Assembly: GCA_944349905.1 (NCBI GenBank)
Contig: CALVNR010000001.1
Span: 66,550 to 130,549, forward strand
Reading direction: 5' to 3'
Source: an uncultured Clostridia bacterium
GTDB lineage: Bacteria > Bacillota > Clostridia > Christensenellales > UBA1242
Length of the DNA: 64,000 nucleotides
Below, piece after piece: positions 1-64,000 of this stretch. Under the pieces are notes generated by a model that did no database searches, had not been told where the DNA came from, and saw only the letters and a program-made list of their open reading frames with translations. Position numbers and translations under genes: made by a program. Position 1 is the stretch's first letter, and the number at the start of each line of letters is the position of its first letter.

Positions 1-1137
1 ATGAGAGGACCAACAGGAGTTGGTAAGACGGAAATTGCAAGGCGTCTTGCAAAACTTGTTAATGCTCCTTTTATTAAAATTGAAGCAACCAAATATACAG
101 AAGTTGGTTATGTTGGAAGAGATGTTGAAAGCATGATTAGAGATTTGGTTGAAGTAGCAGTTAGACTTGTTAAAGATGAACAAACTCATGAAATGGAAGC
201 AAAAGTTCGTCCTGTTGTAGAAAATAGACTCGTTGATGCTATCTGTGATAGCAGACGTGCTCAAAATATGCAAGTTGATAAAACTGATGTCCAAAATGCT
301 TTAAAAGATGGAAAACTTGAAGATGAACAAATTGAAATCGTTGTTAAAGAGGACCAAAAACCGATGATTGCCGTTGGTGGTCCAGAAATTACACTCGGTT
401 CAATGTTTGATGGCTTGCTGCCTCAAAGAAAAAAGAAAAAACATTTGTCTGTTGCTAGGGCAAGAGAGATTTTAACAGCAGAGGAATGTGACAAAATTAT
501 TGACAAAGATAATGTTTATGCTGAGGCTATTAGAAGAACGGAAGAAGAAGGTATTATTTTTATTGATGAAATTGACAAAATAATCGGAAAAGCTGGCGGA
601 AGCAATAATCAAGATGTTTCGAGAGAAGGTGTGCAAAGAGATATTCTTCCTATTGTTGAAGGTAGCACCGTTGCCACTAAATATGGTAATGTCAAAACTG
701 ACTTTATTCTCTTTATAGCATCGGGTGCTTTCCATGTTTCAAAAATTGAAGATATGATACCAGAACTTCAAGGTAGATTTCCAATTAGAGTTGACCTTGA
801 CAATTTAACAAAAGAAGATTTTAAAAAGATTTTGTCTGAGCCAAAAAATTCAATCGTTAAGCAATATTCAAGCATTTTGAAAGTTGATAATATTGACCTT
901 GATTTTACAGATGATGCTCTTGATGAAATGGCTGAAATGGCATTTACTGAAAATGAAACAAGTGAAAATATTGGTGCAAGAAGACTTCATACAATTATGG
1001 AAAGTCTTTTGGAGGACATTTCATTTAACGCTTCGGGCGACCATCCTATGATGAAAATTAAAATTGATAAAAAATATGTTCAAAATGCATTTAAAGAAAC
1101 AAAGAAAAAATTTGACTTAAAAAAATATATTATTTAA
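1..1137 (+). CDS. hslU: ATP-dependent protease ATPase subunit HslU (5' end cut by window edge)
   Basis: Walker A GPTGVGKTEIARRLAKL. FIKIEATKYTEVGYVGRDVES and Walker B GIIFIDEIDKI match HslU almost residue for residue. C-terminal GARRLHTIME. Confidence 0.95.
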   Translation: MRGPTGVGKTEIARRLAKLVNAPFIKIEATKYTEVGYVGRDVESMIRDLVEVAVRLVKDEQTHEMEAKVRPVVENRLVDAICDSRRAQNMQVDKTDVQNALKDGKLEDEQIEIVVKEDQKPMIAVGGPEITLGSMFDGLLPQRKKKKHLSVARAREILTAEECDKIIDKDNVYAEAIRRTEEEGIIFIDEIDKIIGKAGGSNNQDVSREGVQRDILPIVEGSTVATKYGNVKTDFILFIASGAFHVSKIEDMIPELQGRFPIRVDLDNLTKEDFKKILSEPKNSIVKQYSSILKVDNIDLDFTDDALDEMAEMAFTENETSENIGARRLHTIMESLLEDISFNASGDHPMMKIKIDKKYVQNAFKETKKKFDLKKYII

Positions 1138-1145
1138 GGTAGATT

Positions 1146-1832
1146 ATGGATAAGTCAAGAACTATATTGCTTTTAGGAAAAGATAATGTTGATTTGATAT
1201 CATCAAAAAAGGTTGCTGTTGTTGGCGTTGGTGGTGTAGGTGGACAGGTTGCCCTAGCACTTGCAAGATGTGGCGTTGAAAATTTTTTTCTTATAGATTT
1301 TGATAAAGTTTCTTCATCAAATTGTAATAGGCAAGTTGTTGCTTTTACAAGCACTATTGGTAAAAACAAAGTTGATGTTTTAAAAGATATGATTTTGGAT
1401 ATAAATCCTATGGCAAAAGTTGAAACATTTTGTCAAAAAATTTGCAAAGATAATGTTGAAAAATTAATTAATAATAAATTTGATATTGTTGTTGATGCAA
1501 TAGACAGCATTGATGACAAAATTGAACTGATTTGCTTTTGCAAGAGCAAAAATATAAATATTATTTCTGCTATGGGAGCTGGGAATAGATTTGATGTTCC
1601 ACAATTTTATATGACTGATATTTACAAAACTCATGATGATGGACTAGCAAAAGTGGTTCGTAAAAAATTGAGAGAAAGAGGAGTTATAAAACTTGATGTC
1701 GTGGTTGCTAGTTCTAAACCTATTAAAATAGAGGGACAAAGAACCATTGGTAGTATTGCATATTATCCTGCAATGTGTGGACTTGTAATTTGCAGTGAAA
1801 TCATAAATAAAATTTTAAGGAGAGAGATATGA
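1146..1832 (+). CDS. tcdA: ThiF/MoeB-family protein, likely tRNA threonylcarbamoyladenosine dehydratase TcdA
   Basis: Rossmann motif VAVVGVGGVGG followed by LIDFDKVSSSNCNRQ, as in TcdA/CsdL. About 230 aa, with no rhodanese or Cys-rich MoeB tail. Confidence 0.75.
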   Translation: MDKSRTILLLGKDNVDLISSKKVAVVGVGGVGGQVALALARCGVENFFLIDFDKVSSSNCNRQVVAFTSTIGKNKVDVLKDMILDINPMAKVETFCQKICKDNVEKLINNKFDIVVDAIDSIDDKIELICFCKSKNINIISAMGAGNRFDVPQFYMTDIYKTHDDGLAKVVRKKLRERGVIKLDVVVASSKPIKIEGQRTIGSIAYYPAMCGLVICSEIINKILRREI

Positions 1833-2137
1833 AAATTGTAAATGAAAATGAATTTCAAAATGAAATTAAAGAAGGAGTTGTTTTTGTTGATTTTTTTGCA
1901 ACTTGGTGCAATCCTTGTCGCATGATGAGTGCAGTGCTTGAAGATGTGGATAAAGAAATTTCAGGTAAAGCAAAAATAATCAAGGTTGATGTTGACCAAA
2001 GCGAAAATTTGGCAAAAACTTTTGGAATAATGTCTATTCCAACAATAATAATCTTTAAAAATGGTCAAATGGTTGAAAAAAGTGTTGGTTTTATGCAAAA
2101 AGACCAATGCGTTGAATTGATTAAAAAATATTTGTAA
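1829..2137 (+). CDS. trxA: thioredoxin
   Basis: 102 aa with active site WCNPC and the conserved IMSIPT cis-Pro region. ATGA start/stop overlap with tcdA. Confidence 0.9.
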   Translation: MKIVNENEFQNEIKEGVVFVDFFATWCNPCRMMSAVLEDVDKEISGKAKIIKVDVDQSENLAKTFGIMSIPTIIIFKNGQMVEKSVGFMQKDQCVELIKKYL

Positions 2138-2139
2138 AA

Positions 2140-2167
2140 AACTGCTAAAAATAAGCAGTTTTTTTTA
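2140..2167 (+). terminator. intrinsic terminator after trxA
   Basis: AACTGCT/AGCAGTT hairpin followed by a T-run. Confidence 0.8.
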
Positions 2168-2205
2168 TTTAAATAAATTAATTTGTTCTAGGTTATTTTT
2201 TAGTA

Positions 2206-2234
2206 TTGACTTTATATGTTTTTAGTGGTAAAAT
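2206..2234 (+). promoter_or_regulatory. sigma-A type promoter for nifS-nifU
   Basis: TTGACT, 17-nt spacer, TAAAAT with TGg extended -10. Confidence 0.5.
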
Positions 2235-2259
2235 TGTATTACTTAAAGGGGTATATTTT

Positions 2260-3435
2260 ATGGGAAGAAAAGTTTATCTTGATAATGCTGCAACAACTTT
2301 TGTTTCTGGTGAAGTTTTACAAGAAATGTTGCCTTGTTTTAATGCTATTTATGGTAATAGCAATTCTTTACATTCTTTTGGTAGAGATGCAAGTGCTATT
2401 GTTGACAGAGCTAGGGATAGAATTGCTCATGCAATAAATGCACAAAAATCCAACGAAATTTATTTTACTAGTGGTGGAACAGAAGCTGATAACTGGGCGA
2501 TTAAAGGTATAGCTCATGCTTATGCTTCAAAAGGAAAACATATTATTACATCTTCTATTGAACATCATGCCGTTTTAGATTCTTGCAAACAACTTGAAAA
2601 AGAAGGTTTTGAAGTTACTTATTTGCCTGTTGATAAATTTGGAATTGTTAATCTTGCCGATGTGATACATGCTATTAGAAAAGATACAATTTTAATTTCA
2701 ATTATGGCAGTTAATAATGAAGTGGGCACTATTCAAAATATAAAAGCAATTGCAAAAACAGCACATGATTACAATATAATTTTCCATACTGATGCAGTGC
2801 AAGCAATTGGCGCTTTTAAAATAGATGTTCAAGATATGGAAATTGATGTTATGAGCATGAGTGCACATAAAATTTATGGACCAAAAGGTGTTGGTGCGTT
2901 GTATGTTAAAAATGGCATTTTGATTGAAAACCTATTTAATGGTGGCAATCAAGAAAGGGGCAAAAGGGGAGGAACTGTAAATGTTCCTGCTGTTGCTGGT
3001 TTTGGTAAGGCGGTTGAAATTGCTTGTCGTGATATTTCAATAAATCAGCAAAAGCTCAAAGCAATTAGAGATTATTTTATAAAGAGTGTGAATGAAAAAA
3101 TTGAATATGTCCAAATCAATGGTCACCCTCATCAAAAGATTAATGGAACAGTGAACATGTCTTTTGAAATGGCTGAGGCAGAATCGCTACTTATGCTTTT
3201 AGACCTTGATGGTATTGCAGTTTCAACAACTTCTGCTTGTATGAGTAATGCACTTGAACCTTCACATGTTTTAAGAGCAATGGGGCTTAGTGATGAACTT
3301 GCACAAAGTGCTATTAGATTTTCTTTTGGTAAAAATCTTTCTAAAAGTGATATAGATTATGTCGTTGAAATGCTTGTGAAAAATGTTGCTCGTCTTCGTT
3401 CTATTTCAGCACTTACAAAAGCAGGGAGGAAATAA
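2260..3435 (+). CDS. nifS: cysteine desulfurase NifS/IscS type
   Basis: MGRKVYLDNAATT start, PLP lysine motif SAHKIYGPKG, active-site loop STTSACMS. I prefer the ATG at 2260 over the ORF-track start at 2206. Confidence 0.9.
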   Translation: MGRKVYLDNAATTFVSGEVLQEMLPCFNAIYGNSNSLHSFGRDASAIVDRARDRIAHAINAQKSNEIYFTSGGTEADNWAIKGIAHAYASKGKHIITSSIEHHAVLDSCKQLEKEGFEVTYLPVDKFGIVNLADVIHAIRKDTILISIMAVNNEVGTIQNIKAIAKTAHDYNIIFHTDAVQAIGAFKIDVQDMEIDVMSMSAHKIYGPKGVGALYVKNGILIENLFNGGNQERGKRGGTVNVPAVAGFGKAVEIACRDISINQQKLKAIRDYFIKSVNEKIEYVQINGHPHQKINGTVNMSFEMAEAESLLMLLDLDGIAVSTTSACMSNALEPSHVLRAMGLSDELAQSAIRFSFGKNLSKSDIDYVVEMLVKNVARLRSISALTKAGRK

Positions 3436-3437
3436 TC

Positions 3438-3812
3438 ATGTATAATAAAATTGTAATGGAAAAATTTTTAAAACCTGAGAATGCTGGTTCTTTGCGTGGT
3501 GCAAATGCCGTAGGAAAAGCAGGAAATGCAAATTGCGGGGACGTTATAAAACTTTATTTTCTTGTTGATGAAGATGGTATAATTGAAGAAGCTAAATTTA
3601 AAACTTTTGGTTGTCCTGCTGCTATTGCATGTTCTGACATTGCTTGTGACCTTGTAAGAGGATTGCAAATTGATGAAGCTTTAAATGTTTCTAGTAGAGA
3701 AATTTTTGATGAACTTGAAGGTTTGGAAGATAGCAGAGTTTATTGTTCAGTTTTAGCAGAAGATGCAATAAAATTGACAGTTGAAAATTATTACAAGAAA
3801 AAATCTAAATAA
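3438..3812 (+). CDS. nifU: Fe-S cluster scaffold protein NifU/IscU
   Basis: 124 aa with the three scaffold cysteines in NANCGD, FGCPAA and the C-terminal CS motif. Immediately follows nifS. Confidence 0.9.
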   Translation: MYNKIVMEKFLKPENAGSLRGANAVGKAGNANCGDVIKLYFLVDEDGIIEEAKFKTFGCPAAIACSDIACDLVRGLQIDEALNVSSREIFDELEGLEDSRVYCSVLAEDAIKLTVENYYKKKSK

Positions 3813-3837
3813 ATTATTAAATACAAAGGAAGAAGTT

Positions 3838-4212
3838 ATGGAATTAAATAAAAAATTAAAATCTAGTTTAGAATATGTGGATAAAGAAAGTTTTAAAGAT
3901 TGGGTAATAAAGGTTTTAAAATGCGAACAAAATGCATACCGTGGTGTTGATGTTGAATTTGCTCTAAATGTTATGGAACAATTAAAACAAGGAAAGGATT
4001 TTACAGAAATTGAAAACAATTTGACAAAATCTCTTTCAATATATGAGTCAGATGGTAACAATAAAAATTTGCCTAAGTCTTTTACAAAATCTTTGGCTGA
4101 AAAAATTTTAAAAGAAATAGTTTGCAAATTTTATATGTATAAACCACAAGCAGAAAGTTTTGCTAATTATTATTTAAACAATAATTCAAGTGAAGATGAA
4201 ATTGCATTTTAA
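3838..4212 (+). CDS. hypothetical protein co-transcribed with nifSU
   Basis: ORF with AAGGAAG RBS 5 nt upstream of the ATG at 3838. No motif recognised. The terminator comes only after this ORF. Confidence 0.5.
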   Translation: MELNKKLKSSLEYVDKESFKDWVIKVLKCEQNAYRGVDVEFALNVMEQLKQGKDFTEIENNLTKSLSIYESDGNNKNLPKSFTKSLAEKILKEIVCKFYMYKPQAESFANYYLNNNSSEDEIAF

Positions 4213-4213
4213 T

Positions 4214-4241
4214 AAAAACTGCCAAAACGGGCAGTTTTTTT
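4214..4241 (+). terminator. intrinsic terminator
   Basis: CTGCC/GGCAG hairpin flanked by an A-run and T7. Confidence 0.8.
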
Positions 4242-4295
4242 ATGTATATTTGTAACAAATTTGCAAATAATATCTTAAACCTAAAAGGAGGCAAT

Positions 4296-4529
4296 ATGAA
4301 AGAATTAATGACGCTTGTTGGTTTTGGTACTGGTATGGTTGTAGGTGTTATGCTTTATAAATATTCCAAAAATTTTCAAAAAAGTGTTGATAAAGGAGAA
4401 ATGAAAGTTATGGAATCTGCCAAAGAGTTGGAACAAAAGGCGGAAGAAAAAATGGATAATGCTGAAAGAAAAATTAAACAAGGTATGAAAAAAATTGAGA
4501 AAAAAGCAAAAAAATCAAAAATGAAGTAA
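4296..4529 (+). CDS. small membrane-anchored coiled-coil protein (YtxH-like)
   Basis: AAAGGAGG RBS. N-terminal TM LVGFGTGMVVGVMLY followed by a Lys/Glu-rich helix. Confidence 0.5.
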   Translation: MKELMTLVGFGTGMVVGVMLYKYSKNFQKSVDKGEMKVMESAKELEQKAEEKMDNAERKIKQGMKKIEKKAKKSKMK

Positions 4530-4540
4530 AATTATAATCA

Positions 4541-4572
4541 AAAAAGCGAGGTGGATACCTCGCTTTTATTTT
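4541..4572. terminator. bidirectional intrinsic terminator
   Basis: GCGAGG/CCTCGC hairpin with an A-run on one side and a T-run on the other. Lies between the convergent CDS and the SRP RNA. Confidence 0.75.
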
Positions 4573-4574
4573 CA

Positions 4575-4845
4575 TGTCAAGCACTTGCTTTGATAATAAA
4601 AAACCAAACGCCTCAACAAAATTTAACTCCATTAAAGCTACCTTATGGCACATCAGAGTGTCCTCTTAATGATGCTTCCGTCAGGACCTGACATGGTTCG
4701 AAGATTCTAATTGCATAAGACCTTAATTTCAACATCAAATTTTGTTGCACTTTTTTGACTTTTTAAAACCGAGGCAAGCGTTCAATCCCACTATAGCGGA
4801 TTGTGGGTTACAGAGCACCGCTAACTCTCCATCTAGCTTGACAGC
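4575..4845 (-). ncRNA. ffs: signal recognition particle RNA, long Bacillus type with Alu domain
   Basis: The reverse complement contains GCUAGAUGGAGAGUUAGCGGUGCUCUGUAACCCACAAUCCGCUAUAGUGGG (the B. subtilis scRNA 5' domain) and the domain IV core AACCAUGUCAGGUCCUGACGGAAGCAUC. The terminal helix UGUCAAGC/GCUUGACA closes the molecule. Length about 271 nt. Confidence 0.9.
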
Positions 4846-4849
4846 ATTA

Positions 4850-4878
4850 ATATTACCATACTTTTAATTTTTTTTCAA
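4850..4878 (-). promoter_or_regulatory. promoter of SRP RNA
   Basis: On the minus strand: TTGAAA, 17 nt, TAATAT with TGg extended -10, ending about 5 nt before the RNA 5' end. Confidence 0.6.
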
Positions 4879-5020
4879 TTATTTTTTTATTCATAATTCA
4901 AATTTGATTAAAAATTATGTGATTTTATGATGATTTTTATTATTTTTATCATAGATTTAATATTTTTGTTTTGGTAATTTTTTTTTAATATGGTATAATT
5001 TTTTTGTTAAAGGGTGTTTT

Positions 5021-5764
5021 ATGGAAAAAGAAAAAACAATTAGTTTTAAAAATTCAAATGCTAAAAGATTTTTAGATGCTTTTAATAATATTGATTACTT
5101 TTTAAAAACAAGATATAATTTTAACAGGGCAATGGGATTTTCAGAATTAATTAGAAAATGCGTTGTATTAAATTATACTATTAGAAAGTATGAAGATGAT
5201 TTGGTTGATTACGGTAGACTAAGAAATGCAATCATTCATAACAACAATGAAGATATTGTTATTGCTGAACCTCATGATTCTGTCGTTGAGAAAATAGAAC
5301 ATATTGAAAAGATATTAACTACTCCACCAAAAGCGATTGATACTGTTGCAAGAAGAGATGTTTTGACTATCTCTGCTGACAAAAGTATGAGAGAGGTTAT
5401 TAAAACTATTGCAAATTCAAATTATTCAAATTTGCCTGTATATAAAGATGATATTTTGGTTGGTGTTGCAAATGGTCAAAAAATTTTGGACAGTTTTGGA
5501 AAATTTTTAATTTCTGGGGGAAAAGCAGAAGTGTTTTTATCTAGTGTTAAAATTGAGGATATGCTTTCTAAAATTGAAAACAGCAATTATTACTTTGTTG
5601 CACCTGTAAATTTTACCATTGAAGAATGTTTAAAAGAATTTAACAAAAATCATAAACTTTTAGCAATTTTGTTTACAAAAGATGGAGAAAGAAATCAGTT
5701 GCCTTTGGGAATTATGACAGGTGCTGATGTAATTAAAGCAAACAAAATTTTGGAAGATTTTTAA
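5021..5764 (+). CDS. CBS-pair protein with an N-terminal helical domain carrying an R-x4-H (HEPN-like) motif
   Basis: The C-terminal ~140 aa show two CBS repeats (VLTISADKSMREVIKTI..., FVAPVNFTIEECLKEF...LGIMTGADV). The N-terminus has YGRLRNAIIHN (R68-x4-H73). Confidence 0.65.
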   Translation: MEKEKTISFKNSNAKRFLDAFNNIDYFLKTRYNFNRAMGFSELIRKCVVLNYTIRKYEDDLVDYGRLRNAIIHNNNEDIVIAEPHDSVVEKIEHIEKILTTPPKAIDTVARRDVLTISADKSMREVIKTIANSNYSNLPVYKDDILVGVANGQKILDSFGKFLISGGKAEVFLSSVKIEDMLSKIENSNYYFVAPVNFTIEECLKEFNKNHKLLAILFTKDGERNQLPLGIMTGADVIKANKILEDF

Positions 5765-5806
5765 TTGGAATTTTAAAGTTGGCTTTGTTAAATCTGTTAA
5801 GATTGC

Positions 5807-5835
5807 TTGACAAAAATTTCTTTATATGATTTAAT
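5807..5835 (+). promoter_or_regulatory. promoter of the ileS leader
   Basis: TTGACA at 5807, 17-nt spacer, TGaTTTAAT extended -10. Confidence 0.45.
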
Positions 5836-5841
5836 TGTTGT

Positions 5842-6092
5842 GTTAATAAAAAGCGTTGATAAAAGACAAGGCTTAAAAAAATTTGTTTTCAGAGAGTTAT
5901 CGGGTGGTGTGAGGTAATAAACAATTTTTTAAGTTATCACTTTTGGAGCTGTGATTTTGAAACCTTTTGCATAAGGAAAGTAAATTTCATCGGGTCTTCC
6001 CGTTATAGAAGAGGTGGGTGATTGCCTACTTAAAAGTTTACAAGTGGTTTTTAGCCTAGTTTGAGGTCTTGTAGCTTTAACTAGGTTTTTTT
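5842..6092 (+). promoter_or_regulatory. T-box riboswitch leader, isoleucine specifier
   Basis: Stem I has an AGAGAG bulge (5891-5896) and a GGTGGTGTGA distal loop, with upper-stem pairing AAAAAATTTGTTT/AAACAATTTTTT. The 3' specifier loop is AAGUUAUCA, with AUC (5936-5938) followed by A. A UGGU-containing T-box-like segment lies at 6040-6050. The terminator CCTAGTT/AACTAGG plus T7 (6055-6092) sits just upstream of ileS. Confidence 0.75.
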
Positions 6093-6116
6093 AATGAAAA
6101 AAATTGGGAGGATAAA

Positions 6117-9100
6117 ATGTATAGTAAAGTTGAAAGTAAGTTGGATTTTGTAAACAATGAAAAGAAAATTTTACAATTTTGGCAAGAAAATGGAATTGTA
6201 AAAAAAGCGCTTGAACAAAACAAAGACAGTGATAAATATTTTGTTTTGCATGATGGCCCTCCAACGGCAAATGGTAAACCACACATTGGCCATGTTCTTA
6301 CAAGAGCTATGAAAGATGTTATACCCCGTTTTAAAGCAATGAAAGGGTATTATATTTTTAGAAAAGCAGGTTGGGATACTCATGGACTTCCTGTTGAAGT
6401 TGAAGTTGAAAAAAAATTAGGCTTTAATGGCAAAAAAGATATTGAAAAATATGGGGTTGACAAATTTATTGAACTTTGTAAAAGTTCTGTTTGGGAATAC
6501 AAATCTATGTGGGAAGACCTTACAAACAAGATTGCTTACTGGGTTGATATGGATAACCCTTATATAACTTATCAAAACAGTTATATTGAAAGTATCTTTT
6601 GGGCATTAAAACAAATGCATGAAAAAGGCTTGATTTACAAAGGACATAAAGTTGTTCCTTATTGTCCTAGATGTGGAACTTCTCTTTCAAAAGCAGAACT
6701 TGAAAACGGTGATAATTACAAAGTCTTAAAAGAAAACTCTGTCTTTGTTAAATTTAAGTCTCTTGAAGAAGAAAATACTTATTTTATCGTATGGACTACT
6801 ACTCCTTGGACTTTGCCTTCAAATGTTGCTTTATGTATGAATCCTAATGAAATTTATGCAAAACTTGAATTTGAAGGAAAAAATTATATAATGCTTGAAA
6901 AACTTATTCCTTCATTGTTTGAAGAAAATACCTATAAAATTATTTATAAAAAACAAGGTAAAAATTTTGAATATCACAAATATCAACCACTTTTCAATTA
7001 TATGGAAGGAAAAGTCAAAACTGGATATTTTGTGACTGTTGATGATTATGTTACAACAGAAGATGGAACCGGAATCGTTCATATTGCTCCTGCTTTTGGT
7101 GAAGATGATGCCCTTGTTGGCAAAAAATATAATATTGATTTTGTTCAACTTGTTGATAAATATGGTCAAATGAGTGAAGAGACTGAATTTGCAGGAATGT
7201 TTGTCAAAGATGCTGATAAGCCTATTATTCAAAAACTTATTGACGAAGACAAAATGTTTAAAGTTATGCCTTTTGAACATTCTTATCCTCATTGTTGGAG
7301 ATGTAAGAGTCCACTTCTTTATTACGCACAAGATGCTTGGTTTGTAAAAACAACAGCCATTAGAGATGAACTTGTAAAAAACAATCAAGAAATTAATTGG
7401 ATACCAAATCATATAAAAAATGGAAGAATGGGTAATTTCCTTGCTAATAATATTGATTGGAACATTTCTCGTAATCGTTTCTGGGGAACTCCACTTCCTT
7501 TCTGGGTTTGCTCTTGTGGACATATTCATGTTGTTGGAAGCGTTGAAGAACTTAAAAAACTTACTGGCGCAAAGGGTGATATTGATTTGCATAAACCTAC
7601 TCTTGACAAGTTGACTATGACTTGTGAAAAATGTGGAAAAACAATGTACAGAACACCAGAAGTTATGGACTGCTGGTTTGATAGTGGTTCTATGCCTTTT
7701 GCTCAATATCATTATCCTTTTGAAAATAAAGATATATTTGAAAAAGCTTTTTGTGCTGATTATATCAGTGAGGCTATCGACCAAACAAGAGGTTGGTTTA
7801 ACACTCTTCTTTCTGTTAATACTGCTGTGTTTGGAAAGGCTCCTTTTAAGGCTTGCAATGTTTTGGGACTTATTCTTGACAAACATGGTTTGAAAATGAG
7901 TAAGAGTTTGAAAAATGGTGTTGATGCTTGGCAAGTTTTGGAAAAATATGGTGCTGACGGTGTGAGATGGTATTTCTTTACTAGTTGCAACCCAGCGCAA
8001 GGTTTGCCATTTATTGAAGAAAATCTTGTTGACCTTCAAAGAAAATTTATGGGAACTCTTTGGAATGTTTACTATTTCTATGTTTTATACGCAGAAATTG
8101 ATAAAATAAATCCAACAAAATATAATTTAAAAGATTGCAAACTTTCTTTTCTTGATAAATGGTTGTTGTCTGATTTTAATGCTCTTATTAAACTTGTAGA
8201 TGAAAGCCTTGAAAAATATGACATGCAAACGCCAGCAAAAGAAATAAGTGCTTTTGTTGATAAATTGTCAAATTGGTATATTCGTCGTTCTCGTGAAAGA
8301 TTTTGGGGTAGCGATAAAACTGATGACAAAATTGCTGCATACAAAACTCTTTACGAAGTTTTGGTTGGACTTAGCAAAGTTATTGCTCCTTTTGTACCTT
8401 ACCTTGCAGAAGAAATTTATCAAAACTTGGTAAGAAATCTTGATAAATCTGCTCCTGAAAGTGTGCATTTCTGTTCTTTCCCTGTTGCTGATGAAAAAAT
8501 GATTGATTCTTCTTTGAATTTTGGTATGGATAAGGTTTTGGAAATAGTTGAAAATGGAAGAATTAGCAGAAATGCTAGTGGCGTAAAAAATAGACAACCT
8601 TTGTCAAAAGTTATTGTTTGCGTAGCAGAAGAATTGAATTTGGAAAACGAACTTATTGAACTTGTTAAAGATGAACTTAATGTAGAAAATCTTGAAATTT
8701 TGCACAATGCCGATGAATTTGTTTCTTATTCATTAAAACCTCAACTTAAAACTTTGGGACCAAAATATGGTAAATACCTTGGAAAGATTAAAGAATTTTT
8801 GGAAAATTGCAATTCAGCAGAAGTTGTTGCAAAAGTTAGAAGCGGTGAAGTTGTAAAATTTGATGTTGATGGTCAAGAAATTGAAATAGGAAAAGATGAT
8901 TTGCTTATCAATTTACAAAATAAAGAAGGTTACACTTCTTCTACAAATGGAAAAATAACAGTTGTTTTGGATACTTCTTTAACACAAGATTTGCTTGATA
9001 AAGGATTTATTAATGAATTTATTAGCAAAGCACAAAATCTTAGAAAAGAAAGTGGATTGCAAGTTACAGACCATATTAAAGTTGAACTTGATGGCGACAA

Positions 9101-9248
9101 TCATTATATTGAAGTTGTGTTAAATGAAAAAGATAAGATTTGCAAAACTTTGCTAGCTGATAATATGGAAATAGGTCAAAATGGCGATTTCAATGTTGAA
9201 TTTGTTTTAAATGATAAAAAATTAAAAATATCAATAAGCAAAGTATAA
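6117..9248 (+). CDS. ileS: isoleucyl-tRNA synthetase, type 2 (long, about 1040 aa form)
   Basis: HIGH motif PHIGHVL, KMSKS motif LKMSKSL, CP1 editing-domain motifs. 1043 aa. Confidence 0.95.
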   Translation: MYSKVESKLDFVNNEKKILQFWQENGIVKKALEQNKDSDKYFVLHDGPPTANGKPHIGHVLTRAMKDVIPRFKAMKGYYIFRKAGWDTHGLPVEVEVEKKLGFNGKKDIEKYGVDKFIELCKSSVWEYKSMWEDLTNKIAYWVDMDNPYITYQNSYIESIFWALKQMHEKGLIYKGHKVVPYCPRCGTSLSKAELENGDNYKVLKENSVFVKFKSLEEENTYFIVWTTTPWTLPSNVALCMNPNEIYAKLEFEGKNYIMLEKLIPSLFEENTYKIIYKKQGKNFEYHKYQPLFNYMEGKVKTGYFVTVDDYVTTEDGTGIVHIAPAFGEDDALVGKKYNIDFVQLVDKYGQMSEETEFAGMFVKDADKPIIQKLIDEDKMFKVMPFEHSYPHCWRCKSPLLYYAQDAWFVKTTAIRDELVKNNQEINWIPNHIKNGRMGNFLANNIDWNISRNRFWGTPLPFWVCSCGHIHVVGSVEELKKLTGAKGDIDLHKPTLDKLTMTCEKCGKTMYRTPEVMDCWFDSGSMPFAQYHYPFENKDIFEKAFCADYISEAIDQTRGWFNTLLSVNTAVFGKAPFKACNVLGLILDKHGLKMSKSLKNGVDAWQVLEKYGADGVRWYFFTSCNPAQGLPFIEENLVDLQRKFMGTLWNVYYFYVLYAEIDKINPTKYNLKDCKLSFLDKWLLSDFNALIKLVDESLEKYDMQTPAKEISAFVDKLSNWYIRRSRERFWGSDKTDDKIAAYKTLYEVLVGLSKVIAPFVPYLAEEIYQNLVRNLDKSAPESVHFCSFPVADEKMIDSSLNFGMDKVLEIVENGRISRNASGVKNRQPLSKVIVCVAEELNLENELIELVKDELNVENLEILHNADEFVSYSLKPQLKTLGPKYGKYLGKIKEFLENCNSAEVVAKVRSGEVVKFDVDGQEIEIGKDDLLINLQNKEGYTSSTNGKITVVLDTSLTQDLLDKGFINEFISKAQNLRKESGLQVTDHIKVELDGDNHYIEVVLNEKDKICKTLLADNMEIGQNGDFNVEFVLNDKKLKISISKV

Positions 9249-9276
9249 AAAAGGAAATTTGATTTCCTTTTTTTAT
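9247..9276 (+). terminator. intrinsic terminator after ileS
   Basis: AAGGAAAT/ATTTCCTT hairpin plus T-run. Confidence 0.8.
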
Positions 9277-9352
9277 TTTAAATTACAATAATTTTTTCTT
9301 GATAAATTTTGCTATTTTTGTTATAATTTTTCTTGATTAAAAGGTTGTTATT

Positions 9353-10213
9353 ATGAAAGTTGCAAAAAATTGGATAGATTATCAAGTTATTTCTACAAGC
9401 ATGGGTGATAAGTTGGAAAAATGGGGTGACTTTTTTCTCATTAGACCTGACCCACAAGTTATTTGGAAAGCAGACAAACCACTTGAAAGTTATTGCAAAG
9501 TTGATGCTCGTTATAAAAGATTTTCAACAGGCGGTGGACAGTGGGAATTTAATAAGGTTTTACCTGAGCAGTGGATTATATCATGGCAAGGCTTAAAATT
9601 TTTGGTTAAACCTATGGGATTTAAACATACAGGACTTTTTCCTGAACAAGCAGTAAACTGGAATGATATTCAAACTTTGATAAAACAATCAAACAGAGAG
9701 ATAAAGGTTTTAAATCTATTTGCTTATTCAGGGGCAGCAAGTGTTGTTGCTGCAAATGCTGGTGCTATTGTAACTCATGTTGATGCAAGCAAAGGTATGG
9801 TTGAAAGAGCAAAAGAAAATGCAAAATTAAACAATATATCAAACATTAGATTTTTAATTGATGATTGCAAAAAATTTATTGAAAGAGAAATTCGTAGAGG
9901 AAACACTTATGATGCTATTATAATGGACCCACCAAGTTATGGAAGAGGAACAAATGGTGAAACATGGAAACTTGAAGACGATTTGTTTGATTTTGTTTTG
10001 TTATGTAAAAAAGTTTTGTCAGATAATCCACTTTTTGTTTTAATTTCTTCTTATACAACTGGTTTGCAACCTTGTGTTTTGAAAAATGTTTTGTCTATTG
10101 CTTTTGGCAAAGATGACATTGATGCAGATGAAATTGGACTCCCTTGCAAAGATGGTCTTGTTCTTCCTTGTGGGGCAAGGGGATTAAAAATTTGGAAGAA
10201 CAACAATAATTAA
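9353..10213 (+). CDS. class I SAM-dependent (RlmI/RlmK-like) RNA methyltransferase
   Basis: SAM-binding motif VLNLFAYSGAASV, then DASKGMVERAKEN and the catalytic-type IIMDPPSYG motif. Confidence 0.7.
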   Translation: MKVAKNWIDYQVISTSMGDKLEKWGDFFLIRPDPQVIWKADKPLESYCKVDARYKRFSTGGGQWEFNKVLPEQWIISWQGLKFLVKPMGFKHTGLFPEQAVNWNDIQTLIKQSNREIKVLNLFAYSGAASVVAANAGAIVTHVDASKGMVERAKENAKLNNISNIRFLIDDCKKFIEREIRRGNTYDAIIMDPPSYGRGTNGETWKLEDDLFDFVLLCKKVLSDNPLFVLISSYTTGLQPCVLKNVLSIAFGKDDIDADEIGLPCKDGLVLPCGARGLKIWKNNNN

Positions 10214-10224
10214 AAGGAAATAAT

Positions 10225-10929
10225 ATGGAAGAAAAAGATTTAACTATTTTATATGAAGATAATCATTTGGTGGTTGCAGTAAAGCCACAAAATATTCCAT
10301 CACAAGCCGATGAATCAAAAGACATGGATATGCTAAGTTTAGTAAAGATGTATGTAAAAGAGAAATATAATAAAAAAGGTGAAGCATTTATTGGACTTGT
10401 GCATAGACTAGATAGACCAACTGGTGGAATAATGGTTTTTGCAAGAAATTCAAAATCTGCTTCAAGATTAAGCGAGCAAATCAAAAACAATGAAATGAAA
10501 AAAACATATTATTGCATTTGCAATAATATGCCAAAAGACAAAGAAGGTGTGCTTGTAAATTATCTAAAAAAAGATGAAAAAGAAAATATTGTAAAAATTG
10601 TTCCGCTAAGTGAAACAGGAGCAAAAAAGGCAGAACTATCATATAAAGTTTTGCAAACAAAAGATAATCTTGCTTTGTGTCAAGTCAATTTAATAACGGG
10701 TAGGTCTCACCAAATTAGAGTGCAATTTGCTGGAATAAATTGTCCACTTGTAGGGGATAACAAATATGGAAAAACTACAAACGCAGTTTCAAATAATTTG
10801 GGATTATGGGCTGGCAGAATAGAATTTTATCATCCTGTTACAAAACAAAAAATGACTTTTGCTTGTCCTCCTGATTTAGAAAAAATGCCATGGAAAAAAT
10901 TTTATATGGAAAAATATTTTGTTAGGTAG
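10225..10929 (+). CDS. RluA-family pseudouridine synthase
   Basis: Catalytic motif HRLDRPTGG and downstream GRSHQIRVQ. No S4 domain. Confidence 0.85.
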   Translation: MEEKDLTILYEDNHLVVAVKPQNIPSQADESKDMDMLSLVKMYVKEKYNKKGEAFIGLVHRLDRPTGGIMVFARNSKSASRLSEQIKNNEMKKTYYCICNNMPKDKEGVLVNYLKKDEKENIVKIVPLSETGAKKAELSYKVLQTKDNLALCQVNLITGRSHQIRVQFAGINCPLVGDNKYGKTTNAVSNNLGLWAGRIEFYHPVTKQKMTFACPPDLEKMPWKKFYMEKYFVR

Positions 10930-10934
10930 GGTTT

Positions 10935-12701
10935 ATGAAAAAAAGAAGTCAAATAAAAGATGAATATAAATGGGACAAATCATGTTTATGTAAAAATGAT
11001 GAAGAATTTGAAGAAAAAATTTCAAAAATCAATGAATTTTTACCAAAATTTAAAAAATTTGAAGGAAATTTAAAAAATAAAGATATTGTTTGGGATTATA
11101 TTTGTTTAAATGAAGAATTTGACAAATTTATAGAACCAGCATTGCTTTATATACATTTAAAGTTGGATGAAGAATTGAGTAATAAGGAAACAAACACTCT
11201 TTTTCAAAAAATGTCAAATATATTAAATGAATTTTCAATTCAAACTTCTTTACTTTTAAGTCAATTTCAAAATTTGGATGACAAACTTCTTGATGAAATA
11301 ATTAAAGATGAAAAATTTAAAGATTATAAACGTGATTTTGAAATGATTAAAAAAACAAAAAAACATAATCTCACTGATGACCAAGAACAACTGCTTTCTG
11401 GTATGGATTTTTTTGGTTATTCTTCAATTATGAGAGATATGGCAGATATTGATATTAAATTTGATGATGTGAAAGACAGCAAGGGCAAAATTTACAAATT
11501 AACCCAATCTAAATATGGTTTATACATGCATTCAAAAGACAGAAAATTAAGAGAAGAAACTTTTCGTAAATTAAATGGAAAGTTTGGGCAATTCATTAAT
11601 ACTTTGTCTGAAAATTACATTAACAAAGTAAAAGCAAATTGCTATTTTTCAAAAGTACGAAAATACCAATCTGCTCTTTCAAAAGCTCTTTTCCATGAAG
11701 AAGTAAGCGAAAAAGTTTATCAAAATTTAATACAACAAGTTCATAAAAATTTGCCAACGCTATTTAACTTTTTTGATTTAAAAAGAAAAGTTTTGGGACT
11801 TAATAATTTTTATATTTATGACCAAATGGCTTCTCTTCCAACAACAAGCAATAAAAAATATTCTTATGATGAAGCAATTGAAATTTTGAAAAAAGCTTTT
11901 GCTCCATTAGGAGAAGAATATGTTGCATTAATAGAAAAAGCAAAGGTGGAAAAATGGATTGATGTTATGCCAAACCTTGACAAAAGATCGGGAGCTTACG
12001 AAAATGGAATTTATGATTGCCACCCTTTTGTTTTAACAAATTTTGAAGGGGATTTGGAGTCTGTTTTTACGTTGGCTCATGAACTTGGTCATGCTATGCA
12101 CACATATTTTTCAAATAAAAGTCAACCAAGACCAAAAGCAGATTACACAATTTTCTTGGCTGAAATTGCAAGCACAACAAACGAAATGTTATTGTTAAAT
12201 TATCTATTAAAAGATGCAAGCAAAAGAGAAAAAGTTGCTCTTTATAACAAATTGTTTGAAGAAGTCAAGTCAACAATATTTAGGCAAACTATGTTTGCAG
12301 AATTTGAGGAAAAAGTTCATGCTATGCAAGAAAAAAGTATTCCTTTAACAAAAGATGTTTTGTGTGATTTGTATTATGATCTTAACAAACAATATTTTGG
12401 AAAAGTAAAACTAGTTGATGAAGTTAAATTTGAGTGGGCAAGAATACCACATTTCTTTACACCTTTTTATGTATACAAATATGCAACAGGTCTTGTGTGT
12501 GCAATCAATTTTGCAAATAGAATTTTAAGTGGAGAAAAAGATGCAGTAGAAAAATATTTTGAATTTTTATCAGCAGGTTGCAGCGATAATCCAGTTGAAA
12601 TTTTGAAAAAAGCCGGTTGCAACTTGGAAACAAATGAAGCTTATGATATTGTTTTTGATTATTTAAATGATATATTAAAAAAATGGAAAAAAGAATTATA
12701 A
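10935..12701 (+). CDS. pepF: oligoendopeptidase F (M3B)
   Basis: 588 aa. Zinc motif AHELGHAMH with a downstream E ligand region FLAEIASTTNE. Typical PepF length. Confidence 0.85.
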   Translation: MKKRSQIKDEYKWDKSCLCKNDEEFEEKISKINEFLPKFKKFEGNLKNKDIVWDYICLNEEFDKFIEPALLYIHLKLDEELSNKETNTLFQKMSNILNEFSIQTSLLLSQFQNLDDKLLDEIIKDEKFKDYKRDFEMIKKTKKHNLTDDQEQLLSGMDFFGYSSIMRDMADIDIKFDDVKDSKGKIYKLTQSKYGLYMHSKDRKLREETFRKLNGKFGQFINTLSENYINKVKANCYFSKVRKYQSALSKALFHEEVSEKVYQNLIQQVHKNLPTLFNFFDLKRKVLGLNNFYIYDQMASLPTTSNKKYSYDEAIEILKKAFAPLGEEYVALIEKAKVEKWIDVMPNLDKRSGAYENGIYDCHPFVLTNFEGDLESVFTLAHELGHAMHTYFSNKSQPRPKADYTIFLAEIASTTNEMLLLNYLLKDASKREKVALYNKLFEEVKSTIFRQTMFAEFEEKVHAMQEKSIPLTKDVLCDLYYDLNKQYFGKVKLVDEVKFEWARIPHFFTPFYVYKYATGLVCAINFANRILSGEKDAVEKYFEFLSAGCSDNPVEILKKAGCNLETNEAYDIVFDYLNDILKKWKKEL

Positions 12702-12711
12702 TAAAAAAATC

Positions 12712-12751
12712 AAAAAAGTCTTTTAGTTTGTTGTGCTAAAAGACTTTTTTT
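12712..12751. terminator. bidirectional intrinsic terminator
   Basis: Perfect 13-bp stem AAAAGTCTTTTAG/CTAAAAGACTTTT with flanking A- and T-runs, between convergent genes. Confidence 0.85.
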
Positions 12752-12765
12752 GCTTTTATACTTTG

Positions 12766-12987
12766 TCAGCAGTGACAATTATTAAATAAACAGTTGCCTA
12801 TTAGTGCTCCTGTCAAAAAATATATCGTGTTTATATTGCAATTACAATTGTTTAAACAAGGTGAGCAAATTGGAAACGGACAAGAAAATGACGGAGATGG
12901 AAAAAGGCAACAAGGTTGATTACAACATGAGTTATGACAATTTCTTAGGTCTACATATGAACCTTGTCTATAATAATTTGAAATCAT
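12766..12987 (-). CDS. small cysteine/asparagine-rich protein (73 aa)
   Basis: AAGGAGA RBS 6 nt upstream of the ATG. About 16 Cys in CC, CxC and CxxC spacings. Its own terminator lies downstream. Confidence 0.6.
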   Translation of the reverse strand: MISNYYRQGSYVDLRNCHNSCCNQPCCLFPSPSFSCPFPICSPCLNNCNCNINTIYFLTGALIGNCLFNNCHC

Positions 12988-13043
12988 ATTTATCTCCTTT
13001 GTTTTTGTTATTAATTTTAAAACACTTAAATAGATTATAGTAT

Positions 13044-14039
13044 ATGCTTAACTATTTAGGTATTTTTTTTACTATAATTGGGACAATCCTTGGGTGTGGT
13101 TTTTTTAGCGGCAAGGAAATTGTTGTGTTTTTCTCTAGATTTGGATATTGGTCTTTCTTGGGTGTTTTATTGTTGTTTTTTATTCTTTTTTTTATTTTTA
13201 AGTTTTTGCTAAATTTCGACACGGATTTATTGCAAAAAATTCAAAAATCAAAAATTTTTCTAGTAATCAATTTATTTGTTTGTTTTGTTTTTTCTTCTGC
13301 AATGTTTGCTAGTTTGAACGAAACAACTGTTCAATTTAATATAATTTTTAAAATTTTATTTTTTCTTATTATAGTTTTAAGTTGTTTTTTGATTTTAATA
13401 AAGGGCAGCAAAACTCTTGCAAAATTCAATGTAATTTTGGTTCCTTTCATGATTATTTTGTTTCTTATTTTATTAATGTCAAATACAAAATTATCTTTGC
13501 CAGTTTGCAATACTTCGTCAATACCGTTTGTTTCTGCTTTTTATAGCGTTTTATATTGTAGTTTAAATGTTGCTAGCAGTGGTTTGGTAATTGTAAATCT
13601 TGGAAAAAGTTTAAGTAGGAAACAAAGAACACGAATCGCCTTTTTGTCGGCATTCGTGCTCATGATAATCTTGTTTTTTGCAAATATTATTTTACTTCAA
13701 AATCAAGACAGTTTTGGCTCTACAATGCCGTTTATGTCTATCTTTTCAGTTTGGCAAAATGTTGTTTTAAAAATCAATATAATTTTAGGGGCGGGCACAA
13801 CACTTTTTTCTTTGACTTATAATTTTTATATTTCTTTGCGAGGGTTGTGCAATAATTTTTATATTTTTTTTATTAGTGTTGTTTTGCCTTTTATATTTAG
13901 TTTTTGGGGGTTTGGTAATATTGTTTCTTATCTTTATCCAATTGCTAGTATTTTTTCAATTTTTATGCTTTTTGTTTTTTACTTTGAAAAATATAATTTT
14001 TTACCAAAAAGTACCAATTATTTAAGAAAAAATAAATAA
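13044..14039 (+). CDS. YkvI-like polytopic membrane protein
   Basis: N-terminal GTILGCGFFSGKEIVVFF resembles the YkvI-family G-x-GF-x-SG-x-EI motif. About 10 hydrophobic segments. Confidence 0.55.
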   Translation: MLNYLGIFFTIIGTILGCGFFSGKEIVVFFSRFGYWSFLGVLLLFFILFFIFKFLLNFDTDLLQKIQKSKIFLVINLFVCFVFSSAMFASLNETTVQFNIIFKILFFLIIVLSCFLILIKGSKTLAKFNVILVPFMIILFLILLMSNTKLSLPVCNTSSIPFVSAFYSVLYCSLNVASSGLVIVNLGKSLSRKQRTRIAFLSAFVLMIILFFANIILLQNQDSFGSTMPFMSIFSVWQNVVLKINIILGAGTTLFSLTYNFYISLRGLCNNFYIFFISVVLPFIFSFWGFGNIVSYLYPIASIFSIFMLFVFYFEKYNFLPKSTNYLRKNK

Positions 14040-14042
14040 TAT

Positions 14043-14867
14043 TTAACTTCTTTTATATTTTTTTTCAAAAGGACTTACCATAAAATACATTCCACCAGCA
14101 AGAATACACAGTAATACAATACTTGCCATTACTATGTCAAGTTGAAGCATTTGGCTGCCATAGTTTATTAAATAACCAAGGCCTGCTTTACTTGATAGAT
14201 ATTCTCCCATGATTGTTCCAACCCAACTCATACCAACATTTATTTTTAAAACTGAAATAAAATCTGATAGTGCATTTGGTAAAATTAGTTTGAACAAAAT
14301 TTGGAATTTGTTTGCGTGCATTGATTTCATTAGAAGTATTTTATCATTATCGCATGAAATGAAAGCATTTAACATTGAAATTATTGTTATCACTAGGCAA
14401 ATAAGAACACACATAACTATTGTCGCACCTGTTCCAGAACCAACCCATAATATAATCATCGGTCCCAAAGCGATTTTTGGTAAACTGTTTAATATTATTA
14501 AATATGGTTCCATGACCTTTCTTAATCTTTCGCTCCACCAAAGTAAAATTGCAATCAATACTCCTAAAATTGTAGCAATCAAAAATCCTAATATTGTTTC
14601 ATATAATGATGTCCACATATGAATAAATAAATTGCCAGTTCTTCCTAGTTCTATTATTGTTTGAACAATTCTAGATGGACTTGAAAAGAAAAATGGGTCA
14701 ATAGCACCAGTGCCAGAAAGTAGTTCCCAAAGTCCTAAAAAACCAACTATGACTACTATTTGCCAAAATATTATTATTATTTTTTCCGTCTTTAATTTTT
14801 TTAAATATTTTGCATGAGTTTTTGAATAATTTATTTGTTTGTGTTTCATTAGCTTAGGTTTCTCCAA
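14043..14867 (-). CDS. ABC transporter permease (SsuC/TauC-like, BPD_transp_1)
   Basis: Six TM segments. Overlaps the upstream ATPase gene by 19 nt. Typical nitrate/sulfonate/taurine-type permease layout. Confidence 0.8.
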   Translation of the reverse strand: MEKPKLMKHKQINYSKTHAKYLKKLKTEKIIIIFWQIVVIVGFLGLWELLSGTGAIDPFFFSSPSRIVQTIIELGRTGNLFIHMWTSLYETILGFLIATILGVLIAILLWWSERLRKVMEPYLIILNSLPKIALGPMIILWVGSGTGATIVMCVLICLVITIISMLNAFISCDNDKILLMKSMHANKFQILFKLILPNALSDFISVLKINVGMSWVGTIMGEYLSSKAGLGYLINYGSQMLQLDIVMASIVLLCILAGGMYFMVSPFEKKYKRS

Positions 14868-15604
14868 ATTAGTTCAAAATACTTGCCAAAATCTTTATCC
14901 TCTCGTTTTTCTAGTGGTGTTTTTCCTTGAAAGTTAATTTTTAATTCTTTCTTGACAGAAGCTGGTCTTGATGACAAAATTATTATTTGGTCTGACATAC
15001 TTAGTGCTTCTGAAATATCATGAGTGACTAGTAACGCTGTTTTTTCTTCACTTTTTATTATTTGATAAACATCATCGCAGACTTTTAATCGTGTTTGAAA
15101 ATCTAATGCAGAAAAAGGTTCGTCTAATAACAGTAAAGTAGGATTTAAAACAAGCGTTCTAATCAACGCAACTCTTTGTCGCATTCCACCACTGAGCTGG
15201 CGAGGTTTTTTGTTTTTGAAGTTGTAAAGGTCATATTTTTTGAGTAATTCTTCTGCAAAGCATAAAGTTTTTTCATCTTTATGTTTCTTTTGTATTTCAA
15301 GTCCAAGTATTATGTTTTGCCAAATAGTTCTCCATTCAAATAAATGGTCTCTTTGAAACATATATCCTATTCTTGAATCATTTTTTTCTATTTTTTTATT
15401 GTTTAAAAGTATTTCACCATCAGTAGGTTGCAAAAGGCCTGCGGTCAGTGAAAGCATGGTTGTTTTTCCACAGCCACTTGGACCTACTATTGAAGCAAAA
15501 TCTTTTTGTTTAACAACAAAATTTATATTGTTTAGGGCGTGTATTTCGCTTTCTTTTGTTTGATAGAAATAACTCAAATTTTTATATTGCAAAAAGCTTT
15601 CCAT
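14849..15604 (-). CDS. ABC transporter ATP-binding protein (SsuB/TauB-like)
   Basis: Walker A GPSGCGKTT, signature LSGGMRQRV, Walker B LLLLDEPFSALD, H-loop VTHD. Confidence 0.9.
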   Translation of the reverse strand: MESFLQYKNLSYFYQTKESEIHALNNINFVVKQKDFASIVGPSGCGKTTMLSLTAGLLQPTDGEILLNNKKIEKNDSRIGYMFQRDHLFEWRTIWQNIILGLEIQKKHKDEKTLCFAEELLKKYDLYNFKNKKPRQLSGGMRQRVALIRTLVLNPTLLLLDEPFSALDFQTRLKVCDDVYQIIKSEEKTALLVTHDISEALSMSDQIIILSSRPASVKKELKINFQGKTPLEKREDKDFGKYFELIWRNLS

Positions 15605-15682
15605 TGTTTGACCTCTACATTATCAGTTTAGTTAGATTTTTTTTCAGTGTTACATTTTTTTTCTAAAATTTGGCAGTGGTGT

Positions 15683-15711
15683 TTGATTATTGATTTTTTC
15701 ACGAATATAAT
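15683..15711 (+). promoter_or_regulatory. near-consensus sigma-A promoter in front of the capsid-gene operon
   Basis: TTGATT (15683-15688), 17-nt spacer, TATAAT (15706-15711). Confidence 0.6.
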
Positions 15712-15743
15712 TCGCATAAAAGTTGCATTTTGGAGGGCAAAAA

Positions 15744-16028
15744 GTGGAAGAGGAGGACAAAATTAAAAAAGCTTTATTAAAAAAAGCGCTTGGTTATAAT
15801 GCCGATGAAATTGTTGAAGAGTATGCCGTGGACAATGGCGAGCAGATTTTGCTTAAAAAGAAAATTACTAAAAAACATTATAGTCCTGACATAAACGCTG
15901 TTAAAGTTTTGCTTACAAAATATTATAAAACTTACGAAGAAAAAATTGCTCTTATGAGTGATGATGAACTTTTTGAAGAAGAAAAGCGACTTTTAAATTT
16001 GTTAAAGGAGGAAAATGATGATTGTTAG
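15744..16028 (+). CDS. terminase small subunit-like protein, C-terminal part only
   Basis: GGAGGG RBS 6 nt before the GTG at 15744. LLKKALGYNADEIVEEY...KKKITKKHYSPDINAVKVLL resembles the conserved central block of Firmicute phage TerS proteins. Only about 10 aa precede it, so the usual N-terminal HTH is absent. Confidence 0.5.
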   Translation: MEEEDKIKKALLKKALGYNADEIVEEYAVDNGEQILLKKKITKKHYSPDINAVKVLLTKYYKTYEEKIALMSDDELFEEEKRLLNLLKEENDDC

Positions 16029-16248
16029 TCAATGTAAACATTTAACCAAATGCGATTTTTGTGGTTGCTCAAATTGGGCAAAGTATTGTTTTGCTACAAA
16101 AGGTTTTATAAAAAAAGATTTATGTTTTTGTGAAGATTGTTTAAAAGGCATGTATGAAGCCCTTGCTAAATTGCAAACGCCAAAAGGCATTGAAAGTCCT
16201 TTTAAATATGGCAAAAAATTAAGAAAAAAAGTTGAGGATAAATTATGA
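16015..16248 (+). CDS. small Cys-rich zinc-ribbon-like protein
   Basis: AAGGAGG RBS. CKHLTKCDFCGC...CFCEDC cysteine pairs. Overlaps both neighbours (ATGA overlap with the next gene). Confidence 0.55.
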   Translation: MMIVSQCKHLTKCDFCGCSNWAKYCFATKGFIKKDLCFCEDCLKGMYEALAKLQTPKGIESPFKYGKKLRKKVEDKL

Positions 16249-18092
16249 AAAAAAATGATGACAAACTGGTCAAGGAAATTCTTGATGATTTTAAAGATAG
16301 AGCAGAAAAAAGAAAAAGCTTTGACATGATATGGAAAATGAATATGAACTTCTTAATGGGTAATCAATATTGCAATGTTGGTTATGGTGGAAATATAGAA
16401 GAAAGCGAAAGACAATTTTTCTGGCAGGAGAGAGAAGTTTTTAATCACATTGCTCCTTTATTTGATATTAGATATGCAAAATTGTCCAAAGTTAAACCTG
16501 ATATAAGTATTATTCCATCTACTAATGATGAAAGAGACAAGCAGTCTGCAAAGGTTTGCAAAAAGATATATCAATCAGTTAAGAATAAATTAAATCTTGA
16601 TTGTATAACAAATAAGGCGATAAAATGGGCAGAAGTTTGTGGGACTGTATTTTATAAAATAGGCTGGAATAGCGAAAAAGGTATTATTGTTGGCAAAGAT
16701 GAAAAAGGGCAAAGTTTGAGAAGTGGCGATATTGAAATTTCTGTTGTAAGCCCTTTTGAAATTTATCCTGATTCAACAGTTTGTGAAAGTTTGGAAGAAT
16801 GTCAAAGTTTAATTCATGCAAAAGCTTATAGTGTTGAACAAATTAAACAAATGTACGGTGTGGAAGTAGAAGGCAAAAAAGTTAATACTTTTTCACTGGA
16901 CAGCACAAATGAAAGCATAGGTGGACTAGGATTTAATGGAACTGTTCCAAAAATTATTGAGAGCAACAAATCAAACAGTGCTATTGTCGTAGAAAGATAT
17001 TGTAGACCGACAGTTGATTTTCCAAATGGTAGGCTTAGCATAGTTGCTGGTGACAGATTGGTTTATGATGGAGAACTTCCTTACAAAATAGGTAAAGACG
17101 GAGAAAGAGATTTTCCTTTTGTAAGACAAACTTGTTCAGAAGAACCTGGTTGTTTTTGGGGAACCAGTGTTATTGAAAGATTGATTCCTGTTCAAAGAGC
17201 ATACAATGCAATAAAAAATAGAAAACATGAATTTGTTAATAGATTGTCAATGGGTGTATTGAGTGTTGAAGATGGATCTGTTGATTTGGACAATCTTGAA
17301 GATGAGGGGCTATGCCCTGGTAAAGTTCTTGTTTATAGGCAAGGAGCAAATGCGCCAAAGTTTTTAGATGGTGAAAGTTTGCCTTCCGGAATTGAAAATG
17401 AAGAAGAAAAATTACTTGAAGAATTTACAAAAATAAGTGGTGTTAGTGAAACGCTTGGGACTGATTATGCGTCTGCAAACATAAGCGGGGTTGCGCTTGA
17501 ACTTATGATAAGCCAAGATGAAATAAGGCTTAATGCAACAAGCGAAAGTATAAAAATAGCAACAAAAGAAATTGCTTCAATTATTTTAAAACTTTACAAA
17601 CAATTTGCGTTATTTCCAAGACTGGCAAAAATAATTGGAGAAAATGGAGAAATAGAAATGTTTTATTTTTCTAGTTCTGATATTTCAAGTGATGATATTA
17701 TTCTTGAAGCGCAAAACGACAACTTAAATTCTATATCACAAAAAAGAGAAATGATTTTTAAATTGCTTGAAAATGGTATTTTAGAAAATGATGATGGAAA
17801 ATTGTCAAACAGGATGAAGTGCAAAGTTCTTGAAATGCTTGGTATGGGTGTTTGGGAAAACGCGCAAGACTTAAATGAATTGCATATTAAAAAAGCAAGC
17901 AATGAAAATTTAAAAATGCTTGACGGCGTGGTTTGTAAATCATTGGAAATTGATGACCATAAGTTGCACATAAATGAACATATTGCTTTTATGTTAGGAC
18001 AAGATTATGAAATACAAAAACAAAAAAATGAAAAACTTGAAGAAATATTTTTAAATCATATAAAAAGTCATAAACAGCAAATTGGAGGATAA
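16245..18092 (+). CDS. phage portal-like protein
   Basis: 615 aa and acidic. Position upstream of the scaffold and capsid genes and overall composition are typical of large podovirus/P22-type portals. Assigned from context and recollection, not from a search. Confidence 0.6.
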   Translation: MKKNDDKLVKEILDDFKDRAEKRKSFDMIWKMNMNFLMGNQYCNVGYGGNIEESERQFFWQEREVFNHIAPLFDIRYAKLSKVKPDISIIPSTNDERDKQSAKVCKKIYQSVKNKLNLDCITNKAIKWAEVCGTVFYKIGWNSEKGIIVGKDEKGQSLRSGDIEISVVSPFEIYPDSTVCESLEECQSLIHAKAYSVEQIKQMYGVEVEGKKVNTFSLDSTNESIGGLGFNGTVPKIIESNKSNSAIVVERYCRPTVDFPNGRLSIVAGDRLVYDGELPYKIGKDGERDFPFVRQTCSEEPGCFWGTSVIERLIPVQRAYNAIKNRKHEFVNRLSMGVLSVEDGSVDLDNLEDEGLCPGKVLVYRQGANAPKFLDGESLPSGIENEEEKLLEEFTKISGVSETLGTDYASANISGVALELMISQDEIRLNATSESIKIATKEIASIILKLYKQFALFPRLAKIIGENGEIEMFYFSSSDISSDDIILEAQNDNLNSISQKREMIFKLLENGILENDDGKLSNRMKCKVLEMLGMGVWENAQDLNELHIKKASNENLKMLDGVVCKSLEIDDHKLHINEHIAFMLGQDYEIQKQKNEKLEEIFLNHIKSHKQQIGG

Positions 18093-18094
18093 AT

Positions 18095-18745
18095 ATGGAA
18101 GAATTAAACAGAGAACAACCGACTATGGAACCAGCAAATGTTATAAACATAACAGAAGAAAATGGGGCTGTGAGTGAAGTCGGCTCTCAAAACACATTTG
18201 GTAAATTTAAAAATGCAGAAGCGTTGTTAGAGGCCTATAACAATTTGCAAAGTGAATTTACTAAAAAGTGTCAGTTGCTAAGTCAAATGCAAAAAGACAA
18301 AATGGACGAAAATCAAATTGATGATAAAGAGACAGTAAATCAAGAATGCGAAGAAGAAAAACAAAAAAAACTTGAACAAGATTTTCAATCATTCCTTGAT
18401 GCTAACAGCGAAGCAAAACTATATGAAGATGAAATAAAACAGCGTTTTAACAATTCTTCAATTACAAATCAATCAAACCCTTATGAAGTCGCTTGGGCAA
18501 GGGTTGTGCTTGAACATTTAAAAGATGGCAAGCAAAAAGAAAGCGACCCGATTATAAACAATTATGTTTTGTCGGATGAAAAAGTTAGAAATCAAATCAT
18601 TTTAGATTATCTTAATGGTCTTATTAAGCACAAACCACCTTATGTCATTTCTTCACAAGGCGGGGAAAGAGTGTCAAGTGTTGAACTTGATACTCCAACT
18701 TCCTTAGCCGAAGCAAAAGAGATGGTTAGTAAAATGTTTAATTAA
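18095..18745 (+). CDS. scaffolding-like protein
   Basis: 216 aa, highly charged with predicted coiled coil. Sits between the portal-like and capsid-like genes. Confidence 0.45.
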   Translation: MEELNREQPTMEPANVINITEENGAVSEVGSQNTFGKFKNAEALLEAYNNLQSEFTKKCQLLSQMQKDKMDENQIDDKETVNQECEEEKQKKLEQDFQSFLDANSEAKLYEDEIKQRFNNSSITNQSNPYEVAWARVVLEHLKDGKQKESDPIINNYVLSDEKVRNQIILDYLNGLIKHKPPYVISSQGGERVSSVELDTPTSLAEAKEMVSKMFN

Positions 18746-18833
18746 AGATAATTTATTGTTTTCTACATTTTTTTTACTATTTTTTCAAAAAAACATGCAA
18801 AAATTTTAAATTAACTCAAAAAAAGGAGAAATT

Positions 18834-20003
18834 ATGGTTACATTACAATCAGCTGAAAGTGCTTTAAAAAACGTTTACCTTGGTGTTGTTGCTAATCAAC
18901 TTAATGTAAATGCAAACCCACTTTTAGCAAAAATTAAAAGATCAAGCAAAGATGTCTGGGGAAAAGAAATAAGAAAACTTGCTCCTTTTGGCATTAATGG
19001 TGGTATTGGCGCAGGAAGTGAAACTGCTACATTGCCAAAATCATCTGGAAATAGTTATGTTCAATTTTCTGCCGAACTTAAAAACTTATATGGAAAAATT
19101 GAACTTTCAGACAAAGCAATAAGAGCATCTGCAAACAATATGGGGGCATTTGTAAATCTTCTTTCTGACGAAATGGAAGGGCTTGTTAAGGCAAGTGCGT
19201 TCAATCTTGGAAGAATGCTTTATGGTGACGGAACAGGTTTGCTTGCAACTGTGAAAAGTGCAAGTGGTAAAGTTGTAACTTGTGATAAAGTAAATAACTT
19301 GATTGAAGGAATGCTTGTAGATATTTATACAAATGATTCTTTAACAAAAGCACAACTTAAAATCATTTACGTAGATAGAGTAAATAAAACATTTACTTTT
19401 GAAGGTGAAGCTACAATTTCAGAAAATGACAAAGTTTATGTTCAAGGTTCAAAAGGTTACGAAATTTCTGGTCTTGGAAAAATCTTTGATTCTTCTGCAT
19501 CTTCTATATATGGGGTCAGCAAAGAAACTTATCCTTGGTTAAAACCTTATATTTCTGCACCAGAAGCAGAACAAGAAATTTCTGACATTTTAATTCAAGA
19601 AGCAATTGATAGTCTTGAATTTAACAATGACTCTCAAATTAACTTTATTTCTACATCAGCAGTTGTTCGTAGAGCATATCAAAAATATTTAAGTGCATGC
19701 AAAAGAAATATTGACATAATGCAACTTGAAGGTGGATTCCAAACAATATCTCACAATGGTATACCTGTTGTGGCTGATAGATTTGTTGATGACGACAAAA
19801 TGTATTTGCTTAACACAAATGATTTCACATTGCATGAACTTTGCGACTGGAAATGGCTTGAAGGGGAAGATGGCAGAATTTTAAAACAAAATGCTGACCA
19901 ACCAACTTATAGTGCAACGCTTGTTAAATATGCAGAACTTATTTGCGACAAACCATGCGGACAAGCAATGCTTACAAAAATTAAATCTACAATAACAGAA
20001 TAA
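18834..20003 (+). CDS. phage major capsid-like protein
   Basis: 389 aa with a strong AAGGAG RBS and its own upstream spacer. Motifs such as RMLYGDGTG and the C-terminal DWKWLEGEDGRIL region recall Firmicute phage coat proteins. Position follows the scaffold-like gene. Confidence 0.6.
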   Translation: MVTLQSAESALKNVYLGVVANQLNVNANPLLAKIKRSSKDVWGKEIRKLAPFGINGGIGAGSETATLPKSSGNSYVQFSAELKNLYGKIELSDKAIRASANNMGAFVNLLSDEMEGLVKASAFNLGRMLYGDGTGLLATVKSASGKVVTCDKVNNLIEGMLVDIYTNDSLTKAQLKIIYVDRVNKTFTFEGEATISENDKVYVQGSKGYEISGLGKIFDSSASSIYGVSKETYPWLKPYISAPEAEQEISDILIQEAIDSLEFNNDSQINFISTSAVVRRAYQKYLSACKRNIDIMQLEGGFQTISHNGIPVVADRFVDDDKMYLLNTNDFTLHELCDWKWLEGEDGRILKQNADQPTYSATLVKYAELICDKPCGQAMLTKIKSTITE

Positions 20004-20032
20004 GAGAAAGGCAAATTAATTTGCCTTTCTCT
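20003..20032 (+). terminator. perfect 30-nt palindrome/hairpin after the capsid gene (partial terminator or mRNA stabiliser)
   Basis: AGAGAAAGGCAAATT/AATTTGCCTTTCTCT followed by ATTGTTTT. Confidence 0.4.
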
Positions 20033-20054
20033 ATTGTTTTATCATGAGGAAGAT

Positions 20055-20399
20055 ATGAAAAGAGAAATATTTATCAGCAAAAATGAAAAAGATTATCAAT
20101 TTATTGAAAATGACAATTTGTTTATATGTCAAAGGCTAAGAGAAATAGATAAAAGTTATAGAATAGTTTACAACTTAAAAAAAGAACAGTTTGAAGTTCA
20201 TTGTCTTAGCCAACCAAATGACAGTTATGCTTTTTCAATTCCATACAAAGAGTTGGATGAAAGAACAATAAGCTATGCTTTAAAAACAAGGTGTCAAAAC
20301 ATGGATAAACTTATAGAAGAGATAGACAAGCACAATGAAGAATTGTACAACCAAATGGTAAAACAACAAACAGATAAGATAAAGGAGGCACTATGTTAG
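20055..20399 (+). CDS. hypothetical protein (114 aa) in the capsid operon
   Basis: GAGGAAG RBS before the ATG at 20055. No motif recognised. Confidence 0.5.
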   Translation: MKREIFISKNEKDYQFIENDNLFICQRLREIDKSYRIVYNLKKEQFEVHCLSQPNDSYAFSIPYKELDERTISYALKTRCQNMDKLIEEIDKHNEELYNQMVKQQTDKIKEALC

Positions 20400-20944
20400 T
20401 AAAAGATGTAATAAAGCTTGCAAGTGATTTTACAGAAAATGAAACATTATCAGCAAAAATAGAAAAAGGGACCGAACTTTCTGATGATGAAAATCAAGTT
20501 GTAAACGAACTTGAAAAATGTTTTAATCTTGTAAATAACGAAATAGCAAGTGAGTTTGTGCCAATAAAAAAGATAGAGCAAGTTGAAGTAAGCAATGGAA
20601 AAATTTTGTTTTCAGCTTTTTCAAGCAAACCATTTAAGATATTGTATGTAAAAAACAGTTTAGGAAGAAAAATTAAATACAAAGTGTTTTCAGATTATAT
20701 TTTTGCACTTTGCAAAAAGGCGATAGTTTGTTATAGCACTTTGCCAGAAAATTTGACAATAAATGATGAGTTTGAAACATTTTTACCAGAGCGTATTTAT
20801 GCATATGGAGTTGCAAGAGAATATTATTTTCTTAAAACAAAGTTTGATGATGCAGATATTTGGGAAGAGAGATTTAAAAATAGTTTAGAAATTTTATGCA
20901 GAAAATCAAGTTGTCATAGATTGCCAAGGAGGAGGTGGTTATAA
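20393..20944 (+). CDS. possible head-completion/adaptor protein (183 aa)
   Basis: Position after the coat gene. Ends in LPRRRWL. Size is similar to P22 gp4-class adaptors. TAATG overlap with the next gene. Confidence 0.35.
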   Translation: MLVKDVIKLASDFTENETLSAKIEKGTELSDDENQVVNELEKCFNLVNNEIASEFVPIKKIEQVEVSNGKILFSAFSSKPFKILYVKNSLGRKIKYKVFSDYIFALCKKAIVCYSTLPENLTINDEFETFLPERIYAYGVAREYYFLKTKFDDADIWEERFKNSLEILCRKSSCHRLPRRRWL

Positions 20945-22431
20945 TGTTTTACAGAAACAAACTAACTACCAAGCAGACAAACGAACATACTTTTATATAC
21001 AATATGTTTTCATCGCCAATACAAACAAGCAAAGACGATAGTGTTGTTGATTTCAATTTAACAAAAGAATGTTATAATTTTAAAACACAATCAGGAGCTT
21101 TACAAACAGGTTATGGGTTTGAAGATTTTTCTTGTCCACTAAGCAAAACTGATTTGCAAACAGAAGAAAAAGTTGCAACAAGAGGCAATGAAATCAGTGA
21201 GTTATGGGATTTTGTGTGGTACGACGAAGATTTTAACGAAAACAGATATTATAGCATGTATTACAATGATGAAAACCGAGTTTGCTATGATGACATGTTT
21301 GACGAAAGACCTGCAACATTGGTTATAAACACCAATTTTACAAGCACACCGATAGGAATAAAATACAAACTTAATGGTATAGATAGCATGATTTTGTCAG
21401 GTGAAGGCGACAATTTAAGAGTTTTGCAAGGTCAAAATCAATTTTCAAGCGAAACTGCTCCAAAAATGATTTCCATATGTGCACACTACTCAAAACTTTT
21501 TGCAATCACAGCAGAAGCAAGAGGAAGACTTGTTTACAGCGACAACTTAAACGTTCTTGAATGGAGTGATGACCTTACCAAAAATCTTGACTTTTCAGAT
21601 GGCAGGGGAAATCTAACAAAAATAGTTGCATTTAATGATTATGTGTATTTGTTTCGCGAATATGGCATAACAAAAATTTCCGAATACTCATCAGACAGCG
21701 AATTTTCTATAAGTCATTTGTATCAGTCGGATAGTTATATTTATCCAAATTCAATAGCGCATGGTGGCGATAAAATATTTTTCTTAGAAAAGTCTGGGTT
21801 AAAATATTTTAACGGTTCATCTGTAAAAAATATAGAACTTGAAGAGACAAAATTATTGTCACCAGAAAACTTGAATTGTGTTGGACAATGTTATGAAGGA
21901 AAGTACTTTCTTGCTTGTTTAATGATCTTTGACGGCGAGAAAGTAGGTTGTGAAAATTCACAGCAGGGCTATAAGAATAATGCTTTGCTCGTTTATGATG
22001 ACACAACTTCCCATGTTGATATTACAAGAGGTGTAGATATAAGAAAAATGCTTGCATTAAACAATCCATACAAATCAAAGTTTATTGCTTGTTTTTATAA
22101 TGACAACAAAGCAAAACTTGGTCAATTATGCACAAAATCAAAATGTTTTACTCAACCATTGCCTAGCAAATGGAAAAGTGTTACAACAGATTTTGGTTTC
22201 CAAGGAAAAAACAAAAGAGTTCGAAGTTTTTTAATAAAAACACTCTTCCCTTGTTCTGTAAAATTTGAAAGCGATAATGAAACAAAAACTTTTCAAGTGC
22301 CAGCATCGCAAAAGGTGCAAGAGATAAGAGCAAATGTTTGTGGAAAAGAATTTTCCGTTGAAATAACATCAACAAATCAAGAAACTTCAAAAATATCAAA
22401 CTTTGTGCTTAATTTGGGGGTTGAAAAATAA
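20944..22431 (+). CDS. possible head-completion/nozzle-like structural protein (495 aa)
   Basis: AGGAGGAGG RBS. Repetitive beta-rich sequence. Size and position parallel P22 gp10-class proteins. No enzymatic motif seen. Confidence 0.35.
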   Translation: MFYRNKLTTKQTNEHTFIYNMFSSPIQTSKDDSVVDFNLTKECYNFKTQSGALQTGYGFEDFSCPLSKTDLQTEEKVATRGNEISELWDFVWYDEDFNENRYYSMYYNDENRVCYDDMFDERPATLVINTNFTSTPIGIKYKLNGIDSMILSGEGDNLRVLQGQNQFSSETAPKMISICAHYSKLFAITAEARGRLVYSDNLNVLEWSDDLTKNLDFSDGRGNLTKIVAFNDYVYLFREYGITKISEYSSDSEFSISHLYQSDSYIYPNSIAHGGDKIFFLEKSGLKYFNGSSVKNIELEETKLLSPENLNCVGQCYEGKYFLACLMIFDGEKVGCENSQQGYKNNALLVYDDTTSHVDITRGVDIRKMLALNNPYKSKFIACFYNDNKAKLGQLCTKSKCFTQPLPSKWKSVTTDFGFQGKNKRVRSFLIKTLFPCSVKFESDNETKTFQVPASQKVQEIRANVCGKEFSVEITSTNQETSKISNFVLNLGVEK

Positions 22432-22530
22432 TTTTTTCAAAATGACAAGACATGTTTTAAGTCGGACAATTAAAGACGGAGGTACTATGAAAAATTCTCT
22501 ATCATTAAGAAATGACTTAAAAGGAAAACT

Positions 22531-22755
22531 ATGGATTTTTGGGAAGAATTTTTGAGAGTTGTTGTAAGCAACGGAATTTTTGCTATCCTTTTTGTTTTTC
22601 TGTTTTTTTGGCAACTGAAAGACAGCGAAAAAAGAGAAGATGCATACAGAGAAACCATTGCCAACCTTACACAACATTTGCAAACTATTGAACAGTTGCA
22701 CGAAGAAGTAAAGCAATTAAAAGAAATATTGGAGAACAACGACAATGAAAAATAA
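22531..22755 (+). CDS. BhlA/UviB-family holin-like protein
   Basis: SNGIFAILFVFLFFWQLKDSEKREDAYRETI closely parallels UviB/BhlA (QGAFAILF...KENSKREDKYQ). Single TM plus coiled coil. Confidence 0.8.
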   Translation: MDFWEEFLRVVVSNGIFAILFVFLFFWQLKDSEKREDAYRETIANLTQHLQTIEQLHEEVKQLKEILENNDNEK

Positions 22756-23020
22756 AATAAAATCATACAGTTTTTGGACTGCTCTTTCTGGTGCTGTCGT
22801 TGTGCTTTTGCAAGCCCTTGGCAAGTGCTTTGGCTTTTCAATTGACAGCGATATTGTAACAGGCATCATTATGGCTGTTGCTGGTATATTGGTTGTTTTT
22901 GGTGTTGTTTCTATGCCAAATTCAAATAATGACCAACAAAACAATCAAACTGACAATACAGAAAGTTGTGATGAAGAAACAGTTGCAAAAGATGACAGCA
23001 CAGAAGATGAAGAAAAATAA
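22745..23020 (+). CDS. phage holin (two-TM, SPP1/phage_holin_1-like)
   Basis: KSYSFWTALSGAVVVLLQALGKCFG plus a second TM GIIMAVAGILVVFGVV and a polar acidic tail. Overlaps the bhlA-like gene. Confidence 0.7.
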   Translation: MKNKIKSYSFWTALSGAVVVLLQALGKCFGFSIDSDIVTGIIMAVAGILVVFGVVSMPNSNNDQQNNQTDNTESCDEETVAKDDSTEDEEK

Positions 23021-23023
23021 ATG

Positions 23024-23051
23024 AAAAACGGGCTTAAAAACCCGTTTTTTT
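23024..23051 (+). terminator. intrinsic terminator ending the capsid/holin operon
   Basis: ACGGG/CCCGT hairpin with A-run, then T7. Confidence 0.8.
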
Positions 23052-23103
23052 GTTTTTATAACTATTTTTGCTTAACTAGACAGTCTTTTTTTTAAGAAAA
23101 CTA

Positions 23104-23132
23104 TTGAAATTTTGACTTTTGTATGTTAAAAT
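23104..23132 (+). promoter_or_regulatory. sigma-A type promoter
   Basis: TTGAAA, 17 nt, TAAAAT with TGt extended -10. Confidence 0.5.
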
Positions 23133-23171
23133 ATGCATGGAGTAAGATTTTATACTTAAAGAGGAGAGGTT

Positions 23172-25190
23172 ATGAAAAAAGATTTAAAAAAGGTAGAAAA
23201 TACAATTAAAGCACCTGATTATGACTTAATGCCAGCAAAAGAACCAACAAAAATTTCAAAATGGAGAGTTTTTAAAGCTTGGCTTAATGCTAGTTGGGAA
23301 GACTTTAAATCTCATATGAAAAATGGTGGCTGGAAAAAAGGCGCTGCCGTTGCATCTGTTGCCATTGTTGCACCTATCGTTTTGGCAGGTTGCGTGCTTG
23401 AAACTCAAGCAACAGAAGTTGTTGTCCAAGACAAAGAATTTGCTTCTTTTGACCAAGTTCAAGCATTCTTGGGTGATGAATATAGTATAAATCAAACTAT
23501 AAAAGAAACTGTTGAAGATTATGCAAAAGATACTTATGGACAAAACGCAAAAGTCTTTTCTGTTGTTTCACAAGGCAAAAACACACTTGAAGGAAATATC
23601 TTTGCTGTTGTTGAAAACGAAGGCAAAATTCATGTGCTTGAAATAGAAAACAATGCAGACCTTTCTATGTTTAAGGGAAAGGAATATAAAGCAGACACAT
23701 ATTCTTTTGAAAACAATACATTAAAATTTTCTGTTGATGGAAAAGAACAAACTGTTGACCTTGCAGAAATTCCTTATGTTAATGACGGCGAAACAGGAAA
23801 CTTGACAACTTTTGAAAATATAAATTCTTTTGAAAATGCACTTAGTGGTGCTGTAAAAAGTGCAAACGAAATTGAAACTCTTTCAAACTCAATGGACGCA
23901 AGCCAAAAAGAAATTTTCAACCTTGTTGTTTCAACTTTTGCATCAGAAAACTTTAAAGCACAATTCCCTACAATAAACGCATCTTACAATGCTCAAACAG
24001 ACACAACAACAGCAGAGTTTAAGTTTGCAAAAGGGACAAATGAAATTACAACAATGACTTTCTCATTTGCTGGTGATGTTACAAATGGAGACGGGACACT
24101 CAACCTTGACAAAGTTCAAGTTGACAAAGATACAAACTACACACAAAATACAACAACTATTTGTGATGAATATAAAGAAATTTATTCAAACAAAGATGCA
24201 GTCATCAATTCAACAGAAATCACAAAAGAAAATGAAGGCGAACAAGGTGGAGAGTCAAGTGTTGTGATTGACCAAATACAATACAATGATTTAAACGAAT
24301 TTTTCACAAATCTCTCAGAAACAGAACTTGAGAATTTTAAAACTTCTCTTGCAGAAAAAATTTCTGATAGTGCTTTGACACCAAAAATGTTAGTAGGTTT
24401 GTTTGGAGCAGGAACTAGTATAGATCAAGTGAAAGTGCTCAAAATTGCTTTAAATTATGGTGAAGAAGACAAAATCTCAAAACTTGAAGTTCTTTTGGAA
24501 AAAACTACTGATACAAACAAAGATATATCAACTTTGGAAATGAATTTGTCATCAAGTTTTGGAATTCAAGATTTAAAGAAAGCAAATTATAAAGGCAACG
24601 GAATAAAAGAAATACTTGATGAAAATAATGAATTGATTGGCATAAGTTTTGTTAAGAACAGCGAAACTGTTACTTTGACAAATGAAAATTGTTTTTTACA
24701 AAAAAATGATGACGGCTCATATACTGTAATTGACTATACAACGATGAAATCATCTGTTGTTTCATCTGAAAATAAAAACTATGTAAAAGAAACAGCAACT
24801 GTTAAAATTCCAACGGAAGAGCAAAAAGACCTTTTCAATCTTTTAATGCCTTATACAGTAAGTGAAAAAAAAATGTTTAGTCATATAACTGTGAGTTATA
24901 TGAGTAGCACAAATCCGAATTTCCCTAAAAGAGATTGCTATACATTTCAACTTAAAGGATATAATAGTCAGACAAATCACTTTGAACATCATGAAATTGT
25001 TGTTCCTGTCAGTGATGCAACAGCAGATAAGGTTAAAGATAAAATTTCAGGTTCGCTTTTAAAGGGTGAATATAAAAGCCAGATTAAAGAAGACAAAGAA
25101 ATGATTTCTGGCGATATAATGCTTGAAATGGAAGAAAATCAAGATGTTTATAAAATAACACCAAAAGTTTTGCAGATAGAAAAAGAATAA
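23172..25190 (+). CDS. large membrane-anchored or lipoprotein-like hypothetical protein (672 aa)
   Basis: GAGGAGAGG RBS. About 55 aa cytoplasmic N-terminus, then the hydrophobic segment AAVASVAIVAPIVLAGC (lipobox-like LAGC). The remainder is Thr/Asn/Glu-rich and extracellular-looking. Confidence 0.6.
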   Translation: MKKDLKKVENTIKAPDYDLMPAKEPTKISKWRVFKAWLNASWEDFKSHMKNGGWKKGAAVASVAIVAPIVLAGCVLETQATEVVVQDKEFASFDQVQAFLGDEYSINQTIKETVEDYAKDTYGQNAKVFSVVSQGKNTLEGNIFAVVENEGKIHVLEIENNADLSMFKGKEYKADTYSFENNTLKFSVDGKEQTVDLAEIPYVNDGETGNLTTFENINSFENALSGAVKSANEIETLSNSMDASQKEIFNLVVSTFASENFKAQFPTINASYNAQTDTTTAEFKFAKGTNEITTMTFSFAGDVTNGDGTLNLDKVQVDKDTNYTQNTTTICDEYKEIYSNKDAVINSTEITKENEGEQGGESSVVIDQIQYNDLNEFFTNLSETELENFKTSLAEKISDSALTPKMLVGLFGAGTSIDQVKVLKIALNYGEEDKISKLEVLLEKTTDTNKDISTLEMNLSSSFGIQDLKKANYKGNGIKEILDENNELIGISFVKNSETVTLTNENCFLQKNDDGSYTVIDYTTMKSSVVSSENKNYVKETATVKIPTEEQKDLFNLLMPYTVSEKKMFSHITVSYMSSTNPNFPKRDCYTFQLKGYNSQTNHFEHHEIVVPVSDATADKVKDKISGSLLKGEYKSQIKEDKEMISGDIMLEMEENQDVYKITPKVLQIEKE

Positions 25191-25217
25191 AAAAATCGGC
25201 ATTGCCGATTTTTTTGT
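25190..25217 (+). terminator. intrinsic terminator
   Basis: ATCGGC/GCCGAT hairpin flanked by A7 and T7. Confidence 0.75.
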
Positions 25218-25278
25218 TGAAAAAAGAAAATAAAACAAAAAACTTGATTTTTATTGACAAAAAGGTTACAATAAAATT

Positions 25279-27474
25279 ATGAAAAAGTTTTTAAGCAAAC
25301 TATTTAGCATCTTAATGATTTTGACAATGTGTTTTGCTGGGACTGGTTGCCTTGAAATTTTTGGTGTTGGCGATGGTCTAGATTTTTTCAACGACCTTTG
25401 GGAAAAGTTCCAAAATGGCGATATTTCGGAAGAAGAGTATTATGAGCAACTTGCAAACAGTCAATCAACACCACTATATGGCACCAAAGTTTTGTATAGA
25501 CCAGACCATTATGACTTTAACGAAGGCTCTGGTGGAACGGAAGAAGAAGAAAATGATTATTATGGGAAATATGCTTGGAGTATTTTAAGTAGGCTATATT
25601 TGATTTACGGTGTATCAGATATAAATAACATTGATATTGTAGATTATGATTTATTTAATGATTTTGATCCAAACAATTTGCCATATCTTTATGATAGTAT
25701 TCGTTATCAAGTTGACAAACAAGCAGTTGTTTCAAAAGCAATCAAATTTGAAAATGATAGTTGGGTTGATGACAACCTAGACAATAATTATGTTATGTTG
25801 TCAGCAGACTTTAACAATGCTTGGACTTGGTCTTTTGATAGTGATTTGGATGGTGATTTAAGTGTTGGGTTAAAGGCAACAGGGAATTATATTAAACCAA
25901 ACGATGCTGACATATTAGAATCGTTTATTTACAATTCTCAAATTCAATCATATTATGATCCTTATTTTTATAACAATATTGATCCAAACGATTATCAAAA
26001 AGTTCAAGAATATTTGGCTGGTGACGGTGTTTTGGGTGGACATTATAGTGATGTATCAAATAATTACCTTTCTGTATATTTGGGAACTAGTTCTGCAATG
26101 GAAACAGAAACTGAAAATTATTCTGACTTTGTAAAGGCGCTTGAATATGTGATTTATAGTTACAGTCTTGACCTTACTCCCGGGGAAGTGGTTGTTGATA
26201 TTGGCAAAAATGGGGACAAGTATTATCAAGTGAGTGTTATTGAAACAGTAAATGGACTTCAACAACAATTGACTGTTGACCAAGCGCTGTCGCAAATCAA
26301 AGAGAAGTTTGATAGGCTTGGTTCTTATGTAGGAATTGCAGAAAGAAACAAAATCAAAATTCAAAACTGGATACTTGACAATGTGATTGGTCAAAATGCA
26401 ATGGCAAATGATGATGTAACTGTTTACTCAGGGGCAACACAAATCACTTATAATGAAACAACATTTGTTGCAACAAGTGTAGCAGAAGCAAACAGCATTT
26501 TGAAGAGTTTGGGTGCTAGTGTAACTCTTCCAGAAAATTCTATTAATACAACTTTTAAAAGCGAAGAAGTAGGCAGAGATTATGCAAACACAGTAGAAAA
26601 AATCATTGACGGTGTTTGTAGTGATGTTACTATTGGTAGCAATGAAGATGAAGATGTTAATGTTGATGAGCGTTTCCTTGCATCAGAGATTATTGAATAC
26701 TATGGCAATGCATTTGCTCCTGGTGGAGATGAAGATCCATTCCCATACTTTGAAGATTTTGAAAGTGGAAAAGGTTCAAGAGCAATAAGACCACTTGAAT
26801 ATCAAAGCGCTGTAATCATGTTTAAGGAAGAAGTCAATGTTCAAAGTTTGGTTGTTGCTTTCCAATATGATGCAGACTTAGACGGATATCAAACGGCAAC
26901 AGGTGAGGTATTTGACGGAAGCAGATATTTGACTATTGAGGTAGGTCTAAACTATTTCAATCATGCAACAGGACAAAAGACTGTTGTTCAGACAAAGACA
27001 GTCAATGTTCCAGACGGCAAACTTAGCGACATTATGGGTGATGATGACCTAGACGAGGCAAGCAAGAAGGCAGGAATAGATTTTGCTCAAAGTGTTGATT
27101 TTGGACTTGAAGATCCTATCTTAGGTGATAGAAACAAAGATTTGATATGTGGGCCATTTAATGTGGACATTGGAAACGGAATTTTAAAAACAGATGTAGG
27201 AAGAAATGATTATCGTGGCAACCCATTTGTTTCACAAGACCCTATTACAATTGTAGGAACAACTGCTGTTAAAGATTATTATGAAATAATAGAACCAACG
27301 GAAGAACAAATAGCACAAGGTGAAACTTATTTGACAGGTCAACTTAATGCAGAAAGATTTAAAGGTAGTGATGGTTGTGATTATTTGGAAGTAACATACA
27401 GAGTTATAAAAAAGGTTGGAGATACCACAACAAATTATAGGTTCTATACAGGAATAACAGTATCAACAGAATAA
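25279..27474 (+). CDS. large putative lipoprotein (731 aa), function unknown
   Basis: Signal peptide MKKFLSKLFSILMILTMCFAGTGC with a Cys-containing lipobox-like end. Asp/Asn/Tyr-rich mature part. Confidence 0.6.
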   Translation: MKKFLSKLFSILMILTMCFAGTGCLEIFGVGDGLDFFNDLWEKFQNGDISEEEYYEQLANSQSTPLYGTKVLYRPDHYDFNEGSGGTEEEENDYYGKYAWSILSRLYLIYGVSDINNIDIVDYDLFNDFDPNNLPYLYDSIRYQVDKQAVVSKAIKFENDSWVDDNLDNNYVMLSADFNNAWTWSFDSDLDGDLSVGLKATGNYIKPNDADILESFIYNSQIQSYYDPYFYNNIDPNDYQKVQEYLAGDGVLGGHYSDVSNNYLSVYLGTSSAMETETENYSDFVKALEYVIYSYSLDLTPGEVVVDIGKNGDKYYQVSVIETVNGLQQQLTVDQALSQIKEKFDRLGSYVGIAERNKIKIQNWILDNVIGQNAMANDDVTVYSGATQITYNETTFVATSVAEANSILKSLGASVTLPENSINTTFKSEEVGRDYANTVEKIIDGVCSDVTIGSNEDEDVNVDERFLASEIIEYYGNAFAPGGDEDPFPYFEDFESGKGSRAIRPLEYQSAVIMFKEEVNVQSLVVAFQYDADLDGYQTATGEVFDGSRYLTIEVGLNYFNHATGQKTVVQTKTVNVPDGKLSDIMGDDDLDEASKKAGIDFAQSVDFGLEDPILGDRNKDLICGPFNVDIGNGILKTDVGRNDYRGNPFVSQDPITIVGTTAVKDYYEIIEPTEEQIAQGETYLTGQLNAERFKGSDGCDYLEVTYRVIKKVGDTTTNYRFYTGITVSTE

Positions 27475-27507
27475 AAGATTTGCATAAAAGCAAATCTTTT
27501 TTGTTTT
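27473..27507 (+). terminator. intrinsic terminator
   Basis: AAAAGATTTGC/GCAAATCTTTT hairpin plus T-run. Confidence 0.8.
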
Positions 27508-27552
27508 TTAATCAATTTTCTTTATTTTTTCTACAATTTTTGATAAAATTTT

Positions 27553-29628
27553 TTGGTAGTGAAAAAGTTGTTAAATTTTCGTTATCCTTTTTATACATTT
27601 TTGGCTTTTCTTTTTGGTTGCACGATAGCCAGAAGTCTTTATGCTGGGGTTGTTGAAAGTATTGTGATTGCAAGTGCTTGTTTTTTGTTTGTGATTGTTT
27701 GCAGTATTTGTTACAAAAAGGTTTTGCCATTATGTTTGATAGTTGTATTTTTCTTCTTTGGCAATGGTTGGTTTTTTCTTGGGGAAAGTTCTTTTCTTGC
27801 AAAGGAATATAGTGGCGAAAATGTGGTTGTTGGCAGAGTTTGTGATTCAAGTTTTATGCAAACTTCTTCTTATTCAAGTTTGATTTTAGAAAATGTTTCT
27901 ATTAATGGAGAAAATGCAAGCAATGTTAGAGTTTTCATCTATGGTGATGCAAGTAATATTTCAGTCGGCGATACAGTTTCTTTTGCAGGCGAGGTGGAAC
28001 GGGAAGAGAGTTACACTTTGGGTGTTTTCAATTTAAGTTGTTATCGTAATGGTGTGCGTTACTCTGCTAGTGCAAACATAGGTAGTGTTACTATAATTGA
28101 AGGGGATATGAAAATTGATGAAGCATTTAGGCACAGTGTAAAAACTTCTCTTCTTTCTTCAATGAGTGAAGAAAATGCATATCTTGCTTATGCTGTTTTG
28201 TTTGGCGACAAAACAATGGTTGATGACAATACTTATTCAATTTATCAAAGCAGTGGCATATTGCATTTATTGACAGTAAGTGGTTTGCATGTATCTTTTC
28301 TTGCCGTCGCAATTTTCTTTTGTTTGAAACTTTTTAAAGCAAACAAGTATGTTAATTTTGTTGTAGTTAGCATGATTTTGCTGTTTTATTGTTATCTTTG
28401 TTCATTTTCGCCGTCTGTTGTAAGAGCAACAATTATGACTATCATTTTTGCTTTGACTTCAATTATAAGAAGACCTTATGACAGTTTAAATTCTCTTGCT
28501 ATTGCTGGCTTTGTTATTGTTTTGTTTAGTCCACTTTCTGCTGTTGATACTGGTTTTTTAATGTCATTTTGTTCTGTTTTGTGTGTTTTGCTTTTTGCAA
28601 AACCTTTAACAAAGTTTTTGGCAAAAGTATTGCCATGGTCAGTTGCAAGTGTTATAGCTGTTTCAATTTCTGCTCAAATTGGAATACTACCTTTTATTTC
28701 TTCATTTTTCTCAACTTTCAATTTTCTTTCAGTTTTTGCAAACCTTTTGATTATTCCTTTCTTTTCACTTGTTTTTCCTGTTTTGTTTATTTTTGCTTTT
28801 CTTTCTTCATTTATGCCGTTTTTAAGTGGAATATTTGTTTTATTTAATTTCTGTTTTAATCTTATCAATTCTGTCGCATCATTTTTTGCTTCATCTTCTT
28901 TGCAAGTTCCGTTAAAACCTTTCTCTTTGTCTATAAGTATGTTTATTTTGCTCTTTATATTTTCTCTGTCTTCTTTTGTTGTTGTAAAACCATTAGTTCG
29001 TTTGTTTATTTCAAGTATTATCTGTTTTGCTTTGACTTTGAGTGTTATTCTTCCTAATATTTTGTTTACAAACATTTCATCAATTGCTTTTGTTGAGAGT
29101 TACAATGGACAGTCTGTTGCATTATCTTCTAAAAACGGAGATTGTCTGTATTTTGGAGATGATTATTATTATAAGCGTCTTGCAAGTTTAAATCAAAATT
29201 TTGAAGTAGACTATTATTTAGCAGAAAATATTTCTTCTACGCAAAAGGATACTTGGTATGATTTGGGGGCTCGTTTCTTTTTGACAAATTCTGAAAATGA
29301 AGATGACAATGAAATTGTTTTAAGTTCGTTGCCAAAGCAGGTTGGAAGTTTTTTAATTTCTTTTGATAATAATTGTTTTACTATTGAATTTGATGAAAAA
29401 ATTGTTTTAATTGCAGGAGAAAATGTTTCACAAGAAGATATAATTAATTTGTTAAATAAACAAAATTATGATATTATCTATTTAGGTGATTTTGTTTTGC
29501 AAGAAAGCTTATTTGAAAAAACTATTGTTGTAAGCAATAATCTTCAAGAATTTTCTATTTACAATCTTTCATCAAATGGAAATTTTTTTATTGAATTATC
29601 AAATTCTACTTTTAGGAGGCTAGATTGA
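27553..29628 (+). CDS. comEC: DNA internalisation competence protein ComEC/Rec2
   Basis: Competence-domain motif SGILHLLTVSGLHVSFL. N-terminal OB-like region and many TM segments. Followed by holA, as in Bacillus. Start codon uncertain (TTG 27553 or GTG 27559). Confidence 0.85.
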   Translation: MVVKKLLNFRYPFYTFLAFLFGCTIARSLYAGVVESIVIASACFLFVIVCSICYKKVLPLCLIVVFFFFGNGWFFLGESSFLAKEYSGENVVVGRVCDSSFMQTSSYSSLILENVSINGENASNVRVFIYGDASNISVGDTVSFAGEVEREESYTLGVFNLSCYRNGVRYSASANIGSVTIIEGDMKIDEAFRHSVKTSLLSSMSEENAYLAYAVLFGDKTMVDDNTYSIYQSSGILHLLTVSGLHVSFLAVAIFFCLKLFKANKYVNFVVVSMILLFYCYLCSFSPSVVRATIMTIIFALTSIIRRPYDSLNSLAIAGFVIVLFSPLSAVDTGFLMSFCSVLCVLLFAKPLTKFLAKVLPWSVASVIAVSISAQIGILPFISSFFSTFNFLSVFANLLIIPFFSLVFPVLFIFAFLSSFMPFLSGIFVLFNFCFNLINSVASFFASSSLQVPLKPFSLSISMFILLFIFSLSSFVVVKPLVRLFISSIICFALTLSVILPNILFTNISSIAFVESYNGQSVALSSKNGDCLYFGDDYYYKRLASLNQNFEVDYYLAENISSTQKDTWYDLGARFFLTNSENEDDNEIVLSSLPKQVGSFLISFDNNCFTIEFDEKIVLIAGENVSQEDIINLLNKQNYDIIYLGDFVLQESLFEKTIVVSNNLQEFSIYNLSSNGNFFIELSNSTFRRLD

Positions 29629-30569
29629 AAACTTTAAAAAACAGACTTAATAAGCAAATTGAAAATGCTTATCTTCTTCAAGGAGATGATTTGTTTTTGT
29701 TTGACAAGGCTTTTGCAATGATTAAAAAAGCGTGCAATTTGACTATGGAAGATTTCAATTTTGTTTCTTTTGATGATGATAACTTTTCAGTAGAAAAATT
29801 TTTGGACTCCACTCAAGTTTTACCTTTGGTTGATAATTACCGACTTATATTAATAAAAAATGTTACAAAAATTTTGACAGCTGATTTAAAAAAAATCGTT
29901 CCATATTTGCAAAATCCTGTTGATTCTACTATTGTCGTTATTTATGATTTTGAAAACAAGTTTTCGCTTTTAAAAGATTATTGCCAATTTGTTGATTGCA
30001 AAAGATTTGACCAAAATATGGCACTTGCTGTTATCGTTAAAGAATTAGCAAAATATGGCAAACAAATAAGTCAAGATGCGGGGCTCACTTTGCTTGATTG
30101 TTGCAATGGCTATTTGACAAAAGCTATGAAAGAAATTGACAAACTTGTTTATTATGATTTAAGCAATAACATGATTACAAAAAATATAGTTGAAGATTGT
30201 GTAGTTAAAGAAAACGATTTTGTTGTTTTTGAACTTACAGAAGCTCTTGGCAAAAAAAATGTAGATAAAGCAATTTTTTTGGCAAATTATTTGGGAAAAG
30301 AGCAGGGCATTTTATCTCTTGTTTCAAATCATTTTAGGCGAATGTTTTTTGTTTCTATTTCCGATAAAACGGACAGCGAAATTGCAGGGCAATTAAATAT
30401 AAAAGAATTTGCTGTAAAAAAAATTAAGGAGCAGTCAAAAAATTTTTCAAAAATACAGCTAAAAAAAATATTTGCTTTGCTTGATGAAATTGACTACAAA
30501 ATAAAATCTGGGCAAATGCTTAGCGATAATGCTTTTATGTTTTTGATTATGAAAATTTTGTATATTTAA
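29625..30569 (+). CDS. holA: DNA polymerase III delta subunit
   Basis: AGGAGG RBS plus TTG start overlapping the comEC stop. YLLQGDD start motif. 314 aa. Conserved comEC-holA synteny. Confidence 0.8.
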   Translation: MKTLKNRLNKQIENAYLLQGDDLFLFDKAFAMIKKACNLTMEDFNFVSFDDDNFSVEKFLDSTQVLPLVDNYRLILIKNVTKILTADLKKIVPYLQNPVDSTIVVIYDFENKFSLLKDYCQFVDCKRFDQNMALAVIVKELAKYGKQISQDAGLTLLDCCNGYLTKAMKEIDKLVYYDLSNNMITKNIVEDCVVKENDFVVFELTEALGKKNVDKAIFLANYLGKEQGILSLVSNHFRRMFFVSISDKTDSEIAGQLNIKEFAVKKIKEQSKNFSKIQLKKIFALLDEIDYKIKSGQMLSDNAFMFLIMKILYI

Positions 30570-30600
30570 AAAATATGGGAAAACAATCCCATATTTTATT
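30568..30600. terminator. bidirectional hairpin between convergent genes
   Basis: AATATGGGA/TCCCATATT stem. Confidence 0.6.
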
Positions 30601-31063
30601 TTTCATTTTCTTCGCTTGAAATGTTTGATGAATCATTATAATCTAAATCAAAATATTTATTAACCATATTTTCTATTTCTTTATTTTCTAATTTGTAATT
30701 GTTTTTTAATATTTTTTCAAAATTAAGATAAGATGTTTTGTTGACAACCATCTTATGTTGTTCATAGTTGCAATTTGATATATTTTCAGCAAAAAGCATA
30801 TTATATTCTATATTTTTTGAATTTAAAACAATATTTTCTAGGTAATTAAGAGTTTTATATTTTAATATGTCTTGAAATACTTTGGCAAGATAATAAGCTA
30901 ATCTATAATCTTTTTCATTTTTTTCGGCTAGTAGATATACATCTTTATTGATTATTTCTTTTATTTGAAGGAAATGTTCTTCTGGTATTTCTTTTATTTT
31001 ATTTTCTATTTTTTCTGCTAATTGACGATATTTTCTTAACATTTTAATTCCTTTTTTTAACAT
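30596..31063 (-). CDS. hypothetical protein
   Basis: 155-aa ORF. The better RBS (AAGGA) precedes the second ATG at 31042. Asn/Lys/Glu-rich, no motif recognised. Confidence 0.45.
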   Translation of the reverse strand: MLKKGIKMLRKYRQLAEKIENKIKEIPEEHFLQIKEIINKDVYLLAEKNEKDYRLAYYLAKVFQDILKYKTLNYLENIVLNSKNIEYNMLFAENISNCNYEQHKMVVNKTSYLNFEKILKNNYKLENKEIENMVNKYFDLDYNDSSNISSEENEK

Positions 31064-31193
31064 TTACATTTTATATATTAATTTTTATTTGTCAATAGTT
31101 AATTTTTATATTTTTAAATTATTTAATATTTTTTTTGTTTTTTTTGCTTGAAAATATTATTTATTTATGTTAACCTTATTTCAAAGGAAGATT

Positions 31194-32507
31194 ATGGTAA
31201 AACCTATTGTTGCTATTGTAGGGCGTCCAAATGTTGGGAAAAGCACATTTTTTAACAAAATTTGTGGCAAGAGAATAAGCATTGTTGATGACACCCCTGG
31301 TGTTACAAGAGATAGAATTTATGCTGATGCTGAATGGTGTGGGCATAATTTTATGCTTGTTGATACTGGTGGACTTGACCCTAAAAGTGAAGATATATTT
31401 CAATCAGATATTAAAAAACAAGCACAAATTGCTATTGATGAAGCAAATGTAATAATATTTTTAGTTGATGGTAAAACGGGAGTCACATCAAACGATGAAG
31501 ATGTAGCTTCAATTTTAAAACGCTCAAAAACACCAGTTGTTCTTGTTGTTAACAAACTTGATAATTTTGAAGTTGAAAATACTTATGAATTTTACAGTTT
31601 GGGGTTGGGAGACCCTTTGCCTTTATCTGTTGAGCAAAGCAAAGGTATTGGAGATGTTCTTGATAAAGTCGTGTCTTATTTTCCTGAAAAAGCTGAAAAA
31701 ACCGATGACAAAGTAACTAAAATTGCTATTGTAGGTCGTCCAAATGTTGGCAAAAGTAGTTTGGTCAATAGGCTTATTGGAAATGAAAGGGTTGTAGTAA
31801 GCAATGTTGAAGGTACAACAAGAGATAGTGTTTATGTGCCTTTTAGATACAACAAAAAAGACTATGCTTTTGTTGATACTGCTGGATTAAGAAGACAAAG
31901 GGCTGTTGAAAAAGTATCTATTGAAGGATACTCTGCTATTAGAACATTAAATGCAATTGAACAAGCAGATGTTGTACTAATTGTATTTGATGGAAGCGAA
32001 GAAAAATTGTCAGAACAAGATTTTAAAATTGCTGGACTTGTACATGAGGCAGGAAAACCTAGTGTTATTGTTGTTAACAAATGGGATATAAAAAACAGCG
32101 ATAAAAACAATTTTGAAAAAATGCTGGAAAGAGATTTGTCTTTCATGGTCTATTATAAATCTATTTATGTATCAGCATTAACAGGTTCAAGTACTGGTCA
32201 AATAATGCAACTAGCACAAGAAAGCTATGAAAATTCTAGCAAGCGAATTACGACGGGGCTGTTAAATGAAATTTTGCATGATGCAATTTTGAATTATCAA
32301 CCACCAGCACACAAAGGGAAAAGGTGTAAAATTCAATATATAACTCAGCCTTCAACAAATCCACCTACATTTGTAATTTTTGTTAATGATGCAAAACTTG
32401 TGAATTTTTCTTATAGAAGATATATAGAGAACAAACTTAGAGAGAAGATTGATTTTTCAGGTACGCCTATAAAAATTATTGTTCGTGGAAAGGAGGAAAA
32501 AGATTAA
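31194..32507 (+). CDS. der: ribosome-associated GTPase Der/EngA
   Basis: Two tandem G domains, each with GRPNVGKS and DTAG/DTGG motifs. C-terminal KH-like domain. Confidence 0.95.
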   Translation: MVKPIVAIVGRPNVGKSTFFNKICGKRISIVDDTPGVTRDRIYADAEWCGHNFMLVDTGGLDPKSEDIFQSDIKKQAQIAIDEANVIIFLVDGKTGVTSNDEDVASILKRSKTPVVLVVNKLDNFEVENTYEFYSLGLGDPLPLSVEQSKGIGDVLDKVVSYFPEKAEKTDDKVTKIAIVGRPNVGKSSLVNRLIGNERVVVSNVEGTTRDSVYVPFRYNKKDYAFVDTAGLRRQRAVEKVSIEGYSAIRTLNAIEQADVVLIVFDGSEEKLSEQDFKIAGLVHEAGKPSVIVVNKWDIKNSDKNNFEKMLERDLSFMVYYKSIYVSALTGSSTGQIMQLAQESYENSSKRITTGLLNEILHDAILNYQPPAHKGKRCKIQYITQPSTNPPTFVIFVNDAKLVNFSYRRYIENKLREKIDFSGTPIKIIVRGKEEKD

Positions 32508-33256
32508 TGATAAATGTTTTATATTTTATTTTAGTTGCTTTTATTTCCTATTTCGTTGGTACAATAAATTTTTCAAAAGTTTTTGCATGGAATGTTAAAC
32601 AAAAAGATATTACCAAAATTGGCAGTGGTAATCCTGGAACAATGAACATGCTTCGTTCCTTTGGATTTTCTCTTGCAATTTTCACATTTATTGCAGAAGT
32701 TGCAAAGGCAGGTTTAACTTGTCTAGTTTGCAAACTTTTGTTGCCAGAATTTGGTGAATTAATTTATTATTTTGCTGGAGCCTTTGTAATGCTTGGCTAT
32801 AATTTCCCGATTTGGTCTAACTTTAAAGGTGGAAAAGGTGTTGCTTGTTTTGCAGGTATATTTATTTTCTCCCCAATTTGGTATGTAGCTCTTATTTGGT
32901 TTGTTGTGTGCTTTATTCTTTTTATATATATTGAATATGGTTCAGTTATTTCATTTATTTATCTTGGAGCTCTTGCTATTGCAACAACTTTGTATGTTTG
33001 GCTTTTGCCAGTAGAATATGCTTGGATAATTACTTTAATTGTTTGGCTTTTGATTGCACTTGTTTTAGTTCGCCATAAAGGAAACATCAAGCGATTAATC
33101 AATCACACTGAAAATAAAATTAATTTCAAGCAAAAACTTTCGCAGGTATTTAAAAAGAAAAAAGGTGAAGAAATTATTAGTGAAGAATATGTTGAACATA
33201 AACCTGAAAAGGAAATAGTGATTGAAGAAGATGAGCAAAACAAAGACCAAAATTAA
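32507..33256 (+). CDS. plsY: glycerol-3-phosphate acyltransferase PlsY with a charged C-terminal tail
   Basis: GSGNPGTMN motif, FKGGKGVA motif, five or more TM segments. About 45 extra Lys/Glu-rich residues at the C-terminus. Confidence 0.85.
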   Translation: MINVLYFILVAFISYFVGTINFSKVFAWNVKQKDITKIGSGNPGTMNMLRSFGFSLAIFTFIAEVAKAGLTCLVCKLLLPEFGELIYYFAGAFVMLGYNFPIWSNFKGGKGVACFAGIFIFSPIWYVALIWFVVCFILFIYIEYGSVISFIYLGALAIATTLYVWLLPVEYAWIITLIVWLLIALVLVRHKGNIKRLINHTENKINFKQKLSQVFKKKKGEEIISEEYVEHKPEKEIVIEEDEQNKDQN

Positions 33257-33283
33257 AGAAAATAAAAAGTAGGGGTAAAAACA

Positions 33284-33562
33284 ATGGTAGAAAAAACTCA
33301 TTTGCAAAAAAAAATGGATTTAGCTTTGGAAATAAAACAACATTGTGCAAAATTTGATGGGCAAAGTTTGCAGTCTTATTTTGATGGTTTAACAGATGAA
33401 TTGATTGCAAAAGAGGATTTAGATTTAATTGTTTTTGCTGTGATGAAATGTGATAAATTTATTCCAAAGAAAAATTTGTGCATTCTATCAAATTATGTTT
33501 TAAAGAACAAGGAATTTGATAAAATGGTAAATAATAAAAGTGATGAAAATTATGAAAAATAA
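33284..33562 (+). CDS. hypothetical protein (92 aa)
   Basis: ORF followed by a terminator. No motif recognised. Confidence 0.4.
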   Translation: MVEKTHLQKKMDLALEIKQHCAKFDGQSLQSYFDGLTDELIAKEDLDLIVFAVMKCDKFIPKKNLCILSNYVLKNKEFDKMVNNKSDENYEK

Positions 33563-33600
33563 AAGCAAGCGTTTTTTAAACTTGCTTTTATTTATTTTTT
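33561..33600 (+). terminator. intrinsic terminator
   Basis: AAAGCAAG/CTTGCTTT hairpin plus a T-rich tail. Confidence 0.6.
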
Positions 33601-33663
33601 GTTGATTTTTGTTATAAATAATTGCTATCTCTCATATTATACACTGTATCATTGGAGGTATAT

Positions 33664-35139
33664 ATGGAAAAATATGAAATATATGATGATATTAAGACTA
33701 GAACCAATGGTGATATTTATATTGGAGTTGTAGGACCTGTTAGGGTTGGGAAATCTACTTTTATCACTCAATTTATGCAAAAATTGGTTATACCTAATAT
33801 CAGTGAAAAAAATTCAAAAGATAGAACAATTGATGAACTTCCACAAAGTGCTGATGGAAAAACAATCATGACAACACAACCACATTTTGTTCCAAATAAA
33901 GCAGTTAAAATCAAAGTTGCAAATGCAGAAATGTCGGTAAGAATGATAGATTGTGTTGGCTATTTGATTTCAGACGCAATGGGACATGAAGAAGGGCAAA
34001 AACCAAGACTTGTAAAAACACCTTGGTCAGACGGCGAATTACCATTTGAGGAAGCTGCAACTCTTGGGACAGACAAAGTTATAAATGAACATTCTACTAT
34101 TGGCATAATGGTTACAACTGACGGTTCTGTAACTGATATTGCTAGGTCTAATTATATTGAAGCAGAAGAAAAGGTTGTAAATGAACTTAAAAAATCAGGT
34201 AAACCTTTTGTTATTGTTTTAAACAGCAAAAATCCACAAGCAAGCGAAACAAAAAAATTGACAACCTCTTTGCAAGAAAAATATGACGTGCCTGTTATCA
34301 GTATAAACGCTTTGGAACTTAAAGAAAATGATATAGATAAAATATTTGAAAACTTGCTTATGGAATTTCCTGTTAAATCTATAAGAATAAATATGCCTGA
34401 CTGGCTTAGGGCTTTGGATTTTGATAATGATATAATAAAAGAGATATCAAAAGAAATGAAAGATTTAGGAAATAAAATCAATCGTTTGAGTGATGCAGAT
34501 AAAAATCAAATTGCCTTTGCTGAGAGTGATTGTTTTGACCCTATCACATATTCAAATATTGAAGCTGGTCAAGGTATAATTAAATTTAATGCGGTGCCAA
34601 AAGAAGGATTATTCTATAAAGTATTATCAAATGAATGTGGAATTGAGATTCAAAGTGATTTTGAACTTGTTAGCAATATTAAACAACTTGCACAAGCAAA
34701 ATTACAATATGATAAATTAAAAGATGCTCTTGACCAAGTAGAGCAAACAGGTTATGGGGTTGTAGAACCAACAGCGTCTGATTTTGAACTTAGAGAGCCT
34801 GAAATAATAAAACAAGGTTCAAGATATGGAGTAAAAATAAAAGCAAATGCACCAAGTTTGCATATAATGAGAGTTGATGTTGAAACAGAAGTAACACCAC
34901 TTGTGGGCAGTGAAGACCAATCACAAGACCTTGCTAAAAATTTGGTTGAACAATTTGAAAATAATCCAGAATCTATTTGGCAAACAAATATTCTTGGTAG
35001 AAGTCTAAGTGAACTTGTTGAAGATAATATAAATTCAAAATTGTTAATGATGCCTGTTGAAGCACAAAGAAAAATGAGAAAAACTTTGGGTAGAATAGTC
35101 AACGAAGGAAAAGGTGGAGTTATTTGTATTTTATTATAA
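33664..35139 (+). CDS. spoIVA: stage IV sporulation protein A
   Basis: GGAGG RBS. N-terminus MEKYEIYDDIKTRTNGDIYIGVVGPVRVGKSTFI matches the SpoIVA Walker A region. 492 aa. Conserved C-terminal GGVICILL-type end. Confidence 0.92.
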   Translation: MEKYEIYDDIKTRTNGDIYIGVVGPVRVGKSTFITQFMQKLVIPNISEKNSKDRTIDELPQSADGKTIMTTQPHFVPNKAVKIKVANAEMSVRMIDCVGYLISDAMGHEEGQKPRLVKTPWSDGELPFEEAATLGTDKVINEHSTIGIMVTTDGSVTDIARSNYIEAEEKVVNELKKSGKPFVIVLNSKNPQASETKKLTTSLQEKYDVPVISINALELKENDIDKIFENLLMEFPVKSIRINMPDWLRALDFDNDIIKEISKEMKDLGNKINRLSDADKNQIAFAESDCFDPITYSNIEAGQGIIKFNAVPKEGLFYKVLSNECGIEIQSDFELVSNIKQLAQAKLQYDKLKDALDQVEQTGYGVVEPTASDFELREPEIIKQGSRYGVKIKANAPSLHIMRVDVETEVTPLVGSEDQSQDLAKNLVEQFENNPESIWQTNILGRSLSELVEDNINSKLLMMPVEAQRKMRKTLGRIVNEGKGGVICILL

Positions 35140-35143
35140 AAAT

Positions 35144-35172
35144 AAAAGTGCTTAATTTTAAGCACTTTTTTT
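35144..35172 (+). terminator. intrinsic terminator after spoIVA
   Basis: AAAAGTGCTTA/TAAGCACTTTT hairpin plus T-run. Confidence 0.8.
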
Positions 35173-35235
35173 ATGCAACAAATTTTATTTTTAAAAATAT
35201 TTTTTGACATTTTTAGACAATTTTATTTGATTTGT

Positions 35236-35265
35236 TTGACTACATTTTTTTATTTGTTTTATAAT
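35236..35265 (+). promoter_or_regulatory. sigma-A type promoter
   Basis: TTGACT, 18 nt, TATAAT. Confidence 0.45.
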
Positions 35266-35297
35266 AAAAATGAATTTAATTTGTAGGGGGAAGGGGT

Positions 35298-38200
35298 ATG
35301 GAAAAAAAGACTAAAAATAAATTGCTTTCAATTCTTTTAGTTTTGGTTTTGATTTTGACAGCAGGACTCGTTTTGGTTTTTGTTTTTATCAATCAAAATT
35401 CAAAAAATAAAGTTAAAGCAAGCGGAGAATTTACTTTTAATGTAGAAAGTGGAGTAAACGCAAAAGTAAAAGGGAGTGTAAGTGGGGCAGAAAGTATAAA
35501 TACTCTTAATGAGTTAAACTTTTCAGACACAACATCTCCAACAGAAACAGATTTAAATTCTTGGAAACAAGAGTTTGTTTTTACTGAAAAGCAAGAAGAT
35601 ATTGTAGTAAAGTTTGATATAACAAACTTACATACAGAAAATTCAATGATTGTAAAAGTGGTAGACAATGCAGAAAATGTTGAAGGATTAAACAAAACAA
35701 TTTTGCAAAATGATTTGATATATCAAAGTGGCAGTGAATATAATTTAAAATCTGGTGCGAGTTTAAATTATACTATAACTTTCTCTTTGTCTGATAATTA
35801 TGATGGAAATATTGAAAATTTCAATTACAATTATACAATTATTATGGAAAATGTTGTAGATGAAGAACCTGAACCTGAACCTGAACCTGAGCCAGAACCT
35901 AAGCCAGAGCCAGAACCTGAGCCAGAGCCAGAACCTGAACCTACAAATCCTGTTGAAACAAATGATGAAGAAAAAGGGTCAATAGAATACGAAGTTACAG
36001 AAGATGAAATTGAAATTGTAGCTCAACCAAAAGAAAATAATATTTTAATCGGTTATAAAAACAATGATACGGGTAAATTTGAAAGAGTGAATGCTTTGGA
36101 TGGAGATACAATATATGTTCTTACAAATTTGCTATCTCGATATTTAACAAATTTTGATTTTATTTGCAATTTCTTTGTAGACAATACATTAATAGAGCTT
36201 CCAAGCGTTGAACAGCTTGATGAAATGATAGCACAAATTGAAATGGGTTATCAAATAGGTGAGATTACAGAATTTGACTATAACATTTATGTCAAAGGTT
36301 TAAATAACATAAAAAATTACACACAAGGCAAAATTTATCATAACTTTAATTATTCTGAAAACAATTCATATACTGCTGTTTTTGCAGATAAAAATAATAC
36401 AAAAATGATTGAAGATGAAAATTTTGTATACAAAGTTTATAATGATGCAAATGTTGCAGTTGTAACAGAATTAAAAAACAATCAAAAAACAGAAGTCGCA
36501 ATTCCAGAAGAAGTTGAAGGAAACATGGTTGTTGGAATTGAAATTGAAGTCGGAAAAACAGGACCTGTTTGGAACAATAACCCAATTTTACAAAAATTGA
36601 CTTTGCCAAACACCTTCTTAACAATTGGTTATAGTTGGTTTGTAAACAATAGTTCTTTGACAGAAATTGTTTTGCCAGCAAGTTTAAAGGAAATAACTTT
36701 TAGTTCTTTTTCTGCGTGTTCTTCTTTAAAAAAGGTAACCTTTGAAGAAGGTAGTCAGTTAAAAGAAATTGGTATGGGCTGTTTTATAAATTGTACTTCA
36801 CTTGAAAGTGTGCAATTACCAAACACAGTAGAAAAAATAGGTATGAGTGCTTTTGCTATGACAAATTTATCTGCTTTGCCTTATACCATGGACTCTAATA
36901 TTAAGTATATAGGAGAATATGCTTTTCAGTATTGCTATAATATTAGAACCTTATACTTACCTAATAATGTTGAAACAGTTGGCAAATATGCTTTTGATAG
37001 TTGTTGTAATAGCAAAGGGACTTCATCTGCAAGTGGGGAATTAATATTACAAGAAGAATTAACTTTAAAAGAATTGCCAGAATATATTTTTCAAAATTGC
37101 AATATGTTAGAAGAAATAGTTATACCAAATGGTATTGAAAAAATAGGTAATGGGACTTTCTATGACTGCAATCCAAAGAAAATTGTTATTTCTGAAACTG
37201 TCAAAGAAATCGGCGAAAATGCTTTCTATTTTTCACAAATGTCTTATGGTAAGGGTGAAGAAATTATATTTGAAGAAAATTCCCACCTTGAAACCATTGG
37301 TAAAAATGCTTTTTATGCATTTGGAAAAGTTGAAAGTCTAACTATTCCATCTTCGGTAAAAACAATAGGAGATAATGCTTTTGATACTGTTAATATTACC
37401 AAATTGATATTTGAAGATAATTGTCAAATAGAGTCTATTGGTTCTAGGGCATTTTCTAGTATTTATGAATATGAAAATACAAAATCATGTACATTGCCAG
37501 AAACAATAAATTATTTAGGGGCTGATGCATTTTGGTTCAATAAAACACAAACTATTACTTTCACAAATCCTGAACCTGCACAGATCTCTACATCAATATT
37601 TTTGAATAATGTTTCAAAAATTTATGTTCCTACCGAAAGCGTTGAAGCTTACAAAACAGCAGATGTTTGGTCTACTTATGCTGATAAAATTTTTGGGGTA
37701 GATAAAAAAGTAGAAGATGAAAATCTTTTGTATCATGTAAAAGATGATGGTACACTTGAAATAATTGCAAATAAAACATTAAGTGGTTTAAGGCTTGTTA
37801 TTCCTGAAAGTGTTGAAGGTAAGACTGTAACAAGTATTGCTAGTAAAGCGCTATCTAATTTAAATGTTCAACATTTGGTAATACCAAAGACTATTAAAGA
37901 GATAGGCAAATGTGGTATTGGTGGGGAATTTAGAAAAGATAATACATCTAGTTTGATTTCTATTTGGATTGATGAAAATTCACAACTTGAAAATGTTGGA
38001 GAATATGCATTTGGATATAATCAAAATCTTGTTAGCATTAATCTAGAAAACGCAAATCAACTTCAATATATTGGAAAATATGCATTCTATTATTGCACAT
38101 CGCTTCAAAGTATGACTTTACCATCGTCTCTTTTGACTGTGGCAGAAGGTATGTTATCAAATTGTAGTTCTATTAAAGAAATTAATATTGACGCAAATGC

Positions 38201-41200
38201 TACACTGATAGAGAGTTCTGCTTTTAGTGGGTGTTCAAATCTTAATATTATAAATTTTGAAGAAGGCTCTAAGATGCAAACAATTAATGGGTCATATTTC
38301 GCTGGTTCTCAACCTAATGTTATTATCTTAAACACTGAAAATGTGCCTACTTTTGAAGGAACAATAAATGCAAAGACTACAAAAATTTATGTTCCTACCG
38401 AAAGCGTTGAAACTTACAAAACAGCAGATGTTTGGTCTACTTATGCTGATAAAATTATTGGAATAGATAAAATAATCAAAGATGAGAATTTTATTTATGA
38501 AATATTAGATGATGGCAATTTGGAACTAGTAATGCTACATAATTTTGATGCAACGAAAATTTCTATTCCAGAGACTTTTGACGAAAAAAATATTACAACA
38601 ATTGGAGCATATGCATTTAGTTCTACAAAATTAACAAATCTTGAACTTCCTGCGACTATTACTTCAATTAAAGATTATGCTTTCTATAATTTAACAAATT
38701 TAAATATACTTACCTTAAATATGAAAACTTTACCAAAAATTACAAATAATACTTTAAATAATTTAAAAATTGAAAGTAACGATAAGATTTATGTACCTAC
38801 GGAAAGTATAGATTTATATAAAACAAGTGGTCAATATCCTAATTATTGGTCAAGTTATTCTAATTACATATTTGGTTTGGAACAAAGAGTTTATGATGAA
38901 AACTTTGAATATTTTGTAAAAGAAGATGGAACTTTACAGGTTTATGCTCTAATTAATAAAAATCTTGTTGATGTAGTTGTACCTGGTAGTGTAGATGGTA
39001 AGGTAGTAACAACTATTGGTCAAGATTTATTTAAAGATAATACTACTATTGAAACTGTGACTTTTACAAAGGGCTTGGTAGAGATAGAAAAAAATGCTTT
39101 TAGTGGTTGTTCTAGTTTAAGAGAAATTAATTTTGTTTCAACTTTAACGACAATAGGAAATTATGCATTTTATAATTGTTCTTCATTACAAGAGTTAACA
39201 TTACCTAATACAGAAATTTCAATAGGGTCCTATGCTTTTAGTGGTTGCGATAGTATAGTGAGTTTAGTGATACCTTCAACAATAACAACAATTAAAGATT
39301 ATGCATTTGCTGAAATGGATGGATTAAATATGGTTGAGTTTGAAGATGGTTCTATGTTAACTCAATTAGGAACTTATGTTTTCTCAAATAATACAAATCT
39401 TCAATCGGTATCCTTTGGAGACAATTCTTCTCTTGAAGTATTGGGACAAGACATATTTTACTCTTGTCAAAACCTTACAACAGTAGATTTTGGTATGGGT
39501 ACAAAGTTAGAAGAAATCGGTGCAAGTGCTTTTTCAAATTGCAAAAACTTAACAAATATTTTTATTCCTGCTTCGGTTGAAAGCATTGGCAATTATACTT
39601 TCCAAAATACAAACTTAACAAACATTAACATACCTGCAAGTGTACAAACTATTGGAGAAAGAGCGTTTGCTGATTGTGAAAATTTGAGCAGTGTAACATT
39701 TGAAGGAGAGTCAACAATTCAAACTATTGGTAATTATGCTTTCAAAAATACAAACTTAAAAACTATTGAATTACCTGCATCTTTAACTACACTTAACGAT
39801 TATGCTTTCTACAATTGCTCTAATTTAGCAAACATCACATTGCTTGGTGCTCCACCATCAATCAATGGAAGTTCTGGCCTTAACAGTATCAATGCGATTT
39901 ATGTTAAGATTGATTATTATGAAGATTATCTTGCTTCATCAACATGGCAATCTTATGCAAATAAAATATTTGCTATTGAAGAAAAGATAATGGATGAACA
40001 ATTTATTTACAGAATATACGATGACGGACTTGAAATTGCTGTTAATTTACAACCAAAAGCAAGTGTTGTTCAAATACCATCTAGTGTAGGCATTTATGAT
40101 GTTACAAAAATATCAGCAAATGTTTTTGCTGGAAACCAAAATTTGAATGTGATTCAAATTCCTGCTACCATAAAAGAAATAGAAGATGGTTCTTTTGAAA
40201 ATTGTAGCAATTTAAAAAGCTTAGTTTTTGAAGAGAACAGTCAATTGACAAGAATTGGAAATTCTGTATTTAAAAACACTTCAATTTCTAGTGTTACCAT
40301 CCCTGAAAACGTAGTAGAAATTGATGATTATGGATTTGCTTATAAAAATTATAATTCCAGTGGAATTATTAGTTTGGATTTAACAAAGGCTACAAAACTT
40401 GAAAGAATTGGAGATTATGCTTTTGCTGATTCAAATATAAGTAGTTTGGTAATTCCAAAATCTGTTAAAAATATTGGAGTAGGAGCATTCAGTTCATACC
40501 AATTAAGCGATATTACTTTGTTAAGTGATGTTCCTCCTACAATTTCTCAAAATTCTTTCCCAAGTAATCTAAAATTTATTTATGTTTATGGTGATGAGGC
40601 TGTTGAAACTTACAAACAGTATTGCATAGACGGAACAAATGGGTGGCCTTCACAATATCAAAACATTATATTAAACAAAGACAAAATTGTAGAAACAGAT
40701 AGTTTGACTGCTTACATAAAAGAAGACAATACGCTTGAAATAATAAATATAAAAAGATATATTGGCTCAGAATTAATTATTCCTGCCGAAATAGATGGAC
40801 ATCAAGTTACAAGTCTTTCTTCAAACTTAACATCAATTCCAGAAATTATAACATTTGAAGGTGAAATACCACCATCAATTCCAGCAAGGCTTAATTATGT
40901 AAAACAAATTTTTGTTTTAAGTGATGAGGCAGTTGCAAATTATAAACAATATTGTTCTGAGAATAAAGAAGGTTGGTCAAGTGTTTTAGAAAGTAAAATT
41001 TACAATAAAAACAAGATAATAAAAACTTTGTCACTTATATTCTACGAAAAACCTGATGGAACTTTGGATGTAATTGGTCTAGTTGATGATGAAGCTCAAA
41101 ACATCTATATCCCAGACATGGTTAATGATAAAAAAGTTACAAGTGTGTCTATAAATCTTTATGCCGGAAAGTTAACAAGTGTAACTTTTGAAAGTCAAGA

Positions 41201-42038
41201 TGCTCCTGTTTTAACTAATACAACTCCAAGTACTTTTAGCTCATTAAACATAATTTATGTATCAACTGATGAAGCTGTTGAAAACTATAAATATAAGTGT
41301 GATAATAGTATTGACGGTTGGTCGCCAGAATTAAAATCTTTGATTTTTAATCAAAACAACTTTGGTTCTAATAATGATTACGAATACTACATAAATAGTG
41401 ATGATTCTGTTTCAATTATTACGATTAAAAACCTATATTCAAATGCAGTAATTATTCCAGATACAATAGATGGAAAAGCTGTAACAGGTCTCGGGAAAGA
41501 GTTGTTTGCTGGAAAATATAATATTCAAAGTGTTACATTGCCAGCAAGCATAAAAGAAATAGGTAACGGAGCGTTTCAAAATTGTCAAAATTTGACATCT
41601 ATTAATTTACAAGATTGCACACAGCTTGAAAAAATAGGAAATAATGCTTTTATGTTTTGTTCTAGAATTCAATCTATTACATTGCCTGCAAGTGTAAAAG
41701 AAATAGGCGATTCAGCATTTCAATATTGTCAAAGCTTAACATCAATTAATTTGCAAGAATGTACTCAACTTGAATCAATTGGGGATATGACATTTGTTGG
41801 TTGTTCAAGTTTACAATCTATCGTGATTCCAGCAAGTGTTACTTCAATAGGAGCAAATGCATTTGTTTCAACTTCATTAACTAGTATAACATTTAAAAAT
41901 ACTATCGGCTGGCAAATTTCACAAGATGGGCAAAATGACTGGATAGATTTGGATGTTGATTTGTCTGTTTTGAAAAATGCTATTGATGCTTTGAGTAATA
42001 CATATGCCTCTTATTATTGGCAAAGAGTTGAAGCTTAA
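35298..42038 (+). CDS. giant BspA-type leucine-rich-repeat cell-surface protein (2246 aa)
   Basis: N-terminal signal anchor and a (EP)n linker. Dozens of about 23-aa repeats of the form IP.sV..IG..AF..C..L..I. Recurring module ends IYVPTESVE.YK...W..Y..KI. Confidence 0.85.
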   Translation: MEKKTKNKLLSILLVLVLILTAGLVLVFVFINQNSKNKVKASGEFTFNVESGVNAKVKGSVSGAESINTLNELNFSDTTSPTETDLNSWKQEFVFTEKQEDIVVKFDITNLHTENSMIVKVVDNAENVEGLNKTILQNDLIYQSGSEYNLKSGASLNYTITFSLSDNYDGNIENFNYNYTIIMENVVDEEPEPEPEPEPEPKPEPEPEPEPEPEPTNPVETNDEEKGSIEYEVTEDEIEIVAQPKENNILIGYKNNDTGKFERVNALDGDTIYVLTNLLSRYLTNFDFICNFFVDNTLIELPSVEQLDEMIAQIEMGYQIGEITEFDYNIYVKGLNNIKNYTQGKIYHNFNYSENNSYTAVFADKNNTKMIEDENFVYKVYNDANVAVVTELKNNQKTEVAIPEEVEGNMVVGIEIEVGKTGPVWNNNPILQKLTLPNTFLTIGYSWFVNNSSLTEIVLPASLKEITFSSFSACSSLKKVTFEEGSQLKEIGMGCFINCTSLESVQLPNTVEKIGMSAFAMTNLSALPYTMDSNIKYIGEYAFQYCYNIRTLYLPNNVETVGKYAFDSCCNSKGTSSASGELILQEELTLKELPEYIFQNCNMLEEIVIPNGIEKIGNGTFYDCNPKKIVISETVKEIGENAFYFSQMSYGKGEEIIFEENSHLETIGKNAFYAFGKVESLTIPSSVKTIGDNAFDTVNITKLIFEDNCQIESIGSRAFSSIYEYENTKSCTLPETINYLGADAFWFNKTQTITFTNPEPAQISTSIFLNNVSKIYVPTESVEAYKTADVWSTYADKIFGVDKKVEDENLLYHVKDDGTLEIIANKTLSGLRLVIPESVEGKTVTSIASKALSNLNVQHLVIPKTIKEIGKCGIGGEFRKDNTSSLISIWIDENSQLENVGEYAFGYNQNLVSINLENANQLQYIGKYAFYYCTSLQSMTLPSSLLTVAEGMLSNCSSIKEINIDANATLIESSAFSGCSNLNIINFEEGSKMQTINGSYFAGSQPNVIILNTENVPTFEGTINAKTTKIYVPTESVETYKTADVWSTYADKIIGIDKIIKDENFIYEILDDGNLELVMLHNFDATKISIPETFDEKNITTIGAYAFSSTKLTNLELPATITSIKDYAFYNLTNLNILTLNMKTLPKITNNTLNNLKIESNDKIYVPTESIDLYKTSGQYPNYWSSYSNYIFGLEQRVYDENFEYFVKEDGTLQVYALINKNLVDVVVPGSVDGKVVTTIGQDLFKDNTTIETVTFTKGLVEIEKNAFSGCSSLREINFVSTLTTIGNYAFYNCSSLQELTLPNTEISIGSYAFSGCDSIVSLVIPSTITTIKDYAFAEMDGLNMVEFEDGSMLTQLGTYVFSNNTNLQSVSFGDNSSLEVLGQDIFYSCQNLTTVDFGMGTKLEEIGASAFSNCKNLTNIFIPASVESIGNYTFQNTNLTNINIPASVQTIGERAFADCENLSSVTFEGESTIQTIGNYAFKNTNLKTIELPASLTTLNDYAFYNCSNLANITLLGAPPSINGSSGLNSINAIYVKIDYYEDYLASSTWQSYANKIFAIEEKIMDEQFIYRIYDDGLEIAVNLQPKASVVQIPSSVGIYDVTKISANVFAGNQNLNVIQIPATIKEIEDGSFENCSNLKSLVFEENSQLTRIGNSVFKNTSISSVTIPENVVEIDDYGFAYKNYNSSGIISLDLTKATKLERIGDYAFADSNISSLVIPKSVKNIGVGAFSSYQLSDITLLSDVPPTISQNSFPSNLKFIYVYGDEAVETYKQYCIDGTNGWPSQYQNIILNKDKIVETDSLTAYIKEDNTLEIINIKRYIGSELIIPAEIDGHQVTSLSSNLTSIPEIITFEGEIPPSIPARLNYVKQIFVLSDEAVANYKQYCSENKEGWSSVLESKIYNKNKIIKTLSLIFYEKPDGTLDVIGLVDDEAQNIYIPDMVNDKKVTSVSINLYAGKLTSVTFESQDAPVLTNTTPSTFSSLNIIYVSTDEAVENYKYKCDNSIDGWSPELKSLIFNQNNFGSNNDYEYYINSDDSVSIITIKNLYSNAVIIPDTIDGKAVTGLGKELFAGKYNIQSVTLPASIKEIGNGAFQNCQNLTSINLQDCTQLEKIGNNAFMFCSRIQSITLPASVKEIGDSAFQYCQSLTSINLQECTQLESIGDMTFVGCSSLQSIVIPASVTSIGANAFVSTSLTSITFKNTIGWQISQDGQNDWIDLDVDLSVLKNAIDALSNTYASYYWQRVEA
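35865..35942 (+). repeat. 13 x 6-nt tandem repeat (GARCCW) encoding a Glu-Pro linker
   Basis: Direct reading: gaacct/gagcca units. Translated as EPEPEPEPEPEPKPEPEPEPEPEPEP. Confidence 0.95.
37616..37691 (+). repeat. intragenic direct repeat, copy A (76 nt)
   Basis: Identical to 38381-38456 except for one base (gaaGctt versus gaaActt). The copies are 765 nt apart and in frame. Confidence 0.95.
38381..38456 (+). repeat. intragenic direct repeat, copy B (76 nt)
   Basis: See copy A. A third, diverged copy lies near 38790-38860. Confidence 0.95.
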
Positions 42039-42055
42039 ATAAATATTTAAGCAAA

Positions 42056-42091
42056 CAAAAAACTTATAGGGTTGCCCTATAAGTTTTTTTG
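42056..42091 (+). terminator. intrinsic terminator
   Basis: ACTTATAGGG/CCCTATAAGT hairpin plus T7. Confidence 0.85.
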
Positions 42092-42188
42092 TTTTATGAG
42101 TTTTAAAGTGCTTTTGTTTTTATTTTAAATTTGACTTTTTTTTGTTAAAAATGTTTGCTTAATATTAAAATTTTGTTAAAATATAGTC

Positions 42189-44384
42189 ATGGAATACGAT
42201 TTAAATACTCTAAATGATGAACAAATGCAAGCATTAAAACAAATTGAGGGCGCAGTTTTGGTTACTGCTGGTGCAGGCAGTGGGAAAACAAGACTTCTCA
42301 CTCATAGAATTGCTTATCTTATAAAAGAATTAGGGGAAAGTCCATATAGCATTTTGGCTATAACTTTTACCAATAAAGCTTCAAAAGAGATGAAAACAAG
42401 AATTTGTGATATGGTTGAAAATGCTGATAAAGTATGGATTTCTACATTTCACTCAATGTGCGTGCGTATTTTAAGACAAGATATTGCGTTGCTTCCACCT
42501 TACACAAAAGACTTTACCATTTATAGTGAAAGTGATAGCGAAAAAGTGGTAAAAAAAGTTCTTGAAACTTTAAATTTTAAAGATGAAAAATTTAAAAAAG
42601 TTTTTACCTATCATTTGTCTGCATATAAAAATTCTGGGCAGAGTTTGCCAGATTATTTGAACTCGCATGCTTGTGAATTTCCTATGACTGATGTAGGAAA
42701 GGCTATTGTTTTGTATGATGATTACTTAAAAAAGAATAATGCTCTTGATTTTGATGATTTGCTTTTAAAAACAATAGAACTGTTTAAAACAAATCCACAA
42801 GTATTATTTCATTATTCAAATAGATTTCGTTATATTTTGGTTGATGAATTTCAAGATACAAATACAGTGCAATACAATCTTGTAAAAATGCTTGCAAGTG
42901 AGCATGGTAATATCTTTGTGGTGGGAGATGAAGACCAATGTATTTATTCTTGGCGTGGAGCAAATTTTCAAAATATTTTTAATTTTAAAAAAGACTTTAA
43001 AGATGTCAAGGTATTCAAACTTGAAAGAAATTATAGGTCTAGTGAAAGTATTTTGCAAGTAGCAAACAATGTCATAAAAAACAATACTTCTAGACTTGAC
43101 AAAAATATGTGGACTAAAAAACAGGGTGGGGATAAACCTGTTTTATATAATGCTTATGATGAAAGAGATGAAGCACTTTTCGTTGCTCAAAACATAGAAA
43201 GATTTGTTTTGCAAGGCTATAATTATGATGATATTGCTGTTCTTATGAGAATCAACGCTTTGTCTAGAAGTTTTGAAGAGGCTTTTTTATCTTACAATAT
43301 CCCACATAGAATTTATGGCGGTTTTAAATTTTACGAAAGAGCAGAAATCAAGAATTTAATCAGTTATTTGCGTATTTTTGTAAACCCAAAAGATGATATC
43401 TCTTTTGCTAGGATAATTAATGTCCCTAAGCGTGGTATTGGCGACGGAACTCTTGCAAAATTAGAAATAATTGGACAAGGCAAATCTTTTGTTGAGACTT
43501 TGCTCGATGATGATTTTAAACAAGAACTTATTTATAAAAAATTTGAAGATTTTGCAAGTATTTACAAAGATTTACAAGTTTCTTTTAATGGATGTAAAAT
43601 ATCAGAATTTGTAGAAAATGTTATTAACAAATTTTCATTAAAATCTATGTATAACCCATCAATTGAAGAAGACTTAAATAAAATTTTGAACATAGAACAA
43701 TTTGTTTCTTCGGTTAAAGATTACGAAGCATTAAATCCAAATGCTAGTTTAAGTGAGTTTTTGGAAATGATAACTTTAAGTTCAGATGCAGATGAAATTG
43801 GGCAAGGTGGTGCTGTAACTATTGCAACTGTTCATGCAGTAAAAGGACTAGAATTTAAAGTGGTTTTTATAATTGGTTTAGAAGAAGGTGTTTTTCCTAT
43901 TTCTAGGGCATTTAATAGTAATCATGAATTAGAAGAAGAAAGGCGTCTTATGTATGTTGCAATTACTCGTGCAGAAGAAAAACTTTTTATGAGTCATTGT
44001 TCAAAAAGGTATTTATATCAATCTAGTCAATATCAAATGCCAAGTAGATTTTGTAGAGAACTTGGTTTGTTGTCTTTTGAGAAACCAAAAGAGAAAAAAC
44101 TATTTGATTTTGTTTCAAATTCAAATTATAGTCAATCTTATGATTGCTCAAAAGAAAAATTTAACAACGGCTGCATAATCAACAAAGAACAATTCTTCAA
44201 AAAAGAAGAGAAAGAAAGGAAAGATGTTTCAATTTACAAAGTTGGTCAAAAAGTATCGCATCCACGGTTTGGTGAAGGTGAAATTGTATCAATTTCAGAA
44301 GATGGACTTGTTGGTGATATAATATTTGAAGATTTTGGCAAAAAAAGTTTAATGCTAGAACTTGCGCCACTTGAAATTTTATAG
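42189..44384 (+). CDS. pcrA: ATP-dependent DNA helicase PcrA (UvrD family)
   Basis: Motif I AGAGSGKTR, motif II VDEFQDTN, motif V/VI TVHAVKGLEF...YVAITRA. Followed by ligA, as in Bacillus. Confidence 0.92.
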   Translation: MEYDLNTLNDEQMQALKQIEGAVLVTAGAGSGKTRLLTHRIAYLIKELGESPYSILAITFTNKASKEMKTRICDMVENADKVWISTFHSMCVRILRQDIALLPPYTKDFTIYSESDSEKVVKKVLETLNFKDEKFKKVFTYHLSAYKNSGQSLPDYLNSHACEFPMTDVGKAIVLYDDYLKKNNALDFDDLLLKTIELFKTNPQVLFHYSNRFRYILVDEFQDTNTVQYNLVKMLASEHGNIFVVGDEDQCIYSWRGANFQNIFNFKKDFKDVKVFKLERNYRSSESILQVANNVIKNNTSRLDKNMWTKKQGGDKPVLYNAYDERDEALFVAQNIERFVLQGYNYDDIAVLMRINALSRSFEEAFLSYNIPHRIYGGFKFYERAEIKNLISYLRIFVNPKDDISFARIINVPKRGIGDGTLAKLEIIGQGKSFVETLLDDDFKQELIYKKFEDFASIYKDLQVSFNGCKISEFVENVINKFSLKSMYNPSIEEDLNKILNIEQFVSSVKDYEALNPNASLSEFLEMITLSSDADEIGQGGAVTIATVHAVKGLEFKVVFIIGLEEGVFPISRAFNSNHELEEERRLMYVAITRAEEKLFMSHCSKRYLYQSSQYQMPSRFCRELGLLSFEKPKEKKLFDFVSNSNYSQSYDCSKEKFNNGCIINKEQFFKKEEKERKDVSIYKVGQKVSHPRFGEGEIVSISEDGLVGDIIFEDFGKKSLMLELAPLEIL

Positions 44385-44393
44385 GAGATAATT

Positions 44394-46343
44394 ATGGAAA
44401 AACTAGATTTAATGAAAAATCTAATTAAAGAAATTGACAAACACAATTACAATTATTATGTTTTGGATAAGCCTGTTATTTCTGATAAAGAGTATGATAA
44501 ACTTTACTATACTCTTGTTGATTTAGAAAAAGAAACAGGAATTGTTTTGCCATATTCTCCAACATTGAGAGTAGGTGGTGAGGTTTTAGATGGCTTTGAA
44601 AAAAAGAAACATGTTGTTGAACTTTATTCTTTAAATAAAGTTAGAGATTTCCAAGATTTAACTAACTGGACGATAGAGATGCAAAAACAGGCAAACAACA
44701 CAGAGTTTGCTCTTGAATATAAATTTGATGGTTTGCAAATCGTTTTGGAATATGAAAACGGAATTTTTAAAAATGCAACTACTCGTGGTAATGGAAGTAT
44801 TGGAGAAGATGTTACTGCTCAAATTAAAACAATTAAATCTGTTCCTTTGAAAATTAATTTTAAGTCTCATCTTATTGTGCAAGGTGAGTGTATGATGACA
44901 AATAAAAATTTTGCTCTTTATAATAAAACTGCAACAGAAAAATTGAAAAATCCAAGAAATGCTGCTGCCGGCGCTGTTCGCAACTTGGATCCAAAAGAAA
45001 CGGCAAAAAGAAATCTTGATTATTTTTGTTATTCAATTCTTTTATGTGAAGGAGAAAAGTTTGAAACACAGGCACAAATGCATGATTTTTTGATTAAAAA
45101 TGGTTTTCAAACGGGAGATTATTTCAAAATATGCAAAAATGCACAAGAGATTATTGATTATATAAAAGAAGTTGACAAAATTAAAACAAAATTAGATGTA
45201 ATGATTGATGGCATGGTCATTAAAATTAATAATGTTTCAAATAGAGAAAAAATAGGATATACTGCAAAATTTCCTAAATGGGCGATGGCTTATAAATTTG
45301 AAGCATTGGAAGTGACTACTCGTCTTAATGATGTTGTTTGGCAGGTGGGAAGAACTGGAAGAGTAACACCTATTGCGTTGCTTGAACCTGTTGAACTTGC
45401 AGGTGCCACTGTTTCAAGGGCAACTTTAAATAATATTGAAGATATAGAAAGAAAAAATCTCTATAAAAAAGCAAGTGTTTTTGTAAGAAGAAGTAATGAG
45501 GTTATACCAGAAGTCATGGGGCTTGCTGAAAAATTTGATTATAGCGAGAAAATTGTATTACCAAAAGTTTGTCCAAGTTGTCAAAGTATACTTGAACAAA
45601 AAGGCCCATTGTTATTCTGTAAAAATCACTTTAATTGTCCACAGCAAGTCGTTGATAGACTTTCGCATTTTGCAAGCAGAGATGCAATGAATATAGAAGG
45701 TCTTTTTGAAAAAACAATAGAAGCATTTTATAAAAATTTTAATGTAAGAGAAATAAGTGATTTGTATAGAATAAAGAAAGAACAACTTTTAACATTAGAT
45801 AAATTTAAAGATAAAAAAGCAGAAAACATAATGTCTGCTCTTGAAAAAAGCAAAAAAGTTGAACTTTCAAAATTTATCTATGCTATTGGTATTGAAGAAG
45901 TTGGCAAAAAAACAGCGAAAGACCTTGCAAAACATTTTAAATCTTACGAAAATTTAAAAAATGCTAACATTGAACAACTTTTGCAAGTTGGCGACATTGG
46001 AGATATCATAGCAAAAAATATATTGGATTATTTTGATGACAAAAACAATATTAAAGAAATTGAAGACTTGTTTGCACAAGGTATAACTTTGATAGAATTT
46101 AAAGAGAAATTGGAAGATAATAGGTTTAATAATATGACTTTTGTAATAACAGGGACCTTATCAAAACCTAGAAAAGAATTTGAACAAATTATTGAAAACT
46201 TCGGTGGTAAATGCAGTGGAAGTGTATCAAAAAATACAAATTATGTTTTGGTTGGAGAAGATGCTGGCTCTAAACTTGACAAAGCAAAAGAATTGAAAAT
46301 TAAAATAATTAATGAAAAAGAGTTTAATGAAATGGTTAAGTAA
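44394..46343 (+). CDS. ligA: NAD-dependent DNA ligase
   Basis: Adenylation motif EYKFDG, Zn-finger CPSC...C..HFNC, HhH repeats, C-terminal BRCT (FVITGTL). Confidence 0.95.
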   Translation: MEKLDLMKNLIKEIDKHNYNYYVLDKPVISDKEYDKLYYTLVDLEKETGIVLPYSPTLRVGGEVLDGFEKKKHVVELYSLNKVRDFQDLTNWTIEMQKQANNTEFALEYKFDGLQIVLEYENGIFKNATTRGNGSIGEDVTAQIKTIKSVPLKINFKSHLIVQGECMMTNKNFALYNKTATEKLKNPRNAAAGAVRNLDPKETAKRNLDYFCYSILLCEGEKFETQAQMHDFLIKNGFQTGDYFKICKNAQEIIDYIKEVDKIKTKLDVMIDGMVIKINNVSNREKIGYTAKFPKWAMAYKFEALEVTTRLNDVVWQVGRTGRVTPIALLEPVELAGATVSRATLNNIEDIERKNLYKKASVFVRRSNEVIPEVMGLAEKFDYSEKIVLPKVCPSCQSILEQKGPLLFCKNHFNCPQQVVDRLSHFASRDAMNIEGLFEKTIEAFYKNFNVREISDLYRIKKEQLLTLDKFKDKKAENIMSALEKSKKVELSKFIYAIGIEEVGKKTAKDLAKHFKSYENLKNANIEQLLQVGDIGDIIAKNILDYFDDKNNIKEIEDLFAQGITLIEFKEKLEDNRFNNMTFVITGTLSKPRKEFEQIIENFGGKCSGSVSKNTNYVLVGEDAGSKLDKAKELKIKIINEKEFNEMVK

Positions 46344-46405
46344 ATTTTTCACTAAATTTTCTTTAAATTTTTCAAACAAATATTTTAAAATAAATAAAAA
46401 AATGC

Positions 46406-46433
46406 TTGACTTTGAAGGGAAATTAAGTATAAT
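46406..46433 (+). promoter_or_regulatory. strong sigma-A promoter of the str operon
   Basis: A-rich UP-like tract, TTGACT (46406-46411), 16-nt spacer, TATAAT (46428-46433). Confidence 0.65.
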
Positions 46434-46439
46434 TACACA

Positions 46440-46683
46440 TGTATGCTTCGTTGTCGGAGGCAGTGCTTTATTCTAAAAGGATAAGCATAAACAAACAGCA
46501 GGTGATTATTACTTGATTTCCATATCGCCGATTCGCATATTTGCTTGCGAAGTTGCACACTTGTGCAATCGTGTTGTTCATGTTTTACAAAAAGAAAAGC
46601 ATTTTTCACGCACGACAACAGTATAGTCGTGCTTTTTTAATCGACAAATCAATCTCTCGCTTGCGAGTTAAAAGGAGAACAAA
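46440..46683 (+). promoter_or_regulatory. long structured 5' leader of rpsL with an internal intrinsic terminator (46610-46638)
   Basis: About 245 nt lie between the promoter and the start codon. GCACGAC/GTCGTGC hairpin followed by T6, 45 nt upstream of the ATG. Several further hairpins (TATGCTT...AAGCATA, TTCGCA...TGCGAA, TTGCAC...GTGCAA). Confidence 0.55.
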
Positions 46684-47064
46684 ATGCCTACAATTAATCA
46701 ACTTGTTAGAAAAGGAAGAGAAACTTTTGAGAAAAAATCCAAATCTCCACTTTTGGAAGAATGTCCTCAAAAAAGAGGTGTTTGCCTTTCTGTAAGAACT
46801 GCAACTCCTAAAAAACCTAACTCTGCTCTTCGTAAAATTGCAAGAGTTAAACTTTCTAATGGACAAGAAGGAACTTGCTATATTCCTGGAATTGGGCACA
46901 ATCTTCAAGAGCACAGTGTTATTCTTGTAAGAGGTGGAAGAGTTAAGGACTTGCCTGGTGTAAGATATCACATTATTCGTGGAACTCTTGATACTGCTGG
47001 TGTTCAAAACAGAAAGCAATCTCGTTCAAAATATGGTGCAAAACGTCCAAAGAAAACAAAGTAA
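46684..47064 (+). CDS. rpsL: 30S ribosomal protein S12
   Basis: MPTINQL start, [26 protein letters not shown]. Confidence 0.98.
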
Positions 47065-47120
47065 TTTGACTTTGCTTTGAAAATAAAATTTTAAATTTAA
47101 TAAAAAAGGAGAAAATTATT

Positions 47121-47594
47121 ATGCCAAGAAGAAATTGTGCTGTCAAAAAAGATGTTCTCCCAGACCCAATTTATAAGAGCAAAGTTGTTACAAAACTTAT
47201 AAACCAGGTTATGGAATCTGGGAAAAAAGGACTTGCTCAAAGAATTGTATATGGAGCTTTTGACACAATAAAAGAAAAATTAGAACAAGAACCAATCGAA
47301 GTGTTTACAACAGCACTTGAAAATGTTAAACCTGTTCTTGAAACAAAATCAAGAAGAGTTGGTGGTGCTACTTACCAAGTACCTATGGAAATTAGACCAG
47401 AAAGAAGACAAACACTTGCTATCCGTTGGATTGTAGCTTTCGCTAGAAAAAGAACTGGTGAAAGAGGAATGCAAGCAAAACTTGCTGGTGAAATTATGGA
47501 TGCTTTCAACTCAACAGGTGGAGCTATCAAAAAACGTGATGAAATGCACAGAATGGCAGAAGCTAACAAGGCATTTGCTCACTTCAAATGGTAA
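47121..47594 (+). CDS. rpsG: 30S ribosomal protein S7
   Basis: MPRR start, DPIY..., [12 protein letters not shown] motif. Confidence 0.98.
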
Positions 47595-47649
47595 TTAAAA
47601 CATTTGAAAAAATATTTTAAACAAAAATCTATAAAATAGGAGAAAAAAT

Positions 47650-49725
47650 ATGGCAAACAATCTAGAATTAACTAGAAACGTCGGAATCATGGCTCACATT
47701 GACGCAGGTAAAACAACTACAACTGAACGTATTTTGTTTTACACTGGAAAAAGTCACAAAATAGGTGAAGTTCATGATGGCGCTGCTACAATGGATTGGA
47801 TGGCGCAAGAACAAGAAAGAGGTATTACAATTACTTCTGCCTGCACAACTTGTTCATGGAAAGGTCATAAAATAAATATTATTGATACTCCTGGACACGT
47901 TGACTTCACAATTGAAGTTGAAAGATCATTAAAAGTTCTTGATGGAGCTGTTTTGGTTCTTTCTGCTCGTGATAAAGTTCAACCTCAAACAGAAACTGTT
48001 TGGCGTCAATCAAACAAATACAAAGTTCCTACTATCATCTATGTAAACAAAATGGATAGAGATGCTGCAGACTTCTTCGGTTGTGTTGAGTCAATCCAAA
48101 GAAGACTTAAAACAAATCCATTACCTATTCAAATGCCAATAGGTGAAGCTGATACATTTAAAGGTATTATTGACCTTTTGACAATGAAAGCTGAAATCTA
48201 TAAAGATGATATGGGAAAAGATATTGAAGTTACTGATATTCCAGCTGAACTTAAAGATAAAGCTGAAAAACTTCACAATGAAATCGTAGAAAAAATCGTT
48301 GAAACAGACGATGCTTTGCTTGAAAGATATTTTGAAGGCGAAGAAATTTCTATTGATGAACTTAAAAAAGCTATAAGAAAAGCAACTATCGCAAAAACTC
48401 TTGTACCTGTTCTTTGTGGTTCTTCTTACAAGAACAAGGGCGTTCAAATGCTTCTTGATGCTATGGTAGAATATTTACCTAGTCCACTTGATATTGAATA
48501 TATCAAAGGAATAAATCCGGAAACAGGTGAAGAAGAAGACAGAGCGCCAGATGAAAATGCACCACTTGCAGGTCTTGCATTTAAAATTATGACAGACCCA
48601 TATGTTGGTGGACTTACATTCTTCCGTGTTTATTCAGGAAAACTTACAGCCGGTTCTTATGTTTACAACTCAAACAACGGAAAAACTGAAAGAGTTGGTC
48701 GTCTTATTAGAATGCACGCAAACACTAGACAAGAAATTACAGAAGTTAGCGCAGGGGATATTGCTGCTATCGTAGGTCTTAAAGACACAATTACTGGACA
48801 CACTCTTTGTGATGAAAAACATCCAATTCAACTTGAAAGTATGGATTTCCCAGAACCTGTTATTCAACTTGCTATCGAACCTAAAACAAAAGATATGCAA
48901 GAAAAAATGGCTCTTGCTCTTGCAAAACTTTCAAGAGAAGACCCTTCATTTAGAGTTTCTACAAACCAAGAAACTGGTCAAACTTTGATCGCTGGTATGG
49001 GAGAACTTCACCTTGAAATTATTGTTGACAGACTTCTTAGAGAATTCAAAGTAGAAGCAACTGTTGGTAAACCACAAGTTTCTTATCGTGAAGCAATTAA
49101 GAAAGCAGTTAAAGCAGAAGGAAAATTTATCCGTCAATCAGGTGGTAAAGGTCAATATGGTCACTGCGTAATTGAAATGGAACCTTTGGAACCAGGACAA
49201 GGATACCAATTTGTTGATAAAACTGTTGGTGGTTCAGTTCCAAAAGAATATATTCAACCTATCAATAATGGAATTAACGAAGCAAGAATGAACGGTGTTT
49301 TGGCTGGTTATGAAACTGTTGACTTTAGAGTAACATTAGTTGATGGTTCTTACCATGAAGTTGACTCTTCTGAAATGGCATTCAAAATTGCTGGTTCTAT
49401 GGCTTTCCAAGAAGCTGCAAAAAATGCTGACCCTGTAATTCTTGAACCTATCATGAAAGTTTCTGTTGAAGTTCCTGATGAATATCTTGGAACAGTTATG
49501 GGGAACCTTACTTCTCGTAGAGGTATGCTTACTGGAACAGAGTCTTCTGCAGGTATACAAATTGTTAATGCAGAAGTGCCACTTGCTGAAATGTTCGGTT
49601 ATGCTACTGACCTTCGTTCTCAAACACAAGGTAGAGGTAATTATGTTATGGAACCTCTTAAATATCAAGAAGTTCCAAAATCAATTGCTCAAAATATAAT
49701 TGGCGAAAGAGCTAAAAATAAATAA
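47650..49725 (+). CDS. fusA: elongation factor G
   Basis: [32 protein letters not shown]. 691 aa. Confidence 0.98.
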
Positions 49726-49860
49726 TTAAACAAAATTTAAAACAAAAATTTTACCAAAATTATTTGTGTAAAAAGCAAAAAAAATTGTAAAAACATTTTG
49801 CTTTTTGCACAAAATGTGGTATTATACCATAGTAAAATAAAAAAAAGGAGATTTTTTAAA

Positions 49861-51063
49861 ATGGCTATAGGCGTTTATGAAAGAAAAAAACCACACGTAA
49901 ATGTTGGAACAATTGGTCACGTTGACCATGGTAAAACAACTCTTACTGCTGCAATTACTATGTACTCAGCTGCTAAGGGTTATGCACAAAAAATGAGATA
50001 TGATGAAATTGATAAGGCTCCAGAAGAAAAAGCTAGAGGTATCACTATTAACACTGCTCACGTTGAGTATGAAACTGACAAACGTCACTATGCTCACGTT
50101 GACTGCCCAGGACACGCTGACTATGTTAAAAACATGATTACTGGTGCTGCTCAAATGGATGGCGCTATCCTTGTAGTTGCTGCTACTGATGGTCCAATGC
50201 CTCAAACAAGAGAACACATTCTTCTTGCTAGACAAGTTGGTGTTCCATACATCACTGTATTTATGAACAAAACTGATCAAGTTGATGATCCAGAACTTCT
50301 TGAACTTGTTGAAATGGAAATCAGAGACCTTCTTTCTGAATATGGTTTCCCAGGAGACACTACTCCAATCATCAAAGGTTCTGCTTTGAAAGCTCTTGAA
50401 GCTGCTCAAGCTGGAAACGTTTCTGATCCCGCTTGCGCTTGCATCCAAGAACTTCTTGATGCTCTTGATTCATTTATTCCTGAACCTCAAAGAGAAACAG
50501 ACAAACCTTTCCTTATGCCTGTTGAAGACGTATTCACAATCACTGGTCGTGGTACTGTTGCTACTGGTAGAGTTGAAAGAGGAACTGTTAAAGTTGGCGA
50601 TACAGTAGAAATCGTTGGACTTGGTGCTTCAAAACAAACTGTTATTACAGGCGTTGAAATGTTCCACAAATCTCTTGATGCAGCTATTGCTGGAGATAAT
50701 GCTGGACTTCTTCTTCGTGGTATCCAAAGAACAGATATTGAAAGAGGACAAGTTCTTTGCAAACCAGGTTCTATTCACCCACACACTAAATTTACAGCAG
50801 AAGTTTATGTATTGAAGAAAGAAGAAGGTGGCCGTCATACTCCATTCTTCAATGGATACAGACCACAATTCTATTTCAGAACTACTGATATTACTGGTGT
50901 AATTGAACTTGAAAAAGGTGTTGAAATGGTTATGCCTGGGGATCACGTTAAGATGACTATCACTCTTATCAACCCAATTGCTATTGAACAAGGACTTCGT
51001 TTCGCTATCCGTGAAGGTGGCAGAACAGTTGGTTCTGGTGTTGTTTCAACAATCATTGAATAA
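49861..51063 (+). CDS. tuf: elongation factor Tu
   Basis: [31 protein letters not shown]. The ATG at 49861 has an AAGGAG RBS; the upstream ORF-track extension is rejected. Confidence 0.98.
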
Positions 51064-51072
51064 TTACAGATT

Positions 51073-51104
51073 AAAAAAACGACTTATATTTAGTCGTTTT
51101 TTTA
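51073..51104 (+). terminator. intrinsic terminator after tuf
   Basis: AACGACT/AGTCGTT hairpin flanked by A7 and T7. Confidence 0.85.
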
Positions 51105-51236
51105 TTTTGTATTTTATTTGAATTATTATTATAAAAAATTAAGGTAATCATATTTCCTACAAATATGTTATGTAAAAGTATTTTGAAAAAACAATATTTG
51201 ATTTTCAATAAATGTTTTATTAATTTATTAAACTTT

Positions 51237-51264
51237 TTGACTTTTATTTTTTTTGTGCTATACT
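51237..51264 (+). promoter_or_regulatory. sigma-A type promoter
   Basis: TTGACT, 16 nt, TGcTATACT extended -10. Confidence 0.5.
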
Positions 51265-51288
51265 AGTTTTGTTTAAAAGGTGTTGTTT

Positions 51289-51657
51289 ATGGGATTTATG
51301 GGTAAAATTTTTAAAGCATTTGGCTTTGAAGTAGATGAAAAATCTAAGCCGGAAAAAAAGAAAACAAAAGCAAGTTTTAAAATAAAAAATGGTAAAATAA
51401 AATCTAGGGCAGAAGAAATAGATGGTGTTCCTGTTTATTATCCTGAAACATATCTTCAAGCTGGTGATTTTGCCGAGGTATTAAAAAACGGAAAGCCTTG
51501 TATTATTTCAATTGAATATTGTGATAAAGAATTGAGTGATAGAATTCTGACTTATTTTGAAGGAGTTTGTTTTGTTCTTAAAGCAAAGAGAATTGAACTA
51601 GAAGAACAAAAATTGTTTTTATATTTGCCGGAGGATATGGAAATTGAAGAAAAATAA
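51289..51657 (+). CDS. sepF: cell division protein SepF
   Basis: The C-terminal DUF552-like core (P..Y..A..FAEVLKNGKPCIISIEY...SDRILTYFEGV) matches the SepF pattern. Short basic N-terminal amphipathic helix MGFMGKIFKAFGF. Confidence 0.75.
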   Translation: MGFMGKIFKAFGFEVDEKSKPEKKKTKASFKIKNGKIKSRAEEIDGVPVYYPETYLQAGDFAEVLKNGKPCIISIEYCDKELSDRILTYFEGVCFVLKAKRIELEEQKLFLYLPEDMEIEEK

Positions 51658-52186
51658 TTTTTTTAAAACTTATTTTCTAGTTATTTTGTTTTTTTCACTT
51701 ACATTTATATTTGACATGCTTACAAAATATTTTTTAATAGGAACATTGATACCAAACGAGGGTGATAGCGTTGACTTTATAGATGGTTTTATTAATTTTG
51801 TTTATGTTCAAAATAAAGGAGCAGGTTGGGGTATTTTAAGTGGGCAGTCTGTGCTTTTAATAGTTTTATCAATAATAATATTGGCAGTTTTGATCTGGTT
51901 TTATATAATTAAAATGAAACAAGTTAGTAAATTAAATACTTTTTTATCAATTTCTATAGGGCTTATTGTTGGTGGTTGCATTGGCAATTTGTATGATAGA
52001 ATTTTTTTCGGTTTTGTTCGTGATTTTATTAATTTTCAATTTATGAGTTTTCCAGTATTTAATATTGCAGATATTTCATTAAGTGTTGGTGTGGTTTGCA
52101 TTGTAATTTATTTTATTTTAGATTACATTTCATATAAAAATACTGAAAAATTGAAAAATTCTAGCGAAAATAAAGACAATCAATAA
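51644..52186 (+). CDS. lspA: lipoprotein signal peptidase II
   Basis: VQNKGAGWG, NLYDR, FPVFNIADISLSVG motifs. Four TM segments. Confidence 0.9.
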   Translation: MKKNNFFKTYFLVILFFSLTFIFDMLTKYFLIGTLIPNEGDSVDFIDGFINFVYVQNKGAGWGILSGQSVLLIVLSIIILAVLIWFYIIKMKQVSKLNTFLSISIGLIVGGCIGNLYDRIFFGFVRDFINFQFMSFPVFNIADISLSVGVVCIVIYFILDYISYKNTEKLKNSSENKDNQ

Positions 52187-52218
52187 ATTAAATATATTAA
52201 TTTTTGTTATTCATTATT

Positions 52219-53115
52219 ATGAAAGGTAGTTTTTTTGTGGAAGAAAAGGAAAATTTGGAAAGGCTGGATATTGTTTTTAATTCAAGATATCCATCTTTTT
52301 CGCGTTCATATATAAAAAATTTAATAGATGACAAAAAGATATTTTTGCAAAACAGAAATGTAAAGGCAGGTGAAAAGGTAAAAACTGGACAACTTGTAAC
52401 TTTTGATTTTGAAGAAATAAAGCCGTTAGATGCTACTGCTCAAAATATAGATTTTGAAATTGTTTATCAAGATAAAGATTTGCTTGTCATCAACAAACCA
52501 CAAGGGTTGGTTGTTCATCCATGTTCTTCTACAAAAGATGGAACTTTGGTAAATGGTTTATTATATAAAGTTAAAGATTTAAGTGGGATAAATGGCGTTT
52601 TGCGTCCAGGAATTGTGCACAGGCTTGATAAGAATACTTCTGGCTTGATGTTGGTTGCAAAAAATGATAAATCACATATAAGTCTTGCAGAACAAATTAA
52701 AAATAAAATTTGTAAAAGAAGATATATTGCTCTTTGTGATGGTGTTTTTAAACAAGATGAAGGAAAAATTGAAACTTATTTGGAAAGAAGTAGTAGTGAT
52801 AGAAAAAAATATGCTGTTTCAGATAAAGGTAAGATTGCTATCACAGAGTATAAAGTTTTAAAAAGATATTCAACAAAAACATTAGTTGAATTTGAATTAA
52901 AGACAGGCCGAACACATCAAATCAGGGTGCATTGCAAATATATTAATCATCCTATAATAGGCGATGATGTCTATGGTAGGGCAGACAAAAACTTAAATGG
53001 TCAACTTTTGCATTCATACAAAATTGAATTTTTGCATCCAATTACTAATGAAAAAATGGGATTTTCTATTGATTTGCCTGATTATTTTAAAAATTATTTA
53101 AAAAAGTTAAAATAA
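52219..53115 (+). CDS. rluD: RluD-type 23S rRNA pseudouridine synthase
   Basis: N-terminal S4-like domain (RLD...SRSYIKNLI), catalytic HRLDKNTSG, GRTHQIRVH. lspA-rluD synteny. The start may instead be the GTG at 52237. Confidence 0.88.
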   Translation: MKGSFFVEEKENLERLDIVFNSRYPSFSRSYIKNLIDDKKIFLQNRNVKAGEKVKTGQLVTFDFEEIKPLDATAQNIDFEIVYQDKDLLVINKPQGLVVHPCSSTKDGTLVNGLLYKVKDLSGINGVLRPGIVHRLDKNTSGLMLVAKNDKSHISLAEQIKNKICKRRYIALCDGVFKQDEGKIETYLERSSSDRKKYAVSDKGKIAITEYKVLKRYSTKTLVEFELKTGRTHQIRVHCKYINHPIIGDDVYGRADKNLNGQLLHSYKIEFLHPITNEKMGFSIDLPDYFKNYLKKLK

Positions 53116-53127
53116 AACTATAAAAAT

Positions 53128-53163
53128 AAAAAACTTTTTGGAAATAACCAAAAAGTTTTTTTC
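53128..53163. terminator. bidirectional intrinsic terminator
   Basis: CTTTTTGG/CCAAAAAG stem extended by A/T runs, between convergent genes. Confidence 0.75.
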
Positions 53164-53165
53164 TA

Positions 53166-53549
53166 TTAATCTTGTGGTGCTTGAAATTCTGTAATTCCAA
53201 CACGGCGTTTTTTACGCTCAATTTCAATAAGATTTGAAAGTAAATCTCTTACTTTATAAGGGTTTGCTATATGATACATGTAAAACTCAGGAACAGCAGC
53301 GTCATTACTTTCTACTTTTATTGTGCCAGTCCCAAAAATTTTATCAGCAAGTGAAGCATGTAAAGTTATGTCAAAACATCTATAAACATTGATTTCATCA
53401 ATAATTGAAGAGAAAAAACCTTTGTGTCTAAATATTTTTATCCATTCGTTATCTTTTTTTACAATATAATATCTTGTAAATGAAAGTGGCATTCCCAAAA
53501 AGCGCTTTCTATCATGCCAAATTACTTCGCAATCTTTATCAAATTTCAT
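53166..53549 (-). CDS. bacterial PH-domain protein (127 aa), paralog 1
   Basis: MKFDKDCEVIWHDRKRFLGMP... matches the small bPH-type family seen in Clostridia. GGAGGAAAT RBS. 90/127 residues are identical to the 55128..55511 product by manual alignment. Confidence 0.65.
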   Translation of the reverse strand: MKFDKDCEVIWHDRKRFLGMPLSFTRYYIVKKDNEWIKIFRHKGFFSSIIDEINVYRCFDITLHASLADKIFGTGTIKVESNDAAVPEFYMYHIANPYKVRDLLSNLIEIERKKRRVGITEFQAPQD

Positions 53550-53767
53550 ATTTCCTCCACGAAAACTTTAATAATATTTTACTACAAATTTTATAAAAAG
53601 TAAAGAATTTTTTTACAAATAAAAAAATAAAAAAAGAATATAAGGTTAAACCATTTTGAAACTAGCATAATAAACAATTTTACAATAAAAATTTTTATAA
53701 AAAGTTTAGTAAGCTTAGATATTGTTGAAATAAAAAATATGTATTAAAATAAATAGACTTTAAAATC

Positions 53768-53812
53768 ATAAAAAGAGAATCTTATCAAACAATGCAAGAT
53801 TCTCTTTTTATT
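53768..53812 (-). terminator. intrinsic terminator after the hydrolase gene
   Basis: Perfect 12-bp stem AAAGAGAATCTT/AAGATTCTCTTT with a T-run on the minus strand. Confidence 0.75.
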
Positions 53813-53829
53813 TGTAATTTTATAATATG

Positions 53830-54369
53830 TCACAATAAGATAAGCAAATCTTCAAATTTTGAATAACCAGATTTCTCATTAAAATGTCCAGCATGATCAT
53901 ACACAATAGTTTTAGCTTTTATAGAGTTTGAAAAATCTTGCAAAGCTTCAATTTTTATATATGGGTCATCTTTACTGTATATACATATTCGTTCATCACA
54001 TAAATTTATAAATTTTTTTATTTCATCAGTATACATGTATTTGTTAATATTATCAAAATTTTCTAAGAAATAGTAATTATTGCAACCACTAACAAAAATA
54101 CACTTACCTATTTTTAAATTGTGTTTTATACAATATTTTGCTAAAAAAACACAACCAATAGAATGACAAATAAAAATACTTTCATTAGTTATCTTATCTT
54201 TAACTTTATCCAACACTTTTGCCCAATTTTTAAAATTTTGTCCCTCTGGAGTAGGATAATTAAAATTATAAACTTCCATTCCCTGTTTTCTAATTTCATT
54301 TTCTAACCAAGGAAACCAATTTTCTTTGTTATGACCATATGTCCCATGAATAATAAAATAGTTTTTCAT
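53830..54369 (-). CDS. RBBP9/YdeN-family alpha/beta serine hydrolase
   Basis: 179 aa. N-terminus FIIHGTYGHNKENWFPWL, nucleophile elbow ICHSIGC, C-terminal HAGHF. Confidence 0.7.
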   Translation of the reverse strand: MKNYFIIHGTYGHNKENWFPWLENEIRKQGMEVYNFNYPTPEGQNFKNWAKVLDKVKDKITNESIFICHSIGCVFLAKYCIKHNLKIGKCIFVSGCNNYYFLENFDNINKYMYTDEIKKFINLCDERICIYSKDDPYIKIEALQDFSNSIKAKTIVYDHAGHFNEKSGYSKFEDLLILL

Positions 54370-54440
54370 ATGTTTCTCCTTAAAAAAAATATATCATAAA
54401 TTTAATAAGTTTTTATTGAAAATAATTTATAGAAATTTTA

Positions 54441-54779
54441 TCATATACATTTATATGTGTAATTGTCTTGATATAAACAAATATCCTTAATAGCATCAAA
54501 AATAGGTTTACTTTTACTAGAAATCCAATCACTAACTCGAGATTGATTCACATTTTTTTTAGCCAAAGATTGTTGAGTTAAATTATTTTCATCTATGATG
54601 TTCAGTATATTTTTAGCTACAGTCGTTATGTTGTTCCTTTTTAAATTTATTTTATTATAACATATATAACATAAAAAGTGTATATAAATTTTATGAGAAT
54701 TGCGATAAATTTTTATAAAAATAAATTTGGCATTTCGACGTGTGCTTGTCTTGATACAAGTCGGTGTCGCTTCGCTCAA
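54441..54779 (-). CDS. XRE-family helix-turn-helix protein (start codon uncertain)
   Basis: The C-terminal ~65 aa VAKNILNIIDENNLTQQSLAKKNVNQSRVSDWISSKSKP form a classic HTH_3 motif. The first ~45 aa of the ORF look non-protein-like and overlap a hairpin, and no canonical start lies near the AAAAGGA RBS-like site at about 54640. Confidence 0.45.
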   Translation of the reverse strand: MSEATPTCIKTSTRRNAKFIFIKIYRNSHKIYIHFLCYICYNKINLKRNNITTVAKNILNIIDENNLTQQSLAKKNVNQSRVSDWISSKSKPIFDAIKDICLYQDNYTYKCI

Positions 54780-54796
54780 CCGAAGACAAGTACACG
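54739..54796 (+). other. 58-nt GC-enriched extended hairpin
   Basis: CGTGTGCTTGTCTT (54739-54752) pairs with AAGACAAGTACACG (54783-54796). That is 14 bp including one G-U that pairs only on the plus strand. An inner CGGT/ACCG helix is also present. Confidence 0.6.
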
Positions 54797-54823
54797 ATTA
54801 AAAAATAATTTAAAGGAGAAAAA

Positions 54824-54866
54824 AAGAGTTGTTTGTAGACATAACACAACTCTTGCTTTTCTTTTT
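54824..54866 (+). terminator. plus-strand intrinsic terminator-like hairpin
   Basis: AAGAGTTGT/ACAACTCTT stem followed by GCTTTTCTTTTT. Confidence 0.5.
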
Positions 54867-55037
54867 ACATTGACTCAATTTTCTTTGGCTAGTTAAGAGA
54901 AATAATGGCTTATTATTTCTCTTTATAGATTATTTTCTAAAACAATCATTTGTCAAGGTTTAAAAACTTTTGCTACTCAAAACTTTTTAAACAATTCCTT
55001 GACTAATTCTTGTTTTGTGTTTGTTTTGCTATTTTTG

Positions 55038-55076
55038 ATAAATAAAAAGAGCATATACTTGTTTTGATAAGCTCTT
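55038..55076 (-). terminator. possible terminator after PH-domain paralog 2
   Basis: AAGAGC/GCTCTT stem (18-nt loop) followed by a T-rich run on the minus strand. Confidence 0.35.
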
Positions 55077-55127
55077 AATCTACTAGTTTCAAAACGACTA
55101 GACTAAATACTCTTTTTTTGTTTTTTA

Positions 55128-55511
55128 TTAATTGTTTGGTGTTTGAAATTCTGTAATTCCAATATTTTTTTTCTTTCTTTCTACTTCAATTAAATTTGAA
55201 ATTAAATCTCTTACCAAATATGGATTTTTTATATGACGCATATGAAAGCATGGCGCATGAGCATCATTGCTTAATATTTCAATAGTCCCAGTATTAAAAA
55301 TTTTATCTGTCAATGTAACAGTTAAAGTTACATCAAAACATCTATAAACATTTATATCATCAATTATAGAAGTAAGCAATCCTTTATGTCTAAAAAATTT
55401 AACCCATTCGCCTTCTTTTTTTACAATGTAATATCTATAAAAGGAAATAGGCATTCCCCAATATCTTTTTCTATCATGCCAAATTACTTCGCAGTCTTTT
55501 CCAAACTTCAT
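55128..55511 (-). CDS. bacterial PH-domain protein (127 aa), paralog 2
   Basis: See paralog 1. AGGAGGAAAT RBS. The upstream ~60 nt are also conserved between the two copies. Confidence 0.65.
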   Translation of the reverse strand: MKFGKDCEVIWHDRKRYWGMPISFYRYYIVKKEGEWVKFFRHKGLLTSIIDDINVYRCFDVTLTVTLTDKIFNTGTIEILSNDAHAPCFHMRHIKNPYLVRDLISNLIEVERKKKNIGITEFQTPNN

Positions 55512-55579
55512 TATTTCCTCCTTAGATATTAGAAGTATTTTACTATAAATTTATAAAAAAGTAAATAGTTTTTTTAAAT

Positions 55580-55612
55580 AAAAAAAGCGATTAAATCGCT
55601 TTTCTTTTTTTT
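55580..55612 (-). terminator. intrinsic terminator after the Cys-rich gene
   Basis: AGCGATT/AATCGCT hairpin with a T-run on the minus strand. Confidence 0.75.
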
Positions 55613-55622
55613 ACTTTATTTA

Positions 55623-55823
55623 TTATTTGCAGTTATTATTGCAACCACAGCCGCCACATAAAAGTAAAAGAATTACAAGTGTGCAAGCGTCTATTCCGCA
55701 ACCATTGTTATTGCCACATCCACAAAGGCATTGTAAAATTATTATCCAAAGTATAAGTGAGCAAGGGTCACAGCAGTTGCCACAACCGCCAAATCCACTT
55801 TGGCAATTATTAAAGAAATTCAT
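55623..55823 (-). CDS. tiny Cys/Gly/Asn-rich protein with two hydrophobic segments (66 aa)
   Basis: AGGAGGA RBS 5 nt from the ATG. 14 Cys in GCGNCC, CLCGCG and CGGCGC clusters flanking LILWIIIL and LVILLLL. Dedicated terminator. Confidence 0.65.
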   Translation of the reverse strand: MNFFNNCQSGFGGCGNCCDPCSLILWIIILQCLCGCGNNNGCGIDACTLVILLLLCGGCGCNNNCK

Positions 55824-56023
55824 TTGTTCCTCCTATATTTCTTATGTATTGAAAGTTTTTTGCTTTCACATTAACATACTACGCATTATCTTTTTTAAAT
55901 GTGCAAAAAAAAATTGTTAAAAATTTTAAAATAATTTATTTATAGTCAAAAAACGACCTTTTTCAACAGTATAAAGGGAGTTCGTTTCCACAAAATATTT
56001 TTATAATATATGCTGGAATTTTG

Positions 56024-56052
56024 TTGACTTAAAAAGCAAAATATTATAAAAT
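56024..56052 (+). promoter_or_regulatory. sigma-A type promoter
   Basis: TTGACT, 17 nt, TAAAAT. Confidence 0.5.
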
Positions 56053-56093
56053 AGCATTGTTATAAAATTTATACTATAAAAGGACCTAAAAGT

Positions 56094-59000
56094 ATGATTA
56101 AAAAAAGTATTAAATCAAAAAGTATATTTAAGGGAGCAGTTTTTGGTATAGCTGTTGTTATGTGTGGCTCATTTGTCCCAGTTGCAGCATTACACACATT
56201 GGCTGATGAACTTACTAAAAATAACGTAGTAACAGATATTAACAATAAAACAAATAGAATTGAAATAGATGCTAATAGCGCAGAAACTGTTGTTGAAAAA
56301 GGCAATGATATCACAATACCAGTTGGTGTTTATTATGGACAAGGTTCAAAAGTTCATACTATTGGTAATACTATTGAAGAAGAAAACACAATAACAGAAT
56401 CAAAAGTTGTCGCTTATTATAAGGCAGATGATTCTATTGTTTACGATTCTTCAAATTCTGAAAAATACACTGGCAATAAATTCAAAGCAGATAGAATTGG
56501 AACTTATGTTGTTGAATATATCGTTGTTGATAGTGGTATGAAATATAGTCATAAAATTGAATTTAAATGTACTGTTAAAGATGTTGAAATCAATTTTGAC
56601 ACAAACAGTAAAAATATTATTCCTTCAATTTATGATTTAAGTTTAATGGATGAAAAGAAAGACATCGTTTTGCCTATTCCAACTGTTGAAGATGAAGATG
56701 GAAATGTGATAAAAAACTTAAAAGTATATCTTGAAGGCGAAGAAGCATCCGAAAGTGAATATTTAAAAATTTCATTAGACAATGCATATTCAAGTTCTTT
56801 AAAGATTGAAAAAGATTTAGCAACTGGCAACTTCGTCATAAAGGGAGATGAATTGGCAGGTGCAAATGGTCATGAATTCAAAATTGTATATAAATACTAT
56901 CAAAATGGTGTTCAAGTAAAAACTGCTGAAAAATCTTTTAAAGTTTATAATGAATACTACAAACAAAAAGATAATAGTGCAGGATATACTCTTGCAGTGT
57001 CAAAATCAGCACACAAAATTTATCCTGTTGTTGGAGTCGCAGAATCTTTGCCTACAATAACTGTAACAACTTCATCTTCTGATTCTCCATCAAGCGAAAG
57101 TGTTGAATTTAGTTATGAAATTAAAGTTAACAAAGAAGTAAATGGAGTATGGCAACCTGTTGAAGATGCTATTGATAAAGATAACAATTTTATTGTTTAT
57201 AGTGAAGGTGATTATCAAATAGTTTATGTAGTAACAGATTTCTATGGACATACACAAGAGGCCGTAGTTGAAGCTTCAAATGTAAAAGATAATATCCAAG
57301 CAACTCCTTATGTTTATGATGGAGCAGATAAAAATGCGTATGATGCAGAGACAAATACTTATAAAAGTGCAGAAAGCATTTTAAAATCACAGTCAGTTGC
57401 AAGAAATATTATTGTTTATGCAATTGGTGGAACTGATAATGCAGTTGAACAAAAAGATATAACTTTAACAAGAGAGATTAGAAGTTCAAATAACTCTACT
57501 GTAATTTATAAAATTACAGATCACAACGAATACAATTTAATTTTCCAACCTTTGAAAGATGGCGAAAAAGGTCTTTACAAATCAATTTATGATGACAACT
57601 ATCAAATTAGACGCCAAATGATTTTAGGTGGAACAACTGCTACTGATGAAGAAACTATTAAAAATTGGCTCAAAAATAATAATTATCGTATAGTTGTTAA
57701 TGATAGGGTAACTTCACCAACTGGTGATAAATTCAATACTGAGGGCACAGAAGCAACTGATGAAGAACTTGAAGCAGATGGCTTTGTTTATATTGAACCA
57801 AATTCAACTGATTACAAGTTTTCAGCTCAAACATATTCTATTTATTACATCGCTGATGACAATTTTGTAGATAGAGCAGCAAATGAACTCCACATTAATA
57901 TTGAAATTAAAGACAATGTAGAAGATGCTGTAGCTCCTTCAATTTTGTACTCAACAGAATTGCAAACATCTTATTTGTCTGATGATGTAATTACTTTGAA
58001 AGCTCCAACTGCTTCTGATAATAGTGGGGATTCAAAAGTTGAAATTCATACAGCTTATCGTTATCTTGATTCAAGTAAATTGCCTATTACAGAAGTTGAT
58101 GAAAAACCTTATGGTTCAACTATATCTTATCTAATAAACGATGCTTCAAAAAGTGGCATTTCTTCTAATAAGTGGTATATACAAGAAGGAGAAAATAGAA
58201 TTGTTACATCTTATGGCTGGACACTTCTTGAAGGAAAAGATGAATATACAATAAAACTTAAAAACAAACCAAACAATGCAGCATATATTGAATTCTTCTC
58301 TTATGCTATTGATGATAGTGGAAATGTTGGTTTCTATGACAAACAAATATATGTTTCAACTATAAGCGATACAAAAGCTCCTACATTGTTTGAAGTTGTA
58401 AGTCCTGAAATAGATGGTGGATATGTAAATAATGATACTATTATCTTACCTACATTAAAATATCAAGACAACCTTCCTCAATACATGAATGCTGGTGTTG
58501 TAGTTTATAAGGTTGATGAAGAAAATCAAACTCAAACAATTGTTCATGCATCAAATATGTCAACTTACTATGACTCTATTGCTGGTAACTTTGTTGTAGA
58601 AGCAGGTTCATTCAATGCTTCTACTGGTGGAAAATATTTGGTTGCTGTAACAGTAAATGATATTGGTAACCATTCTATTACAACATATTTTACTTATGAT
58701 GTACAATCTGTTCCTGTTGTTCAAGATCCTGAAATAACAAATATAGGTTCTACAAATAAAGAAATAGTTGTAGAAAAAGCACAATCTTTGCCTACACCAA
58801 AACTTTCAGTATCAAACGATGATGAAATTGGATTTGTAGGATTGTCAGATGATACAACAGAAACATTATCTGATTACTACACAGTATCAGTTATTTCTGC
58901 GTCAGATAGTGATGGTTATAAGTTAAGTCAAAATTCTTTTACTGCTACTGCCAAAGGAACTTATAAACTTCAATATAATGTATTCTTAATCAGTTATTCA

Positions 59001-60161
59001 ACACAGACAGAATATTTTGATGGTGTAAAAGATAAAGAATCTGCTACAAGAGGATACATGTTCTTAATGGAAAATGAAAATACTGGAAGAAATATTCTTG
59101 CCTATAAAGCAGAGGGTGGAGAAACATTAGTTGGCGAAGGTGCAGGTACTGCTGTTGCTGACGAAGTATATTACATTTTCTTAGAAAAAAATACTGACGG
59201 CACATTTGCAATGAGAATAAACACAGAAACAACAGGTCAAGGTAAAGAACTTGATGCAAGTCAATTGCCAGCTTATAATGATGGTGAATCAACTGTAAAA
59301 CTTCACAGTATCCCAAGCTCTATTATAACTTATACTGCTGGAGATATAGCAGTTAACTTAAACATGGATGAAAGTGCATATGAAAAAACTAAATATGAAA
59401 CTTTGACAGAATCTATCACAATTTTACCTATCAACGCTGATGCCGATGGTGCTGAAATTGACAAAGATAAATCTACAGTAAGTATTTCAGTATCAACTGG
59501 AAATACTACAAGAACAATAGCCTCTGTAAGTATCAATGATTGGTATTCATTATCAACTTCAAACAACAGTGACATCTCATATGAAAATGGAAATTTAAAA
59601 CTTGCTTTAAACACAAATGGTAAATATACTATTAAATATACTGTTAAAGCAATAGACAAATATGGTATGAGTGTTGGAAGTGAGAAAACTATATCTTATG
59701 AAATTTCAGTTGGTGATGTAATTGCCCCAGAAATAACTATTGACAACACAAACAATCAATTTATAAAATCAACATATGAAATAGGAGATAAAATAGATTT
59801 CAAATTAAAATATATAGATTTGTCAGACAATAAAACTGATGAAGAAACTTTGGGTAAGAATTTGGTTATTCAAATAAAAAATACAAGTTTGAACAAAACT
59901 TATCCAACACTTGGTCAAAGCGAATCTTTTGAAATTACAGAAAATGGAAATTATACAGTTTCAATTTATGTTAAAGATAGTGCTGGAAATTCAAGTGTTA
60001 CAAGAGAATTTACTTTCAGTGTTGGTGGAGACAGCGCTACACCAATCAATGTAACAGAAGTTGTTGGTAAAGTATTGATTGCTGTTTCAGCAGTTATACT
60101 TGGTGGAGTTATTGTTTATTTCATAGTTTCAAAAGCAAAAGAAAGTAAAAAGAAAAGATAA
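56094..60161 (+). CDS. large cell-surface protein with Ig-like repeat domains and a C-terminal membrane anchor (1355 aa)
   Basis: Signal peptide ...VPVAALHTLADE. Recurring domain borders of the type D..AP.I (DAVAPSILYS, DTKAPTLFE, DVIAPEITI). C-terminal TM VLIAVSAVILGGVIVYFIV plus KKKR. No LPXTG. Confidence 0.7.
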   Translation: MIKKSIKSKSIFKGAVFGIAVVMCGSFVPVAALHTLADELTKNNVVTDINNKTNRIEIDANSAETVVEKGNDITIPVGVYYGQGSKVHTIGNTIEEENTITESKVVAYYKADDSIVYDSSNSEKYTGNKFKADRIGTYVVEYIVVDSGMKYSHKIEFKCTVKDVEINFDTNSKNIIPSIYDLSLMDEKKDIVLPIPTVEDEDGNVIKNLKVYLEGEEASESEYLKISLDNAYSSSLKIEKDLATGNFVIKGDELAGANGHEFKIVYKYYQNGVQVKTAEKSFKVYNEYYKQKDNSAGYTLAVSKSAHKIYPVVGVAESLPTITVTTSSSDSPSSESVEFSYEIKVNKEVNGVWQPVEDAIDKDNNFIVYSEGDYQIVYVVTDFYGHTQEAVVEASNVKDNIQATPYVYDGADKNAYDAETNTYKSAESILKSQSVARNIIVYAIGGTDNAVEQKDITLTREIRSSNNSTVIYKITDHNEYNLIFQPLKDGEKGLYKSIYDDNYQIRRQMILGGTTATDEETIKNWLKNNNYRIVVNDRVTSPTGDKFNTEGTEATDEELEADGFVYIEPNSTDYKFSAQTYSIYYIADDNFVDRAANELHINIEIKDNVEDAVAPSILYSTELQTSYLSDDVITLKAPTASDNSGDSKVEIHTAYRYLDSSKLPITEVDEKPYGSTISYLINDASKSGISSNKWYIQEGENRIVTSYGWTLLEGKDEYTIKLKNKPNNAAYIEFFSYAIDDSGNVGFYDKQIYVSTISDTKAPTLFEVVSPEIDGGYVNNDTIILPTLKYQDNLPQYMNAGVVVYKVDEENQTQTIVHASNMSTYYDSIAGNFVVEAGSFNASTGGKYLVAVTVNDIGNHSITTYFTYDVQSVPVVQDPEITNIGSTNKEIVVEKAQSLPTPKLSVSNDDEIGFVGLSDDTTETLSDYYTVSVISASDSDGYKLSQNSFTATAKGTYKLQYNVFLISYSTQTEYFDGVKDKESATRGYMFLMENENTGRNILAYKAEGGETLVGEGAGTAVADEVYYIFLEKNTDGTFAMRINTETTGQGKELDASQLPAYNDGESTVKLHSIPSSIITYTAGDIAVNLNMDESAYEKTKYETLTESITILPINADADGAEIDKDKSTVSISVSTGNTTRTIASVSINDWYSLSTSNNSDISYENGNLKLALNTNGKYTIKYTVKAIDKYGMSVGSEKTISYEISVGDVIAPEITIDNTNNQFIKSTYEIGDKIDFKLKYIDLSDNKTDEETLGKNLVIQIKNTSLNKTYPTLGQSESFEITENGNYTVSIYVKDSAGNSSVTREFTFSVGGDSATPINVTEVVGKVLIAVSAVILGGVIVYFIVSKAKESKKKR

Positions 60162-60163
60162 TA

Positions 60164-60190
60164 AAAAACTCACATATTTGTGAGTTTTTA
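60164..60190 (+). terminator. intrinsic terminator
   Basis: AACTCACA/TGTGAGTT hairpin plus T-run. Confidence 0.8.
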
Positions 60191-60248
60191 TTTTTAAATA
60201 AAAATTGCTTTTATAAATTAAAAATGTTTTATAATTTTTAGGTTTTTC

Positions 60249-60277
60249 TTGACAAAAGTTTGTTTTTATGGTATATT
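60249..60277 (+). promoter_or_regulatory. promoter of the rplU operon
   Basis: TTGACA, 17 nt, TGgTATATT extended -10. Confidence 0.6.
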
Positions 60278-60283
60278 AAACAG

Positions 60284-60345
60284 GTATCCGCATGTGTAGG
60301 GTTTAAGTCCGTACTTGGCACCTGTTAAACAGCGAGTTTGGTTAG
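60284..60345 (+). promoter_or_regulatory. L21-leader-like structured 5' UTR
   Basis: AACAGGT...ACCTGTT closing helix around GC-rich inner hairpins. Lies between the promoter and the rplU RBS, where the Firmicute L21 leader is found. Confidence 0.5.
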
Positions 60346-60359
60346 AGGAGGTATAAAAT

Positions 60360-60668
60360 ATGTTTGCTATCGTTCAAACTGGTGGAAAGCAATACAAAGT
60401 TGCCGAAGGTGATGTTATCAGTGTTGAAAAACTTGATAATGCTATTGGTGATAAAGTTAGTTTACAAGTTCTTCTTGTTTCTGACAATGGAAAAGTTGTT
60501 GCTGGAAATCCATCTGTGAAAGATGCTGTTTGTGAAGCAGAAGTTGTTTCTCATGGCAAAGGCGACAAAATTGTTGTTTTCAAATATAAGCCTAAGAAAA
60601 ACGAAAGAAAAAAACAAGGTCACAGACAACCATTCACTCAATTAAAAATATTGTCAATTAAAAAGTAA
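60360..60668 (+). CDS. rplU: 50S ribosomal protein L21
   Basis: [14 protein letters not shown] start, KKRRGHRQ-type C-terminus. Confidence 0.97.
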
Positions 60669-60679
60669 GGCTATATACT

Positions 60680-61003
60680 ATGACTAAAATTACTTTTTAT
60701 AAAAAAAACAACCTTTATGTTGGTTTTGAAGTTAGTGGGCATACAGGCAAAGATGACTATGGAAAAGATTTGCTTTGTTGTCAAATTTCAACTGTTGCGC
60801 AGATGGCAATTGTTGGATTTAATGAAATTGAAAAATATGCACAGTTTAAAGAAATATCAGACGGATATTTAAAAATTATGGTTAAAGATGATCATTCACA
60901 AAAAAGCGAAGTTCAATTTCTTTTCAAAACTTGTTTTTATTCTTTCAAATCAATCATTGAAGGTGAAGATAAATTTGCAAAATTGGAGGTAAAAAATGTT
61001 TAA
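60680..61003 (+). CDS. prp: ribosomal-processing cysteine protease Prp
   Basis: 107 aa between rplU and rpmA. SGHTG...DLLCCQIST carries the His/Cys dyad. Confidence 0.85.
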
Positions 61004-61271
61004 GTTTAATGCTCAACTTTTTGCTCACAAAAAGGGTGGTGGTAGCACCAAAAATGGTCGTGATTCTCAAAGTAAAAGACTTGGAGTTAAGGCTTATGGT
61101 GGTCAAAAAGTTACTGCTGGCAGCATAATTGTAAGACAAAAAGGCACAAAAGTTTATCCTAGCACAAATGTTGGTATGGGTAAAGATTATACTTTGTTTG
61201 CTCTTTGCGATGGCGTTGTTAAATTTGGTTTTAGCAATGGTAAAAAAGTTGTTGCTATCGTAGCAGAATAA
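60996..61271 (+). CDS. rpmA: 50S ribosomal protein L27 with cleavable N-terminal extension
   Basis: [24 protein letters not shown]. The propeptide ends in F-A as in Staphylococcus and Bacillus. Confidence 0.97.
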
Positions 61272-61279
61272 TTATATTT

Positions 61280-61304
61280 AGCAGGATAGTTCCTGCTTTT
61301 TTTA
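61280..61304 (+). terminator. intrinsic terminator
   Basis: AGCAGGA/TCCTGCT hairpin plus T7. Confidence 0.85.
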
Positions 61305-61308
61305 AATT

Positions 61309-62133
61309 ATGAATTACAAGAAATACAATAATAGAATTGAAATTTACAATAAAAGTGATTTTAACCCACAACACATTTTAGAATGTGGGCAGGTTTTTTC
61401 ATATGAAAAAGTTGATGAAAAATATAACGTTTTTCCAGAAGACAAATTTGCCCAAATTGTTGAAGATGGTGAAAAATATATTATCTATACTTTTGATGTA
61501 GATTATTTTGAAAATTATTTTAATTTAAAGGTTGATTACAATATAATAAAAAATTCTTTACTAAAATATCAAATTATGACAAAACCTATACAATTTGGTT
61601 ATGGAATAAGAATCTTAAAACAAAATTTGTTTGAAACATTGATTTCTTTCATTATTTCAGCAAACAATAACATAAAAAGAATTAAATTGATTTTAAGTAG
61701 ATTGAGAAAATATTTTAGTGCTCAAAATGGCAAAGAAATGTTTCCTACTTATTTACAGTTAAAAAGTTGCAATGAAGATTTTTTTAAAGAAATAGGTTGT
61801 GGATATCGTGCAGAATATTTAGTTAAAGTGTTAAACCAGATTACCCCAGAAATTTTGGAAGATTGGAGAAAACTAGACACTCAAACTTTACAGAAAAATT
61901 TGATTGCTTTAAGTGGAGTAGGCCCTAAGGTTGCAGATTGTATTATGCTTTTTGGATATGGAAAGAAAGATGTTTTTCCAGTAGATACATGGATTTATCA
62001 AATGTATTGCAAATATTACAAAAAAATTGAAAACAGATTGGAAATAAGAAAAGATTTAATTAATCAATTTGGACAACTTTCAGGTTATGCTCAACAATAT
62101 TTATTTTATTTTCAACGCTCTTTTGATAATTAA
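61309..62133 (+). CDS. ogg: HhH-GPD DNA glycosylase, 8-oxoguanine glycosylase (Ogg) type
   Basis: ECGQVF N-terminal motif, HhH LSGVGPKVADCIMLFG, then VDTW with the catalytic Asp region. Confidence 0.75.
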   Translation: MNYKKYNNRIEIYNKSDFNPQHILECGQVFSYEKVDEKYNVFPEDKFAQIVEDGEKYIIYTFDVDYFENYFNLKVDYNIIKNSLLKYQIMTKPIQFGYGIRILKQNLFETLISFIISANNNIKRIKLILSRLRKYFSAQNGKEMFPTYLQLKSCNEDFFKEIGCGYRAEYLVKVLNQITPEILEDWRKLDTQTLQKNLIALSGVGPKVADCIMLFGYGKKDVFPVDTWIYQMYCKYYKKIENRLEIRKDLINQFGQLSGYAQQYLFYFQRSFDN

Positions 62134-62217
62134 AATTGTTATAATCATTTTGATTTTTGCTATTTACAACAAATAATAATTGTGTTATAATCTTTTTAGA
62201 AATATTTGGAGGTACTA

Positions 62218-63261
62218 ATGAATACTTTGTCTTTATTAAATTTTGGTGCAGTTGAAATTACATTTACTGTTATTGGAGCGCTTGCGCTTATTGCGTTAAT
62301 TTTGCTTTTTGTAATTGTTCCAATGAAAGAGTATTTTACAGCGTTATTTGCAAAAGCCCATATTTCAATGGCAAAATTAACTTCTTTAAAAAATTGTAAG
62401 ATTGCACCTATGAGTTTGGTGGAAGCTTACATATTAGCAAAGCGTTCAGATATTAATCTAAAAGTTGAAGAAATAGAATCTGTTTTGATTGCCAAAGGAA
62501 ATGCAAAAGATATGATTTGTGCTATGAAACTTGCAAAAGAAGCAAACATCAATTTACCATTTTCACTTGCATCGGCATTAGAAATTAAAACAAAAAATTC
62601 TTTGGAAGTGGTAAGACAAGCAGTTGAGTCTTATAATGAAACAATATCTGAAATAAAAGCAGTAACGAAAGATAACATAGAACTTGTAATTGATGTGAAT
62701 TTGATTTTAAAAATATTAATCCCAAAATATTTGTTTGGATTATCTGTAAATAAAATAAAAGCTTTTATAACTGAAAAAGTTATAAAAAAAGTACCAACAC
62801 TATTAAAAGAAGAGATTATGTCACATCCTGAAATTTTAATTACCGATATTGATTTGACAAATGCTAGTCAAAATACAGCTTATTCACTTGAAAATATTAT
62901 GATTGCAAATATTTCAATAGGTAAAAATTTTCAAATGGATTTGGAAATAAAAAAGGCTGAAAAAGAAAGAATTTTTGCTCAAATGCAAGCAGACAGAATG
63001 AAAACTGTTGAAGAGATGAAGGAACTTCGTACAAGAACAAAAACAGAAGAAAACAAAGCCAGCCTTTTGGAAGCTGAGGCACAAGTGCCAATTGCAATAT
63101 CTCAGGCAATCAAAGAAGGTCGTTTCTCAGTTATGGACTATTATAAACTTATGAATCTTCAAGCTGACACAGCACTTAGAAGGTCAATCATGAATACTGA
63201 CGAAAAGAAAGATTCGGATGATGATGACTTTGATATTTTTGATGATGGAGATGATGAATAA
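62218..63261 (+). CDS. floA: flotillin-like protein FloA (YqfA family)
   Basis: GGAGG RBS. N-terminal TM. The C-terminal EAEAQVPIAISQAIKEGRFSVMDYYKLMNLQADT closely parallels B. subtilis FloA. Acidic tail DDDDFDIFDDGDDE. Confidence 0.8.
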   Translation: MNTLSLLNFGAVEITFTVIGALALIALILLFVIVPMKEYFTALFAKAHISMAKLTSLKNCKIAPMSLVEAYILAKRSDINLKVEEIESVLIAKGNAKDMICAMKLAKEANINLPFSLASALEIKTKNSLEVVRQAVESYNETISEIKAVTKDNIELVIDVNLILKILIPKYLFGLSVNKIKAFITEKVIKKVPTLLKEEIMSHPEILITDIDLTNASQNTAYSLENIMIANISIGKNFQMDLEIKKAEKERIFAQMQADRMKTVEEMKELRTRTKTEENKASLLEAEAQVPIAISQAIKEGRFSVMDYYKLMNLQADTALRRSIMNTDEKKDSDDDDFDIFDDGDDE

Positions 63262-63878
63262 TGGGGAACATAACAGCTATTATCGTTGTTTGTTCTATCT
63301 GTGGATTTTTGATTTTAATGTTGATTTTTCTATATAAAAAGATGAGTAGTAAAAGTAGTAAATCTAAATTAGATGAAGAAATAAACAGATATAAAAATTT
63401 GAATAGTGGAAATGCAGTTGATTATAGTTCTGATACAAAAACAAAAAAAGAATTAAACAAAGAGAAAAAAAATGAGATAAAGACGAACAAAGTTAAAGAT
63501 AAAACCTTGAAATTACAAAAAAAATTAAATTCAAAAATAACTATTGAGAAACTTGAAGAATTTGAAAATCATGACGAAAATAACATTGAAGATCAAGATT
63601 TTTATTTACAAAATCAGAACGATTATCAAGAAGAACAAGTCAAAAATGATTTACAAGATAAAAATAAAAACAATTCAAATTTGGAAGAACAAGCAAGAAA
63701 ACAAAAAGAGAAGCAAGACAAAGATTTGGAGAGAGAAAAAGAATTTGATAAGTTTATGGATGAATTTTCTTATTCTAGACTGCCTAATAATAAAAACATT
63801 ATAAAGCATATTGAAGACTTGCCACCTAAAATTAAAGCAATAGTACTTGGAAATATTTTTAACAAATTTGATGAATAA
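63261..63878 (+). CDS. membrane-anchored Lys/Glu/Asn-rich hypothetical protein
   Basis: TAATG overlap with floA. Single N-terminal TM IIVVCSICGFLILMLIFLY. Low-complexity charged remainder. Confidence 0.5.
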   Translation: MGNITAIIVVCSICGFLILMLIFLYKKMSSKSSKSKLDEEINRYKNLNSGNAVDYSSDTKTKKELNKEKKNEIKTNKVKDKTLKLQKKLNSKITIEKLEEFENHDENNIEDQDFYLQNQNDYQEEQVKNDLQDKNKNNSNLEEQARKQKEKQDKDLEREKEFDKFMDEFSYSRLPNNKNIIKHIEDLPPKIKAIVLGNIFNKFDE

Positions 63879-63908
63879 AAGATACTTTTTAGAGTATCTT
63901 TTTTTTTA
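63877..63908 (+). terminator. intrinsic terminator
   Basis: AAGATACT/AGTATCTT hairpin plus T-run. Confidence 0.8.
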
Positions 63909-63957
63909 ATATTTTTTTTAATATTCTCATATATTAAAAAATATAAATAGGAGATTT

Positions 63958-64000
63958 ATGTTTAATTTTTTAGACGAGATTAAGAACAATTTAAAAAAGA
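63958..64000 (+). CDS. start of an unidentified ORF running off the window
   Basis: TAGGAG RBS, ATG at 63958, MFNFLDEIKNNLKK... Only 14 codons are visible. Confidence 0.3.
   Translation, partial: MFNFLDEIKNNLKK

Follow-up and report, generated by a model that had tools for sequence, protein, structure and literature searches.

A fixed podovirus-derived operon of gut Clostridia with the probable structural and lysis genes of a GTA-like particle

Within the 64-kb stretch of DNA analysed here (the window), ten co-directional, coupled genes (g1 to g10) occupy positions 15744-23020 of the + strand between a promoter and a terminator. An ABC transporter on the minus strand (14043-15604) is their 5' neighbour, and the neighbouring gene on the 3' side starts at 23172. 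The sigma-70-type promoter lies at 15683-15711 (+), with TTGATT at 15683-15688, a 17-nt spacer and TATAAT at 15706-15711, and an intrinsic terminator (23023-23056, +), whose G+C hairpin and T-run span 23023-23050, closes the operon after g10. Coupling is tight enough to produce an ATGA overlap at 16245-16248 (g2/g3) and a TAATG overlap at 20942-20946 (g7/g8). The original prediction had described both overlaps, the promoter and the strong terminator, all of which are present, and its location, gene order and gene sizes for the operon agree with ours once RBS-backed starts are used, on which the sizes given here rest.

The first gene (g1, 15744-16028, +) begins with GTG and encodes a short TerS-like protein of 94 aa; an upstream TTG at 15723 would make it 101 aa. 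All 33 of 33 orthologues match the TerS profile phrog_309 (best 1.9e-7), and 13 match phrog_23444. These family matches cover only positions ~197-244 of 319 in the TerS profile, with the N-terminal part of the profile missing; dN/dS for this gene is 0.05-0.25. Next comes g2 (16015-16248, +), which encodes a 4-Cys zinc-ribbon protein (77 aa, pI 9.2) whose residues C13, C18, C39 and C42 do not vary among 33 orthologues. The gene is present in nearly all loci, its product had no family match in Pfam, PHROG or NCBIfam scans, and a role as a packaging accessory is possible. The 615-aa product of g3 (16245-18092, +) is a portal protein of the P22/SU10 type, with profile matches to PF16510 (2.5e-18), PF23899 (1.2e-6) and phrog_156 (4.3e-39), and it is 23-24% identical to the portals of Jasminevirus. 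Like the scaffold genes of P22 and SU10, g4 (18095-18745, +) lies between the portal and capsid genes, and its 216-aa product (pI 4.7) is called scaffold-like by position only; it had no match in the family scans and is the least constrained gene of the operon (dN/dS 0.23-0.34). The major capsid protein (g5, 18834-20003, +; 389 aa) belongs to a podovirus family, matching NF033394 capsid_maj_Podo with 265 bits (cut-off 80) and phrog_14242 at 2.8e-55; besides NF033394, the NCBIfam scan (E ≤0.01) gave a weak TIGR01554 match and no other capsid family. Across 80 species loci the capsid is 63-96% identical, with dN/dS of 0.04-0.11, a conservation equal to that of the host ABC ATPase.

Downstream of the capsid gene, g6 (20055-20399, +; 114 aa, ATG at 20055) takes the position of P22 orf69, keeps its place in 65 loci and had no match in Pfam, PHROG or NCBIfam scans. 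The following gene, g7 (20393-20944, +; 183 aa), precedes and overlaps the nozzle gene, as P22 gp4 does with gp10, and by this position encodes a putative head-to-tail adaptor. Comparisons of g7 by hhalign with P22 gp4 and SU10_016 were negative, and no PDB or PHROG match was obtained. The product of g8 (20944-22431, +; 495 aa, ATG at 20944) folds confidently in an AlphaFold2 model (pLDDT 89, pTM 0.88), and podovirus nozzle or tail-hub chains make up all of its top Foldseek matches in the PDB: Pa223 (E 2e-19, TM 0.70), VP1, SU10, GP4, T7 gp12 and the tail complex of P22. The g8 profile also matches SU10_017, and the predicted fold is that of a podovirus tail nozzle (hub). In the structural check proposed with the original prediction (AlphaFold and Foldseek), g8 gave this nozzle fold and the single-sequence model of g7 was poor (pLDDT 47). 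The earlier description of the operon as capsid-only, without a tail, is inaccurate because g8 is a tail nozzle protein. The last two genes encode holins: g9 (22531-22755, +; 74 aa) of the BhlA family (PF10960, 1.1e-14), and g10 (22745-23020, +; 91 aa) of the Phage_holin_1 family (PF04531, 24 bits with a cut-off of 22; phrog_297, 2e-11). There is no tail fibre or receptor-binding protein among the assigned operon products.

Two further signals are conserved among relatives. The box TGGCAGT (15671-15677, +) lies 5 nt 5' of the -35 hexamer, and the pattern TG[GT]CA[GCT]-N6-TTG was found within 200 nt 5' of g1 in 42 of 56 loci, compared to a background of 0.014 per 200 nt. The TTGA...TATAAT spacing is preserved in most related loci. 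In the related loci L051 and L063, a sigma-like gene is preceded by the same TGGCAGT-type box as the operon, and we infer that the box is a candidate site for a dedicated regulator. Directly 3' of the capsid stop codon is a hairpin with a 13-bp stem (20003-20032, +). The 60 nt after the capsid stop fold at ≤ -10 kcal/mol in 50 of 79 loci versus 6 of 66 after g8, and P22 also has an annotated stem-loop directly after its capsid gene. The hairpin is probably a partial terminator that raises capsid dosage.

For the comparison across relatives, we used a collection with one genome per species, which contained at least 585 matching stretches and from which 80 species loci were sampled. All ten genes are present in the same order in 56 of the 80 loci, and there are zero order violations among the 80; nearly all of the remaining 24 loci represent contig-end cuts or small genes too divergent for tblastn. 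The ABC-transporter flank of the window is common to 43 of the 80. ORF lengths are stable across loci, and dN/dS relative to the nearest relative, L002, is 0.04-0.23 for every gene, close to the 0.06-0.09 of the flanking ABC genes; dS in this comparison is 0.4-2.0, and more distant pairs are near saturation. The hosts form a large clade of gut Clostridia that are uncultured, spore-forming and low in GC, and many carry a Christensenella-like label. In IMG/VR the operon was found in 2 of 2.9 million viral contigs, both of which are bare copies of the operon, and identity to the nearest phages is 23-28%. For 80 of 80 sampled species genomes, the sequence comparison indicates a chromosomal operon that is fixed, syntenic, vertically inherited and under purifying selection and is not decaying. 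The original prediction had described it as intact and selectively retained. A complete, variable prophage carrying the same genes, which the original prediction had named as evidence against itself, was seen in no relative.

Pfam scans of all window ORFs of at least 150 aa revealed no TerL, protease, tape measure, lysin, integrase, repressor or replication gene, and purpose-built HMMs for TerL and for the regulator and membrane protein that accompany it in relatives (below) had no match in the 64-kb window, consistent with the earlier list of missing functions. An endolysin was looked for in the operon and the 64-kb window and none was found, though two holins are present. Along 82.7 kb of the strain's scaffold, reaching from 25 kb upstream of the operon to 51 kb downstream, there was no TerL, regulator or lysin, and neither the window nor these 82.7 kb contain a replication, integration or excision module. 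We found no tRNA or att site and, again as predicted, no direct repeats on either side of the operon apart from chance matches of low complexity. TerL was also absent from all of ~45 ABC-flanked loci searched with 10-kb flanks. In more distant relatives a DUF7934 gene, which may encode a needle or plug, is located 3' of the nozzle gene. This gene is missing from the window's sub-lineage, and therefore particles from the sub-lineage could be incomplete.

Relatives contain a conserved module consisting of a sigma-r4/ArpU-like regulator, a membrane protein and a Terminase_6 TerL. In several lineages the module adjoins the operon, and the TerL there is intact, with Walker A and B motifs. In at least four other settings (GroEL to HrcA, L110, GroEL to S21, and DnaB to SerS), TerL is detached and surrounded by housekeeping genes. 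Without exception, TerL in relatives has a Sigma70_r4_2/DUF1492 regulator as its partner, and TerL conservation is 67-96% among loci and at least 68% in the best 120 of more than 4,900 homologues. The search for phage genes beyond the window, which had been suggested as a check, thus gave no TerL or lysin in the 82.7 kb of scaffold and did find TerL in relatives. No TerL was recovered from any genome of the window's sub-lineage, and the detached loci that were found group with other sub-lineages. By analogy with these relatives, we infer that TerL is encoded elsewhere in this genome.

We propose, with a probability of roughly 60%, that the operon comprises the structural and lysis genes of a fixed, vertically inherited, podovirus-derived, GTA-like particle (viriform). 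One promoter, presumably together with the clade-conserved upstream box, would drive the operon, yielding TerS, the zinc ribbon, portal, scaffold, capsid, a small protein, the putative adaptor, the nozzle and two holins, with the hairpin after the capsid gene probably boosting capsid output. A procapsid would be built from portal, scaffold and capsid, and a Terminase_6-type TerL supplied from elsewhere in the genome would fill it with DNA. Because the TerS has no recognisable DNA-binding part, the packaged DNA would probably be host DNA cut without sequence preference. The adaptor and nozzle would close the portal, and the holins would release the particles together with a lysin, for which there is no gene in the operon or the 64-kb window.

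Several features ascribed to GTAs and other viriforms (PMC9662315) are seen here. Resident, vertically inherited tailed-phage structural genes are present in 80 species loci, purifying selection is evident from the dN/dS values relative to L002 (0.04-0.23) and the stable ORF lengths, and no replication, integration or excision module is found in the window or the 82.7 kb, so the element cannot propagate itself. GTAs further feature a host-encoded functional TerL, release by host lysis, and packaging of near-random host DNA fragments too short for all of the particle genes (PMC9662315). The original prediction had offered three readings. Its GTA-like device with parts encoded elsewhere is the one that we favour, given the TerL and regulator module that adjoins the operon or is detached from it in relatives. 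The idea of a domesticated head or capsid-like particle has to be amended, since its capsid-only part does not stand now that a tail nozzle and, by position, probably an adaptor are also encoded. The third, a satellite, is taken up with the alternatives.

It is conceivable, but in our view unlikely, that a domesticated particle is selected for another role, such as PBSX-like killing or lysis or some other host benefit, and that packaging is incidental. Conservation alone is silent on what is selected, the operon has two holins built into it, receptor-binding and ejection proteins are missing from the assigned products, and PBSX provides a precedent in Firmicutes (PMC12946183). However, podovirus nozzles serve DNA delivery, the conservation of TerS and TerL suggests packaging, and GTA-like packaging has been seen in related taxa (PMC12946183). 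A GTA-like particle would also be the wrong reading if the window's sub-lineage had lost both TerL and the DUF7934 gene and now made DNA-free shells with portal and nozzle for a new function. Although the failure to find TerL in the 82.7 kb around the operon or in the ~45 ABC-flanked loci with their 10-kb flanks would fit such a loss, as would the missing DUF7934 gene, the sub-lineage keeps both the TerS-like g1 and the portal gene intact and under constraint. Furthermore, sister lineages commonly have detached TerL modules, and therefore absence near the operon says little; a TerL less than 68% identical would fall outside the best 120 homologues listed. We regard this loss as quite improbable.

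An ordinary defective prophage remnant, neutral or decaying, would likewise be phage-derived and without most phage functions. Yet dozens of species have the operon fixed at a syntenic site, every ORF is intact with dN/dS far below 1, and the promoter box and post-capsid hairpin are conserved, which makes a remnant very unlikely. Even harder to credit is the satellite of the original prediction, borrowing TerL and tails from a helper phage. The operon and cf-PICIs both encode TerS, portal and capsid and no TerL, but cf-PICIs are mobile islands that carry an integrase, att sites and genes for replication and regulation. None of these accompanies the operon, nor does a primase gene or a tRNA; it is syntenic across many species, with flanks shared by 43 of the 80 loci, and is nearly absent from viral contig collections (IMG/VR), and the cognate TerL is chromosomally encoded in relatives. 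Two other candidates were rejected. A P22-like prophage, functional or decaying, would place the head module in a strain-variable element with TerL, tailspike, ejection, lysis, lysogeny and replication genes or would show pseudogenes; it was dismissed since no such context occurs in the 80 species loci or in extra contigs and the genes are intact, and an encapsulin nanocompartment, with an HK97-fold shell and a cargo protein and without portal, terminase or tail, does not agree with an operon that has a portal, a TerS-like protein, a nozzle and holins.

Beyond the Alphaproteobacteria, GTA-like elements have been recognised, to our knowledge, in very few cases. FpGTA of Faecalibacterium prausnitzii, described in 2026, was the first of podovirus type; it has a podovirus layout and a second, distant operon, and its 40-nm particles contain ~8.5 kb of host DNA (PMC12946183, Nat Commun 2026). 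The same work reported GTA-like packaging in Christensenellaceae (QANA01, 6.3 kb; HGM11616, 4.1 kb) and no candidate operon for it (PMC12946183). The operon and TerL module now constitute a concrete candidate. Tentatively, we suggest that they represent an anciently domesticated podovirus-type GTA of hundreds of Christensenellales-like species that is the basis of this 4-6 kb packaging and, because the capsid families differ, had an origin separate from that of FpGTA. The operon occurs in hundreds of gut species, largely uncultured, and, if active, would mean clade-wide, host-controlled DNA export in abundant, health-associated gut bacteria. It also illustrates how a phage morphogenesis module can split into separately located units that are nevertheless kept: regulator and TerL; head, nozzle and holins; and possibly a needle. 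In annotation, such loci should not count as prophages.

Among known systems, P22, SU10 and Jasminevirus share with the operon the order TerS, portal, scaffold, capsid with stem-loop, small protein, adaptor and nozzle, and they agree with it in the fold or family of portal, capsid and nozzle. Unlike these phages, the operon has no TerL between TerS and portal, lacks needle, tailspike and ejection genes as well as those for replication, lysogeny and a lysin, and is fixed in the host chromosome. RcGTA and the other alphaproteobacterial GTAs resemble it in vertical inheritance, purifying selection, a TerS without a DNA-binding domain and the use of several loci, but RcGTA is siphovirus-type, belongs to unrelated sequence families and has TerL inside its main cluster; it is known to be controlled by two-component and quorum systems of the host. 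PBSX of Bacillus subtilis is also a domesticated Firmicute phage particle, which takes up host DNA and leaves the cell by lysis. It has a contractile tail, and its genes, with TerL and a repressor among them, form a single contiguous locus, whereas the element described here is podovirus-type and probably split across loci. The sigma-like positive factor beside late genes in relatives is comparable to PBSX Xpf.

FpGTA differs from the operon in several respects. TerL is inside FpGTA operon I, whereas here it is absent from the operon and the 82.7 kb around it; a zinc-ribbon gene lies between TerS and portal instead, departing from the otherwise shared operon I order, and does so in every lineage, even those with TerL nearby. 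The FpGTA capsid is annotated as N4-gp56 and the operon capsid as NF033394 capsid_maj_Podo, a difference at the level of annotation. Holin and lysin are in FpGTA operon II, while our structural operon includes the holins, and the host order differs. Nevertheless, both are chromosomal, near-ubiquitous operons of about ten genes in a lineage of gut Clostridia, and both combine a TerS without a DNA-binding domain with a portal, a protein in the scaffold position, a capsid, small proteins and a nozzle. Further parts of FpGTA are encoded at a distant locus and its particles are released by lysis, and the same is proposed for our element.

The ten genes (g1-g10, 15744-23020) are tightly coupled on the + strand of the window, with a minus-strand ABC transporter (14043-15604) on one side and a gene at 23172 on the other. 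A promoter with TTGATT (15683-15688), a 17-nt spacer, and TATAAT (15706-15711) is located upstream of g1, and a terminator composed of a hairpin and a T-run (23023-23050) lies downstream of g10. Using RBS-supported starts, we obtained exactly the gene sizes of the original prediction (94, 77, 615, 216, 389, 114, 183, 495, 74, and 91 aa), and the overlaps it had claimed, ATGA at 16245 and TAATG at 20942-20946, are real. The chromosome is that of a low GC (~30%), spore-forming member of Clostridia, and its housekeeping genes within the window include IleRS, PepF, ComEC, HolA, Der, PlsY, SpoIVA, PcrA, LigA, S7, EF-G, EF-Tu, LspA, and OGG; a 1355-aa protein without a Pfam match is also present (56094-60161). 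The window corresponds to ~66.5-130.5 kb of the ENA metagenome scaffold ERZ28614000:ONAT22-1_SAMEA6814496_METAG-scaffold_29 (191,886 bp), and the same capsid protein is encoded on 18 contigs, of which some span 0.2-1 Mb (L112, L113, L117).

Directly downstream of the operon, two large proteins of 672 aa (23172-25190) and 731 aa (25279-27474), the latter bearing a lipoprotein-type signal peptide, are encoded with their own promoter. Tail fibres were considered as an identity for this pair and rejected, given that neither protein matches a known family or is conserved alongside the operon. Among the best 80 related loci, taken from one genome per species, the 672-aa protein is matched in a single one (L008), and the 731-aa protein occurs on either strand among relatives.

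Family matches identified g3 as a P22/SU10-type portal (PF16510, 2.5e-18; phrog_156, 4e-39), g5 as a podovirus major capsid protein (NF033394, 265 bits with a cut-off of 80; phrog_14242, 3e-55), and g9 and g10 as holins of the BhlA and Phage_holin_1 families, respectively. The g2 product is a zinc ribbon whose four cysteines are invariant. g1 is a shortened small terminase (TerS): all 33 orthologues tested matched the TerS profile phrog_309, and because they align only to positions ~197-244 of its 319, we conclude that the usual N-terminal part is missing. For g8, which has no sequence-family match, AlphaFold2 gave a confident model (pLDDT 89, pTM 0.88) whose best PDB matches were podovirus tail nozzle/hub chains throughout, with Pa223 first (E 2e-19, TM 0.70) and VP1, SU10, GP4, the P22 tail complex, T7 gp12, and the crAss001 muzzle among the others. 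The SU10 nozzle was also found by sequence with a g8 profile. Thus, the operon includes a tail hub and is not "capsid-only" as first described, although the observation was otherwise confirmed.

Two further products are named by position only. We call the acidic g4 protein, whose gene lies between those of portal and capsid, a putative scaffold, and g7, which overlaps and directly precedes the nozzle gene much as gp4 precedes gp10 in P22, a putative adaptor. A single-sequence AlphaFold model of g7 was poor (pLDDT 47), hhalign comparisons with P22 gp4 and SU10_016 were negative, and no match was obtained in PDB profile, PHROG, or phage-ORF HMM searches. The gene order of P22 and SU10 is the same as that seen here, namely TerS, portal, scaffold, capsid, stem-loop, small ORF, adaptor, and nozzle. 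Taken with the gene identities, this order therefore indicates a podovirus head and tail hub followed by holins, and we consider it very likely that the operon encodes a podovirus head and nozzle.

The stem-loop in this order is a hairpin with a perfect 13-bp stem (20003-20032) directly after the capsid stop codon, the same place at which P22 has an annotated stem-loop. Comparable post-capsid hairpins, differing in sequence, are present in 50 of 79 loci versus 6 of 66 after g8, and the structure probably acts as a partial terminator to set the stoichiometry of the capsid protein. In more distant relatives, an additional gene of ~300 aa (DUF7934, PF25588, coiled-coil-like) separates the nozzle gene from the holins (13780-14685 in L049, 13772-14662 in L051, 13686-14555 in L062, and from 18390 in L125); this gene is absent from the window and from every locus of its sub-lineage. 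DUF7934 gave no PHROG or PDB match and no paper on it was found. The needle gene of P22 occupies the corresponding place, and from gene position and a weak coiled-coil-type match only, DUF7934 might be a needle.

The capsid protein has >5,800 database relatives, the 120 best of which are 76-96% identical and come from contigs as long as 385 kb, and a scan with one genome per species returned at least 585 matching stretches. Among the matches listed, the hosts are uncultured gut Clostridia, Eubacteriales, or 'Christensenella sp.' MAGs throughout, and the animal sources are humans, mice, ruminants, rabbits, and chickens. The order of the ten genes is constant in the best 80 loci, and all ten are visible in 56; almost all of the loci with fewer genes end at a contig edge or have small genes beyond the reach of tblastn. 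The one real exception is L043 (1-6200, MAG UMGS1812), in which the capsid-to-holins half is preceded by unrelated minus-strand ORFs rather than by TerS, portal, and scaffold, a layout explained by a rearrangement or by chimerism of the contig. ORF lengths are stable across loci. Lone in-frame stops that interrupt genes otherwise conserved in MAG contigs (g8 in L011, 12115-13611; the large terminase gene in L055, 3183-4622; hrcA in L102, 17581-18642) may reflect sequencing errors or rare pseudogenes.

The ABC-transporter flank of the window is common to 43 of the 80 loci, and many also have ComEC and HolA downstream. In many relatives, chaperone operons adjoin the head operon, with GrpE-DnaK-DnaJ upstream (or GroES-GroEL / HrcA-GrpE-DnaK downstream); these neighbours were seen at 3-3578 in L020, at the starts of L017, L011, L022, L026, L030, L034, L036, and L037, at ~17.6-19.6 kb in L074 and L080, and at 14116-17588 in L077. 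Relative to these chaperone-flanked loci the window is rearranged, having PepF and IleRS upstream instead.

We weighed against these data both a decaying prophage and the capsid-forming, cf-PICI-like satellite that had been offered as one of three options for the locus. Relative to the nearest relative, dN/dS is 0.04-0.23 for every operon gene and 0.06-0.09 for the ABC genes, with more distant pairs being near saturation, and the capsid protein is 63-96% identical across loci, on par with the host ABC ATPase. IMG/VR (2.9 million viral contigs) yielded only two copies of the operon, both of them bare operons, and among cultured phages the closest, Jasminevirus and its relatives, show 23-28% identity. 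One of the IMG/VR copies, L083, has an insert of ~2.2 kb (6485-8710) between the portal and scaffold genes. No att-like repeat flanks the operon and no tRNA is present in the window. The clade-wide gene order, the flanks, the constraint, the rarity in IMG/VR, and the distance from known phages therefore rule out a decaying prophage as well as a mobile satellite; the satellite option in particular is rejected on the lack of an integrase, replication gene, att site, and tRNA in the window, the host flanks shared across species, and the near-absence from IMG/VR. We conclude, with a probability of about 0.95, that the operon is a phage-derived module that is inherited vertically and under selection.

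A Pfam search of every window ORF of at least 150 aa found no large terminase (TerL), protease, fibre, lysin, integrase, repressor, or replication gene. Neither the window nor window-type loci contain a TerL, or the sigma-like regulator and membrane protein that accompany it in relatives, by tblastn and custom HMMs. Exact matches to the proteins at the window's edges widened the view to positions 57,695-140,427 of ERZ28614000 scaffold_29, and the added sequence showed only housekeeping genes. In several other sub-lineages, an intact Terminase_6 TerL with Walker A (GGNRSGKT), Walker B, and nuclease motifs lies upstream of g1, at a distance of 3-4.5 kb. Two genes invariably come before it, which encode a 180-197-aa regulator related to Sigma70_r4_2/DUF1492 (ArpU-like) and a divergent 230-300-aa membrane protein with an SH3-like region. 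This three-gene module was located in L051 (952-3906), L084 (8561-11428), L089 (8507-11431), L110 (2295-5207), L127 (8489-11440), and L129 (3292-6239). Where TerL adjoins the operon, a variable surface-type protein of 760-1126 aa comes after it. The window encodes a 2246-aa BspA-type leucine-rich-repeat surface protein with 14 LRR_5 stretches (35298-42038), and a related LRR protein comes after TerL in L089 and L102.

In other genomes the module stands alone among housekeeping genes, with the head operon absent within 10 kb: between GroES-GroEL and HrcA-GrpE-DnaK, upstream of HrcA-GrpE-DnaK in L110, between GroEL and S21, or between DnaB and SerS. Detached modules adjoin the same chaperone operons as the head operon does. 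Because TerL is never found between the g1 and portal genes, the TerL-free operon is the ancestral layout of the family and not a deletion. TerL has >4,900 homologues and is 67-96% identical among loci; the 120 database matches listed are all at least 68% identical, so that a more divergent TerL from the window's sub-lineage, for which no TerL was recovered, would fall outside this set. An HrcA-anchored metagenome scan intended to connect TerL, the DnaK operon, and the head operon gave only four loci, none from the window's species, and a detached 476-aa TerL type groups by dnaK with L077, not with the window lineage. We infer that a TerL is encoded in the window's own genome, which is supported by the constraint still acting on TerS and portal.

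A box, TG[GT]CA[GCT]-N6-TTG, is present just upstream of the -35 element in 42 of 56 loci, compared to a background of 0.014 per 200 nt. In the window it reads TGGCAGT (15671-15677), 5 nt upstream of the -35 hexamer, and in L051 and L063 a box of the same type lies before the gene for the sigma-like regulator. The box probably serves as a regulator site and is a candidate operator for the regulator linked to TerL. A sigma-54 reading of TGGCAG-N6-TTG was discarded, as the spacing exceeds the required length by one base, the -12 element lacks GC, and a well-spaced TATAAT follows the box.

Among the three options of the original prediction, the data best support a GTA-like device (GTA, gene transfer agent) that has parts encoded elsewhere, and we place the element among the GTA-like viriforms. 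The full mechanism, in which a remote TerL packages host DNA, is somewhat favoured; gene transfer as the selected function seems doubtful. Our literature search found no description of the element, and the only close analogue was FpGTA of Faecalibacterium prausnitzii (PMC12946183, 2026). FpGTA is a podovirus-type operon of ten ORFs, with a TerS that lacks a DNA-binding domain, TerL, portal, a protein in the scaffold position, capsid, and nozzle; a second operon is found 125 kb away, and the 40 nm particles contain ~8.5 kb of host DNA (PMC12946183). The same study observed GTA-like packaging in the Christensenellaceae genera QANA01 (6.3 kb) and HGM11616 (4.1 kb), taxa for which a candidate operon was not reported (PMC12946183). 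The operon gives a testable handle on this open observation, and because it does so and is broad in gut Clostridia, the element is of real interest. On paper the two systems would work alike. They differ in that TerL lies inside the FpGTA operon and outside the operon described here, and their capsids are set apart by family names, N4-gp56 in FpGTA versus capsid_maj_Podo in the Clostridia element.
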